Of a stretch of DNA of 64,000 nucleotides, positions 1 through 64,000 are shown piece after piece. Both the position numbers and the translations under genes were made by a program. The stretch's first letter is position 1. Every line of letters starts with the position of its first letter. Source of the stretch: Antedon mediterranea (taxonomy: Eukaryota > Animalia > Echinodermata); assembly GCF_964355755.1 (NCBI RefSeq), contig NC_092674.1, forward strand, positions 3,844,001-3,908,000, in the 5' to 3' direction. The notes under the pieces were generated by a model that was not told the DNA's origin, made no database searches, and saw nothing but the letters and a program-made list of their open reading frames with translations.

Positions 1-186
1 ACTCTCCTCATGGATGTGGGATAATACCCGGGCATTTTCCCGTGCATAAACCGAAAATGACGATACAGTAAGTTGGGGATGGGATTATTTATACCCGAGG
101 TGGGACTGTACCCACAAGGAAATATGGTAATTATAGACAGTGTTATGATTTATTACAATTATTTTTTTTTTAGAAATTGTGTTTCG

Positions 187-1110
187 ATGGAGTTAACAAT
201 CTTATGTGCAGTTATTAGTTCATTATTACTGACAACCAGCAGGGCTGTACCTCGTCGACCAATCACAACAAGTCTTGATGCCAAGTGGCCAGCTACACCT
301 ATCTTGTCCGAGTCTAGTGAATATATAGCAAGCCATAAAAATGATGCATTCTGGGAATTCTTTGAAAGTATTGTTGGTATATCACAATCCGACGTTGGAG
401 AGGGTAAAATAACTGTCTTACAATTTGGTTTGATAAATTTATAATATTTCATATACTTTTCATATCAATATACACAATAAAAAAAACTAAGGAGTTGACT
501 CTACTAGAAGATTTTCTCAATTATGATAAATTGTAAAAAATAAAGTTGTGTATCGTCATATATAACAATTATTATTATTTGTATTAATCAACCACTTTGT
601 TTAAAGAACACTTTTCATGATTATAACTAGTGCAAAATGTTTTAACTATATTTTTTCTTATAATTGCAGAAAGTGATGAGATGTACTATGAGCTTTCCTT
701 GAAGTTTGCTAGCCGAGTAGGACTAACAGAGTCTGACTTAGCTCTCCTCAAACTCAGCCTCTCACTCCATTCCTTCTCACCAAAGATTGCACTACATAAC
801 CAAGTTTGTAACTTATTGAACTTTTTAGAGCTTTAACCTACCTTTACACTGAGCCTAGATTCCGGATAATCTTTGCATTATACCTACTGTAGGACCTGTA
901 AATTAGCACCTTATTAGCATAATGCCTGCCACCTCAGCTGAATTTTTTCTTTTTCTATGAACACTTCTTAACAAAAAATCACTTTATGCTGTGTATGCTA
1001 ATAGACGAGTGAGCGGACGAGCGGTTAAGAAAGTGGAACCGTAATTACATCAGCCATAACATTAACGAGGGTTCGAGCCTCATTTGCTCTATGGTTCTGG
1101 TGGTAGAACG

Positions 1111-1142
<32 letters not shown>

Positions 1143-4100
1143 TCCAGTGTATACATCTAGCTCATGTGCACTTTAAAGAACCTAGTATACCTTTTGAGAA
1201 GAGTAGGTTGTTACCCCGGTGTACAAGTACATCACAGCCACTGATCATAACTTTGGCCCCTGGGAGACCAGTCTTTGACTGAAGAGGTCGCACAGTATAA
1301 ATAAATAATAACAAACAAATATCAAAAATTTAATATAAAATGTTTGCTTCCTTCGACCAATAAGTACCCCCCCCCCCCCCCCAATAGATTGTGAGTGCCT
1401 GGCAGGTTGTTCGTTCATATAAATACATATTTTTATTAACTCTGTTTAATATCATTTCTTAGATGGCAGCAGAAGTTGTAGGTGATTTGAACTGTTCTAT
1501 ATTTGTAGAAGTTCATGGCAAAGTCACATGTGCTCTAAATGATGTTGAATCACTAATTAATACTGCTGATCAAAGGTTAGTATAAATTGGCTTATTCCCG
1601 TTTCTTCACAACCTTTATGGTATCCTCATTATCACTATTTACGATTACCATCATCATTTTTCTCCTCTTCATAAATTATTTGTATATCAACCTTTACTTA
1701 TCAAAATCACATTTTGAGTTCATTTTTAAACTCGAAGCAGTAGTCATGAAACCTCTTTTTACAATAATCAAAGAAATATATGTATAAAAAATAATATAAG
1801 TATGTATAAATATATGTATACAAAAATTATAAACTAAAAAGCTCTGCCTACTCTTTCAAACTTGACCAAAAAAGTGTGATGTGCCAAAATATGGTAGTGA
1901 TATGCCAAAATATTGTAGTGATGTGCCCAAATATGGTAGTGATGTGCCAAAATATGGTAGTGATATGCCCAAATATGGTAGTGATATGACATTATCATGT
2001 CTATATTTGAGCACATCACATTTTTTGTCAAACTAGTTTGATAGTTTGTTTGTTTGATAGTGTAGACAGAGCTTTACATTATTTGTTTATTTTTCATTTG
2101 CAGTGAAGCAGCCATAATATATGAGGTTGATCATATATATTCATCCAGAGGCGGTGATTCTCCCAATACCACTGTCATCCTCTATGGTTCTATAAATGAT
2201 TTTAACTCAAAATTAAACATATTTCATAAATATTTAGCGAATTTAGCAGAGCATCAACTTATTACATATTTATTCAGACATTATATAAAGGTATTTACTT
2301 TTTCATTTTTGTAGTTTACATAAAAGACAAATACTCATTGATTAGGTCAACCGGCTCTGCCACAGTCATTTATTTGCTTAGATTGACCCTGGTCTCACCA
2401 ATACATTTTGTATTGTTGAGACAGTGGCACCGCAGTTACGTAGCCATAACATCGGCAAGGGTTTTGTGCCTCACTCTCTCCATGGTTCTGGCGGTAGAAC
2501 AAGTCTTCTCGGAAAAGGACTATAAACTGTAGGTCCAGTGTACACGTCTAGGTCATGTGCACTTTATAGAACCTAGTACATCTTTCGAGACAAGTAGGGG
2601 TTACCCCGGTGTACTAGTACACACACAGCCACTGGTCACTCTGGGAGACCAGTATTTTGACTGAAGAGGTTACCCAGTATAAACAAATTTTAAATGATTC
2701 TCAATGGATATTATTAATTTACTGATTCTCTTACAGAATACTTCCACAAGAAAGGAACGCTTATCAGGGTATGGGGTAGAACTGGCAATTAAAAGCACAG
2801 AGTACAAAGCATACGACGACTCAAAGAAAAATGAGGATTCACAACAGCAAAACCAAGATAACACGGACGTACCAGATGAGATCAACGGTTTTATATTTTC
2901 AAAACTTGAGTGAGTTTTTATTTGTTTTGGTTATGTGAAATATGACCTGTCCGTTCTGGACTCAATTTTGTTATGTTTACAGGAATAGATTGGGCGAGTA
3001 GTAGTAGATTTTACTAGCCCATATCATAGGGTTGAAGCCCAGGAAATTACAATGCAAAATATAAGAGAACATGTATTGGCCTCTTCCCCTCCCCCTTTCT
3101 TCTCTAAAGCTCTGTCTACACTATCAAACTAGTTTGACAAAAAAAATGTGATGTGCCTAAACATGGTAGTGATATGCTCAATATGGTTGTGATATGTCAT
3201 CATGTCCATATATGGCCACATCACATTTTTTTGTCACATAAAGTGTATATGGATTTATTAACTAACATTACAAGCCAAATTTGCATTACTTTTTTTTTAT
3301 AGAGAAATTTATCCAGAACTGTCAAGCAATTTAAAACAATTTCAGAATCATTTGGTTGAAGAGAGTAATAAAATGACGCCTTTGAAAGTATGGCAATTAC
3401 AAGGTAAATGAATTGTATATATTATATCTTGAAATATCTCCAAAGGCAAATTACTGAAAAAATTACAATGCTGTGGGGATCAGTGGCTGGATCTCAATGG
3501 AGATACAAATAAAATAAGCACTGGAAAATTACAATGCTGTGGGGATCAGTGGCTGGATCTCAATGGAGATACAAATAATATAAGCACTGGAAAATGACAA
3601 TACTGTGGGTATCAGTGGCTGGATCTCAATGGAGATACAAAATAAAATAAGCACTGAAAAATGACAATGCTGTGGGTATCAGTGGCTGGATCTCAATATA
3701 GGTATAAAATAAAATAAGCACTGGAAAATGACAATACTGTGGGTATCAGTGGCTGGATCTCAATGGAGATACAAATAAAATAAGCACTGAAAAAATGACA
3801 ATGCTGTGAGTATCAGAGGCTGGATCTCAATGGAGGTATAAAATAAAATAAGCACTGACAAAATGACAATACTGTGGGTATCAGTGGCTGGATCTCAATG
3901 GAGGTATAAAATAAAATAAGCACTGAAAAAATGACAATGCTGTGAGTATCAGAGGCTGGATCTCAATGGAGGTATAAAATAAAATAAGCACTTAAAAAAT
4001 GACAATGCTGTGAGTATCAGTGGCTGGATCTCAATGGAGGTATAAAATAAAATAAGCACTGAAAAAATGACAATGCTGTGAGTATCAGAGGCTGGATCTC

Positions 4101-7100
4101 AATGGAGGTATAAAATAAAATAAGCACTGACAAAATGACAATACTGTGGGTATCAGTGGCTGGATCTCAATGGAGGTATAAAATAAAATAAGCACTGAAA
4201 AAATGACAATGCTGTGAGTATCAGAGGCTGGATCTCAATGGAGGTATAAAATAAAATAAGCACTGAAAAAATGACAATGCTGTGAGTATCAGTGGCTGGA
4301 TCTCAATGGAGATACAAAATAAAATAAGCACTGACAAAATGACAATGCTGTGGGTATCAGTGGCTGGATCTCAATGGAGGTATAAAATAAAATAAGCACT
4401 GAAAAAATGACAATACTGTGGGTATCAGTGGCTGGATCTCGATGGAGGTATAAAATAAAATAAGCACTGAAAAATGACAATGCTGTGGGTATCAGTGGCT
4501 GGATCTCAATGGAGGTATAAAATAAAATAAGCAATAAAAAAATGACAATGCTGTGAGTATCAGTGGCTGGATCTCAATGGAGGTATAAAATAAAATAAGC
4601 ACTGAAAAAATGACAATGCTGTGGGTATCAGTGGCTGGATCTCGATGGAGGTATAAAATAAAATAAGCACTGAAAAATGACAATGCTGTGGGTATCAGTG
4701 GCTGGATCTCAATGGAGGTATAAAATAAAATAAGCAATAAAAAAATGACAATGCTGTGAGTATCAGTGGCTGGATCTCAATGGAGGTATAAAATAAAATA
4801 AGCACTGAAAAAATGACAATGCCGTGGAGTAAAAGTAAAATAAGGGAACAATTAGCTTTCAGGCAACACTAGCCCTTCATCAGTGCAAGTGAGAGTACTT
4901 TGACAAAGTTGAGAAAATATCTTAAAATATCTTATTTTTTACTGTCCTTTTTGTTTTCTTTTTGTTATAGATATTTCGTATCAGGCTGCCCAGCGTGTGA
5001 TGACATCGGACGTGAATGATGCATTAGACGTAATGCGTGACATTAGTCAGAATTTTCCAATGCGAGCTCATTCATTGGTTAAAACTCCTCTGAGAGAGGA
5101 ATTCAAAAAGGAAATTATAACCAATCAGAGGGTAAGCCTATGTATTTTATATTTTGTTATTAAATATGATGTGATGTTATAGTTATACACTATCAAACCT
5201 TATGTGCCAAAAATATGTGATGTGCCCATATATGGACATGATGATGTCATATCACTACCATATTCAGGAATATTGCTACCATATTTGGGCAGATCACACT
5301 TTTTAGTGAGTGTAGACAGAGCTTGATGTGTAGACAGTGGTTGTTTAATTTTGTAAGGTTTTAAAGCCATGATTATTTTCTTGTTAGATTTCGTACAGTA
5401 GTATTGGCTTAGATGCTGGTGAGGATATGCTGATGATAAATGGCCTAGCCATTGATATGGACATTGCTGATCCATTCATGTAAGCTTTCTATACATTCAT
5501 TTTTATATTAAATATATATTATATAATAAGTCCTATACGCATTTATGACCTACAATAAAACAATTGAATTATATGCTTTTATTTTAACCAGAATTGTTAA
5601 GAAATGTAAAAAATATTTTAATTATCCTTGGAAAGAGGTGGGGAGTTCGCGGTGGGGGTGTAGGCCTATCAACATGACCAAAATTGTACTGAAAATTTTT
5701 TAAACTACATTTGAAAACTGCCACTGAGGGGTTATGGCAGTGATGGCTCCACATAATTTGTACTGGAAATTTCTTAAACACATAAGTATGTGGTGTGTTG
5801 GGAGGGCAGGCGTGGAGATACTGGCGTTAATGAGGTACAACTGATTGATTGGGATTGTACTGGGAACAGTTACTACATTTGAACTGTCCTTGTGAGAAGT
5901 TACTTATATTATATATTTGATATTAGTATCTTGTCATTATAAATGTTGCAGGCTCCTTGATTTGTTGAAGACTGAGGCTAGTATCATGAATGGACTACAT
6001 GCTTTAGATATTAAGGTATACATTACTATTTTTTTCTTTTCAAATTGTTACTAAAGTAATCAATACTATAGTAGAGTTTAATAAACTAATACCCTTTTTA
6101 CATCTGCATAAATTGTAACCAGGTTCCCCGATTTATTACTAGTTTTCATACATGCATACCCAAACCCTGAGAAATCTCTGAGGAAAAGTGTAGTTGCATG
6201 CTATTATATTACTATGATTGGTCAGTTTAATACCAGGGCAATACATGCGCGTGCAGAAATAACTGGTGAAATCTTAGTTGTCATTTGCAGATGTGAAAGG
6301 GGTAAATTAGTTAAGCAGAAAGTAAGTTATTTTATAATTTTAATCACCAAAAAATCATACTGTTTATATTACTTAGGGCAAAAACATTGAAAAACTGTTG
6401 AAAGTTCAGCTGATAGCAAATGAAGGCGATTTTGCAATTGATATTAGAGACCATGCTGTAATTGTAAGTATAAATAAAAATATGGGAATTCATACACATA
6501 TATTATACAATCAAAAATGTTATCAAACATTGCCTGGATGTTATCACGCATAGCTTTGATGTTATCACAAATAGCCTGGTTGTTATCACACGTAGCCTGG
6601 ATGTTATCACACGTAGCCTGGATGTTATCACACGTAGCCTGGATGTTATCACACGTAGCATGGATGTTATCACACATAGCATGGATGTTATCACACATAG
6701 CATGGATGTTATCACACATAGCCTGGATGTTATCGCACATAGCCTGGATGTTATCACAAATAGCCTGGATGTTATCACAAATAGCCTGGATGTTATCACA
6801 CATTGCCTGGATGTTATCACACATAGCCTGGATGTTATCGCACATACAGTAGCCTGGATGTTATCACAAATAGCCTGGATGTTATCACAAATAGCCTGGA
6901 TGTTATCACACATAGCCTGGGTGTTATCACACATAGCCTGGATGTTATCACACGTAGCCTGGATGTTATCACACATAGCATGGATGTTATCATACGTAGC
7001 CTGGATGTTATCACACGTAGCCTGGGTGTTATCACGCATAGCCTTGATGTTATCACAAATAGCCTGGTTGTTATCACACGTAGCCTGGATGTTATCACAC

Positions 7101-10100
7101 GTAGCCTGGATGTTATCACACGTAGCCTGGATGTTATCACACATAGCCTGGATGTTATCACACGTAGCCTGGATGTTATCACACGTAGCCTGGATGTTAT
7201 CACACGTAGCCTGGATGTTATCACACGTAGCCTGGATGTTATCACACGTAGCCTGGATGTTATCACACGTAGCCTGGATGTTATCACACATAGCCTGGAT
7301 GTTATCACACTTTCAGATACCTTACCATTGTGCAATACATCTTAAAAATACTTACTTTTATGTTTTTCTTGCATATTAAATTAATCTCATCTTAAAACTA
7401 TAAAATAACATTTTTTTTGTCTTTGCTTTTATCAATAGTTTGTAAACAATTTAGAAGAGGATGATCGCTATAACAACTGGCCAAGTTCCATGCATGAGAT
7501 GCTTAGGCCAACATTCCCTGGTATGATGAGACACGTGAGAAGGAACTTCTTTAATTTGGTAAGTAAATGATCAATCGGTACGGATATTATTTTACGCGAC
7601 TTAAATTCATTCTACGCACGCTTAACTTTTTGTTATTTGTGGTCTCGGCTTAAAGTCTATTTCTAGAATTATTTTGACCACCATCCGAATTTATAAATAA
7701 TTAATGATTTATTAAGAATATTTATGTATTATTTGTGGAAAATCAAACAACAACAACTGTAATCTCTAATCTTCTCTATCTCTAATTTTCCAGGTTTTTA
7801 TTTTGGATCCAATTAAACCAGAAAGCGGCGTACTCATACAGCAGCTTGAGATATTTTTTGCAAACAATGCACCGATACGGTACGGACTTGTTTTCGTGAC
7901 GGATAACGAAGATGCCGATGGGCAAGAAGATGTTGGCGTTGCCCTTCAAAGAATTTTTAATTACGTGTTGGTTGAAAATACTCCAGATAAAGCGTTAGAT
8001 CTTGTCGCAAGGGTAAGTCAGATATTTATATGTTACCTATACAGTAGAACCCATCCATTGGGACACCCCTATTCAGGAGACACCCCTATTCAGGGGACCC
8101 CCCCCTATTCAGGAGACACCCCTATTCAGGAGACACCCCTATTCAGGAGACACCCCTATTCAGGAGACACCCTATTAAGTGGATACTTTACTGTGAAATA
8201 AACAAAGGGAAATATATGTATTAACTCTATAGCCAACCACTGGTAAGTCCGGAAGGTGTCTTAATATGAGTTCTACTGTACCTTGATATATTATATGCCA
8301 TATTGCTGATGATTGACTCTTTCTCTCTTTAGTGTGTGTGTAAAAATGAATTCTTTCTCATATATGCTAACATAGGGTTAGTAATACTAGTGTCTATTAA
8401 ACTAAGCCCTTTAATTGTCATTCAGTCTCTTGTAGTTGCCAATCCGTTCACAGTACAAATATTCACACAAGATAATAAATAAATAATTTCTTAAATAGGC
8501 CCTGGGAGTGCAGTTATTTTTATCATAAGAAAAAATTGCTATTGAGAATTTTTGTTTTTACTGTTGTTTTATAAAATAATTTTCATTTTGAAATACTTTA
8601 CAGATTTACGAGCTTGCAGGTGAAAATGAACTTCAACTGAATCATGTGAAAGAGACCTTTGATAACGTGTATAAACACCAGGACTTTGATGCAATAATTG
8701 CAAGTAATTCCGAGTACAGTGAAGCTGGAAGGGTAAGTAAAGACAATTTAGAGGAGGGAAAAAAGGAAAAAGGATGCTTGAAATGAAGGAGAAACTAATA
8801 TAGTATTCTGCTATTTATTCAATCTTTTATTTAGGAATCTGTGGTCCATAGAAAGTAAAATTATATAAATGAATTAAAAATAAACAAGACTGTACTAATT
8901 ACTACTACTCATCTGATACTGAAACAAAGAAATTCTGTAATGGTATGTCATAGTAGTATTAGTATTCCATGTGTTAGTGGTACTTTAATAGACATGGTAA
9001 TGGGCACCAATGCTGGAAGATTGTTGTCGATAATTCAAAATGTTTCCTACTCACTGAGTGTTATATAACATATATGACTAGACTATAACGTGTATTAACT
9101 ACTTTATATTTCTTTAATTTAGGGCGGCAAAGCTTTCTTTGAACGGACAGCTCTTCCTAGCCTGCCACAAGTGTTACTCAATGGTAAACCATTGCCAGTC
9201 GATAAGGTAAGACACACACATTCATACCATATTTGGACAGATCACTACTATATTTGGGCAGATCACTACCATATTTGGGCAGATTACTACCATATTTTGG
9301 GCAGATCACTACCATATTTGGGCAGATCACTACCATATTTGGGCAGATCACTACCATATTTGGGCAGATCACTACCATATTTGGACAGATCACTACCATA
9401 TTTGGGCAGATCACTACCATATTTTGGGCAGATTACTACCATATTTTGGGCACATCACACTTTTTTTGTCACACTAGTCAGTGTAGACAGAGCTTTAAAG
9501 AATGACGTTTTTCACATTATGATATACAGTACACTGCATTGATATATTTTAAAAATAATTTGTTTTCAGCTTGGACCAGATGATTTTGAAGAGACGGTTG
9601 TAACTGCTGTTTTGACAGGCACTCCAGACATACAGAGAGCCATTTATAGGGTAACATAATCCATTAAGAGTTTCTTATAGGAAACTTAGTTTTATCTAAC
9701 CATTAGAAGGATCCATTTTGTTGTAAAACTATTATGATACAGTTATTTTGATTTTGTTTAACAATGTAGGCAAAGCTGACAGATAGAATGGATCCACTGG
9801 AGTACCTTATGACCCAACCCCATGTGATGCCGAGACTAAACCCAAGAATTCTTGACCCAAATGTCAAATTCATTTCTTTCACTTCTAGTATCGGTGAGTC
9901 TTTATAGGAGTTTTATTACAAACATATTTTTAAAAATCTATTTCTCTAAATATTAGAATGGAGTATAGTGGATTATTTTGCATTTTTTTTTTCTTAGAGG
10001 GACTTTCTTTACAAGATGATATTACCACTTTGACTTCATCTCAAATGTCAACTGTTATTGCTGACAACATGAAATATTTTACTAAACGAGGTAAGATACG

Positions 10101-13100
10101 TTATATTATTATGCAAGTTGCGTCTTCATCCTCATTTCATTTTTTTTAAATTTTAATTTCACATAATAGTTATTCACTTTAACCAAACACTGGATCGAAA
10201 AAAAAAAGGTTTGGCCTGAAAAAAAATGTAATTTAAAGCAAAAAATACTTAAATTGTCTTAAAATTAACTGTTTCTTTTGTCTTTGTGAGTGAAATAATA
10301 ATTTTTGGGGTTTTTTTTGGTACAGAATTGAATAACTTTTTTAAACTGCAAAATTGCATATTTAAAGTCTGATTTTATTAATCTTCATATTTCATGTTTT
10401 GTGGGGACAATACATTTTTTCACATATTTTTTAGTGTGGTACTTATTAGAGTATTGTTCTCTCAGTCTAAATATTGTTGTGTTCTTTAATTATTTGTATT
10501 TTTCTTGTTTTGTAGATGATGATTCTGTGCGGCAGGCCACAATGTGGATTGTTGGAGACTTAAATACAGACCAAGGGCGGGATCTGCTTTCTAATGCATT
10601 TAAATACTTAGTATGTACTTATAAACAACATCTCAATCTAATTAAACACCACACTTGGGGGTCAGGGTTTTGGTCACAGTGTGTAAATTATGAATTTATT
10701 AATTTTTAACAGCAGAAATGATTAGACACCAGTGCATGATAACTCTTTTTTATTTTCTATTTTACAAGAAACTTTCGAGCATTTCCCGAGTTGGTGTAAT
10801 ATTTAATCCAAGTACTTCATCGGAAAAATCTTTGTGGCTTTCTAAAGCATTACATGCAGCTCTTCAGACTCAGTCCAGAAATCACGCTAAATTATTTGTA
10901 CAAAAATTATTGAAGAAGGAAAACTTTGACGCGATAAGTGCTGGAAGTAAGCAAGTGGAAGAATTATATGTAAATGTGAGTAATATGTTTGCAAAACTGT
11001 TATGAATGTGTTTTAATGGTTTGAACAAATTGGGACCTTTGGACCTCAAGTCTGGTTGTGGGTGAATTTTCAGTGTTCATAAAGTCCAGTATTGGTATAG
11101 TTGACTGTATAGGTATTAAACAGCTTTTTCTTGCCATGGGAGAATTTATTTTCTTTGGTCTTCTTTGTCTGAGATGGAAGAAAATAGGCACACATATATT
11201 TATATCAATTCATTTTATCATACGTTTTCTTGAAGGGTATGGACCTGGAGCTGTTCAATGAGTACTATCAGCAAGATATTTCATCTGTGTTCTCAACCTA
11301 TCGTCAGTTTACTGAGAAGACACTGTCATTAGCAGGAGGTCAGGCAGCTATAGTTTGCAATGGAAGGGTACGTGAATTTGTTGAGAGATAAGCCATAGGA
11401 ATTATATGGTAGTGATATGACATCATCATGTTCATATGTGGGCACATCACATTTTTTTTCACATAAAGTTTGATAGTGTAAACAGAGCTTTGAGCACCAA
11501 CAATGATTTAATCCCACTTTTGTTCCATTTCATATTTTTCAGGTGTTCGGACCTTTTAGAGAGGATGAAAATTTAGTGGTAGAAGATTTTCAACTTCTTG
11601 AAAAATTAGTCACGGAAACATCGGCGAATAGCGTAAAAAATAAAGTAAGAAATTATATGTTCTGAAACGGCTATTTTTAAATAGACTTGCATATATAAGT
11701 TGTATTGTATGTTTAATTTTTCATTGTTTTAAATTTTGTATTGTAGGTGAAATTGTTGGATAATGCAGGAAACAATAAGAATGATCTTATCATGAAAATT
11801 GATGCTCTGATGGCTGATAGCTCCCAACCTGAAGACAGAAGAGATGTTCCAAAATGGAAGCGGGAACACAGGTAATGTGTACACCTAACTCTCTAAATAT
11901 TGATTGACGGAAGCCACTGGTAGTAGTCTCTTTGTAGTAAAATGTACATTATGTTATTCTAGTGGTTACATCACCCACAGAAACTATAGAAAAATGTATT
12001 GTCCCCCAAAATCATGAAAAATCAGATTTTGAATAGGCCATTTTGCAGGTTTTCACTTCTTTAGAAAAAAAAATCAACAAAAATAATTATTTCACTTATA
12101 AATTTTTGTATTTTTACATACATATAGATATTTGTTATTGACTAGTATTAACTATATATAAATATTTGTTTTGTCTTTTGCAGTATTTTAGAGATTGAAG
12201 CTAATAATCCAGACTTACCTAGCTATGAGATCACTGCAGTACTTGACCCTCTCTCAAGAAATTGCCAGAAATGGAGTCAGATAATCCATGTTTTGACCCG
12301 AGTCTTGAACGTTAGATTGACCTTGTTTCTGAATCCAAGAGACAAGCTTTCAGAAATGCCATTGAAAAGGTGATTAAGAATAAGATCTTTGTTGCCTTTT
12401 TACCGTATAAAGCTCTGTCTACATTATCAAACTTTATTTTATAAAAAAATTTGATGTGATATGCCCATATATGGCGGGATGATGTCATATCAGTACCATA
12501 TTTGGGCATATCACTACTACATTTCGACACATCACACTTGGACTAGTTTAATAGTGTAGACAGAGCGTAACATGAACAAATTTGAATGTAATAATTGTCA
12601 AAATGAACGATATACATACAGCTCTGACTAATTATATTCAACTTTTAAAACACTTTAGTTTTTACCGTTACGTTTTTGAGCCCGAGTTGTTGTTCCAAGT
12701 TGACAGCTCTCTGTCATCTGGTCCGTCAGCCAAGTTTGAAGACATGCCTCCAGATGTGTTGCTCACAATGAACCTGATCACCCCTGAAAGCTGGCTTGTG
12801 GAATCTGTCAATACTCCCTATGATCTGGATAATATTAAACTATCTGAGGTATGGGCTATATATCATTTGGTACACATCTCCAGAAAAAGTGATGTTTGTA
12901 TATTGTAATGTATTGTATGTTGTGATGAAACCCCTGAAATTGTATAGTAAATGTACAATATATTTATTTGTTGGATGACTTTTATCGTAATTCAAATTTT
13001 TACACTTTTTAAAATCCTAGCAATGATGTAATTTTAAGTGTTTTATTAAGCAAATATCCCGTAGTCAGAAGTGCTTGTAGGGTTAAACTGACATCCCCCC

Positions 13101-16100
13101 CCCCCAACCTTTCACATTATCTTTTTTAGATCCCAGCAGGAAAGTGATAACTAGGCCTAGTTCATAATGATTTTTGCAAATCCTGTGAGATCTAAGTAGC
13201 ACCTACATCAACTACATTTTAAGGAACACATCTGAATCTTATTATGTTATGCATTATACTGTAAAGCTCTGTCTGCACTATCAAACTAGCTTGACAACAA
13301 AAGTGTGATGTGCTCATGGTAGTGATATGCCCAAATATGGTGATACAACATCATAACCATATATGGGTACATCACATTTTGTTGTCACATAAAGTTTTAT
13401 AGTGTAGACAAGGCTTTATATAATGTAATTTTGATATTTAATAATTTTTTCTAGGCAAACGGTGCTGTTTATGGTAGTTATGAGTTGGAGTACCTGCTAC
13501 TGGAAGGACATTGTTATGACCAGAATTCGGGTCAGCCCCCTAGGGGGTTACAGTTTACCCTTGGTACCAAAAACCAACCTGTGATTGTTGACACTATTGT
13601 AATGGCCAATCTGGTAAGTCTAAAATAATTTTTCTGATCTTTTAGAAGCTGTATCACCACACAAACTTTGTGACTAGAGGCTTAAACAGTTTACCATTTT
13701 CTAAACTTTTTGCTTTTATTTCCTAATTTTGGTTCGCACAGCACAGCACAGCATAATGCACAATATCATGTTTTTTATTATCATTATTTAGGGATATTTC
13801 CAATTAAAAGCCAACCCTGGAGCTTGGATATTAAGTCTGAGAGAAGGCAGGTCATCTGAAATATATGAAATCTCAAAGTAAGTATAAGGATATACTGTAT
13901 TACCATCTCGTGAGCAATTTTGTAACACTAATTGTGTTTTTTCAAAACTTTATGAATGCCACCAAAAGAGAGTTCTGACACGAAATGCTATGTTTTTCTT
14001 TTCAGTGTTCAAGGTGCTGAGTCAAATCAAGATGAAGCCATCGTAATCATGGATAGTTTTAAAAGTAAAATTCTTAAAATAAAGGTAAACATTTGTAAAT
14101 ATTTATATAGCACAAGTGGTAAAATAATATTTTAGCAAAAAAATGTAGTGATTGTGTTATGGTTTTGATTGACTTTGGTGTGTGCTTTAATTTAATGGTA
14201 GTTTGGTGATGGTAGTTTTTATGGTAGTTTTTGTCATTTTAACCTTTGTTTATATAACAATTAAATATTACTATGGTAACGAACGTCTTTTACAGGTTTC
14301 GAAGAAGCCTGATAAAATGAACGAGGATATATTAACTGAAGATAATGATGAGAATGAGGGCGGACTATGGAACTCGATTTCTAAGTAAGGAACTTTATTT
14401 TTTGACAAATTTAATTTAGTGCTTAAATCTGTTTTAAATTTTACAGCCCCTAATTTTTTTAAAGAGTTTTCTTAACTAATACTACTACTTTTCACCAGTA
14501 AACACTACTGAAGGCTTCTTAAATATGAGAACATTGTTCTGGTATTAGAACAAGTCATCTCAGATAAGGAGGGTAAAACATAGGCCTGGTGAATATTTAT
14601 AAATCCCTGCAGTAGCTACAGTGTGCACACAAGAGAGTCTAGAATTGACAGCAATGACATGACATGCCCCTTAGGGCAGAAAAATGTAGTTGAAAAGTGT
14701 AACATCTAAAGTCCAGTATAGCACTCTGGCAGTGGAGTCTTGTCCTTCAACGGAAGTTGGTCGTTGCATGGGTTGCGTACACTGCTGACAAAAAGCAGAA
14801 ACAAGCATGTCTTGAGGTTGCTATGGCTACAAGGCGCAAAAGGTTGTTGAGGAATGGGGCAGCACAATGGCTGAGTTTGGCGTCATAACTTGCTAGTGAT
14901 CGTTACAATATAAAAATTCAAAATACAATTAAAAAAATCAAATTTTCATCTCATACTAAAAGTTTGTTGAGGTGATGCGTTTTTGTAAGTTATGTTTCAC
15001 AACTTTTAAGTGTGTTTTCCAGTATGGCTGGGGGTAAGAAGGTGACGTCTACTGAAGAGAAAGACACAACTCTCAACATCTTTTCCCTGGCATCAGGACA
15101 TCTTTACGAACGCTTTCTAAGGTAGGTAAAAAAGTTTTTACAAACATACTATACTTTTATCAGACAAGTACTGTAATAAAGATAAATTTGAATTGAAACC
15201 AGTTACTTTTAATTTAAAGGATGTAGCCTATGTATTTATACTTTTTTATTTAGTAGCTAATCAAAATTTAATATGTTATGTGCTGTATTAACTAACCTTT
15301 TTTCAATCTTTTTTCCAGAATTATGATGTTAAGTGTTTTGAAAAACACTAAATCAAAAGTTAAATTCTGGTTTTTAAAAAATTATTTGTCACCTAAACAC
15401 AAGGTTAGAACTTTCATTCATTGTAATTGAAACACAAAAAAGGCAATTTCAGTACCATATTTAGTAGTTTTCTTTGTTTTCTATTTTTAGTCATTAGAAA
15501 TTCACAGTAAAAAAAACCAAAATTCAGTTTCGTAGTATTGTATTGTTTATCATTGAAAATTCTCTGTTTACTGGACTTTATCATTTTAGGAATTTTTACC
15601 GCATATGGCTGAGAAGTATGGTTTTGAATATGAATTGGTGCAGTACAAATGGCCTAGGTGGTTACACCAACAGACGGAGAAACAGAGGATGATTTGGGGG
15701 TAAGGAGTCTATTAAAATGATTTAAAGGATATGACTAGTGGGGCTATTGAAGAAGGTAGATATTGAAGAGGGTGGATGTTACAAAAGCCACAGAGAATAA
15801 CTTAAGATCTGTCTACACCATCAAATTAGTTTGACAAAAAAAGTGTGATGTGCCCAAATGTGGTAGTGATATGCTTAAAGATGACAGTGATATGACATCA
15901 TTATGTCAATTTATGGGCACATCACATTTTTTGTCACATAAAGTTTGATAGTGTAGACAGCTTTTATACTATGTTTTTTTTTTTATTTAAGGTATAAAAT
16001 ACTTTTCCTTGATGTTCTTTTTCCACTTCATGTTAAGAAGATTATATTTGTGGACGCAGATCAGGTGATAATTTAGTTTTTAACAAATTATATTTTTATC

Positions 16101-18086
16101 GAAATAATTGAATAATGGCAGATACCTATCTTGTAAATTGAATAGATTATGTAGTACTTCACTCTATTCATACTAGTCTACAACCTTTAACCTCTGACCT
16201 CATTCAAGCATTTTTGCATTGCAGATTGTAAGAGCTGACCTCCAAGACTTAGCTGATCTGGATCTGAAAGGTGCTCCTTATGGTTACACACCCTTCTGTG
16301 ACAGTCGAGTAGAAATGGATGGATTCAGATTTTGGAAGTCGGGCTACTGGGCTAGTCATCTGGCTGGCCGCAAGTATCACATTAGGTAAAGTCAGTTATT
16401 AGATATTTTCCTGTATCTCTCTGTATGAAAAACCTCACTCACATAAGCATAGTGTCGCAATAGAAAATACCCATTACTGAATATTTACTCTAGAATTTTT
16501 TATTTTTTCTGGTTTTTTGAGTATTTTCAAGAAATTATCACTCATGTAGCATCTGGTCACAATACAGTGAACATTTTTTAAGTGATTGCTCTAGAGTTTT
16601 GGTTTTGGTTTGTCCTCACCAGTTTTTTTGATATTTTCGTGCATCTTTATGTAAAGACAACACTTGCCCTTAAGCTCTGTCTACACTAGTAAACTAGTTT
16701 GAACAAAAAAATGTGATGTGACCAAATATGGTAGTGATATGCCCAAGTGATATGCCAAAAGGTAGTGGTATGACATCATCATGTCCATATATGGGCACAT
16801 CACATTTTTTTGTCGTATAAAGTTTGATAGTGTAGACAGAGCTTTATTGTATCTTGTAAAAAATGATTTAATTTAAGTCACTGCTAGAGTTTCTTTTTGT
16901 TCTTCCTCACCAGTGCTTTGTATGTGGTTGATCTGGTAAAGTTCCGTAAGATTGCTGCTGGTGATAGATTAAGAGGTCAATATCAAGGTCTTAGCCAAGA
17001 CCCAAATAGTTTATCAAATCTTGATCAGGTGTGTGTACACAATTTGTTTATAAGTTTGTATTTTTTTATTTATATATATATATATATATTTTTAAAATTA
17101 ATTTTCTTTAGTTCTTTACATATACAGTAATCATCTGTTTTATTTCATTCATTTTTATTCTTTCTAATGTTTTTTTAATGTATATTGTTATTCTAATGTT
17201 TTATAATACAGTTATTGATTTTAATATTCATTCATTTGTTGATGTTATTGAAGTATGTTTATATATAACAATTGTAATTAAATGACATGACGGATTTTTT
17301 TAGGATCTTCCAAACAACATGATACATCAAGTTGCTATATTCTCATTGCCGCAAGAATGGATGTGGTGTGAAACTTGGTGTAGTGATCGAGAAAAAACAA
17401 AAGCAAAAACAATAGATTTGGTAAGTTGCAATAAGTTATAGTTTCAAAATGTGACACTAAATAAAACAGTTGAGTTTCTTGGCACATCATCTAGCAGAAA
17501 AATCAAATTTTCTGCGTAGTTATTCTGAGCTCATCAGCCATTAAATCAGTGGCGTGATGCAGAGGCCTGTTCAGGGGCCCCCTTAAGCTCCGAGGCCCCT
17601 GGATTTAGCCAGTGAGCGGTCGGTCATAGCCGTTATGCCACTGAATTTAATTTTTGCTTTGCTTTGTAAGTAAATTGGTAATTAATAATTATTTATAACC
17701 CAATTATGACATCATACCCCTGGTCTTTTTTTTTTCAGTGCAATAATCCTCTGACAAAAGAACCTAAATTAGTTAGCGCCAAAAGAATAGTGGCCGAGTG
17801 GCCGGATTATGATAATGAAATAAAAGCACTACAACAAGTGTTGTATGCTGGTGATCAAAGTCAGGCGGATCCTGTTAAACATCAAGAAACACAAAATAAA
17901 CATGGTAAGTAAACTTAAGTTGTTACGATTATAGGAAAAACTAAATTTCAGTAATAGTAAAAAAAATTACCATTCCATCTGAAGGATGAGCCAATGAGAA
18001 TATACATAAATACCGTTTAACTGTCTCACTCATGCATGTGTATTAATCTTGTCTCATTTTTTTTTTCAGATCCTGGTGAACTTTGA
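187..18086 (+). CDS. UGGT: UDP-glucose:glycoprotein glucosyltransferase (37 coding exons, ~1523 aa)
   Basis: Exons with GT-AG boundaries read from the sequence: 187-403, 670-803, 1463-1575, 2104-2290, 2737-2909, 3303-3403, 4971-5131, 5388-5479, 5952-6015, 6377-6463, 7439-7558, 7794-8012, 8604-8732, 9123-9206, 9570-9650, 9770-9893, 9998-10090, 10516-10610, 10769-10975, 11236-11367, 11543-11644, 11747-11871, 12184-12369, 12659-12848, 13455-13613, 13792-13877, 14006-14084, 14296-14384, 15023-15121, 15319-15403, 15590-15699, 15992-16064, 16225-16385, 16914-17028, 17304-17420, 17739-17904, 18070-18086. These sum to 4572 nt in frame. Signal peptide [24 protein letters not shown] motifs include [57 protein letters not shown], and the GT24 domain [65 protein letters not shown] splice acceptor at 171-173 implies a 5' UTR exon upstream of the window. 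Confidence 0.97.
1004..1320 (+). mobile_element. tRNA-derived SINE with Deu/Nin-like central domain
   Basis: A-box-like gacgagcggttaag and B-box ggttcgagcc, then core gtcttctcggataaggactttaaaccgtaggtcc...ttaaagaacctag...aagagtaggttgttaccccggtgt resembling the DeuSINE/AmnSINE core from memory. It ends in an A-rich (taaa/aaca) tail. Confidence 0.7.
1840..2073. mobile_element. PIF/Harbinger-type MITE (family copy 1) with internal 21-bp tandem repeat
   Basis: TIR agctctgtctacactatcaaact / agtttgatagtgtagacagagct (left copy degenerate), with several internal atatggtagtgatrtgccmaa units. Confidence 0.75.
2410..2685 (+). mobile_element. Second copy of the Deu/Nin-like SINE
   Basis: Aligns by eye with 1004-1320 (atggttctggcggtagaacaagtcttctcgg...ctgggagaccagt..ttgactgaagaggt). 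A third fragment lies at ~14535-14590. Confidence 0.7.
3108..3250. mobile_element. Same MITE family, right end degenerate
   Basis: taa|agctctgtctacactatcaaactagtttgacaaaaaaaatgtgatgtgcc... Confidence 0.7.
3453..4826. repeat. Intronic minisatellite, ~67-68-bp unit, ~20 copies
   Basis: Unit aatgctgtgrgtatcagtggctggatctcaatggaggtataaaataaaataagcactgaaaaaatgac, in UGGT intron 6. Confidence 0.95.
5185..5323. mobile_element. Same MITE family, partial
   Basis: acactatcaaac...tgtgatgtgcccatatatgg...gtgtagacagagct. Confidence 0.65.
6517..7310. repeat. Intronic minisatellite, 21-bp unit, ~37 copies
   Basis: Unit tagcctggatgttatcacacr, in UGGT intron 10. It generates the spurious heptad-repeat ORFs seen in all frames. 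Confidence 0.95.
8042..8278. mobile_element. Tc1/mariner-pogo-type MITE with internal 17-bp tandem repeat
   Basis: ta|cagtagaac ... gttctactg|ta (TIRs with TA TSD); internal ggagacacccctattca repeated ~6 times. Confidence 0.7.
9222..9494. mobile_element. Same Harbinger-type MITE family with expanded 21-bp array (~10 units)
   Basis: (catatttgggcagatcactac)n followed by cacatcacac..gtgtagacagagct. Confidence 0.75.
11400..11489. mobile_element. Same MITE family, right half
   Basis: atatggtagtgatatgacatcatcatg...aaagtttgatagtgtaaacagagct. Confidence 0.65.
12411..12567. mobile_element. Same MITE family, TAA TSD
   Basis: taa|agctctgtctacattatcaaact ... atagtgtagacagagcg|taa. Confidence 0.75.
13265..13415. 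mobile_element. Same MITE family
   Basis: taa|agctctgtctgcactatcaaact ... atagtgtagacaaggct|tta. Confidence 0.75.
15805..15962. mobile_element. Same MITE family
   Basis: agatctgtctacaccatcaaattagtttgac ... agtttgatagtgtagacagct. Confidence 0.7.
16673..16843. mobile_element. Same MITE family, clean TTA TSD
   Basis: tta|agctctgtctacact ... agtgtagacagagct|tta. A 3-bp TWA TSD is typical of PIF/Harbinger. Confidence 0.8.
17547..17643. mobile_element. Short hAT-like MITE
   Basis: TIR cagtggcgt / atgccactg with a GC-rich interior (ggggccccct); the 8-bp flanks match only partly. Confidence 0.5.
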
Positions 18087-18180
18087 CCTCTGTCTTTTTT
18101 TAACTCAATTACTAATGTAACTTGCTGATAAAAGTACAGGAACTTATTTCACGTTTTGAATGAATTGGAACATGGGACCA

Positions 18181-18215
18181 AATAAAGTGACAGTGTACGA
18201 AGAAATATGAATAAA
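18181..18215 (+). terminator. Candidate UGGT polyadenylation signals
   Basis: AATAAA at 18181 and 18210, 95-125 nt after the stop codon. Confidence 0.35.
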
Positions 18216-18413
18216 AATTCCGTTTAATACAGTTTTTAAAAACAATCATGTAATTTTCAAAACTTTTCTAGCTTGTATATTTCTCAATATATTTGATTTT
18301 ATGGAAAGAACTGGTGTATCCCTTTACTGATTTCTGTTCTGTATTTAAATATCTTGACTTATTTAGTAAATACTCAGTACTTAAATAGTGGTCACTCATT
18401 GAGAGTGCTCTAA

Positions 18414-18556
18414 AGCTCTAAAGAACTATCAAACTAGTTTGAAAAAAAAGTGAGATTTACCCAAATATGGTAGTAATATGCTTAAACACGTTAGTGATAT
18501 GACATCATCACATCCATATATGGGCACACATAAAGTTTGATAGTGTAGATAGAGCT
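18414..18556. mobile_element. Same MITE family, TAA TSD, downstream of UGGT
   Basis: taa|agctcta..actatcaaactagtttga ... agtttgatagtgtagatagagct|taa. Confidence 0.7.
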
Positions 18557-18627
18557 TAAAAAATGAATTAACATTCATTTATTATTTGCTTATTATTATA
18601 TTATATATTGAGCGAGACAAAGCTTTC

Positions 18628-18862
18628 ATTGAGTAGTACTACCACTCAATATTGAGTAGTACTACCACTCAATATTGAGCAGTACTACTCAATATTGAGT
18701 AGTAATACCACTCAATATTGAGTAGTACTACCACTCAATATTGAGCAGTACTACCACTCAATATTGAGCAGTACTACCACTCAATATTGAGCAGTACTAC
18801 CACTCAATATTGAGCAGTACTACCACTCAATATTGAGTAGTACTACCACTCAATATTGAGCA
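18628..18862. repeat. Tandem array of a near-palindromic 23-bp unit (~10 copies)
   Basis: Unit attgagyagtactaccactcaat, head-to-tail with no spacers. Confidence 0.9.
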
Positions 18863-20077
18863 CTCTGTGAATGCAATGTTGCACTTATACTCAGGAAAAA
18901 ATGGAGTTGAAGGTATATTACTGATAATTAAGGCAGTTGGCATAGTTTTTCACTGTAATTCAGATAGTACCACAACACTCTATTTTTCTCATTATTTAAA
19001 TTTTGACAGGCATATACACTGCCATCATAATTTTGAAATATAAGAACAGATTCTTATGCCCACTTTATAATTTATCTGATCACACAAACTTCATTTGTGT
19101 AGCTTCACACACTCAGAAAAGTAGTAAAGAACTGCTCTACTTTTCAGACAGGCTGATTCGTTGAATTTCTGAACATTCAACCAATCAGAACACCTTTGTC
19201 AAAAGTTGCAGCAGACAATCAAAAGTACAGAATTGGATGCGAGGGATAAGTGCACTCTGACACACTCTAGGCATAACAGTTAATTATTTGAAGAAAATCA
19301 TTGTTAATGGAATTTAAAGTGACCACAATACAAAAAGAAAAGTCTGAGGCTACTACCAGGTTGTCAGTTGCCTTCAAACTGAGAGAAAGGTGTATGTTTA
19401 TAAAGCTAGGCCTATAACGAAATGATAGGCATTGGGGGCCTAGCTCGATCAATATAGTAAATGAGAGACTCGACCATCATATTTTATATTTGGCTCAGTA
19501 TGTTAAAATTTAAAAATATCAAACTCAATATTTTTAAACTTCCGCAATTACGACTTTCATTTCTTTTTGCAAAATAAAATATTTACTATCAAATGCATTT
19601 GTATTTTTGAATGATTTTGTTTAAATAGTATTTTGAGTTTGGTGTTCCTTTGGTCAAATGCATGACTGTATTACGCGTGCGGTCAAAATACACGATCAAA
19701 TAACGATCAGAGACGAAGCTGCTTAACGAAACTCCTCGCCAAAAAAAATCTAAAAAGAAGAATAGGGGCCTATAATGATGAGATAAATAATAAAACTGAT
19801 CGAAGGTCTCCGAGTAGCATCTACCTGAACACCTGAAACTACAAAACTGTTATTTTATCACGAAAATTGTTGTATTTTTTGTCAACACCACCTGTAACTA
19901 AAACAGCAGCTAGGCTGATCACGTGATGTCTACTAAAAAAAGGACATTCCAGTCAACGAATTGGGCTCAGCCGGTAACACTAGGCATTCAAAGCAGGTAC
20001 GTGCGACGCTAACAGACGTACCACACAGGGGTGTCACGAAAGCTCAGACCACGAAAGCTCAGACCCTCTAAGACCTA

Positions 20078-21180
20078 AGGCCCTGTTCAGACCCATGGCG
20101 TTAGACCGTTTTAGCGTACGACGCTAAAAGAATGTGTGTCTGAACAGTTGGGGATTAGCGTACAACGGTTGTAGCGTTGTAGTGGAAAACGGTTGATAGT
20201 ACCGTTTTAGCGTACGACGCTACTGTAAGTCAACGTTGTATCCAATCAGAACGTTTCCTGTTATGACGCGAAACAAGGTTTGACCTAGGCTGACATCTTG
20301 TATCGTCAATGTGTGAGATGGATTTCAATAACAAAAAGGCCAGAATAAATAAGGCCTAACTACACTACAAATAACTACAATAACTACAATAACTACAATA
20401 ACTACAATAACTACATTACAAAGGCTACAGACTACTATCAACTGATTACCATTATATTTTCTAACAAATGACATAAATACATGCACCTTGTATTTAAACA
20501 TAGGGACTACGATCCCATCCGCTTTTAGGCCTAGCTAGGCCTAGAGCCATTCACGCATTTCATTCAAGCTAAAAACAGCGTGGGACATCAAGTCACTCAT
20601 TCATACAAGGCAGACTAGACTGGACAAGTTTAATGCTGAAAACCCCCTAACTCCTAAAAAAAATCAGTAAACAAACAAGGGGAGCTGTGTCCCTTTTATT
20701 AGCAAGTTAAGGGTTATTTTCAACCGACTGGACCAAAGAATATATATCTTTGACTGGACTGGATAGACTAATCACAATCATTTTTTTCTTCATCATTACG
20801 AGGCCTGCTTTATTTTCGTAACACAAGAAGAGCCTGGGGAAAATGTTTTTTACTACAAACAAAATAAAAACAATAGAAACAGAAATTTGGCTTTACTATA
20901 TTTTTCTTAAATAAATGCTGAGGTATGTTTTTTATTAATTTTGTCATAATTGTAGGGCTGAGATCTAGGCCTATATACAGTGGAAATAATGATGAAAACA
21001 CGTGGGTAAGAGCACATGAATATGCAACTAGAAACAACCTGGATGACGTACTTCCGTTGTAATGATAATCGTACGCTATGGGTCTGAACACCTCGTTTTT
21101 TTCTCTGCGGTTTGTAACGTGACCTTGATAGTAACGTTGTACGCTAAAACGGTCTAACGCCATGGGTCTGAACAGGGCCT
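20078..21180. mobile_element. Non-autonomous TIR DNA transposon inserted in the left MULE TIR
   Basis: Perfect ~40-bp TIR aggccctgttcagacccatggcgttagaccgttttagcgtac. The uninterrupted target (agacc-ta-gatcacg) is preserved in the opposite MULE TIR, implying a TA duplication. Contains (aataactac)n at ~20365-20415. Confidence 0.8.
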
Positions 21181-21656
21181 TAGATCACGAAAGCTAAGAC
21201 CCAACACCTAACTAAGATTACAAATATTTATCTTTCGCACCTGCCTTGTATTTTAACTCCTAACATTTATTCTGAATATCACACCTTAGAATTGGCACTT
21301 TCATGAAAAAGAATCACATAAAAAGTAACAAATACATTTTTAAATTGATGATTTTACAGACGTTTTTCTCGCACACAAAATGACTAGCCTACAGTACAGT
21401 AGGCCTACCCCATGGGCCATGTTCAATGTTTTTGTTTCTATGGAACGTCAAAAGAGCAAAAATTATATAGAGGGCTGAAAACTCTGTGGAGTCCATCTAC
21501 AGTGTGGATGGAACAATGTAAAATTAAAATTGTAATGATAATAGTATAATCATGCAAGTACGAAGAAATAAATACTGGCAAATAAATTTTCATTTAAAAA
21601 TCATGATAAGTTTTTTTGTTTCGTTTTCTTTCTGTTTTTATACTTGTACTATTATT

Positions 21657-22966
21657 CAGGGGCGCAGCCAGTGGGGGGGTCACGGGGGTCCTGACCCCCC
21701 CCCCTTTTTTTTAGAAAAAATAAATAAAAACATGAGACAACAATACAGATCAAATCATCCTGGAGATACTGTGGAAGATTACTACCGAGCAGTATTACCA
21801 AATCAACTTCTTGATCATTTACAAACCGAGTTAAAAACCCGTTTTTCTGCCGATAACAGGCCATGCTTTAAAATATTTGGCGTAGCACCCGAGTCTATCG
21901 TGAAGTGTAATGTTGAAGAAGTCTTCAAGGAACTTGAATTTGGTACGGTGATCTGCCAAGACACGAACATCTTCATTCCGAGCTTCAGTGATGGAAGCGA
22001 CTGTGTAAAATTAGCGGATCCAGATGTGTTCCCGAATGTGCGTGCAAGTCTTCTAATCGTGTAGGCCTATGCCCGTAACGTCTGCTGAAGCTGAACGGAG
22101 TTTTTCGACTTTGTGGAGAACGAAAACCTGTTTGCGAAATCACATGTCTTATGAGCAGCTTTCGGGATTGTGCCTCATGAACATACACTTTAACATGAAC
22201 ATTAATACAGAGAATGTCATTCGCGAATTCTGTCTCCAAGCCAAGAAGAATGTTCCAAACTAATGTTTAAAGATGCATCACGCGATGTCTAGAGCGCCGT
22301 TATAGTAAAATGTATGATAATAATTTAGAAGTTAGTTATTACAATTATGTACAGTATAAGATATCACCTATACTATACATTCGAACAAAATAGGTATATT
22401 TTTAAACAAAATATTGTATGTACTGGGTATGATAAGCGTCTCACATACACACGGAGCCAAGATAGCTTCTTGGACTTGCACAGTGTATGAACTCTAAACT
22501 TACGGTTCTCATTTAATTATATCACTCCATGCTATCATTCTAATTTCTTTTTTCAAACTTTTGCAACTCTACGTTCATTTCATGCAACTTTTGTATTGGT
22601 GAAAAGGGAGGAATTCAAATAATTCTTCCTCTGAGTTTACAGCCTCTCTACACAAATCAACAAACAAGCAAGAAAAAAAGTGTTTGTCTGTGGCAGCCTG
22701 GAATATAAAAATGTTATGTAATGAAAATGAGAGTTGTTTTTTGTTTTCTTTGTTTCAGTTTATTAGTGTTAACATTGTCATATTTGTGTGTGTGTAAACC
22801 GATTCAAATGATCTAGATGGTGCTAGACCGCCAAAGCTTCCAGGGGGCGCCGACCGGGGGCCCTTGGCGGCCCCCTGGCCCCCAGCCCATGGTTGCTCGC
22901 TTCGCTCGCAAAATACTCACATATTTGGTTGACCCCCCCTTTAATTCTTTGTTGGCTGCGCCCCTG
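21657..22966 (+). mobile_element. Internally deleted hAT transposon with transposase C-terminal relic
   Basis: TIR caggggcgcagcca / tggctgcgcccctg with a degenerate 8-bp TSD (ctattatt/ttattgtt). Broken ORFs read RQQYRSNHPGDTVEDYYR...LDHLQTELKTRFS and PVTSAEAERSFSTL.RTKT.LRNHMS.EQLSGL.LMNIH (hAT dimerisation domain). Confidence 0.85.
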
Positions 22967-23540
22967 TTATTGTTGCTCTTTTGGCGCTCCATAAAAACAA
23001 AAACATTGAGCATGGGGAGCTCGAGGAGTTACATTACAGTATACAAAGAAACACATCTGTAAAATCATCAATTTAAAGGATTTATTTATTTGTTATTATG
23101 TGTTTCTCCTTCTGAAAGTACTTATAAGTCCTAATTTTAATGTGTGGTGTTCAGGATAAAGTTAGTCAACAAATTTGGAGTCAAAATACAAGAAAAGCAG
23201 GTGCGTAAGAAAAACATCCTCTGAACCAACACAATGGAGTAAATATATACCAACAAACAACCCGTCAAGTTTGTTTGTTGTAAAGAAAAAATATACATTT
23301 ACTCAACGGGCGAAAATAATGTGAGTTTATCTATGTTTTGCGGTAGTATTAAATTATATTTATGGTAATAAATGAAACCTACTGTGTTTAAAATTATGTA
23401 TGGATAAACAAGTATTGTTTTTAAGCTGTAGTATATCTTAGTATTTGTAATCTTAGGTGTTGGGTCTTAGATTTCGTGATCTAGGTCTTAGGGGGTCTTA
23501 GCTTTCGTGGTCTGAGCTTTCGTGACACCCTACTACACAG

Positions 23541-24270
23541 CCCAGATCTAGTAAAACTATTTGGTGATAGCATTAAGTAAGGCCTTTACATGCCCATTGA
23601 TGGCTGATATAATTAGATCATCTATAACGTCAGCATTCGAAACCAAGATTTTCATGGATGAAAATGTGAACAAAGCTGTAGAAAAAATAGAAACCAGGTT
23701 TGATTATTTGGAAATTGTTTGATATTGAAAGCAAACAAGATGAAATTGCAACCAATACTGCTTCGGAAACCTCGTACATTGATGAATTACATCACAAAAT
23801 ACAAAAACCGGCCGTACAACTGGACGATCTTGAACAATATTCTCGTAGGAACTGTCTACGCTTATTCGGAATCCCGGAGACAAGTAAAGACAATACTGAT
23901 GAAATTGTGGTAAACCTAGCAAATAGTAAACTTGGAATTGACATTAATCCGCACGATATTGATAGGTCTCATCGGACAGGAGCAAGAAATGGCAAATCGA
24001 ATCGTCCACGACCAATCATCGTGAAATTTACTTCTTATCGGAACAGAAAAAGAATCATCACAGCGTAGAAATCTGAAAGGAAGTGGCATTTCAATCCAAG
24101 ATGATCTGACATGGAAGTTGGAACAGAAGGAATCTACTTGCTGAAGCCAAGAAGCACCCAAGCACAAAGAGCGTATGGTCAATCGATCGAAAGGTGATGG
24201 CGACAGTAGTCAGAAATGACAGGGAAGTAAAATTAACAAAATGTTATGGGACATCGTCTGTCAGCTGACT
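23541..24270 (+). pseudogene. Degenerate LINE ORF1-like (L1-type RRM) coding relic
   Basis: LDDLEQYSRRNCLRLFGIPE...IDRSHRTG...RPRPIIVKF, with stops and frameshifts. Same motif family as the ORF1 at 57565. Its N-terminal part probably lies left of the MULE (~19926-20028). No ORF2 follows. Confidence 0.75.
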
Positions 24271-24400
24271 AGAGAATACAGTATAATTATGACTAAAATA
24301 ATGATATAGAATTTGCTAATTTTCAAATTTTATTTTCAAACGAAATCGGTGGCGCCCTCTGACCGTATAAATATCGAGTAGGCTACGCGTAATTACGGCG

Positions 24401-25508
24401 CTATACCACGCGCGCGTCATTTGATTGACTGATCCATGTGTGGTTTAGTATTTGATTGATAGTCAGTCGTTTCCTAGGATCCTTTCGCAGAATAGATTTG
24501 ATTAAGTCTGTAGCTTCTCTTGAAATATGGCTTAATTTAGGGAATGGAACACGGTCTAAATCCATCGTTGCGATAATTCTGTTGATGTTGGAGTCATCGT
24601 ATGGCATCGATCCAATAATCTGAAATAAAAGTCGTGTGATGATAAAAGAAAAACGGTGCGCGTGACGTAAGAATTGCTCATTAATGTGATATTTTTTGAC
24701 AATATATATGGTTTTAGAAAGGTGATTTTCTTTCTATTATGCCGACTCAAATCTGCTTATGAAACCAATGCCCTTCTTTGCATCATGAAGAGGAGAGGAA
24801 TGGTTTTTATTAGTAGGCCTATACTTCATAAAAATAATAGTATAATAATATTACCATAACGAAAAGCACTACCCCTATACTCCAGATGTCGGCGTCGTGA
24901 GGGTCATACGCAATCCCCTTCAGTATCTCAGGTGACGCGTAAGCCGAGCTGCCACAAAACGTCATACAAAGTCGATCAGCGTCACTCCATTGACGCGCAA
25001 ACCCAAAGTCACTTATTTTCACCGTCAGGTTATCGTGCAATAGAATGTTCTCGCATTTAAGATCTCGGTGGAAATACCCGCGTGAGTGTAAATAGTTTAC
25101 AGCCGTAAGAATCTGGCGAAACATGATTGTTGCGTGGCCTTCTTTAATGTACCTATGCTTCTGAATGTGTTTAAGAAGATCACCCCTGTAAGCCAGCTCC
25201 ATCAGAATACAGATTTTATTTCTGACATAAATGATATCGAGTACTTTTGTAATATTTGGGTGACTGATTTCCTGGAGAATATCCATCTCGCGCGGAAGAA
25301 ACTTACTGAAGTAATCGTCTTCAATTCTTTGTCGGGTGATTATTTTCATGGCTGCTGGTGTGCGTAAATTACTTAGAAAAACTTGTTTAACTTTTGAATA
25401 CGTGCCTTCGCCGATGGTATTGCCAATTATGACGCCTTTTGATTTAAGATCAGTTACGTAAGACTGTTCACAATCGGTAGGCCTAGTAGGCCTTGTAATT
25501 ATAGGCAT
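24401..25508 (-). CDS. TSSK: Testis-specific serine/threonine kinase (TSSK family), 2 exons, ~290 aa
   Basis: Exons 25508-24855 and 24619-24401 with a phase-0 GT-AG intron. Motifs: IGEGTYSKVK, AMKII, KFLPREMDIL, HRDLKCENILL, DFGFAR, TFCGSSAYASPEILKGIAYDP, DIWSIGVVLFVM|IIGSMPYDDSN. The specific TSSK paralog is not determined. Confidence 0.92.
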
Positions 25509-26362
25509 CCTATGTTCTTGTAGGCCTATTCAAAGGTATAGGCATAACACCATCAGCATTCAAATGTTCTTTGTTCGATGTGTTTATGTTTTCGTTGCCT
25601 CAGTAGGGCCTAATAGTAAATTGTTACCCACGACGTTATATGAATATTGCAGTGGTCTGAAAAAGATATCTTATTAAGAACCACCACCAATAATAATAAT
25701 AAAGTTGTTGCGCAGCAACCGGAATACGCTAAATACGCGCTAAATTACAGAAAGACGCGCCTATTTTGTTCTTCCAGCACGGAGAGTACTCATACTTTTT
25801 AAAGTTTGAACCCGGAAAGCGGGTTGTAGTATTATTTGGTAGTGTAGTTTGAAATCTGTGTGTAATATAATTTAAAAACGAAACAAGTAACATAAATCTA
25901 TACGAACACATTTTTTATTCTAAATAGTACAGTATATAGAGTATTTGTCTTTCACGTATAATTTATTCTGCCCTTGTGATGTAATTGGGATAGGTTTTTT
26001 TTTATTTCGCATGTTGACCGATTATATGACACTAAAATTAAATTCTTCTTGAATTCCTAAAACCACCCTCCCATTCTAGATGTAAAAATAACTACCTAAA
26101 AACAAGCGCTTCTTACGTTACTATCAATTCCTAAAGGATGCACTATAGGCCTATTGTTATTATTGTAAAGCCATGAAAATGTTATAAGTGATAACAATCC
26201 ATTCGGGAGGAAGAAGTACATCCGTTGTTACGTCGTACGATATCATTTGCTGTCATACTTGTAATAGCCTCAAATCTATTATAAACTCTCTGCCTTGCTT
26301 CACATCTTTTCTATTCCAACCTCCAATGCTCAAACATTGATTTAGATCCCCCCACTTCTTAC

Positions 26363-29300
26363 CTAATTTATTATCGTTTCTTTTTTTTTCTGACTTTTCA
26401 AAGCATCTGGACTACAGCTTCTCTTATTAGTTGTTAGTGGTTTTAGTTTAGAAGCTACATGATGTAGACCTATAATATATGTAAGGTCTTCAATAAATTC
26501 TTTCGCACCATCAGCAAATACATTCTTTGTTTTTTCAAGATGCATGATTCGAGACCATTGGTCTGTATACTCATTATGTGGTACGACATACAGGTATCCC
26601 ACCTCTTTTGCCTCCTCTGGTGAAAGTACTTTCCCCATTTCTATTAGTGTTTGTCGATAGGCCGAGAATGATGTAACTTTGCCATCCTTGTTTGCATCAC
26701 TGAGTGATTTCACCTCCTCTGATCATGTCGATTATAACTTTGTAGTCTGTACGCTTCAGTTTGCCAGAAGCCATTAAGTCATCAAACAAGATCTTCATGT
26801 TTTGGTGTTTTGTTGCGTCATCTATCTCGTTAGTTTTTCTCCTTTTTGGTACCATCTTTATGTCTATAGTATCATTGTCCTAAACTCCTTGGAGGTTAAC
26901 TCTAAAGAAAGAAGTTACTTATAATCTTTAAAATAGGCCTTTGAGGTCTTGTAAGCTATATATCTAAAAAAAACAGCAAAAAAAACCCCCCCAAAATAAG
27001 GTTAATAAACACATAAAAATGCATATATTACAAACATTCTTAACCTTTAAAACGATGATTATGATAAACGAAATCAATAGATACCTTTAGGTACTGATGG
27101 CACATCTGTTTCTGCATCCTTACCTGCTTAACAAACAAAAACTACAGTTTAAAAATAACAATAGGTGTCCGGGTTCGACATCAGGTAGTGGAACTTTAAC
27201 CAGGCAAGAGTGAATCACACTTCCCTGCTTTAACGAACTTACTAATAAATAGATTAAGATTTAATCATACAGTATTTACCTTGTTTCGTTGATGACGTCG
27301 ATTGTACATTGTCTTTAACCTCTTTAAATGTTGCCAGTTTATCTGTAATAAAGAATAAAGATAAAATACTTACATAAAGTGGTATCACGTACAAAAACAT
27401 CAATACAGCATTTTAAGTAAATATAAATATAATTACGTACAGACAGATCATGTGAGACGCTGAGGACGATATGTATTAGTAAAGAATGTTGTTTTACATA
27501 TCAAGTATTTTCTCTTTTTCTGCGGGGTTGAGTTTTCCTACAAACCGTTTTATTTTCTCTTCTGTTTTGTCTAAAAGTAACTCTTTCTCCAGGTGGAATA
27601 CTAGATCCCAGATATTTCCAAAGCCGTATTGATCTAGTTTGTAGAAAGCTTGTAAGTTACGCATATCTTCATCTGTCACCTCTCTCAGCGCTGCAAACAA
27701 GACCTTTCGATAAGGTGACAATCCTTTTCCCCTTTTGACACTAGCCGAGTCAAACTGTTTCATTACCCCAAAAAAATTGCAAGAAAATGTTTTTTGATGA
27801 ATTACAATAAAAAATGGTCTAAAAAAACATATATCAAAAGTTTACCAAAATCGGACTGCCGCAAAGGTTCAAAATTTGACGTTAAAAAAGATGGCCGCCA
27901 ATTTTTGAAAATCGGTAACCGCTTGTAGTAGACAGCTGTATTTGGTGTCAAATTGTTCAAAATATATATGCTTATATTTACACTTTTTGAACATTTTGTT
28001 GAAACATGACCGGAAATTCCATTTTGTGACCTTTCCATATATGACATAAAAAAATGTTCATATCTACGTAACTAAAAATCATAGAACCTTGATATTGGTG
28101 TAAAAATGTTCAGAACATACATATTTATATTTACTGTTTTTGAAAATTTTGTTCAAAAATAATCGAAAACACAAGGTTTCCCTTTAAGATGCCTGTAATA
28201 TATATACATACAGGATCTGGAAGAATTTCATGTGAAAATGGATTAAAGGAAAGGCAAATGGCAGTGAAAACAATCAAATGCAAACAATGGCAAAGGAACT
28301 TGATTGTGTAACTATACAGTTTGAAAATAATGTAAAAATAATAGATGCAAGAGAAAAAATATCACGATACACACCAAGAAATGTCAACAAAAGGAAGAAT
28401 TAAAACCATCTACTGTATAGCACATTGGCCTCTGATATGATATCAATGAGTTAAAAGCTGAACAGTTACAGATTAAATTAAGTAATTGGAAGCAATAACA
28501 AGGGAGAAGTGAAAGGAAGGAGGTTAAAGGGGGAGAAAGTTGTAAGAGCTGTGGTGCAATAATGAAAACAAAATATAATGGAATTCTTCTTGAACATGCC
28601 TCAAATATTGAGCAAGCAAACTTGAAGAAGTGAAAAAACAGAGTGATGAAGACGTAATATGAACATGGACATTACAATGATAAAAATAGTTAAATAATGG
28701 ATTTATTAAACAACAAAGTATATTGTTGGAGCTAGAAATGCTATAGACTACAGGTGTTTAACAACTTGGAAGCTTGGAGGCAGAGCCGTTATCAAAAATA
28801 CACATGGATTAGTTGTCATCCTCGCAAGAACTGCTTGACAAATCCAATCATACATTACATCTAGATGGAACGTCTAAAAAAGAGAAAACTATGGCACAGT
28901 TGGAATTGTCACGATTCGAACATCTACCAAAAGTTATGGGAAACTGGGAACAATGATGGCAAATCAACAGATGAATTAATTATCAAATTTGAAAGTAATC
29001 ATTCACCACAACCATTATACAGGCTCTGCTGAAGAATCTACACCGCATCCACTTTCTCTGCAAATAATTTCCGACGAAAGACAAAAACTGTGATCAAAAT
29101 CCAAATACTGTACACAAACCAAAGATGACACAATTAAACTTCTCGTTACAAAATATGGCAACAAGAATCATAAAAAAATCTGAACTCTCCATCGAAATGT
29201 AAATGTGCATCAAATATTCCCATTCCAAGATTTTTTTTTGGAAAGTGTGTGGAGCATTTATACGAGGACGAAATTACAAAGGAGCAGAAGAGTGGTATGT

Positions 29301-30445
29301 CGGAACAAACAATTAAACTGAACGTCCACAAACCTGACAGTTATTACAAATAAAGATTCCTCTGTAATCAAGTTAGGAATAATTTAGGTATTTTATATTT
29401 AACAATTTTTACAAAACACTACGTTTGAATCTTCAACACGCTGTGTGTCTAAGTGCGTAAAAGCTGATTACAGGCTCTGCATGAAAATATCATTCGCGTA
29501 AAACATGCCTCATGTACATGTATGTGAAAATATTTCATGCCATAAGTATCAAAGGTCACGTCAAAACCTTATGTTTTCGGTTATTTTTGAAAAAAAATGT
29601 TCAAAAACAGTAAATATAAAAATATGTTCCGAACATTTTGACACCAATATCAAGATTCTATGATTTTTAGTTACGTAGATATGAACATTTTTTTTATGCC
29701 ATATATGGGTCAAAGGTCACAAAATGGAATTTCCGATCATGTTTCAACAAAATGTTTAAAAAGGGTAAATATAAATATGTATGTTCTGAACATTTTGACA
29801 CCAATATCAAGACTCTGTGATTTGCAGTTACCTAGATATATAAACGTCATGCCGTATATGTCAAAGGTCACAAAATGGAATTTCCGGTCATGTTTCAACA
29901 AAATGTTCAAAAAGTGTAAATATAAACATTTATATTTTGAACAATTTGACACCAAATACAACTGTCTACTACAAGCGGTTACCGATTTTCAAAAATTGGC
30001 GGCCATCTTTTTTAACGTAAAATTTTGAACCTTTGCGGTAGTCCGATTTTGGTAAACTTTTGATATATTTTTTTTTAGACCATTTTTTATTGTAATTCAT
30101 CAAAAAACATTTTCTTGCAATTTTTTGGGGGTTAGGGCCTATATTTTCATATTTTGACCCGACTACACCACCTTTCGTGTATGCGTCCACGATATTTTGT
30201 GCAGGTTTTAACTGTGTCACTTCGGCAATTTCTGATAGAAGGTTCACTTCAGTTGGACTTATGTCTCCTCTATCTTGAAGTGCATTGAATAAATCAAATG
30301 CATTGATTGCATTGAGCTAACAATGAATTACTCAGACAGTCATGAAGAAGAAATTTTAACGATTTAATTCTATCACCGCTATATTCTTCATTCAGTTTAC
30401 TAAGAAAGTCTCTAAAACACATTTCGCTATCTTGTCTCCTTTTAG
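26363..30445 (-). pseudogene. Quadruple-DED gene copy A (disabled)
   Basis: Exon 1 (FRDFLSKLNEEYSGDRIKSLKFLLHD...NLLSEIAEVT / GLSPYRKVLF...IWDLVFHLEK) is frameshifted near 30295 and split by a 2.4-kb TE. Micro-exons lie at ~27345-27281 and ~27126-27085. The last exon 26901-26363 has deletions, including loss of VTDTRGVV. Confidence 0.8.
27766..30166. mobile_element. DNA transposon with ~400-bp TIRs and decayed internal coding sequence, inserted in DED copy A
   Basis: 27767-28180 is the near-perfect reverse complement of 29567-30133 (the right arm has an internal duplication). The right terminus reads tagtcgggtcaaaat on the minus strand and the left terminus is truncated. Stop-riddled coding-like interior (e.g. 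TLHLDGTSKK at ~28850). Confidence 0.8.
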
Positions 30446-30679
30446 TACATAAATATAACTTATCCAACAATCTGTTTTTCTTCAAACGTATACAAATATA
30501 ATATATAAATCACTGGAGATATGGTCTAAATATAGCTGTATATTTACAAAGAAAACAACACATTATGTGGAATGATTACGGTAACTTATTGTGGAATGTT
30601 GATGAGTTAACTTATATGAACCGAGGTCTACATCGTGTAATATATACAACGAGCATGTTATTCTTTCAAATTAGCTTCT

Positions 30680-32064
30680 TTACTGTAAATTCTTTTTCAC
30701 CATTAGCAAATACATCCTTTGTTTTTTCAAGATGCATGATTAAAGACCATTGGTCTGTATACGCTTTCTTTGATATATTATACAAACCTCCCAACAAGTT
30801 TGCCTCATCTCTTGAAAGTGCTTTCCCGAGTTCCATAAGTTTTTGTCGATAATCCGGGAATGACGTGTTTCGTCGTCCTTGTTAGCATCACTGAGTGATT
30901 TAACATCGTCTACTACCCCACGAGTTTCTGTCATTTTGACCATGTCGATTAGTATTTTGTAGTCTGTACGTTTAAGCTCACCAGTTTTTGTTAATGCATC
31001 AAACAAGCTTAGTACATCATTGTATTCTCTGGTTCTATCTTATCCTTGAACAGCAGTTTGAGCATGGTTATTTTATCTCTGCCTTGGTACCATTTTGATG
31101 TCTTTGATAACATGTCATTAAACTACTTGTCTAAAGAAAGTGAATTAAAAAATTGATGTAATAAGTATTCTAGGTTATTATGATACCTTTAGGTGGTGAT
31201 TGCCCATCTGGTCTTCTTGTAATTCTATGCATATCTGCTAAAACAAAAATACAATATTGTTTTCATACTAAACGTTTGCAATTCAAATGTCAACAGCAAC
31301 CATTCAAACAAGGCAGCCATCGGGCAAGCAATCAATCAATGAATTATTCTTAATGATGTTTACCTTTTCTGTTGATGACGTCGATTGTGAATGTGTTCTA
31401 GTCTCTGCAAGTGATGACAGATTTGCTGTAATATTAAAACAAGTAAAGATTAAACTTGCAGAATATATGTTCATATTGCAAATGACAGACCAATTGAGAC
31501 GTTGTTTGAGAACAGATAATAAGTATTAGGTACTGTTGTTTTATACATACATATTCTTTCTTTGGCTGATGAGTTGATATTAGATGGAAACCTTTTTCTT
31601 TTCACTTCTGTATCGTCTAATCGTTCCTGTTTCTCAAGGTACAATACCAGATCCCAGATATTGTCGAAATCTTTGTGACCCAGTTTGTAGAAATCACGTA
31701 ACCTGGGCAAATCATCAATTGTCACTGCCATCAGAGCTTTATGAAATGCTTTCCGGTAAGGTGAAAGTCCCTTTCCCTTTTTAGCATTGTTTATGTACTT
31801 GGGTATGACATCTTTAGCTGACTTCAAATTTGTCACTTCGGCAATTTCTGACAGTAGGTTGATTTCGGTGTATTTTATGTCGCCAGACTCATGGAGTTTA
31901 TTGAACAAATCAAATCCAGTGATATCTTTACGGTCTAAGAGTGAGAGGTGTAGGTAATCAAACAGAAGAAATCCTAACAATCGAAATTTATCACCGTCAT
32001 ATTTGGCACTAAGATCTCTAAGAAATTCTTGAAAGCGATCTTCGTTTTCCTGTTCATTTTCCAT
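30680..32064 (-). pseudogene. Quadruple-DED gene copy B (exon 1 open; downstream exons frameshifted and 3' truncated)
   Basis: Exon 1 32064-31551 is open and close to copy D. Exon 2 31425-31364 is 62 nt versus 63 in D. The last exon from ~31130 has two 1-nt deletions and loses similarity at ~30685. Confidence 0.75.
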
Positions 32065-32895
32065 TTCTGTTAGAATAATGGAAAGTGATGGTAAACCTTA
32101 TTAATTGATTTAAAAAAAACTAGGCATACGAGTCATTGATGAGAGTTTGCGGAGTGCAGGGTGCGATCCCCGTGTGACGTGGATCTAACTTTCAGCATCC
32201 TCCCCAGATATGTTTATCAATCCACTGATGGTGCTTAGTTAAACATATTATATGAACAGACAAAAGGCTATTTTAACTCGACAGTTCGGTGGAATCATTC
32301 ATGAAAGGCTTGGTTTTCAACAACAGGTTTAGTAATCAACAAATTATTCATACAGTATGTCAGACAATTTGTTTTTATTTCGAAATTACAAAATATATTC
32401 AATTTCGAAAGTAAAGTATTGAAATATTTAAAGTGCTCAGAAAATAGCACACATATAAGACAGACAAAGAAACTATTATGGCTTCACTGACATTGCATGC
32501 GGGTAATACATTAATAGGTCAATACTGTGTTTGTGTGTTTTTATTTTTGAATTAACTGATGATGGAATCATTGAGAAAAACTATATTTTAACCTAAAAAA
32601 CAATGAGCATGTACAGTAACTACATAATTATAATGGAATTTCATTATAAAGACTTTTTATGTACTTAATATAAGTTATGTATATTTTGAAATGTGTGTGT
32701 ACATTTTCGTTTTATATTATACCATCTCCACATGCGAAATGTCTTAATCTGAGTACAAGTGTGACTACACTATGCAGAAAGATTGTCATATATTATGACA
32801 ACATTCTATAGGCTAAAATCGTATAGGTCTATTATGAAATACAACAAATTGGCTTTCATAGTAATTTTGTTTCCCTTTGTCAATCGTCATTCTTC

Positions 32896-33790
32896 TTATC
32901 GTTTCCTCTTTTTCGTTTTTCTTGGGACTTTTGTATCAATGCTTCTCTTATTTGTTGGTGTCTTTTTAAGTTGTGACGCTACATGGTGTAGATTTATATT
33001 TTCAAGGTCTTGAATAAATGCTTTCATATTCGCAGAACTGAATTTATCTTTTTTTTCCCCAAGAAAAATGATTAGAAACCATTGGTCTATACACTCATCA
33101 TTTGGTACTTCATACAGATATTCCACCTTATTTGCCACATTTTATGAAAGTACTTTCCCCATTTCTATTAGTGTTTGTCGATAATCTGAAAATGATGTGA
33201 TTTTGCCATCCTTGTTTTCATCACTGAGTAGTTTCACATCCTCTACAACTCCACGAGTATCGGTAACTTTGACCATGTCGATTAGATATGTGTAGTTCTT
33301 ATGATGTATTTTTCGAGACTCCTTTAAAGCATCTTGTTGGGTCTTTATGTCATCCGTCAACAGCAGTGTTTGAGCATAGTTAGTTTGTTTCTGGCTTGGT
33401 ACCACTCTGATGTCTGAATTAACAGGATTTTAAAATTCTTGCGGTTTAACTCTAAAAGGAGACGGAACAAAATTACTAAATGTAGGCAGCGCATCTGAAT
33501 TAGCAGGTAACATAAACTTTATTTACTACAAATTGTGAAATTGCTTCTAAATGTTATTATGGTAGGAAACAAAATAATGGAATACCTTTAGGTGCTGGTT
33601 GCGCATATACCAGAAAAAATACAATATTCTGATTTTAACCGATATTTAATTTTAAAAAACACAGAAAATAGTTATTCTTTATACTTTTAGGACAAAATAA
33701 GAATAAGCCAAATAGAGTTATAGAGTAAATCTTTGGCTTGATTATTTAGTCACAATTTACCTTGTTCTACTGACGACGTCAATTGTAAAT
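32896..33790 (-). pseudogene. Quadruple-DED gene copy C (5'-truncated duplicate of copy E)
   Basis: Only part of exon 2, exon 3 and a frameshifted last exon remain (LIDMVKVTDTRGVVEDVKLLSDENKDGKITSFSDYRQTL...KVPRKTKKRKR*). The 5' part is replaced by the duplicated TSSK block at ~33790. Confidence 0.8.
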
Positions 33791-35640
33791 TTAAAAATAT
33801 CAAACCCAATATTTTTTAATTTCCGCAATCAAGACTTTCATTTCTTTTTGCAAAATAAAATATTTACTATCAAATGCATTTTTGAATTAATTTGTTCAAT
33901 ATTTTGATGTTGGTGTTACTGTGGTCAAATACACGCCCATATTACATGCGTGGTCAAAATGTTATGAGACATCGGCTGCCAGTCTAGAGAAGTACAGTAT
34001 AGGCCTATGACTAAAATAATGATAGGAATTTGCTAATTTGTTTCATTTTATTTCGGAAATCGGTAGCGCCCTGCTGATCCTATAAATATCGAGTACGCGT
34101 AATTGAGGTGCTATACCACGCGCGCGTCATTTGATTGACTGATCCATGTGTGGTTTAGTATTTGATTGATAGTCAGTCGTTTTGTAGGATCCTTTCGTAG
34201 AATAGATTTGATTAATGAAACACGGTCTAAATCCATCGTTGCGATAATTCTGTTGATGTTGGAGTCATCGTATGGCATCGATCCAATAATCTGAAATATA
34301 AGTCGTGTGATAAAAGAAAATCGGTGCGTGTGACGTAAGAATTGCTCAATAATGTGATATTTTTTTACGATATATTTTTTTTAGAAAGGTGATTTTCTTT
34401 CCATTATGCTGATTCAAATCTGCTTATGAAACCAATGCCCTCTGATCTTTCGAGGGTGCATCATGAAGAGGAGACGAATGGTTTTTATTAGTAGTCCTAC
34501 TTCATAAAAACTAAACAATTACAATTATTATCTTAAAGAGGGCTACTTACCATAACGAAAAGCACTACCCCTATACTCCACCAGATGTCGGCGTCGTGAG
34601 GGTCATACGCAATCCCCTTCAGTATCTCAGGTGACGCGTAAGCCGAACTGCCACAAAACGTCATACAAAGTCGATCAGCGTCACTCCATTGACGCGCAAA
34701 CCCAAAGTCACTTATTTTTACCGTTAGGTTATCATATTCTCGCATTTAAGATCTCGGTAGAAATTTAAGATCAGTTACGTAAGACGTAAGGTAGGCCTAG
34801 CTAAGTAGGCCTTGTAGTTATAGGCATCCTATATGTTCATGTGGCCTATTCAAAGGTCTAGGCATAACATCATCAGCATTCAAATGTTCTTCATTCGATG
34901 TGTTTATGTTTTCGTTGCCTCAGTAGGGCCTAATAGTAAATTATTACCCACGACGTTATATACAAATTGCAATGGTCTAAAAAATCTTAAGAACCACCTA
35001 TAATAACAATAATTGTTGCGCAGCAACCGGATTACAAGTTGCGCGCTACATTACAGTAAAAATACGCGCCCATTTTGTTCAATTCCAAGACACGTGGCGT
35101 ATTAGGTGGTCTAGTACTTTCTAACGTTTTAAAACTTAAAGAGGGAAAAAAGCGGTGTTTATGTTTTATTTGGTAGTAGTGTAGTTTGAGATCTACGTGT
35201 AATTTAAAAACGAAACAAGTAAAAGACATCTATACAAATTATAGGTAATAATGAAATTTACACATTTTATTCTGAATATTACAGAATTATTATGATTATT
35301 ATTATGACTTTACACATTATACCTTTTGTCTGCCTTGGATAGGATTTTTATTCTATTAACTTCCTGCAATGATTAAACTTATGAAAGAATTAAATAACCT
35401 ACTGATTTAGTGTCGATTAGATGACACTGATATAATACATTATTCTTAATTTCTCAAAATTTACCCCTGATGGATGGAAACATAACTAACTATAGCTAAA
35501 AACAACAAAGCAATGTACAAGCACTTCTTACGTTACAATTAATTCCTAAAGGATGCACTACTTTTATTATGTAAAACAATGAAAATGTTAATAATGATGA
35601 TAAAGATAATAAGAAGTGTATACCGTTGTCATGTAAAGAT
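33787..35640 (+). repeat. Segmental duplicate of 19505-19690 + 24237-26260
   Basis: Colinear similarity from aaatttaaaaatatcaaac through the TSSK gene and its upstream region to ttcctaaaggatgcacta. Confidence 0.85.
34111..34827 (-). pseudogene. TSSK pseudogene (duplicate of 24401-25508)
   Basis: Near-identical exon and intron sequence, but with a ~370-bp deletion of the kinase N-lobe, a deletion just after HRDLKCE, a WW duplication and a deletion in exon 2 (~34215). Confidence 0.92.
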
Positions 35641-38600
35641 ATTTGCAGTTAATAAATCAAACCACATAATATTCTCACGAGCTAACAATGAAATAATAAT
35701 AATAAGATTTTTATAGCGCACATACCACTTCAGAGTGCTCAAGGCGCTTGGAGAGTTCGGAAGAAGAAAGAAATATTAACCGTTTAACTGGTAAAACCAG
35801 GCTTAAAGCTCTCTTGGGCTTATTTATGTTAGAAGTTAATATCAGTACCACGCCTATTTATAATATATATATATCAAAACCACATTTACGTTGTGCATAG
35901 GCCTACCCTACAAAAAATCAACTGCGACTCTTCCTGTATACAATCGGTAATAATTGCATCGCGTATACTAATTCGCAATAATTGCTCTAATGATATATAC
36001 AAGAGAAAACAATTCTGTGTACATGTACAAGTTACTACATGGTTAAATAATTATTAGTTCTATATTATTACGGGCTAACATCATAATATATAGATTGCAT
36101 CAAGAAGTTTGTTTCTGTTCCAACACCGTTAAAGTTTACCAAGGCTAGATTTTGGTCTAAAATTACTATAGTACGTTGTGTAATTATGCTGGATGGATGC
36201 TTAATACATTAAATATACGTACATCAGTTCTCTAATGATAGTGTTCTTATTACCAAAAAAAAAAAACATTACCAAGGCTATAGATTGAATTTAATGCATG
36301 TACAATGTGGTCTCATATTATTTGTTACATTGTGTTATTATGCTGGATCGATCCTTAATACATTAAATAATCAATTCTCTGTTGATTATCATGTAAAAAA
36401 ATATATATTGCCTTATTATTATTTTTATTATTATTACAATATTGTAACTATGGTTATATACTTGACTCAATAATATTACTTTTTTCCTTTGTTACTAATG
36501 CCAATACTATTATTGTTAAAAATTGATTTTATAAGAAAAAAGAAAGGAAATAAATTTTAATTGAATGAATGTTTAGTACACAACTTACAATGCACATACA
36601 ATGTCAACGTGAATCATAATTATAATAAAATGCGCATAATACATAGCATCTCACCATTCCGGTACCTATCAGTATAATCATGGACCATGGTATAATAATC
36701 CTAGAGATAATTAATATTATAAAACACCTAAATAAATTCCTGTCATTTGATTAGACGGTTGTGGGTCACATGGCGTGCAATAATACTTTTTTCGTGTTTG
36801 GAAATTTAGTTATTAGTTTAGAAAGATTAAAAAATTACTAGATCAATTGAGGGCAATTTAAGAATGAATATTATTTATAAAGATGAAAACGCATTGTATT
36901 GTGGGAGTTTGTTTGATGTCGTGTACAGTTAGGAGCTTAAGGTTATAAAAACCAGGATATACGTAAATTAAAATAGATTCAGAACCTTATATATATTGTC
37001 ATCATTATAATTGCCGCGACGTTCCCTCTCCAAACTGATATGGTCTATAATAATAACATAAAATAATATACGATAACTCAATTTTACAAACGGTTTAAAG
37101 ATCCACCGATTTTCAAATTTGTCATTATTATGTGAGAGAATGTTCTCCCAAAAACAATTGACCGAACCAAATGGAAGAAACCACACATCTAATAATTTAA
37201 GTTGTTGCTCGTCAGGTAGCCACCTGATTATAAATTAATAATAATAGGCCTACAATTAGCTGGAAAATTGAGAGACTCGTTTCGTTAAGAATATCGTATA
37301 TAGCCATAATAAGTGATCTTGGCCCTTTATCGGCAGCACGGGGGGTAAGGGGTCACCGCCCGTAAGCGGCCACTTTTCCAGGTCCCGAGGGTGGCCACTT
37401 ACGGGAGGTTCAACTGTATTTAAAAAAACAATTATCCTTAGTTATGCATAGAAACAGGTTCTAAGATAACATAAATAATACATTTTGACATAACTTGACC
37501 CAACAAATGACCCTTTCACAAGAGTCAAGACTTTCTTTTTGAGATTATTAGGATTCAGTATTTAAAATAAATTTGGCAAAAACTACAAATGTAAAACTAT
37601 GTAGAAAAAATGTTTTGTATTTATGAAAAACCCTTTTTTTGAAATGTTCGCATAGAAACAGTTACTATGGTAAAATGTTGACCTCAAAATGAATGAATTT
37701 ACAAGGTCAAGTTTGTCATTAATGGAATGCAGTAGAAGTAAAATTGAGAAAAATTACAAATGCAATCAATTCTTTGTATTTATAAAAACGCCATTTTTTA
37801 CGTTTTTTTAAAAATAACTTTCCTTAGTTACACATAGAAATGGTTGCTAGAGTAACACTATAGGTAAAATATGAAAATTGTTGAGAATTGTTATGAACTA
37901 TCTTGTAAATTTTGATCAAACATTAATAGTTGTAGTAAAGTGGGGACCTATCCTGTTTTGCATTCTGACCCCTTTTGACCTCAAATGACCTATTTACAAG
38001 GTCAGATTTTTTGGGAGGTCTTTCTGTATCTCTTTACACAAAATAGATTTAGAAATTTATAAAAACCATTGACGCAATTATTTCCAAGTTTAACATTATT
38101 TTCCATCAACTAAATATTTCAATGCAAAATACTGTTTTTCTGGCAATTAATTGAAATAAACCTGGCAACACATTCTCTTATTTTATCTAAACTATTCGTA
38201 TGACTCTAGTAGCATTATGACAAGCCACATATACATTTTATTATTGGATTAGCCATATTTAAATTGTGTTTCATGTGTTTTGTTTGTTGATATTTTGTTA
38301 TATTTTTTGTATTTTTCGTATTTTCCTGGCAACACAAAACCTATGTACGAAATTTACCCCAGTGTTTTTTTCGTGATTATTGTTGAAAAACCTATTGACT
38401 ATCAAATTAAAAAACCTCATTGATTTAAAAACACCACTTTGGAAGTTATAGGTACGTTTATGAGGTATACTTTTATAAAAAAATTTTTTTTATAAACACC
38501 CCTTTTTAAAATAATGGTATCAACCAAACTCCATTTTGTAATTTATTTTTTTTCTACATTAAATGGAACTCAATACATGTTGTTTACACTGCTATAAACA

Positions 38601-38814
38601 AAAACTGTATACTGTAAGTATTTTTGGTTAAAATAAACCTAATTGTCAACCTCCTGTAATATAAACTTGAAAACTATCTAAACACTAGCAAAGTTCTGAA
38701 CTTCTTTACTATGACAGTTAATTTATTTAAATGTTCCCAAAGCCATTTTAGCTTAAATCTTAAAAACGAATTTAGAAAACGACACACCTCGGTCGATGAT
38801 TCGAACCTGATTTT

Positions 38815-38966
38815 TCACTTTTTGTTTAAAATAAATTGTTTTCGTTGTCTCCTTTTTGGTCTTTTTCGAACTTTCGTGCTACCTCTCTTATTTTTTGGTT
38901 TTGGTTTCACTTTAGAAGCTACATGGCTTAGACCTATATCATTAAGGTCTTGAATAAATTCTTTCG
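38815..38966 (-). pseudogene. C-terminal fragment of an additional DED-cluster paralog
   Basis: Minus strand reads KEFIQDLNDIGLSHVASKVKPKPKNKRGSTKVRKRPKRRQRKQFILNKK*, paralogous to 39020-39180. Confidence 0.7.
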
Positions 38967-40628
38967 TCGCGACGACGTTCCGCAAAATATGCGTTTTGGC
39001 CTAAATTTGGGCCGCAAAACATAAATGTTCTTCTTACGTTTTCGCTGTCTCTTTTTCTGCTTTTTTTTAACTTTAGTGCTACCTCTTGTCTTATTTGCTG
39101 TTATCGGTGCTGCTATCGGTTTAATTTTTGAAGCTACATGGCTTAGACCTATATCTTTAAGGTCTTGAATAAATTCGTTGGCACCATTAGCAAAATCTTT
39201 TGTTTTTTCAAGATGCATAATTAAAGACCATTGATCTGTATACGCTTTCCTTGGTACACAATACAAATCTCCCAACAATTTTGCCTCATCTGGTGAAAGT
39301 ACTTTCCCCATTTCCATCAGTTGTTGTCGATAATCTGAAAATGATGTGATGTCGCCGTCCTCATTTGCATCACTGAGTAGTTGAACGTCCTCTACGAGTC
39401 CACGTGTATCCGTCACTTTGACCATGTCGATTAGTATTTTGTAGTCTGCACGCTTAAGTATACCAGTTTTCGTTAACGCAGCGAACAAGCTTCGTACATC
39501 TTTGTGTTTTTTTGGTTCTGTTGTATCATTGAACAGAAGTTTTAGCATGGTTATTTTATCTCTGCCTTGGTACCATTGTGATGTCTTTGATAACATGGCT
39601 TTAAACTCCTTTGCTAAAAAAGTGAATTAACAAATTGATGTAATAAACCTGTATTAACTAATTGATTGGTTTTACATCACAGGCCTATCGTTTGAAACAG
39701 AACATTATTTGAACATATAGGAGAAACAATTCATAATAATAGGTATTCTAGGTTATTATGATACCTTTAGGTGGTGATCGCCCATCTGGTCTTTTTCCAT
39801 TCAGCTCTGCTAAAACAAAAATACAACGTTATCGTCATACTAAACGTTTGCAATTCAAATGTCAACAGAAATCATTTAAACAAGGCAGCCATCAGGCAAG
39901 CAATCAATCAATAATTATTTTTAATGATGTTTACCTTTTTCTGTTGATGACATCGATTGTGAATGTTGTCTAGTCTCTGCAAGTGATGACAGATTTGCTA
40001 TAATAATAATAAAACAAGTAAAGATTAAAATTGCAGAATTTATGTTCATATTGCAAATGACATTGTTGTTAGAGAACAGATAATAAGTATTATGCACTGT
40101 TGCTTTATACATACCTAGTCTTTCTTTGGCTGATGAGTTGAGATTAGATGCAAACCTTCTTATCTTCACGTCTGTAGAGTCTAGTCGTCCCTGTTTCTCC
40201 AGGTGGAATACCAGATCCCAGATATTATCGAAATCTTTGTGACTTAGTTTGTAGAAATCACGTAATCTGAGCAAATCATCAATTGTCACTGCCATCAGAG
40301 CTTTATGAAATGCTTTCCGGTAAGGTGAAAGTCCATTTCCCCTTTTAGCATCGTTGGTGTACTTGTCTATGACTTGTTTTGCTGATTTCAAATTTGTCAC
40401 TTCGGCAATTTCTGACAGCAGGTTGATTTCGGTGTATTTTATGTCGCCAGACTCATGGAGTTTATCGAACAAATCGAATACAGTGATATCTTTACGGTTT
40501 AACAGTGAAAGGGGTAGATAATCATACAGAAGAAATCTTAACAGTCGAAATTTATCACCTTCATATTCGTCATTAAGATTGTTAAGTAATTCTGTAAAGC
40601 GATCTGCGTTGTCCTGTTCATTTTCCAT
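38934..40628 (-). CDS. Quadruple death-effector-domain-like protein copy D (intact, 4 exons, ~433 aa)
   Basis: Exons 40628-40115, 39997-39935, 39809-39765, 39613-38934, all with phase-1 GT-AG introns, 1302 nt open. DED-like blocks: RFTELLNNL..LLRFLLYDY..FDLFDKLHESGDI..NLLSEI; LSPYRKAF..IWDLVFHLEKQGRL; MLKLLFND..SLFAALTKTGIL..ILIDMV; FSDYRQQLMEMGKVL..SLIMHLEK..LKDIGLSHVASKI. Ends in a basic tail. Confidence 0.85.
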
Positions 40629-40845
40629 TTCTGTTAGAACAATGGAAAGTGATGGTAACTATATCAATTGGTTCGAAAATCTACACATGAGTCATTTATG
40701 ATAGAATTGCCAGTCTTAGAAATGTAATGTTATAAATGAAAATGTACACATTATTTTTATCTTCATGTGATAATCCAGTTTGCAACCTAAAAGTCTTCAG
40801 TTATTATTATAATTGGTCCGGCACTAATATATGACAAATATTACC

Positions 40846-41330
40846 ATTTTTAGTCGCATCCGCGTGCAACGCGACTCTACAGCTCACTATGTCGGTCGGT
40901 TGGTCTGTCGGTCGGTTGGTCGGTAAACACTAACTTCAGCAATGAAAGCAATATTATGTTCAAAATGTAAAACTATACAATTTTATCAAAGTTCTCAAAC
41001 AAAGCACAATCTTATAATGTAATATACCATTTTATCATTATATACCAAATCTCAATTTTTAATACTGAATGTCAATCTTTATATCGTTTTATCTCTGTAA
41101 TATAAATTGTCTGTATACATATTTGTTTTATCTAGATTTAGAACACAATAGCAACATATTTTATATAATCTTTTAACCTCAATCTGTGTAATATCACTTA
41201 AATATTCATTGATAGATAGACATGTATAACCTTTACCATATTGTTTATTTATTGCAATAAAAGTGGGTTGCCCCACAAAAGAGAAAAAAAACTTCAGCAC
41301 GCGACTGCAGCCATTTTTATGACCTTTTTT
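40846..41330 (+). mobile_element. Helentron-associated (DINE-1/HINE-like) non-autonomous element
   Basis: tttttagtcgc...gcgactctacagctcactatgtcggtcggttggtc microsatellite, with 3' gcgactgcagcc..tgaccttttt. Absent from the paralogous region near 32130. A shorter inverted copy lies at 44335-44455. Confidence 0.55.
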
Positions 41331-42137
41331 TATCAGCTGTAGATTAAAAAGCCCTGATAGTAACAAATAAGTACCATTGATAATTTTGTTCTTTCAAAAC
41401 ACTTTTCTGGGTAGTGGACGCGATCGCAACGTTGGCATCCAACTCCCAGCATCCCCCTCCCCCAGTGGTTTATCAATGCACTGATATGTTACTTAGACGA
41501 CATTGAACACACGGAAAAGTCTTTCAGTTTTAGTAATTAACGTCAGACAATTTGTTTTTATTTCGAATCTATAGAAAATGAAAATATATACATAATATTA
41601 ATTTCGGAAGTAAAATATTGAAATATCTGTAATTCTCAAAAAACAGCCATACCAAAAAAACACCATAGACAGAAATTATAGCAGTTTTTTTCATGTATTT
41701 TTCAACAAAATATACATGAATAATAAACACATTTAATAAAATTCTTCTTTTCCTCACTGTTCCTTTTTTCTGCCTAATATGTTTTGTTTCTGCCAAATAT
41801 TTGGTATAAGGTAATATGTTGACAGATCAGTACAGTATGTTTGTGTGTTTTTATTTTTGAATTATCTGAATGATTGTTTAATGAAAATCATTGAGAAAAT
41901 CAATAAGCTAACCTAAAAAGCAATGTACATTTTACAGTAACTACATAATTATAATTGTTATAAAGAGTTTTAAATCATAAGATAAATATTTTATATATTT
42001 AAACAATTATTTATACATAATATTTTCGTGTTATTTACCATACCACCCCCGCATGAGAAATGTCTTTTTCTGAGCCTGATTACGATTCAAAATTGTATAA
42101 TAATTTAACAAAAACTGAACGTGAACTTTCATTCTTC

Positions 42138-43773
42138 TTATCGTTTCCTCTTTTTCGTTCTTCTTGGGATTTTTGTATCATTGCTTCTCTTATTTGTTGT
42201 TATCGGTTTAAGTTTCAAAGCTACATGGTGTAGACCTATATATTTTAGGTATTGAATAATTTCTTTCGCACCATCAGCAAATACATTCTTTGTTTTTTCA
42301 AGATGCATGATTAAAGACCATTGGTCTGTATACGCATTCTGCGGCACTTCATACACATTTCCCACTCGTTTTGCCTCATCTGGTGAAAGTACTTTCCCCA
42401 TTTCCATCAGTGTTTGTCGATAAGGTGTGAATGATGTGATTTTGCCATCTTTGTTTGCATCACTGAGTAGTTTCACATCCTCTACAACTCCACGAGTATC
42501 GGTAACTTTGACCATGTCGATTAGATATTTGTAGTTCCTAACATATATTTTTCGAGACTCCACTAAGGCTTCGAACAAGCTATACACATCACTGTATTCT
42601 GTTGAGGCTTTTACGTCGTTCGTGAACAGCAGTTTGAGCATAGTTAGTTTGTTTCTGTCTTGGTACCACAGTGCTGTCTGGATTAACATGACGTTAAAAT
42701 TCTTGCGGTTTAACTCTAAAGGAAATGGAACAAAAATTATTAAATATAGGCAGCGCATCTGAATTTCCAGGTTGATTAGATTATGACTATTGTATTAATA
42801 ATTTACATATTTAATTTACTACAAATTTTGAAATTTCTTCGCAATGTTATGATTGTAGGAAACAAGTAGTTTCGAATAGAATACCTTTCGGTTCTGATGG
42901 CGCATATACTCCTGTAAACAAAAATACAATGTTATTCAATTTCTAACCGATATAGACACATTTAATACATAAACCACAGAAAATAGGTATGTTTATACTG
43001 ACAAATAAAGCTAAAAAAACAAGCCAAACAGAGTAGAGTAACTCTTGGACTTGATTATTCACAATTTACCTAATTGCTCTACTGATGATGTCGATTGTAA
43101 ATTTTCTCCGGTCTCTGTTAATGTTGACAGATTACCTTAGAAAACAATGTAAATAATAATTATTTTTTATAAAACAATAATGTCTACACATACCGACAGT
43201 TGTTCAATCCCGTTAATTTTTTTTAATATTAAAAAGGAATGAGGTTTTAAACATACTCAATTTGTCTTTTGCTTTTGTGTCGCTGAGAATATCTGCAAAC
43301 TGTTTTATTTTCTCTTTGGTATTGTCTAGCCGTCCCTTTATCTCCAAGTGGAGTACTAGATCCCATTTATCGTAAACGCAACATTTTTTTAGTTTGTAGA
43401 AATATTGTAATTTGCGAAAATCGCCAGGTTGTAATTCCTTTAGAGCTTCAAACAATGCTTTTCGATTAGGTGGAAGTGTTCTTCCCCGTTTGACACCGTT
43501 TTCGTAATCTTTGATGACAAGTTTAGCAGCCGGCACATCTGTCACTTCGGCAATTTCTGATAGAAGGTTTACTTCAGGGTGTTTTATAATGTTTTTCACT
43601 CGAATTTCATTGAATAAATCAAATGCAATAACATCTTTTTCTTTTAACAGTGATTCTTTGAGATAGTCACAAAGAAGAAATCTTAACCATCGAAACTTTT
43701 CACCTCTATATTCGTCACTAAGATTCTTAAGAAATTCTGTATATCGGTCTTTTTCTTCCTGTTGATTTGCCAT
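42138..43773 (-). CDS. Quadruple death-effector-domain-like protein copy E (intact, 4 exons, ~395 aa)
   Basis: Exons 43773-43257, 43135-43070, 42911-42885, 42715-42138, all phase 1, 1188 nt open. Same four DED-like blocks as copy D, ending KIPRRTKKRKR*. A 5' UTR splice acceptor lies just upstream of the ATG (~43787). Confidence 0.85.
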
Positions 43774-44334
43774 GTCAGGTTGGGCCTAACACAAAAAAGC
43801 GATAGAAAATTTAGTGGTTTTTCATTAATTTTTGTGTTACATTATGGTATGTTTTGATCATATAAAATACACATAATCTTTCTGTACACATTGTTTATCG
43901 CCGCGAGGTTTTACCAAGGTAAGATCAGTGGTAACAAGCAGCAACATATTCGTCACACTGACGATCTATGCAAAGATAATTTGCAAAAAAAAAACCGAAA
44001 ATGGAAAACTAAGCGGAAAGTGAGGGAAATGCTTACTTTCCGTAATGGGCTTCGATGGTTGTTTGCATAGGTAAAACACATATTTCGGAGCAAGTCATGA
44101 ATAATTGATAATATTTTCACCAAGATCATCACATTGAATCACGTGTACATAATCTTAATCCTGTTCTTAAGTATCATGCATATAAGACTATGATTATCTT
44201 TCTCCAGTATCTATTGCATAAAAACGAGGAAAATGGAGCCGTAAGAAGAATACATTTCAGGTAAACACCCGTATAGAAATGAAATAGTATGAACAAGAAA
44301 ATATGGACTAAAATACAATAAATACAAGATGATT

Positions 44335-44455
44335 TAACAAGGCCATATACATGACTGCAGTCGCATGCGCAAATTCGAGTTAGTGTTAGTATTAGTTAGT
44401 GTTAGTACCGACCGACATAGTGAGCTATAGAGTCGCGTTTGCACGCGACTAAAAC
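44335..44455 (-). mobile_element. Short inverted copy of the HINE-like element
   Basis: Reverse complement ttttagtcgcgtgcaaacgcgactctatagctcactatgtcggtcggt...gcgactgcagtc...ggccttgtt. Confidence 0.55.
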
Positions 44456-45389
44456 ATTTACTAAACTATAACGGGCTCACATGATTCTACAACAGCACGA
44501 AATAGTAGAATGCGCCTAAAAAATCGTTTGGTACTCTTCCTATATTATATATAATAATATGTCCACTGAAATGTCTGTTCTACATAAAAAGTTCACGATA
44601 AGAATATTTCAAAATTAAGAAAAACATGTTATTGGAATTTAATACCATACACGCAAGATTCTTTTCTCGAAATCACATCATTAGGGTATTTATGATGTCG
44701 CCTTTCAGTAGTTTAAAAGCTATCTTTCTGATCGAAAACAATTATGTTCTTTTTAACATATAACATAAATAATTTTTGTTGTTGATGCTTGTCGTGGTGT
44801 CCCACATAAGGCTCAATGTTTTTCATTTATTTATTTCCACTAAATAACTATTGAAAATTGTCCTGTTTTTATTTTTTACTTCCTCTTCCTCCTGCTATTT
44901 GGACTAGGATAGGCCTACTGAGAACGAAGAGCCATCAGTATAAAGATAGTATGCCTAGGCCTACGTCTCATACACTGTCAGCCTCTAACTAGTAGAGACA
45001 AGGTGAGTCCTCTATTCATTTTTTTTTCGCGTTATGACGACGTCGAAAAATAAGACAGGAACGTTCAACGCTAGAAATCAAATGTTCGCGCTATCGTTAG
45101 CATTTCATTTACCGTTTTGATTACGATCAATCGGGAAATTACCTCACAACAAACGATCGTTGTTGAACTTTTAACGATTAACTACAGTATGATCACCGTC
45201 TACTGACAGGAAAACAGGCTTTAACGTCGAGTAGCGTCGATTGCCGTCGATTATTGCACCTTTTCCTGTAAATCGCCGACGTTTTGTATCGTCAAATAGT
45301 ACCTTTTCATGTAAATCGTTAAAATTTCAATGTTTACGTAGAAGATCGCCGATTATTGTTAAGGATAGCGTCGAATAACGTCGACTGGA

Positions 45390-45645
45390 AGATGTATTGT
45401 CCCCCAAAAACATGAAAAATGAAGATTAATTAAATCAGACTTTGAATTAGTTATTTTGTAGTTTTAATCAAGTTAATCACTTATAAAATGACAACAAATC
45501 CATTTGCTGGCAGCCAATTTGATTATTTTTTTGCTTTAAATTACAGTTTTTTTCTAATTGTTGGTCAAAGTGGATAACTATTATGCGACATTCAAATGGC
45601 ATATTCAAAATTGTAATAATAATTTTTCAGAAGCACAATACATCT
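45390..45645. mobile_element. TIR MITE (agatgtattgtccc family, Kolobok-like)
   Basis: agatgtattgtcccc ... cacaatacatct|ttaa. Related partial copies at ~10160-10413 and ~11993-12100. Confidence 0.55.
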
Positions 45646-47694
45646 TTAAGGGGAGGGGGTTGTTTAAACAAAATATAGAATTCGACAATAAGCGCTCTTT
45701 TTAGAGCATATTTATTGTCCCCGGTCTCTCCTGGTTATAACATTATCTTACATTATCTTATCTTTCGAATATTTTCATTAGGATCGGTGGATTACTGTAA
45801 ATAAAAACAAAATCTTACCTTCGTTCTTTATCCTCTACAATCGAACAGAAAATGACTTTAACCAGCTAATCTTATTAATATTCTTTATGGAGATTGTTGA
45901 TTGTAACTATTGATAAATCAATGTAAAATAATAACAAGAAATCACAATAGCGATCCTTTGTATTAATTATTATTACGTTTTTTAACGTTATAAAAACGTA
46001 ATGCAATTTTCTTTTCTTTTGTTTTTTGTTTTTTTAACTCCTTGTTATTGTATGGAATTGCTCTGTATTCTTTCCTTTTGTCCCTTTTTTTGTTAGTTGA
46101 AGATGTAAACGTTTCACCTATTGGATATTGTGACGTCATCATAATGGCCACCCGAATATAAAATAGGATTTTTTTCTTCGTCATAGCTCATCACATTTAA
46201 TAGAACTTATCCGTATTTCATTTTTACGTAAATTCTAATATTTTCTTGCTCAATTATCTTTCGTATGAGTTATAAATATTTCATTTTTGATGACGTAATC
46301 ATGTCAACAAATTTGAATAACTTGAGTCGGCTAATTTGTATTATTACAGTATATTTTTTATTTTATTTTATTTATTTATTTTTTTTTTTTAAACCAGAAA
46401 CAACAGCAGAAACAAATCCGCCACTTACAGCTTGGTTTCTATCTCTATAGTCATGACTAAAACTTATGGAAGCTCTTGAATTGTAGGTATGAATTTCGTG
46501 TAAACAGTTTGCCTATCGGATTTTATGACGTCATCATATGGCCAGTTGATCGGATTTTCAACTTTTGATAGTTCATAACATTTAAAAGAGCGCTCATCAC
46601 AATTCTCGTATCCGAATTTCTTCAACATTTGAATATGTTGCTTCCCTGTGACGTTTTGATATCACCTACAATAAAATAATATTTTCTTAAGAAATTAGAC
46701 ACCATTGTTTTTTCACAACCTGGCATCTTGAATATGCAAAAGATCTGGCCACTAAAAATTCAGTCACTTACAACTCAGTGTATTTATAATGTTAACTTTG
46801 ACCGATGTGCTTCATACTTTAATATCGTTTGTTCGTTTTTGTTGTTGGGGTTAACCTCTGTATATATGTTTATTACTGTTTCATCATAAAAAGAATTTTC
46901 AAATAAAAAATATCTTGTATCTTTGCATTAAAGATTTACTTAATATCAATAATGTTTAATTTCCCGTCATTGGCGTCCTAGTGTGTATTTACAAATAACT
47001 TCATAACGGCATAAGGTTTTAAAATTCAATTAAGAGAAAGAAATATTTGAAGCTTTCACTTGAAATATTTTGCATTTATTTAACATTTTAGGAGGCCTGC
47101 CACTATGAAAACGAAACAACAGTAAAAAAATCGGTAAGAAGTTTAATAACATTTAAGTCAAAGATATATTTTCACGTTGTTTGGTCGTATTACATTTTTG
47201 TCTTTACTACATTACTGTACTGTAAACTGCCCATATTATGATGATGGACAGGTTTTCTGTTCAGTACTTTCCTTGAATGATTAACAAGGATAAAAGGAGT
47301 AACTACTTATTTATTGATTTGATGACATATAGGTTGACAGATAAATTAATTTTTGTACTGAGATTGTCAAACCCACTCCACCCATCCTAAACAAATACTT
47401 TAAAAATAACTACCTAAAAACACCAAAGCAATGTACAAGCACTTCTTACGTTACAATTAATTCCTAAAGGATGCACTACTTTTATTATGTCAAAAACAAT
47501 GAAAATATTAATAATAATTGATAACAATACATTGGCGTAAGAAGAAGTACATATTGTAATGATATAATTTGCTGTCAAACTTGTAATAGCTTAACTATTT
47601 AAGATTGTGGGAGAGAAACCCGGACACCACCCTTTGTCTGGCTTCATACTTGTTTATTCCAACCTCCAATGCTCAACCCACGTCTTAGGCCTAC

Positions 47695-48517
47695 CTAATC
47701 AGCTCTTATCGTTTTTTTCTTGTCTTACTTTTCGAAACATCTGGACTACAGCTTCACTTATTTGTTGTTATCAGTTTAGAAGCTACATGGTGAAGATTTA
47801 TGTCATTAATGTCTTTAATAATTTCTTCCGCACCATCAGCAAATACATTCTTTGATTTTTCAAGATGCAAGATTAGAGACCACTGGTCTGTATATTCATC
47901 ATCTGGTATGTCATACAGGTATCCCACCTCTTTTGCCTCATCTACTGACATTACTTTCCCCATTTCCATCAGTTGCTGTCGATAAGGTGTGAATGATGTG
48001 ATTTCATCGTCTTTGTTTGCATCACTGAGTAGTTTCACATCCTCTACAACTCCAAGAGTATCTGTCACTTTCACCATGTCGATTAGAACTTTGTAGTTTT
48101 TACGCGTAAGATCTCCACAACCCTTCAAAGCCTTGAGCAAGCTGGATACATCTTTGCGTTCTTCTGCATTTTGTATACTGTCCTTGAACAGCAGTCTCAG
48201 CATATTTATTTTGTCTCTGACTTGTTACCATTTAGCTGTCTTGAATAACATGATCTTGAATTTCTACGTTTTGCATCCTGCACTTTTGTCAATTGGACAA
48301 TTTCTGATAGAAGTTTCACCTCATTATGTTTTATGTGACCTTCCAATTGAATTTCGTTGAATAAATCAAACGCAGTGACATCTTTACGCGTTGGGATATC
48401 TAGATGGTCAAAAAGAAGACATCTTAACCATCGACACTTTTCACCGCTATATACGTGATTAAGTCTGTAGAGGTCTTCTCTAAATCGGTCTTGATTGTTT
48501 TTCAGTACATTTGCCAT
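47695..48517 (-). pseudogene. DED gene copy F (internal deletion, frameshift, nonsense codon)
   Basis: MANVLKNNQDRFREDL..WLRCLLFDHL..FDLFNEI..KLLSEIVQLT is fused out of frame at ~48265 to last-exon sequence FKIMLFKTAKW*QVRDKINMLRLLFKD...FTPYRQQLMEMGK. DED2 and exons 2-3 are missing. Confidence 0.8.
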
Positions 48518-50969
48518 TTCTGTTAAGCCTAACACAATAAAGTACATAATAAACTTCATCAGTTTCTTTAAAAGGCAGGACATATTACTGCCTACTACAC
48601 AGGAGTCACCTACGAAGAGGGAATTGTCATTCATTCTGGTGCATTGGTGCAGGGAGGATACCTCCCTGATTGGATACAAAGACACAATTTCACACCTCAA
48701 AGTACAGGACTAGGTCTGTGGATATAATTGGTAATGGTTAAATGTCACTTCGTTAGCTGACACAGGAGAAGAAAGAACTCTCTTCATTTGAGGCTGCTTC
48801 TCCGCATACGCACAGAATCTTTGCAGAACTTTCTTGCGTTTTCAAAATAATGTCTTAAAATTTAACTACACTCAATATTTACTGTAGGGCCTAGCATATT
48901 TTTTACACAATCAAATTACTTTACACAGCCCTAAGGATTATCTAAGTCAATAATCTGTATTGTCTTTCTTTTTTGTTCTTTCTCACATACAAAAGTCCAA
49001 AAAAAGCTTTCGCTTATCGAGTTTTGGCCTTTAAAATAAATATAACTTAAACTAGAACGTATATCATTTCTGAGAAAGAGGAATCTGAAGAAAGGTAAAA
49101 TTACATAAATGAAAATTAATAACTCACTGGCATTATCAATATGAATATGAAATAAGTAATAGAAGAGTATATACACATTTTTATAGAAAAACTAAGCATC
49201 ATATAATTTTAATAAATGGTCTTTGACTTTGATGGAAAATAGTGTTCTGACTTGGCATTGGTATGTTATTGGTTTGAGATAAAGTCGTACGGCATAAGGG
49301 GATCGAGAGATTAAACGGGTCATTAAATCGAGTGTTAAATGAATGGTTTACTACTTTTGCTGCGAGAATCTTATTACCTTCGTTACTTTCACATCCAAAA
49401 ATAAAAATGGCGCCCGTTAGCTATTTTGAATATTTTGTATCATGGTTATGTATTACGGTCTAACAGGATCATCAGATTGGTATAAATGATACTGACAATA
49501 GTTTTTACAATTTTAAGAAATAACGTGAAACTTACAGTAGGATAATCTTAGTCGAAATTATTAGCTTCCCGTTTTTGTCAAATGCAAAAAAATGTTTGTA
49601 GTCACAGTATCCAAGGATAACTTTTTCGTCCCGAAACAATACAAATATGGCGTCCGATAGCATTTCTGCAGACAGCTATTTGTTCAGGGGGAAAATATCT
49701 TTAACAGACGAAAAACACTATAGTAGTTCTTAGTTGTTAGAAAGAAACGCATTGTTCGATCGGCCAATAGCCTGTTTGAAAATCCTTTAGGCCTACTGTT
49801 TTAGAAGTGAAAACTGGCTATTAGCGTTCTCGAGATTTGAAAGGAAGATATAACTGAATGTACTTTAAACTGTCTCCCTCTTTTTTGGTCATTCCTCCAT
49901 TTTTTTTCTAAATAACTAAAAAAAGATGGACATATAAACAGAAACTAAAATATTGTTTCACCATTGTCCTGTCTTTAGTTTTTACTTTCTTTCAAACTAC
50001 AATTTTTATAACCAAAAAATATTATGCGGTACCTGTAACTTGATTGTCCCACTGAATGTCAGATTGATATGACGATACCGTTAACTGTCACATATACCCT
50101 TCAGTTTTAGGAGAAGGGGGTTGTTTAAAAAAAAAAAAATTTAGATTCGACAATAAGCGCTCTAGAGCCTATTTATTTTCTCTCATAGTTATATACTTAA
50201 TGGTAGATCTAACGCTATCTTATCTTTCGAATATTTCCATTAGGATCGGATAATTACTGTTTCTGTTTACCCGGTCCTTGTGAGAATGCGCCTAAAAAAA
50301 CAATAGTTTGGTTTTCGTCCTATACTAATATTTCCACTGAAATGTCTTTCTTCTCTTTCCTTTCAGTGGTTTAAATGTACAACTTTTTCATTTTAGTTTT
50401 TATGCTTGTTTTGGTGTCCCACACAAGGCTCATGGCTTTTTATTATTTATATCAATGACTTTCTACACTTGTAAACACTAAAATATTATACTTCATATGA
50501 TCAAACATATCAAATTTAATAGTTTTTAATAACGATTTAAAATTTGTCTTTTTTGGTAATTCTTCCTATTTATTTTTTTTTCTCTAAATAACTAAAAAAA
50601 GATGGAAAAGTAAACTGAAACTAAAATATTGTTTCACCATTGCCCTATCTTTTTTTACTTCCTTTCAAACTGTAATTTGTATAAACTCAAAAATATTGTG
50701 CAGAACCTGTAACTTGATTGTCCCACATGATTTGTCAGATTCTAACACTATCTTATCTTTCGAATATTTCCATTAAGATCGGATAATTACTGATAATAAA
50801 ACCAAATCTTACCTTCGTTCTTTATCCTCTACACTCAAACAGAAAGTGACGGTCAAGCTCGTTACCAGGCCAGTTTTATTTTGTTTGCCATTACCATAGA
50901 GACTATTACTGTAAGTCAACTATACAATCTATATGTTGTTATGACTTGAAATTAGGCTACACATAATTG

Positions 50970-51511
50970 AGATGTATTGTCCCTTGAAACACAAAAAAAT
51001 GAAGGTCAAAATATTCTAAATTTAAAGTGGCCATATCAAAGTAATATTAAAGTTATTCACTTTAAGTCGAAAATTTGAGCCAAAAACAACAAGTTTACGT
51101 AATTAACAGGTAGTTTGATTACATTTCATCTGGAAAATCGTCACGAGCGAAAGTAAACAAAGATTTCAAACCATGAGTACGCATTATGCATATGCTACAT
51201 TAGGATTGTTTACAACTCGTCACGGTTAAGAAGGTATTTTCACACAGATCATGAGGAAGTTTTATGATTATGCATACAGAGTAGCCAAACAAGCGCGTTT
51301 CATTATGGGACATGTTTTGATTGAAAACTTTGACTGGAAGTCAAAGTTATTTTTTTAACAAAAAAACGTCTGTATTTCAGTTAAATTTTTTTTTTTTCGA
51401 AAAATTTTTGGTGATAGTTAATAACTATTATGATACTTCAAAATGACCCACCTTTTTTCGAAATCTTTTATTTTTTATTTTTTTGGAATTAGTCAAAGGG
51501 ACAATACATCT
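50970..51511. mobile_element. TIR element (agatgtattgtccc family, Kolobok-like)
   Basis: agatgtattgtccctt ... aagggacaatacatct|ttaa; the left flank is a degenerate TTAA. Confidence 0.6.
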
Positions 51512-51523
51512 TTAACTATTTAA

Positions 51524-51668
51524 TGTATTGTTTGTAGTACAGCGCTAGCTGTCACGTGACACATGACACGTTGTTGTTTTAGTTATATCGTTATACGATC
51601 GAGTGATCCAATTAAAGTTTATTGTTTAAAGAGCTGTTTTTAGTAGTTTATTGTTTCCGAACATCACA
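51524..51668 (+). repeat. Candidate 5' LTR (145 bp) followed by primer-binding site
   Basis: TGT...ACA ends with an internal ATTAAA, followed after 4 nt by tggcgacgagg (51673-51683), a typical Gypsy PBS. The 3' LTR is not in the window. Confidence 0.7.
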
Positions 51669-51775
51669 TAATTGGCGACGAGGATTTTACTCAATATACA
51701 AAGAACCTTCAGAAAATCATTACTTACTTGGGCTACAAGTAAGGCAATATTTTATTTTTAGGCCATCAGCAAGTA

Positions 51776-54700
51776 CAGTGGGACAGCCAGTCGACAAATC
51801 GTGTCAAATTTCGACTCGGAGAGGGCGCCCTACTTTTCTAATTTAGTTCAAAATGGCTAAATTTTAGGGTGTTGGAAAAACACAATATTTGTAAATTTAG
51901 TTGATTATCGGAAAAATGTTGTTAGTGAAATAAATTCATAAATGGTTTTAATATATTGTCATGTAAAATTAAATGTATTTGAACAAAACGATAATCTGTA
52001 ATTTAACGGCAAAATCAACCAATGTCTTTTTTCCGAAATTGTACCCTAGAAAATCATTAAAATAAAATATTTAGAAAAATTGAACAGTCCTGAATTTAAA
52101 ATCCCTGTTAGAAAAATTAATAATCTACAGAATACGATATTAAGATACAAAATTCGGTGGTTGGGATGCAGCTCCGACTATTCAAACTAAAGGTACCACT
52201 ATTTGTTCCATCGAAAACTAGCGAAACCGCCATTTTGTAAACACATCGTCATCGTGTTTATGAATTTATTTATAGCGAACGATATACGCGATGTTTATAA
52301 TTGTCCGCGTATAAGAATTCATATAAATAAATACATTCCAATACAACGTATATTATTACTTGTTTATTTATCACAGTAAACACAGTTGAGGAATATTTAT
52401 CATAACTATTATAATAGCTTTTATACGAGTCCGAGGCCTAGCCCTATTAGCGAGCGATTGTTCCAGGGGCGGAAAGTCACTTAGTGACGTTGTGATCGGG
52501 CGCGTCGGGCCTAGCTAATATTAATAATATGACCTGAAATAAGCGGCTAACAAGAACTGTTATATACTTGCTTACAATTGTTTTGTTATTGATGAACAAA
52601 CAAGCAATTAGATTGAATAACAAATTATTTATTCATTTTTTTGGGGTAAAAACATGTACAAACTAGAGGGCCGGCCTAGGGGCCTAGTACTGTATAATAT
52701 AAATTAATACTGTAGTTAAACTAATACAGTATTAATAAAATATAAAATAGGCCTAACATACAATAAATATTCAATTTTTAAGGTCTACCACATGACAATA
52801 ACATAATTTACAGAGTATAGTGTAGTAGGTTTGCATTCAACATAAATATTTGTATTGTAATTCATCTAAATCCTCTGCAACATACATATATATTTGTAAT
52901 TCAACATTTTGTTTTAAATAATTAAATTATAGTTTGGGTATGATGACAATGTCGGTAGGTACCGGTCTCATCTTTTTATCCACTTCACTCTCAGTTTGAA
53001 GTCACAAAGACAAAGAACTCTGCATCATCAACGATTCCTGAAAGTGTCAGAAAAAATAATAAATATTATTTAAAAAAAATTTTAATGTCTGGTTGTATAT
53101 ATAATTATAATATTATATGATGACATAAAAGTAAGGCAAATGGAAGCTGTATTTTATTAATTAAATTACAGTATTTACTATTATTATTTATATAATCTAG
53201 GCCTACTAGTAGCCTAGCTAGGCATCTATTGAGCCTAATAAATCAAATAATAAATGAAAAATAAAATAATATTAATACTGATTGAAAAAAAGTATTTTTT
53301 GGGGGGGATCAGATCGAGTGTTGACAAAGTGCGAGGCAGCGAGGCACGCGAGGCAAGCGAGGCATGCGCGGCATGCCAAATATTTGTGCGAGGCATCATT
53401 TTATCATTTCCAAAAGTGCGAGGCATATAGTTTACAATTTCAAAAAGGTGCGAGGCATATCTTAACGTGCTATTATGCTATATTATAGGCCTAATAATCA
53501 ATCGATACAAGCGTATCTAAATAGATTCGTGTATACACTCATCATGTTGTTTATTTTTATGTAACGATTGTTTTTTCATTCAAGTCATATCGTGTCAAAT
53601 TTTACTTTTACAAAAGTGCCCAAACTACGGTTCAAAAATCTGAACGACAGTCTTCAACTTTCGATAAACAATAATTGTTATAGCGACACACTCATCAAAT
53701 GACTGCAATGTTTGTTGGCATTTCGAGCGTGTTCACTCACATGTCTCTCGAACATAGCAGAGTGAAAATAATATTTTGTCACACCCCTGCGCCTAGATCC
53801 GGTAGACCCGAGAGATGGAAAATCCCTCTTTACTATTTAGCAGGTAGCGGAATGATTCAGCCCTCAGCTCAGAGGATTGTGGTGCATTCCCTCCTATAGC
53901 ACGTGGTTTCAGCAGCAACGCACAGACTTCTCTCTGAGCGGCGTGCCAAAGACATTTTTGACATTCCATTCTCTAGGAACAACACGTGTACCTCTCTCGC
54001 AAATAAGGTGAACAGCGATTGCCAGGACAAGTTCAATAACTGGCGGTGAATAAAAGGTAACTGATATGCCGATCCAATAACATGCCGCAAAGAAAAAAAT
54101 TGCGACAGAATTCTGGAGCGCGTGTGAAAAAAGACTTACGTCCGACAATTGTAATACTAGGCCTAAAATTAAACTTTAGCTAATATGCTTAGCCCTAACC
54201 TAGATAAAGGCCTATGTAGAAAATAATTTAATCAATTTTGATAAAATAATAATTGGTGTAATATTTAATAATGATACACTATTCCTGTTTTAGTAAGCTA
54301 GGTATATTACGAACGATTTTTATTTATTGTTGTCCATGTACGTACTAATAAACCTGGCGCTAGTTTCCTTCGCTTGTATTTTTACTCCAAATTTGATAAC
54401 TAACTTTATCGTGTGAATACCACACCTTAGAAGTATACCTCATGAGTACTTTAATGAAAGAATCACATAAAAAGTAACAAATAAATCCTTAAATTAATGA
54501 TTTTACAGGCGTGTTTCTCGCACACTGTTCGCGAATTTCACTTATTCAATGTTCAATATTTTTGTTTCTATGGAGCGCCAAAAGAGCAACGATAATAGAG
54601 GACTAAAACTCAGTGGAATACGTCAATTTCTCATGCATTTATTGGTGAAAAACACGTTTTATTTCAATATATTTGTTAATTTGTCAATAAAAATGTTGTA

Positions 54701-56018
54701 ATATGTTACTGCTGATACTGTTCTGTTTTCAAAGAATAATAATCGATCCTAAATCAACATCACTACCTAGTCTAGACCTAGGACATCCTACTAAGGATAT
54801 TATGATGAATTTTTCTATTTTATTCTTTAAAAGGTTAACGAAACCGTGTACATTATCAACAGTAACATTTTTCCTTACTGACAGTGACAAAATCTATTGA
54901 AATTGTACTTGATTTTCACCAAATAATGCGTTAAATATAAATGGATTCCACAGAGTTTTTAGCCCTCTAATTAATTTTGCTCTTTTGGCGTTCCATAGAA
55001 ACCAAAATATTGAACATTGAGTGTGCGAAATGCGAGAAAAACAACGTCTGTAAAATCACCAATTTAATGGATTTATTGTTACTTTTATGTGATTTTTCTT
55101 CATTAAAGTATGCCTAATTCTAAGCTGTGGTATTCAGGATAAAGCCTTGGTTAAATTACAAGGCAGGTGCAAAAGGAAACTAGCCTAGTGGGCCTAGGCC
55201 TAGGCTACTTCAATTTCGGTGATTTCCTGCCTTGCAATTTTGAGAAATGATAAAATGATGCCTCGCATTTTTTGATGATGGTAAAACGATGCCTCGCATA
55301 AATTTCTGACTTGCCTCGCATGCCTTCCCTGCCTCGCGTGCCTCGCTGCCTCGCACTTTGTTACTACCCGATCAGATCACCAGGCTAGGCCGGCCAGGAC
55401 CAATGATACTCGTAATCAGTACAACTTAACGACTATCGGATCAGCATCAACACAGTACCAACACACGTCTCGCTATCGCCTATACTGACACACGTGTCTC
55501 GCGTTGCCGAAACCACGCTCACAGCTAGAAAATGTACCTACCTTTCGAGGCCTGAGAATACACCAACACATTTTGAACAGGATAGAAATATATCATACTC
55601 GATTAAACTAATATTATTCTTGATAAAACAATTGATTACAATTTTTTTAATTTGTTGGGATGCACCTCCGACTATTCAGAAAATGGACAACAAAACAGTA
55701 GTCAAATCGTACCACATTTATAAATTTCACGAGTCCCGACTTCAGTCGCCGAATGTATTGTATTAGCTTCGGTTTCTTTGAAGAAAACCGATTGGTTATT
55801 CAATTATACTTATTAGGAAATGCTTTTACCATAATAGGTAATGTTGGGCGGTTCTTAAATATTCATGAGAGCTTAAAATAAAACAGCACTTATTTGCTTG
55901 GCGACGAAAAATCGTGGTTTCAGTTTTCAACGATAGGTGGCGCTTCAAAATCGTCAATGCGGAAGTAAGTCGATTTTACACGATTTAACGGTCAAAACGC
56001 GAAGTGGCTTTCCCACTG
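51776..56018. mobile_element. Non-autonomous DNA transposon with 4-bp TSD (Academ-like termini) in the Gypsy leader
   Basis: agta|cagtgggacagcca ... tggctttcccactg|agta, with shared subterminal aaatcgtgt.aaat.cgact. Internal direct repeat gttgggatgca.ctccgactattca at ~52160 and ~55655. Removing it restores a ~260-nt Gypsy leader. Confidence 0.7.
53316..55369. mobile_element. Mutator-like non-autonomous element, perfect 9-bp TSD
   Basis: gatcagatc|gagtgttgacaaagtgcgaggcagcgaggcacgcgaggca ... tgcctcgcgtgcctcgctgcctcgcactttgttactaccc|gatcagatc. Confidence 0.85.
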
Positions 56019-56177
56019 AGTAGGCCTAGAATTAATATCACCGATCACCGAAGTGATTGCATTGCGGTACCGGCGAGGACGGGCATCACATTCACACTTA
56101 GCAACCACCGTAGGCTAACGACCGCCTACTATATACGTGAGTTTTCAGTACTATTATACGACCATTATTGAACAGCA

Positions 56178-57261
56178 ATGGACATTAAGTCTTCTATTTT
56201 ACCGTTCAAATCTGAACCCACAGAAACGGCACCAACTAGGTGGGAACGCTGGCTTAAGCGTTTTGATAATTTTCTCATCGCTAAGGCAATTACCGATGAC
56301 GGACGGAAACGAGCAATGTTACTCCACCTAGGAGGAGAGGATGTGTTTGAAATAAGTAAAACTCACACGACGGGGAACGAAACTTATCTAGAAACAAAAG
56401 AAAAATTGACAACGTACTTTGCACCTAAACGTAATGTTGAGTATGAAGTGTTCATGTTCAGGCAAGCTGCCCAGCACCCCACTGAATTGCTGGACAAATA
56501 CTATGCTAGGTTGTGCCAACTAGCAAAGAACTGTGAGTTCCAGGATAAGGAAGCGGAAATAAAATCGCAAATTATCCAACGCTGTCAACTTGTAAAGGTC
56601 CGCAACAAGGGCTTAAGTGAAGCAAACATGACACTAAAAGCATTACTTACATTTGGTCGAACACTAGAAGCCACCCAGGTACAAGCAAAAGCAATGGCGG
56701 GAGGTGTAGAGACAGAAAAAACTATACATGTGGTAGAACACAAGCAGAAGTACTACCAACATCGAAAACCGAAATATGGAGGGAAGCAAGGAGGTAAACA
56801 TAAAGCAAAGCCAGAAACAAATAACCGTCGTTGCACAGGATGTGGAGGTTGTCATGGTACGGAGAAGCGTGATAAAGTTTGCCCAGCCTGGGGAAAACAA
56901 TGTCATAAATGTAAACGATCAAACCATTTTGCTTCAGTTTGCAAGGCAACCACACCGGCAAATAATATGCACATGATACAAACAGAAACAGAGATTCCGG
57001 TGCAATCGGCGAAGGCGGTAACAATTGATGTTGATGAGTATGGATTTCCTTTATTTAAATCTGATACCTTAGGAAAATATGTGAAGCCTTACATGTGCGC
57101 TGTTACACTTAATGGTGTACCAGTAATGATGGAGATTGACACAGGAGCGACAACAAGTCTAATGTGTGAAGAACAATTTGGAAACATAAAGAAAGGTAAC
57201 CTGACCTTGAATACAGATTGCTTACCGAAGCTACGAACATACTCAGGAGAGATCATCGAAC
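56178..57261 (+). CDS. Gypsy gag + aspartic protease (5' part of gag-pol, interrupted)
   Basis: WERWLKRFDNFL..., CPAWGKQCHKCKRSNHFASVC zinc knuckle, MEIDTGATTSL protease active site, LRTYSGEIIE up to the LINE junction. Confidence 0.9.
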
Positions 57262-57564
57262 ATCCAGAGGGCGTTTTGGACCATGTGGATATTTAGGATT
57301 TTGCTCTCTCAAGGGCTCCAAAATTATCCGGTTTTAATTATTTTATAAACAGAATTTGTGGTTAAGTGTCATTTATATCTTATTTATGTTGGGATTCTGT
57401 AAAATTAGCACCTGGTTTGGTTTGAATCTGATGTTAACACGTTATCCAAAAGCTAGGCCTAGGCCACAAACCGGAAGCTACTAGCCAGGCAGTGTTCACT
57501 CTAGTGACTAGCTGAGTGAGGTGAGCAAGAGTACACGTGGGAATAGGCTATACAACAAACAAGG

Positions 57565-58344
57565 ATGCCTAGACCTAAGACCGTTAAAGGAAAAGGGAAA
57601 GAGGATGAGGTGTTAATAGTTGGAGATGAAGACTCGGCAGATGATGTTCCAACAGATGCAGTTTTGAAACAACCATCTGACATAAAAGACCAAGTCAAGT
57701 TTATACCCAGTCTCTTAGAAAATATGAGGGAAATCAAATCGTCCATGGAATTCTTTAACAAACTAATTGAAGAAAACTGTGTTAAGATGAAAAGCATTGA
57801 GCAAGAAAATAAACAACTGAAAGAAGATAACGAAGATCTTACGAGAAGAGTGGAGAAATTAGAGAAAGAGCAGGATGAACAGAATCAGTATAGCAGACGA
57901 GAGAATATTGAAATAAGAGGTATATCACAAATTGCAAATGAAAATACTGAAGATATTGCACTGAAAGTTCTAAAGGAAATCGACAGTAGTATAAAAAAAG
58001 AGGACATCGAGGCGTCACATAGGATTGGTAATCGAGATAGAACAGACAGACCAATAATTGTCAAATTTTGCAGCAGAAAGAAGCGTGATCAAGTATATAA
58101 TGACAGGAAAAAGATTAGGAATACAACTACTGATATGCTTGGATACACAGGTAAAAACCACATATATGTTAATGAAAACTTAACTCAAAAGAAACGTAGT
58201 CTTATGGGAAAAATAAACGATATAAGGAAGACAAAGAACTATAAGTATTTGTGGACATACAATGGGCGCATCTATGTACGCAAACAACAGGGTTCAATGT
58301 TGATTGTTATTAATAGTGAAGATGATATTGGTAAAATTGTATAA
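57565..58344 (+). CDS. LINE ORF1 protein (coiled coil + L1-type RRM/CTD), 259 aa, intact
   Basis: EQNQYSRRENIEIRGI, DIEASHRIG, RPIIVKF, IYVNENLT, YKYLWTYNGRIYVRK. Confidence 0.88.
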   Translation: MPRPKTVKGKGKEDEVLIVGDEDSADDVPTDAVLKQPSDIKDQVKFIPSLLENMREIKSSMEFFNKLIEENCVKMKSIEQENKQLKEDNEDLTRRVEKLEKEQDEQNQYSRRENIEIRGISQIANENTEDIALKVLKEIDSSIKKEDIEASHRIGNRDRTDRPIIVKFCSRKKRDQVYNDRKKIRNTTTDMLGYTGKNHIYVNENLTQKKRSLMGKINDIRKTKNYKYLWTYNGRIYVRKQQGSMLIVINSEDDIGKIV

Positions 58345-58392
58345 TAATGCTAATAGTTTTTCTGTACTTAAATATTTATTTATATGGTTTTA

Positions 58393-61194
58393 ATGGCTAA
58401 CCAAAATCTAGATTATCAATTACATAATAGCTGTATAAGACATATTCGTCATCTGAATTTTGTAATTTTTTTGATAATAAATCTCAATCAGTGTTTTCAG
58501 TATCTCACATTAATATTAGATCGCTTAACAAGAACTTTGAAGAATTTAAATTATTTTATGAGGAATTGGTTCAGAGTAAATTTAAAATTATAGCCTTGTC
58601 GGAAGTGTGGCAAGTTACAAACAAGGATTTGTTTAAAATGAATAATTACTCGTTGGAAACTAAATGTCGTATTAATCAAAGAGGAGGTGGAGTAGGAGCG
58701 TACATACATGATTCAATTAATTATACGGCTATTGATTATAATGTACATCATTCTGAGTCTTTATGGCTGGAAATAGATGTTGGTCAAAATAAATCCCTCA
58801 TAGTTGGAGTTTTATATAGGCAACCAAATACAAACGTTGAGGAATTTATTGAAAGCCTAGAATTGTCACTTGCAAATATTAAACAACAAGGTACTGAATG
58901 CATATTAATTGGGGATTTTAATATTAATGCAAGTAATTTAAATGCTGCAGATGCTTTAAGTCTAAAAAATAGCTTGTCTTGCTTAAACTTTATACAACTT
59001 ATTAATGTATATACACGAATAACCAGTAGTTCAAGAACAACAATTGATCATGTACAGTATATACAAATATCCATTCTAGATTTTTAACTTCAGGAACCAT
59101 AGAATTAGATATATCAGACCATTTGGCTACTTTTTGTATGTTAGAGAACTTTAATGACTACTTCCAACAGACTGATCAAATCAAATTTAGAAAATTTTCC
59201 AAGTTTAATATCCAACACTTCCAACATGATCTTATGAATGTAAATTGGTCTGAAGTATTTGATAGTCAAGAGGTAAATTCTGCTTACACAGAGTTTAAAA
59301 GGTTATTTCTAGAAGTTTGTAATAAACATGCACCATTAGTTTTAAAAACTGTTAACCCAAGAAAGAAACTAAAGAAACCATGGATTAATTCTAGTATAAA
59401 AAAATCAATTAAGCATAAACATAGGTTATTTTCAAAGGTAATAAAAAGTAATTACAATGTAGATATGTTAGCAAAGTATAAACGATATCGAAATTGTCTT
59501 ACAAATACCTTAAGAACAGCAAAACAGAAATATTACTCAGATCAATTTGAAGAAAAGTGTGGTAATACAAATAAAATATGGGAAATTATTAATGATATTT
59601 TAGGAAGAGGTAAGAAGAAAATGAAATTACCTAATAAATTAGAAATTAAATCATGTGATGGCAATGTTAATATAGAAACTAATCAAACAGCAATAATTAA
59701 TGGTTTTAACGATTATTTTGTTTCAATTGGAAAAAATCTTGCAGAAGAATGTATTGATAACACAAATGTAAATCATAATATATATTTATCAACTGTACCC
59801 CAGAATTCATTATTTTTCAATTATGTTGTTGATGAAGAAGTAAATGATATCTTAAAGGGTTTAGATAAGAATAAAGCTGTAGGCTTGGACCAAATTAATC
59901 CTAAATTAATTATATATGCAGCAGATTATATATCTAGACCTTTTACGTATATAATTAATTTGTCACTATCTACAGGGATCTTCCCTGATGACTTAAAAAA
60001 AGCAAAGGTATTTATTTCCATTATTTAAAAAGTGTCTGCCATCAGATCCAGGGAATTACAGACCAATATCTGTATTGCCACAATTTAGTAAAGTATTTGA
60101 GAAAATTATAAATAAACAACTTTTATGTTATTTAAGTAAATTTGATTTATTATATCATCAACAGTATGGATTTAGAGAAGGGTACAGCACAAAACTTGCT
60201 ATTATTGAGTTAGTACAAAATTTGTCTGAGAAATTAGATAAGGGAAACATAGTTGTTGGAATATTTTTAGATCTAAAGAAAGCATTCGATACAGTCAATC
60301 ATCAAATACTACTGGATAAGTTAAGTGCATATGGGATAAGAGGGTTGCCATTAGCTTTATTTAAAAATTATTTATATAATAGGAAGCAATGTATCAGTGT
60401 AAATGGAATAGAGTCTAATGAGAATTCAATAACTTGTGGAGTACCACAAGGGTCGGTCTTAGGACCTACATTGTTTCTTATTTATGTAAATGATATTGTA
60501 AACTCTTCTGACTTTTTTGATACACGATTATTTGCAGATGATACTAGTTTATTTTGTTCTTTTAATCCACATGAAATTGTTGACCTAACAAATGTAAATG
60601 AGCAGTTGAAACATATAGTAGATTGGTGTGATGTTAATAAGTTGACAATTAATTCTAAAAAGACAAATTATATTATATTTCGTAATCAGCATACAATAAT
60701 TGAAGTAAAGGGGGATATATACATAAAGGAATCAAAATTAGATGAAGTTGAAGCTACAACTTACATTGGGGTAGATATAGATAATAGACTTACATGGAAA
60801 GTGCATTCTAATAAGGTTAATAAAATTATTAGTTCTAAGGCTGGTTTATTGTACAAACTTAAATATGTTGTACCCCAATCAATTAAAACTAGAACTTAAA
60901 ATTTTAAATATTTATCAGCAGCATCAGTATTTAATTACTTTATTTGTTCATGATAGTTTACATGGTAAATTTCCAGATACAACTCCTAAATATTTTTTGT
61001 AATTAATTTTCGTTATTCATCAAGGTCTCAGACTAGAGAAAAGTTGTATGTACCAAAATATAGAACAAACATAGGACAACATTCCATCAAGTATTCTGGT
61101 GCAAAGCTCTGGAATGAAATCCCGGATGATTTAAGGTTTCTAACAAAAAGCAAATTCAAAAAAGAAATGAAAACATACTATTTGTTTGTATAGT
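58393..61194 (+). pseudogene. LINE ORF2 (AP endonuclease + reverse transcriptase), frameshifted
   Basis: HINIRSL, IALSEVW, GGGVGAYI, LIGDFN, TTIDH, SDH; KPWINSSI; NYRPISVLPQFSKVFEK, QYGFR, FLDLKKAFDTVNH, GVPQGSVLGPTLFLIYVND, LFADDT. Frame breaks near 58435, 59055-59120, 60010-60040 and 60890. Confidence 0.9.
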
Positions 61195-61469
61195 GATATT
61201 TATTTATTTTATAAGAGAATTAATTATATTGTATATATTTGAGAGAAAGTGTATTTAAAAAAAAAAAAATGTTTATGTATATTAATTTTATTTTAGACAA
61301 GTAGCCCTAATTTATTTATATAACTATTTATACTTCAATGTTTAGGGGCTGAACTTGATTAGTTTTAACTATTTTTTAGCCCTTCCCTTGATATAATTAT
61401 TATTATTTGTATATTATTACAATGTTTATAATTTATATTTATGGGTAAATAAAGAAAGAAAGAAAGAAA

Positions 61470-64000
61470 CCAATAGGTCAGACTATGGTGAATGTGTGCT
61501 ATGAGAAGAAAAGTTACAATCTTCCATTGTTGATAGTACCTGGCAAGGGTCCAAGTTTACTTGGCAGAGACTGGCTACAACAGATGAAAGTAAATTGGGC
61601 AACCGTACATCATCTAGACAAACTTGACTATACACAGATCTTTCCAGAGCTTTTCAAAAATGAACTTGGTACGCTAAAAGGTAATAAAGCAAAATTGTGG
61701 ATTGATAAGGAAGTACAACCCAGATTCTTTAAAGCTAGACCAGTTCCACATGCACTACGCTCTAAAGTAGAGTCTGAATTGGATAGATTAGTAGCAGAAG
61801 GGGTGATTAAACCAGTAGAATTTGCAGATTGGGCTGCACCTATTGTTCCTGTTCTAAAAGCTAATGGGGATGTGAGAATTTGTGGCGATTACAAGCTTAC
61901 TGTTAACGTTGCTGCAAAAGTGGACAGATATCCAATTCCAAACATCGAAGACCTTTATACCAAGCTAGCTGGAGGGAAATTCTACTCCAAGTTGGATCTC
62001 AGTCATGCTTATCAACAAATTGAGCTTGACGAGGAGTCACAAAAACTAACAACAATCAACACAACAAAGGGGTTGTTTGTTTACACCAGGATGTGTTATG
62101 GTATCTCATCAGCACCCGGTATATTCCAACGCTTGATGGAACAAATCGTACAAGGAATTCCGAAGATTGCAGTGTACTTAGACGATGTGTTAGTGACAGG
62201 AGCTTCGCAGGAAGAAGCCAACGCAAACTTAATGCTTGTCCTAACTAGACTTCAAAATGCAGGACTACGCCTAAAGCGAGAAAAGTGTACGTTTATGCAG
62301 GAGTCATGTGTGTATCTAGGGCATAAACTAGATGCTGAAGGGGTACACCCAACTAAAGAGAAAGTTCAGGCAGTGGCACAGGCACCTATCCCAAAGAACA
62401 CTTCAGAGCTGAAAAGTTACTTGGGTATGATAAATTATTATCATCGATTCTTGCGAAACCTCAGCACTGCTTTGGCACCACTAAATAATCTTCTGCGCAA
62501 AGATGTCAAATGGAAATGGGGCGCAAACGAACAGAGAGCATTTGAGTTGTCGAAGAACATGCTACAATCTTCTCAAGTAATTATCCATTACAATCCAGCC
62601 CTACCATTACTCCTCAGCTGTGATGCATCACCATACGGCATTGGCGCTGTGCTGTCTCATAGAATGCCTGATGGGATGGACAAGCCTGTAGCTTTCGCAT
62701 CTCGATCTCTTTTGAAGGCAGAAGCAAACTATGCCCACATTGAGAGAGAAGGGCTAGCAATCATTTTTGGAATTACAAAGTTCCTGTATGGTAGAGAATT
62801 CATCATCCAGACAGATCACAAGCCACTGTTAGGCTTATTAAAAGAAGACAAACTAGTATCAAGTATGGCTAGTGCAAGGATCCAAAGATGGGCCTTGAAA
62901 TTGGCCAATTATGACTATAAATTACAGTACAAGCCTGGTACCCAAAACGGCAATGCAGATGGTCTCAGTAGACTGCCGTTGGCCACTGTGCCAGCTACTG
63001 TTCCTGTTCCAGAGGAAATTGTGCTCTCAATGAACTTGCTGAACAATACTCCAGTGACAGCACCGCAGATAGCGAAATGGACAGCAAGAGATCCATTGTT
63101 GTCTGCAGTTCTTAAATATACACTCCAAGGTTGGCCTTCCGGGGTGGGAGAAGAATTCAAAATGTACCATCGCAAGAAGAGTGAACTTTCCACACAGAAA
63201 GGATGTTTACTTTGGGGTTCAAGAGTGATAATCCCAGCTCAAGGCCGAGAAATACTACTGTCAGAATTACATGAAAGCCATCCTGGCATTGTACGTATGA
63301 AATCATTGGCAAGAAGTTATATTTGGTGGCCTAATCTTGACATGGACATAGAAATTACTGTTCGGGGATGCCCTACTTGTCAGCAGTACGGGAAAGCACC
63401 ACCAAAAGCAAATCTGCATCCATGGGAGTGGCCAGGGAAACCCTGGTATCGCATACATATTGATTATGCAGGCCCGTTTGAAGGGAAAATGATACTAGTT
63501 ATAGTTGATGCTCATAGCAAGTATATCGATGCACACATTATGGCATCAAGCACAACATCAGCTACCTTAATCAAGTTACGTCAAACCTTTGCAACTCATG
63601 GTGTGCCATGGAGTCTAGTATCAGACAATGGTACCCCGTTTACCAGCCACGAGTTCCAGACCTTTTGCAAAAATAATGGTATTAAACATATCTGTAGCTC
63701 ACCATACCATCCAGCTAGTAATGGTCTAGCGGAACGAGCTGTGCAAACTGTGAAAGAGGGGTTAAAGAAAACTGTAGGTGAGGACATGGAGTCAAGATTA
63801 TATAGATTCCTGGCAAAATACAGACTAACACCACAGTCAACTACTGGTCAGTCACCAGCAGAATTACTAATGAAAAGACGTCCTAGGTCGCGACTTGACT
63901 TAGTTTGCCCTAATATGGAGAACCATGTACTGGATAAACAAGCTACAATGATAGCAGGACGAGAAACGCATGAGAGATCATTTTATGAGGGAGACTCAGT
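61470..64000 (+). CDS. Gypsy pol continuation (PR end, RT, RNase H, integrase), open to the window end
   Basis: PIGQTMVNV..GPSLLGRDWL; WAAPIVPVLK..VRICGDYK; YLDDVL; LSCDASPYGIGAVL; TDHKPL; ELHESHPG..CPTC; IHIDYAGPF; VSDNG; SNGLAERAVQTVK. Confidence 0.92.

Follow-up and report, generated by a model that had tools for sequence, protein, structure and literature searches.

Paired tandem-DED genes in a largely broken cluster of the feather star Antedon mediterranea and their crinoid relatives

What might be the role of genes that encode two tandem DED pairs (tDEDs) in one chain and no enzyme? The question arises from the window, the whole stretch of 64,000 nucleotides of Antedon mediterranea DNA analysed here, in which six copies (A-F) lie on the minus strand across 26.4-48.5 kb, with open frames in D and E only (Table 1). 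A preliminary description had counted six paralogs plus a fragment, all built on one four-exon plan. The count of six holds if C is included despite its missing exon 1, and the extra fragment is a repeat of about 130-150 bp of the 3' tail behind D. The four-exon plan applies to A, B, D and E, the only copies in which all four exons were found; it does not extend to C, nor to F, in which the two linker exons and half of exon 1 are missing. Four of the six copies (A, B, C and F) are broken, and exon 4 of F contains two in-frame stops. The element within exon 1 of A is likely a non-autonomous DNA transposon. Copy B is a duplicate of D (87% DNA identity) and C a duplicate of E, and a block of about 9 kb, consisting of a kinase piece, B and C, recurs in the window as kinase piece, D and E.

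Table 1. Features of the cluster, in positions of the window.
Feature	Position	Strand	Description
Copy A, broken	26363..30434	-	Four exons kept; exon 1 interrupted by an insertion, with a frameshift; exon 4 with two ~25-nt deletions
Element within copy A exon 1	27765..30132		~2.4 kb; ~400-bp terminal inverted repeats, 91% identical
Copy B, broken	30686..32064	-	Exon 1 open; exon 2 of 62 nt, one base short; exon 4 shortened, two 1-nt deletions
Copy C, fragment	32896..33800	-	Exon 1 absent; linker-exon remnants; exon 4 frameshifted
D'	38816..38966	-	Repeat of exon 4 3' end (basic tail), immediately behind D
D exon 4	38934..39613	-	Class-B tandem DED, basic tail, ~34 read-through residues
D exon 3	39765..39809	-	45 nt, linker; alternative acceptor 3 nt further on gives 42 nt
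D exon 2	39935..39997	-	63 nt, Ser/Thr-rich linker
D exon 1	40115..40628	-	Class-A tandem DED
D coding segments	40628-40115, 39997-39935, 39809-39765, 39613-38934	-	
E exon 4	42138..42715	-	Class-B tandem DED, basic tail
E exon 3	42885..42911	-	27 nt, linker
E exon 2	43070..43135	-	66 nt, linker
E exon 1	43257..43785	-	Class-A tandem DED; acceptor 12 nt upstream of the ATG (43773)
E coding segments	43773-43257, 43135-43070, 42911-42885, 42715-42138	-	
E upstream exon, RefSeq model	44037..44129 (approx.)	-	31 codons; translation only predicted
Copy F, broken	47706..48517	-	First half of exon 1 fused out of frame with exon 4 by a deletion

As had been proposed, D and E splice into open frames: with GT/AG sites and three introns, all in phase 1, they yield 433 aa (D) and 395 aa (E). 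Residues 36-430 of the RefSeq protein XP_071949796.1 (Antedon mediterranea) are identical to E in every letter, and its gene model adds an upstream exon that was missing from the first reading. A splice acceptor precedes "exon 1" in B, D, E and F, and an exon-joined contig of a B/D-like paralog (neither D nor E) agrees with the splicing plan. Read depths were not taken as a measure of expression, since none of the sequencing runs containing this DNA is registered as RNA and the one presumed to be RNA covers intergenic DNA too. At the C-terminus of D, the final ~34 residues are read through past a stop codon that is retained in C, E, F and A.

The interpretation of both large exons as tandem DED pairs is supported by profile matches and predicted structures, which give a caspase-8-type tDED (Z about 17). 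Single exons reached 15.5-26.5 bits against the Pfam DED model, below its cut-off of 35.9 (six of nine DED-region frames match), so that the DED assignment rests on profile and fold evidence; the paralog P0002 clears the cut-off with 47 bits. Searches of the PDB with the single sequences of D exon 1 and D exon 4 gave no significant match. A profile of six sequences matched caspase-8 residues 3-155 in one continuous stretch (E 2e-4; top match E 3e-5). The predicted model of E 44-216 superimposes on the caspase-8 tDED (Z 16.9, rmsd 2.8, 166 aligned) and that of E 244-412 on vFLIP (Z 13.0, rmsd 3.1, 157 aligned), while D exon 4, modelled alone with a pLDDT of 92.8, reached Z 16.6 (rmsd 2.2, 158 residues aligned) in an unbiased search of 48,161 chains. 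Foldseek E-values for the predicted models were all >0.001, and the nearest ESM Atlas entries, v-FLIP-like and DED clusters at 0.90, are a lead only. A profile-profile comparison was discarded as circular, exon 4 being part of both alignments. The halves of each protein are homologous to one another (0 of 300 shuffles; z 16.8 in D and 10.8 in E), and the linker between them has a pLDDT <50 at residues 214-237. The preliminary description had also reported that no caspase or death domain follows, and this stands: D and E are without QACxG or [I/L]SHG, exon 4 stops after the basic tail, Pfam gives DED only in the RefSeq protein of E (besides one match at 0.34), and the RefSeq model ends after exon 4. 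No catalytic or sensor domain was found in D or E, whose halves are filled by the tDEDs and thus leave no space for a further domain. A search of a phage collection gave no match.

The profile search led to 220 protein clusters; 16 of these were looked up, and every one is crinoid. Together with the four broken copies in the window this agrees with the suggested lineage-restricted expansion by birth and death. Paralogs were counted from protein collections. Fusion partners among 147 scanned relatives are NACHT (22), Roc/COR (10), kinase (3) and TIR (2), along with single fusions to Rel, a RIG-I helicase and a caspase. The number of tandem-DED units per crinoid relative ranges from one to five, and the family includes an NLR with ten DEDs as well as stand-alone double units; stand-alone four-DED proteins account for 15 of the 148 proteins with a full unit. 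The caspase relative, P0060, combines two tDEDs (four DEDs) with SHG/QACQR motifs. Three A. mediterranea contigs, and also Anneissia japonica, carry intact four-DED paralogs and further four-DED genes of the stand-alone type. Four-DED layouts occur beyond the window cluster and recur across crinoid proteins, NLRs and one caspase among them. Some of the DED-only relatives may be partial gene models. Most units lie under the Pfam cut-off, so that the family is largely hidden from annotation.

Reviews of DED proteins describe one DED or one tandem pair per protein. A literature search of main texts, largely outside the subscription journals, found no characterised protein with four DEDs, in line with the earlier claim, and no paper on crinoid DED proteins or four-DED proteins; such proteins could still be listed in supplementary tables of domains that accompany crinoid genome papers. 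The window cluster opens onto an apparently undescribed, putative immune network of crinoids in which sensors and a caspase carry these domain pairs too, and the tDED seems to be the chief module by which cytosolic immunity signals in crinoids. The importance lies more in the family than in the window cluster, which is mostly dead. Two linked tandem pairs, a four-DED caspase and a ten-DED NLR offer a test of DED valency against the threshold for filament nucleation or capping, and the set of sensors, caspase and DED-only proteins is tractable for the evolution of death-fold specificity codes and decoys.

The tDED units split into two deep classes, A (67 units) and B (136 units), with a support of 1.0. 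Exon-1 halves belong to class A and exon-4 halves to class B, and on this ground a recent internal duplication of one tDED was rejected. Class A precedes class B in 14 of the 15 proteins that carry both, nine of them stand-alone A+B proteins; six further stand-alone proteins are B+B. Class A holds all three kinase fusions and class B the fusions to caspase, Rel and RLR; NLRs occur in either. Each tDED of the four-DED caspase groups with NLR tDEDs (SH-aLRT 99), and D exon 4 falls within a 35-unit subclade (SH-aLRT 99) holding the caspase's first unit. The nearest group to exon 4 of the window is formed by ROCO-type units with a support of only 85, exon 1 is unplaced in the class-A tree, which is a quick tree, and the class trees contain no supported receptor or caspase sister to the window's own tDEDs. 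DED-only proteins repeatedly adjoin receptor units (P0028-P0041, P0054-P0059, and P0094 among NLR and caspase units), as expected of truncated copies.

The putative contact surfaces are conserved only in part. The hydrophobic patch of the first DED is present, as F32-L33 in exon 1 of D and L25-L26 in its exon 4, and in the 203 units compared this position is hydrophobic for the most part; the second DED still begins with S-x-Y-R. At the FL motif of the second DED (F122/L123 in caspase-8), the Phe position is occupied by Asp in both units of D and by Tyr and Asn in E. Phe is outside the eight commonest residues at this position in each class (covering 64 of 67 and 112 of 136 units), with the register taken from the profile alignment in class A and counted from the conserved YR in class B. 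For the E/D-RxDL charge triad, no R-x-D/E-L string occurs in D, E, P0002 or P0003, and 18 of 203 units have such a string anywhere. The lost Phe as a specific signature of chain terminators was rejected, since the four-DED caspase and receptors are without it too.

The preliminary description had suggested that the proteins could nucleate, bridge or cap FADD/caspase-8 filaments, a view that found no support in this form: the first-DED patch that it had noticed packs inward on the second DED, and the outward Phe and RxDL are missing, so that the canonical FADD/caspase-8 pair would be an unlikely partner. Crinoid tDED proteins, including NLRs and the caspase, would be likelier ones. We consider it very unlikely that D and E regulate the canonical FADD/caspase-8 filament in the manner of cFLIP-S, although the top profile and fold matches are the tDEDs of caspase-8, cFLIP and v-FLIP, S-x-Y-R is kept, and the caspase-8 FL motif is, in the available part of PMC11074299, not needed for contacts with FADD and cFLIP, which counts for such a role. 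Identity to caspase-8, cFLIP and v-FLIP is just 14-22%, RxDL and the F122-equivalent are lacking, and the kin of D and E are crinoid receptor modules, with the caspase a single case among the 147 scanned relatives.

We give about an even chance to the interpretation that D and E are rapidly turned-over decoys or caps for the crinoid tDED network. Their chains, with two predicted tandem-DED modules, a flexible linker, a basic tail and no enzyme, would enter DED assemblies formed by tandem-DED sensors and caspases of the feather star itself and so limit these assemblies, and the basic tail may serve nuclear import; immune role, partner binding and inhibition are all putative. The logic would be that of cFLIP-S, which ends caspase-8 DED chains (available part of PMC4819448), of v-FLIPs and of CARD-only and pyrin-only proteins, with the target shifted from canonical FADD/caspase-8 to the tDED network of crinoids. 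D and E are 56% identical at a synonymous distance of 0.44-0.52, and both are open. The four broken copies and the divergence of D from E are not what a core adaptor kept in single copy shows, and favour decoys. Exon 4 is under purifying selection: dN/dS is 0.50 for D-E (CI 0.32-0.78) and <1 for the D-E, D-F, D-A and E-A pairs. The exon 1 value of 0.70, with a CI up to 1.06, counts against a decoy role. So do the family-wide loss of the F122-equivalent, caspase included, which does not mark D and E as chain terminators, the lack of a supported receptor or caspase sister of the window tDEDs, the fact that the spliced contig stems from a B/D-like paralog and belongs to neither D nor E, and the possible partial gene models among DED-only relatives. 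A complex prediction of E (P0006 residues 36-410) with the P0060 prodomain, in which alignments were not used, scored 0.00 and is neutral on binding.

An adaptor role would fit the fixed order of the two tDED classes at least as well. D and E would then be positive ASC- or FADD-like adaptors, in which class A joins assemblies of class-A sensors and class B seeds an effector of its own class, for instance the four-DED caspase; we regard this as rather unlikely. The deep split between the halves, the low-confidence linker, the A-before-B order with its nine stand-alone A+B proteins, the sorting of kinase fusions into class A and of caspase, Rel and RLR into class B, and the position of D exon 4 in one subclade with the caspase's first unit all point to it. 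The occurrence of NLRs in both classes and the six B+B proteins argue against a clean upstream/downstream sorting, fast copy gain and loss is unusual in an essential adaptor, and class-dependent binding is an assumption. In a broader and, to our mind, unlikely version, crinoid cytosolic immunity would use a private two-class tDED code, shared by NLRs, a RIG-I-like helicase, ROCO proteins, RIPK-like kinases, TIR and Rel proteins and the four-DED caspase, with the A+B proteins of the cluster as DED-only ASC equivalents that bridge class-A sensors to class-B effectors, under fast turnover by pathogen pressure. Distinctly unlikely, finally, is that D and E are mostly by-products of a duplication-prone region, i.e., shortened duplicates of a mobile tDED module that are under weak or no selection and not yet broken. 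The four broken copies, the repeated ~9-kb block and the loss of the ancestral stop in D fit this, as do the exon-1 comparisons, in which dN/dS CIs touch 1 in most pairs and the exon is no better conserved than the introns between D and B (89% versus 92-93% of aligned positions). Against it count the exon 4 dN/dS values, the two frames that are both open at their synonymous distance, and the intact four-DED genes of Anneissia japonica and of three A. mediterranea contigs, with one paralog spliced.

Whether as decoys or caps, which we favour, or otherwise, D and E resemble several known systems in part. cFLIP-S/cFLIP-R and viral FLIPs share the tDED fold (Z 13-15 to MC159, KSHV vFLIP and cFLIP-S) and likewise have no active caspase, but they carry one tDED, whereas D and E carry two of different classes, without RxDL and with a basic tail, in a multi-copy cluster. 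By fold, both halves match the caspase-8/-10 prodomain best (Z 16.6-16.9), and they share with it the first-DED patch and S-x-Y-R; D and E differ in having no caspase domain and Asp, Tyr or Asn at the outward F122-equivalent. CARD-only and pyrin-only proteins (COP, INCA, ICEBERG, POP1-3), which regulate NLR or caspase assemblies, are likewise death-fold-only, lineage-restricted and recent in the available part of PMC3775265, whereas D and E are DED-based, with four domains per chain and a putative inhibition. ASC and FADD also join two distinct death-fold modules by a flexible linker, but in D and E both modules are tandem DEDs and the copies are many and fast-changing. The DED is a signalling module of invertebrate DED-NACHT and DED-RLR sensors in amphioxus, sea urchin, Nematostella, Patiria and Lingula (PMC2575513, PMC8662601, PMC8998645); the available parts of these sources describe DED fusions, with a single DED in Patiria RLRs and no tandem arrays, compared to the one to five tandem units of crinoid relatives. 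DEDD/DEDD2 have a single DED and then a TRADD-N domain (available part of PMC8195603), in contrast to the fully occupied halves of D and E, and only the basic NLS-like stretch after the DED is alike.

Copies D and E are the two intact members of a cluster of enzyme-less genes that gains and loses copies, and they belong to a crinoid radiation of tandem-DED (tDED) sensors and effectors. The four DED folds in two tandem pairs claimed for their proteins in the preliminary description are well supported as a prediction, because both the profile and the models lead to known tDEDs. Single exons score below the Pfam DED cut-off, and a six-unit profile matches caspase-8 over both DEDs. The AlphaFold2 model of the RefSeq protein of E (13 sequences, mean pLDDT 72.8, two of five models above 60) contains two helical modules with a disordered linker and tail, and these predicted modules align with the caspase-8 tDED (Z 16.9) and KSHV vFLIP (Z 13.0). 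For exon 4 of D modelled alone (30 sequences, pLDDT 92.8), the nine best matches among 48,161 chains are all tDEDs (Z 12.8-16.6), and single death folds rank lower.

The open frames of D (433 aa) and E (395 aa) are confirmed, with GT/AG sites and three phase-1 introns each. The splicing proposed for E is likewise correct, its product being identical letter for letter to residues 36-430 of XP_071949796.1, an Antedon mediterranea (feather star) RefSeq entry named "uncharacterized protein", whose first 31 codons lie in a further exon. The frame of D runs on for about 34 residues beyond the position of a stop that A, C, E and F retain, and DNA contigs of the runs X2 and X5 match the window sequence in this region. 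Transcript evidence comes from X1, a run that we guess to be RNA, none of the runs being recorded as such. One 862-nt contig (depth 20) connects exon 1 to exon 2 and, by way of 14 further letters, exon 2 to exon 4; the intron-type ends lie at the coordinates of D, and neither joint is present in the DNA-like run X2. A transcript of D was rejected as its source, since it shares the letter of B at 20 of the 26 exon-4 differences listed. The predicted junctions thus stand for the gene family, in which splicing links the two tDEDs, and not for D or E themselves.

In a six-frame scan of the window, tDED profile matches are confined to the minus strand, with five stretches of exon-1 type and six of exon-4 type making up copies A-F; a short 3'-tail repeat lies additionally behind D. 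Copies B and C resemble D and E, respectively, and part of the adjoining kinase gene recurs with the same spacing of 8.5-9.7 kb. This pattern points to a block duplication. A 431-nt X1 contig matches the start of F up to its deletion point and continues with 165 other letters, hinting at another haplotype with an undeleted F.

Features of the window
Feature	Position	Strand	Remarks
tDED profile matches	26,480-48,496	-	copies A-F
Copy A			broken; 2.4-kb inverted-repeat element in exon 1, frameshifts
Inverted-repeat element in A	27765-30132		~400-bp terminal inverted repeats, internal repeats
Copy B			broken; frameshifts in exons 2 and 4
Copy C			without exon 1
Copy F			broken; out-of-frame deletion, stops
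Further exon of XP_071949796.1	about 44129-44037		first 31 codons
Match of 431-nt X1 contig	48265-48530		start of F
Protein-kinase ORF	24819-25529	-	flanks cluster; Pfam Pkinase E 4e-53
Repeated part of kinase ORF	33955-35238		between C and D
Multi-exon gene	~1-13000	+	Thioredoxin_14 match at 7773-8198
Minisatellite	about 6450-7380		inside multi-exon gene
Retroelement remains	56172-60899	+	RVT_1 E 6e-33

Searching 1.84 billion representatives with the profile returned 220 clusters, 150 of them listed. The 16 clusters looked up had been selected for their architecture rather than randomly, and all are crinoid (12 from A. mediterranea, four from Anneissia japonica). Among 148 full-unit proteins, two to five tDED units are present in 41, and 15 consist of a double unit standing alone, though some of these may be partial gene models; such doubles are spread over three contigs of A. 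mediterranea and are present in Anneissia too. The 203 units fall into two classes, with exon 1 of the window copies in class A and exon 4 in class B, and A precedes B in 14 of the 15 proteins holding both. A domain scan of 147 relatives (cut-offs 1e-5 or 1e-7) found fusions to NACHT (22), Roc/COR (10), kinase (3) and TIR (2), and one each to Rel, RIG-I helicase and caspase; further partners are ZU5, TRIM-like, TPR, MAM, ubiquitin and USP. The caspase (P0060) has two tDED units, i.e. four DEDs, and intact catalytic SHG and QACQR motifs. In quick trees with a midpoint root, its units each group with NLR units and not with one another, several DED-only proteins adjoin receptor units, and no receptor sister of the window units is supported.

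The relatives include tDED arrays (P0009, P0011, P0010, P0012): five units (ten DEDs) in an NLR of Anneissia, four almost identical ones in a Roc protein of A. mediterranea, and four and three in other proteins. Further unusual fusions occur (P0115, P0071, P0064, P0031/P0036): in a RIG-I-like helicase a tandem DED replaces two CARDs, another tandem DED sits at the N-terminus of a Rel-homology protein, one relative has the order tDED-TIR-tDED, and one of the kinase-tDED proteins also has a MAM domain. P0002 (XP_071950031.1), a paralog of 953 aa encoded on the same contig, has two four-DED blocks (A-B-A-B); it could be either a genuine protein with eight DEDs or the result of a fused gene model.

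The D and E proteins would enter DED assemblies of the crinoid tDED network, and we give an even chance to their acting there as decoys or caps. Copy turnover favours this role, as does the precedent of cFLIP-S (excerpts of PMC4819448) and of CARD-only and pyrin-only proteins (excerpts of PMC3775265). At best they would function as FLIP-type decoys do, and on the tested features they belong to neither cFLIP, caspase-8 nor DEDD. The fixed two-class layout fits an ASC-like bridge, which we consider possible with about half the weight of a decoy or cap. It is rather improbable that D and E are decay products. Their pairwise dN/dS is 0.50 (CI 0.32-0.78) in exon 4 and 0.70 (CI 0.48-1.06) in exon 1, values by which the second tDED appears moderately constrained and the first under weak or mixed selection.

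Least probable is a role as regulators of canonical FADD/caspase-8. Caspase-8 extends filaments with a Phe of its second DED, F122 (according to portions of PMC11074299); the second DED here lacks the equivalent Phe and has Asp, Tyr or Asn instead, and Phe is outside the eight commonest residues at this position in class A and in class B. RxDL was not found in the D or E sequences. The first DED retains its hydrophobic patch, and we infer that this patch is internal, because the DEDs of one tDED pack together via type I contact (according to portions of PMC11874512). Of 116 relatives, 44 have a basic NLS-like motif behind the last tDED, versus 29 of 584 background windows, a contrast inflated by windows taken from other, mostly folded parts of long proteins; the basic tail is a family trait. 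Earlier work describes the tDED fold, DED-only decoys and fusions of DEDs to NACHT or RLR proteins in invertebrates (parts of PMC4558505, PMC2575513, PMC8662601, PMC8998645, PMC8195603). Among the open-access articles searched, none was found to describe four-DED proteins or this crinoid tDED radiation.

Elsewhere in the window, the retroelement remains begin with a gag/protease-like ORF, recognised by eye, followed by an ORF1-like frame and broken LINE endonuclease/reverse-transcriptase frames. The multi-exon gene is compatible with a UDP-glucose:glycoprotein glucosyltransferase, and the flanking kinase ORF is one that we take to resemble testis-specific TSSK.
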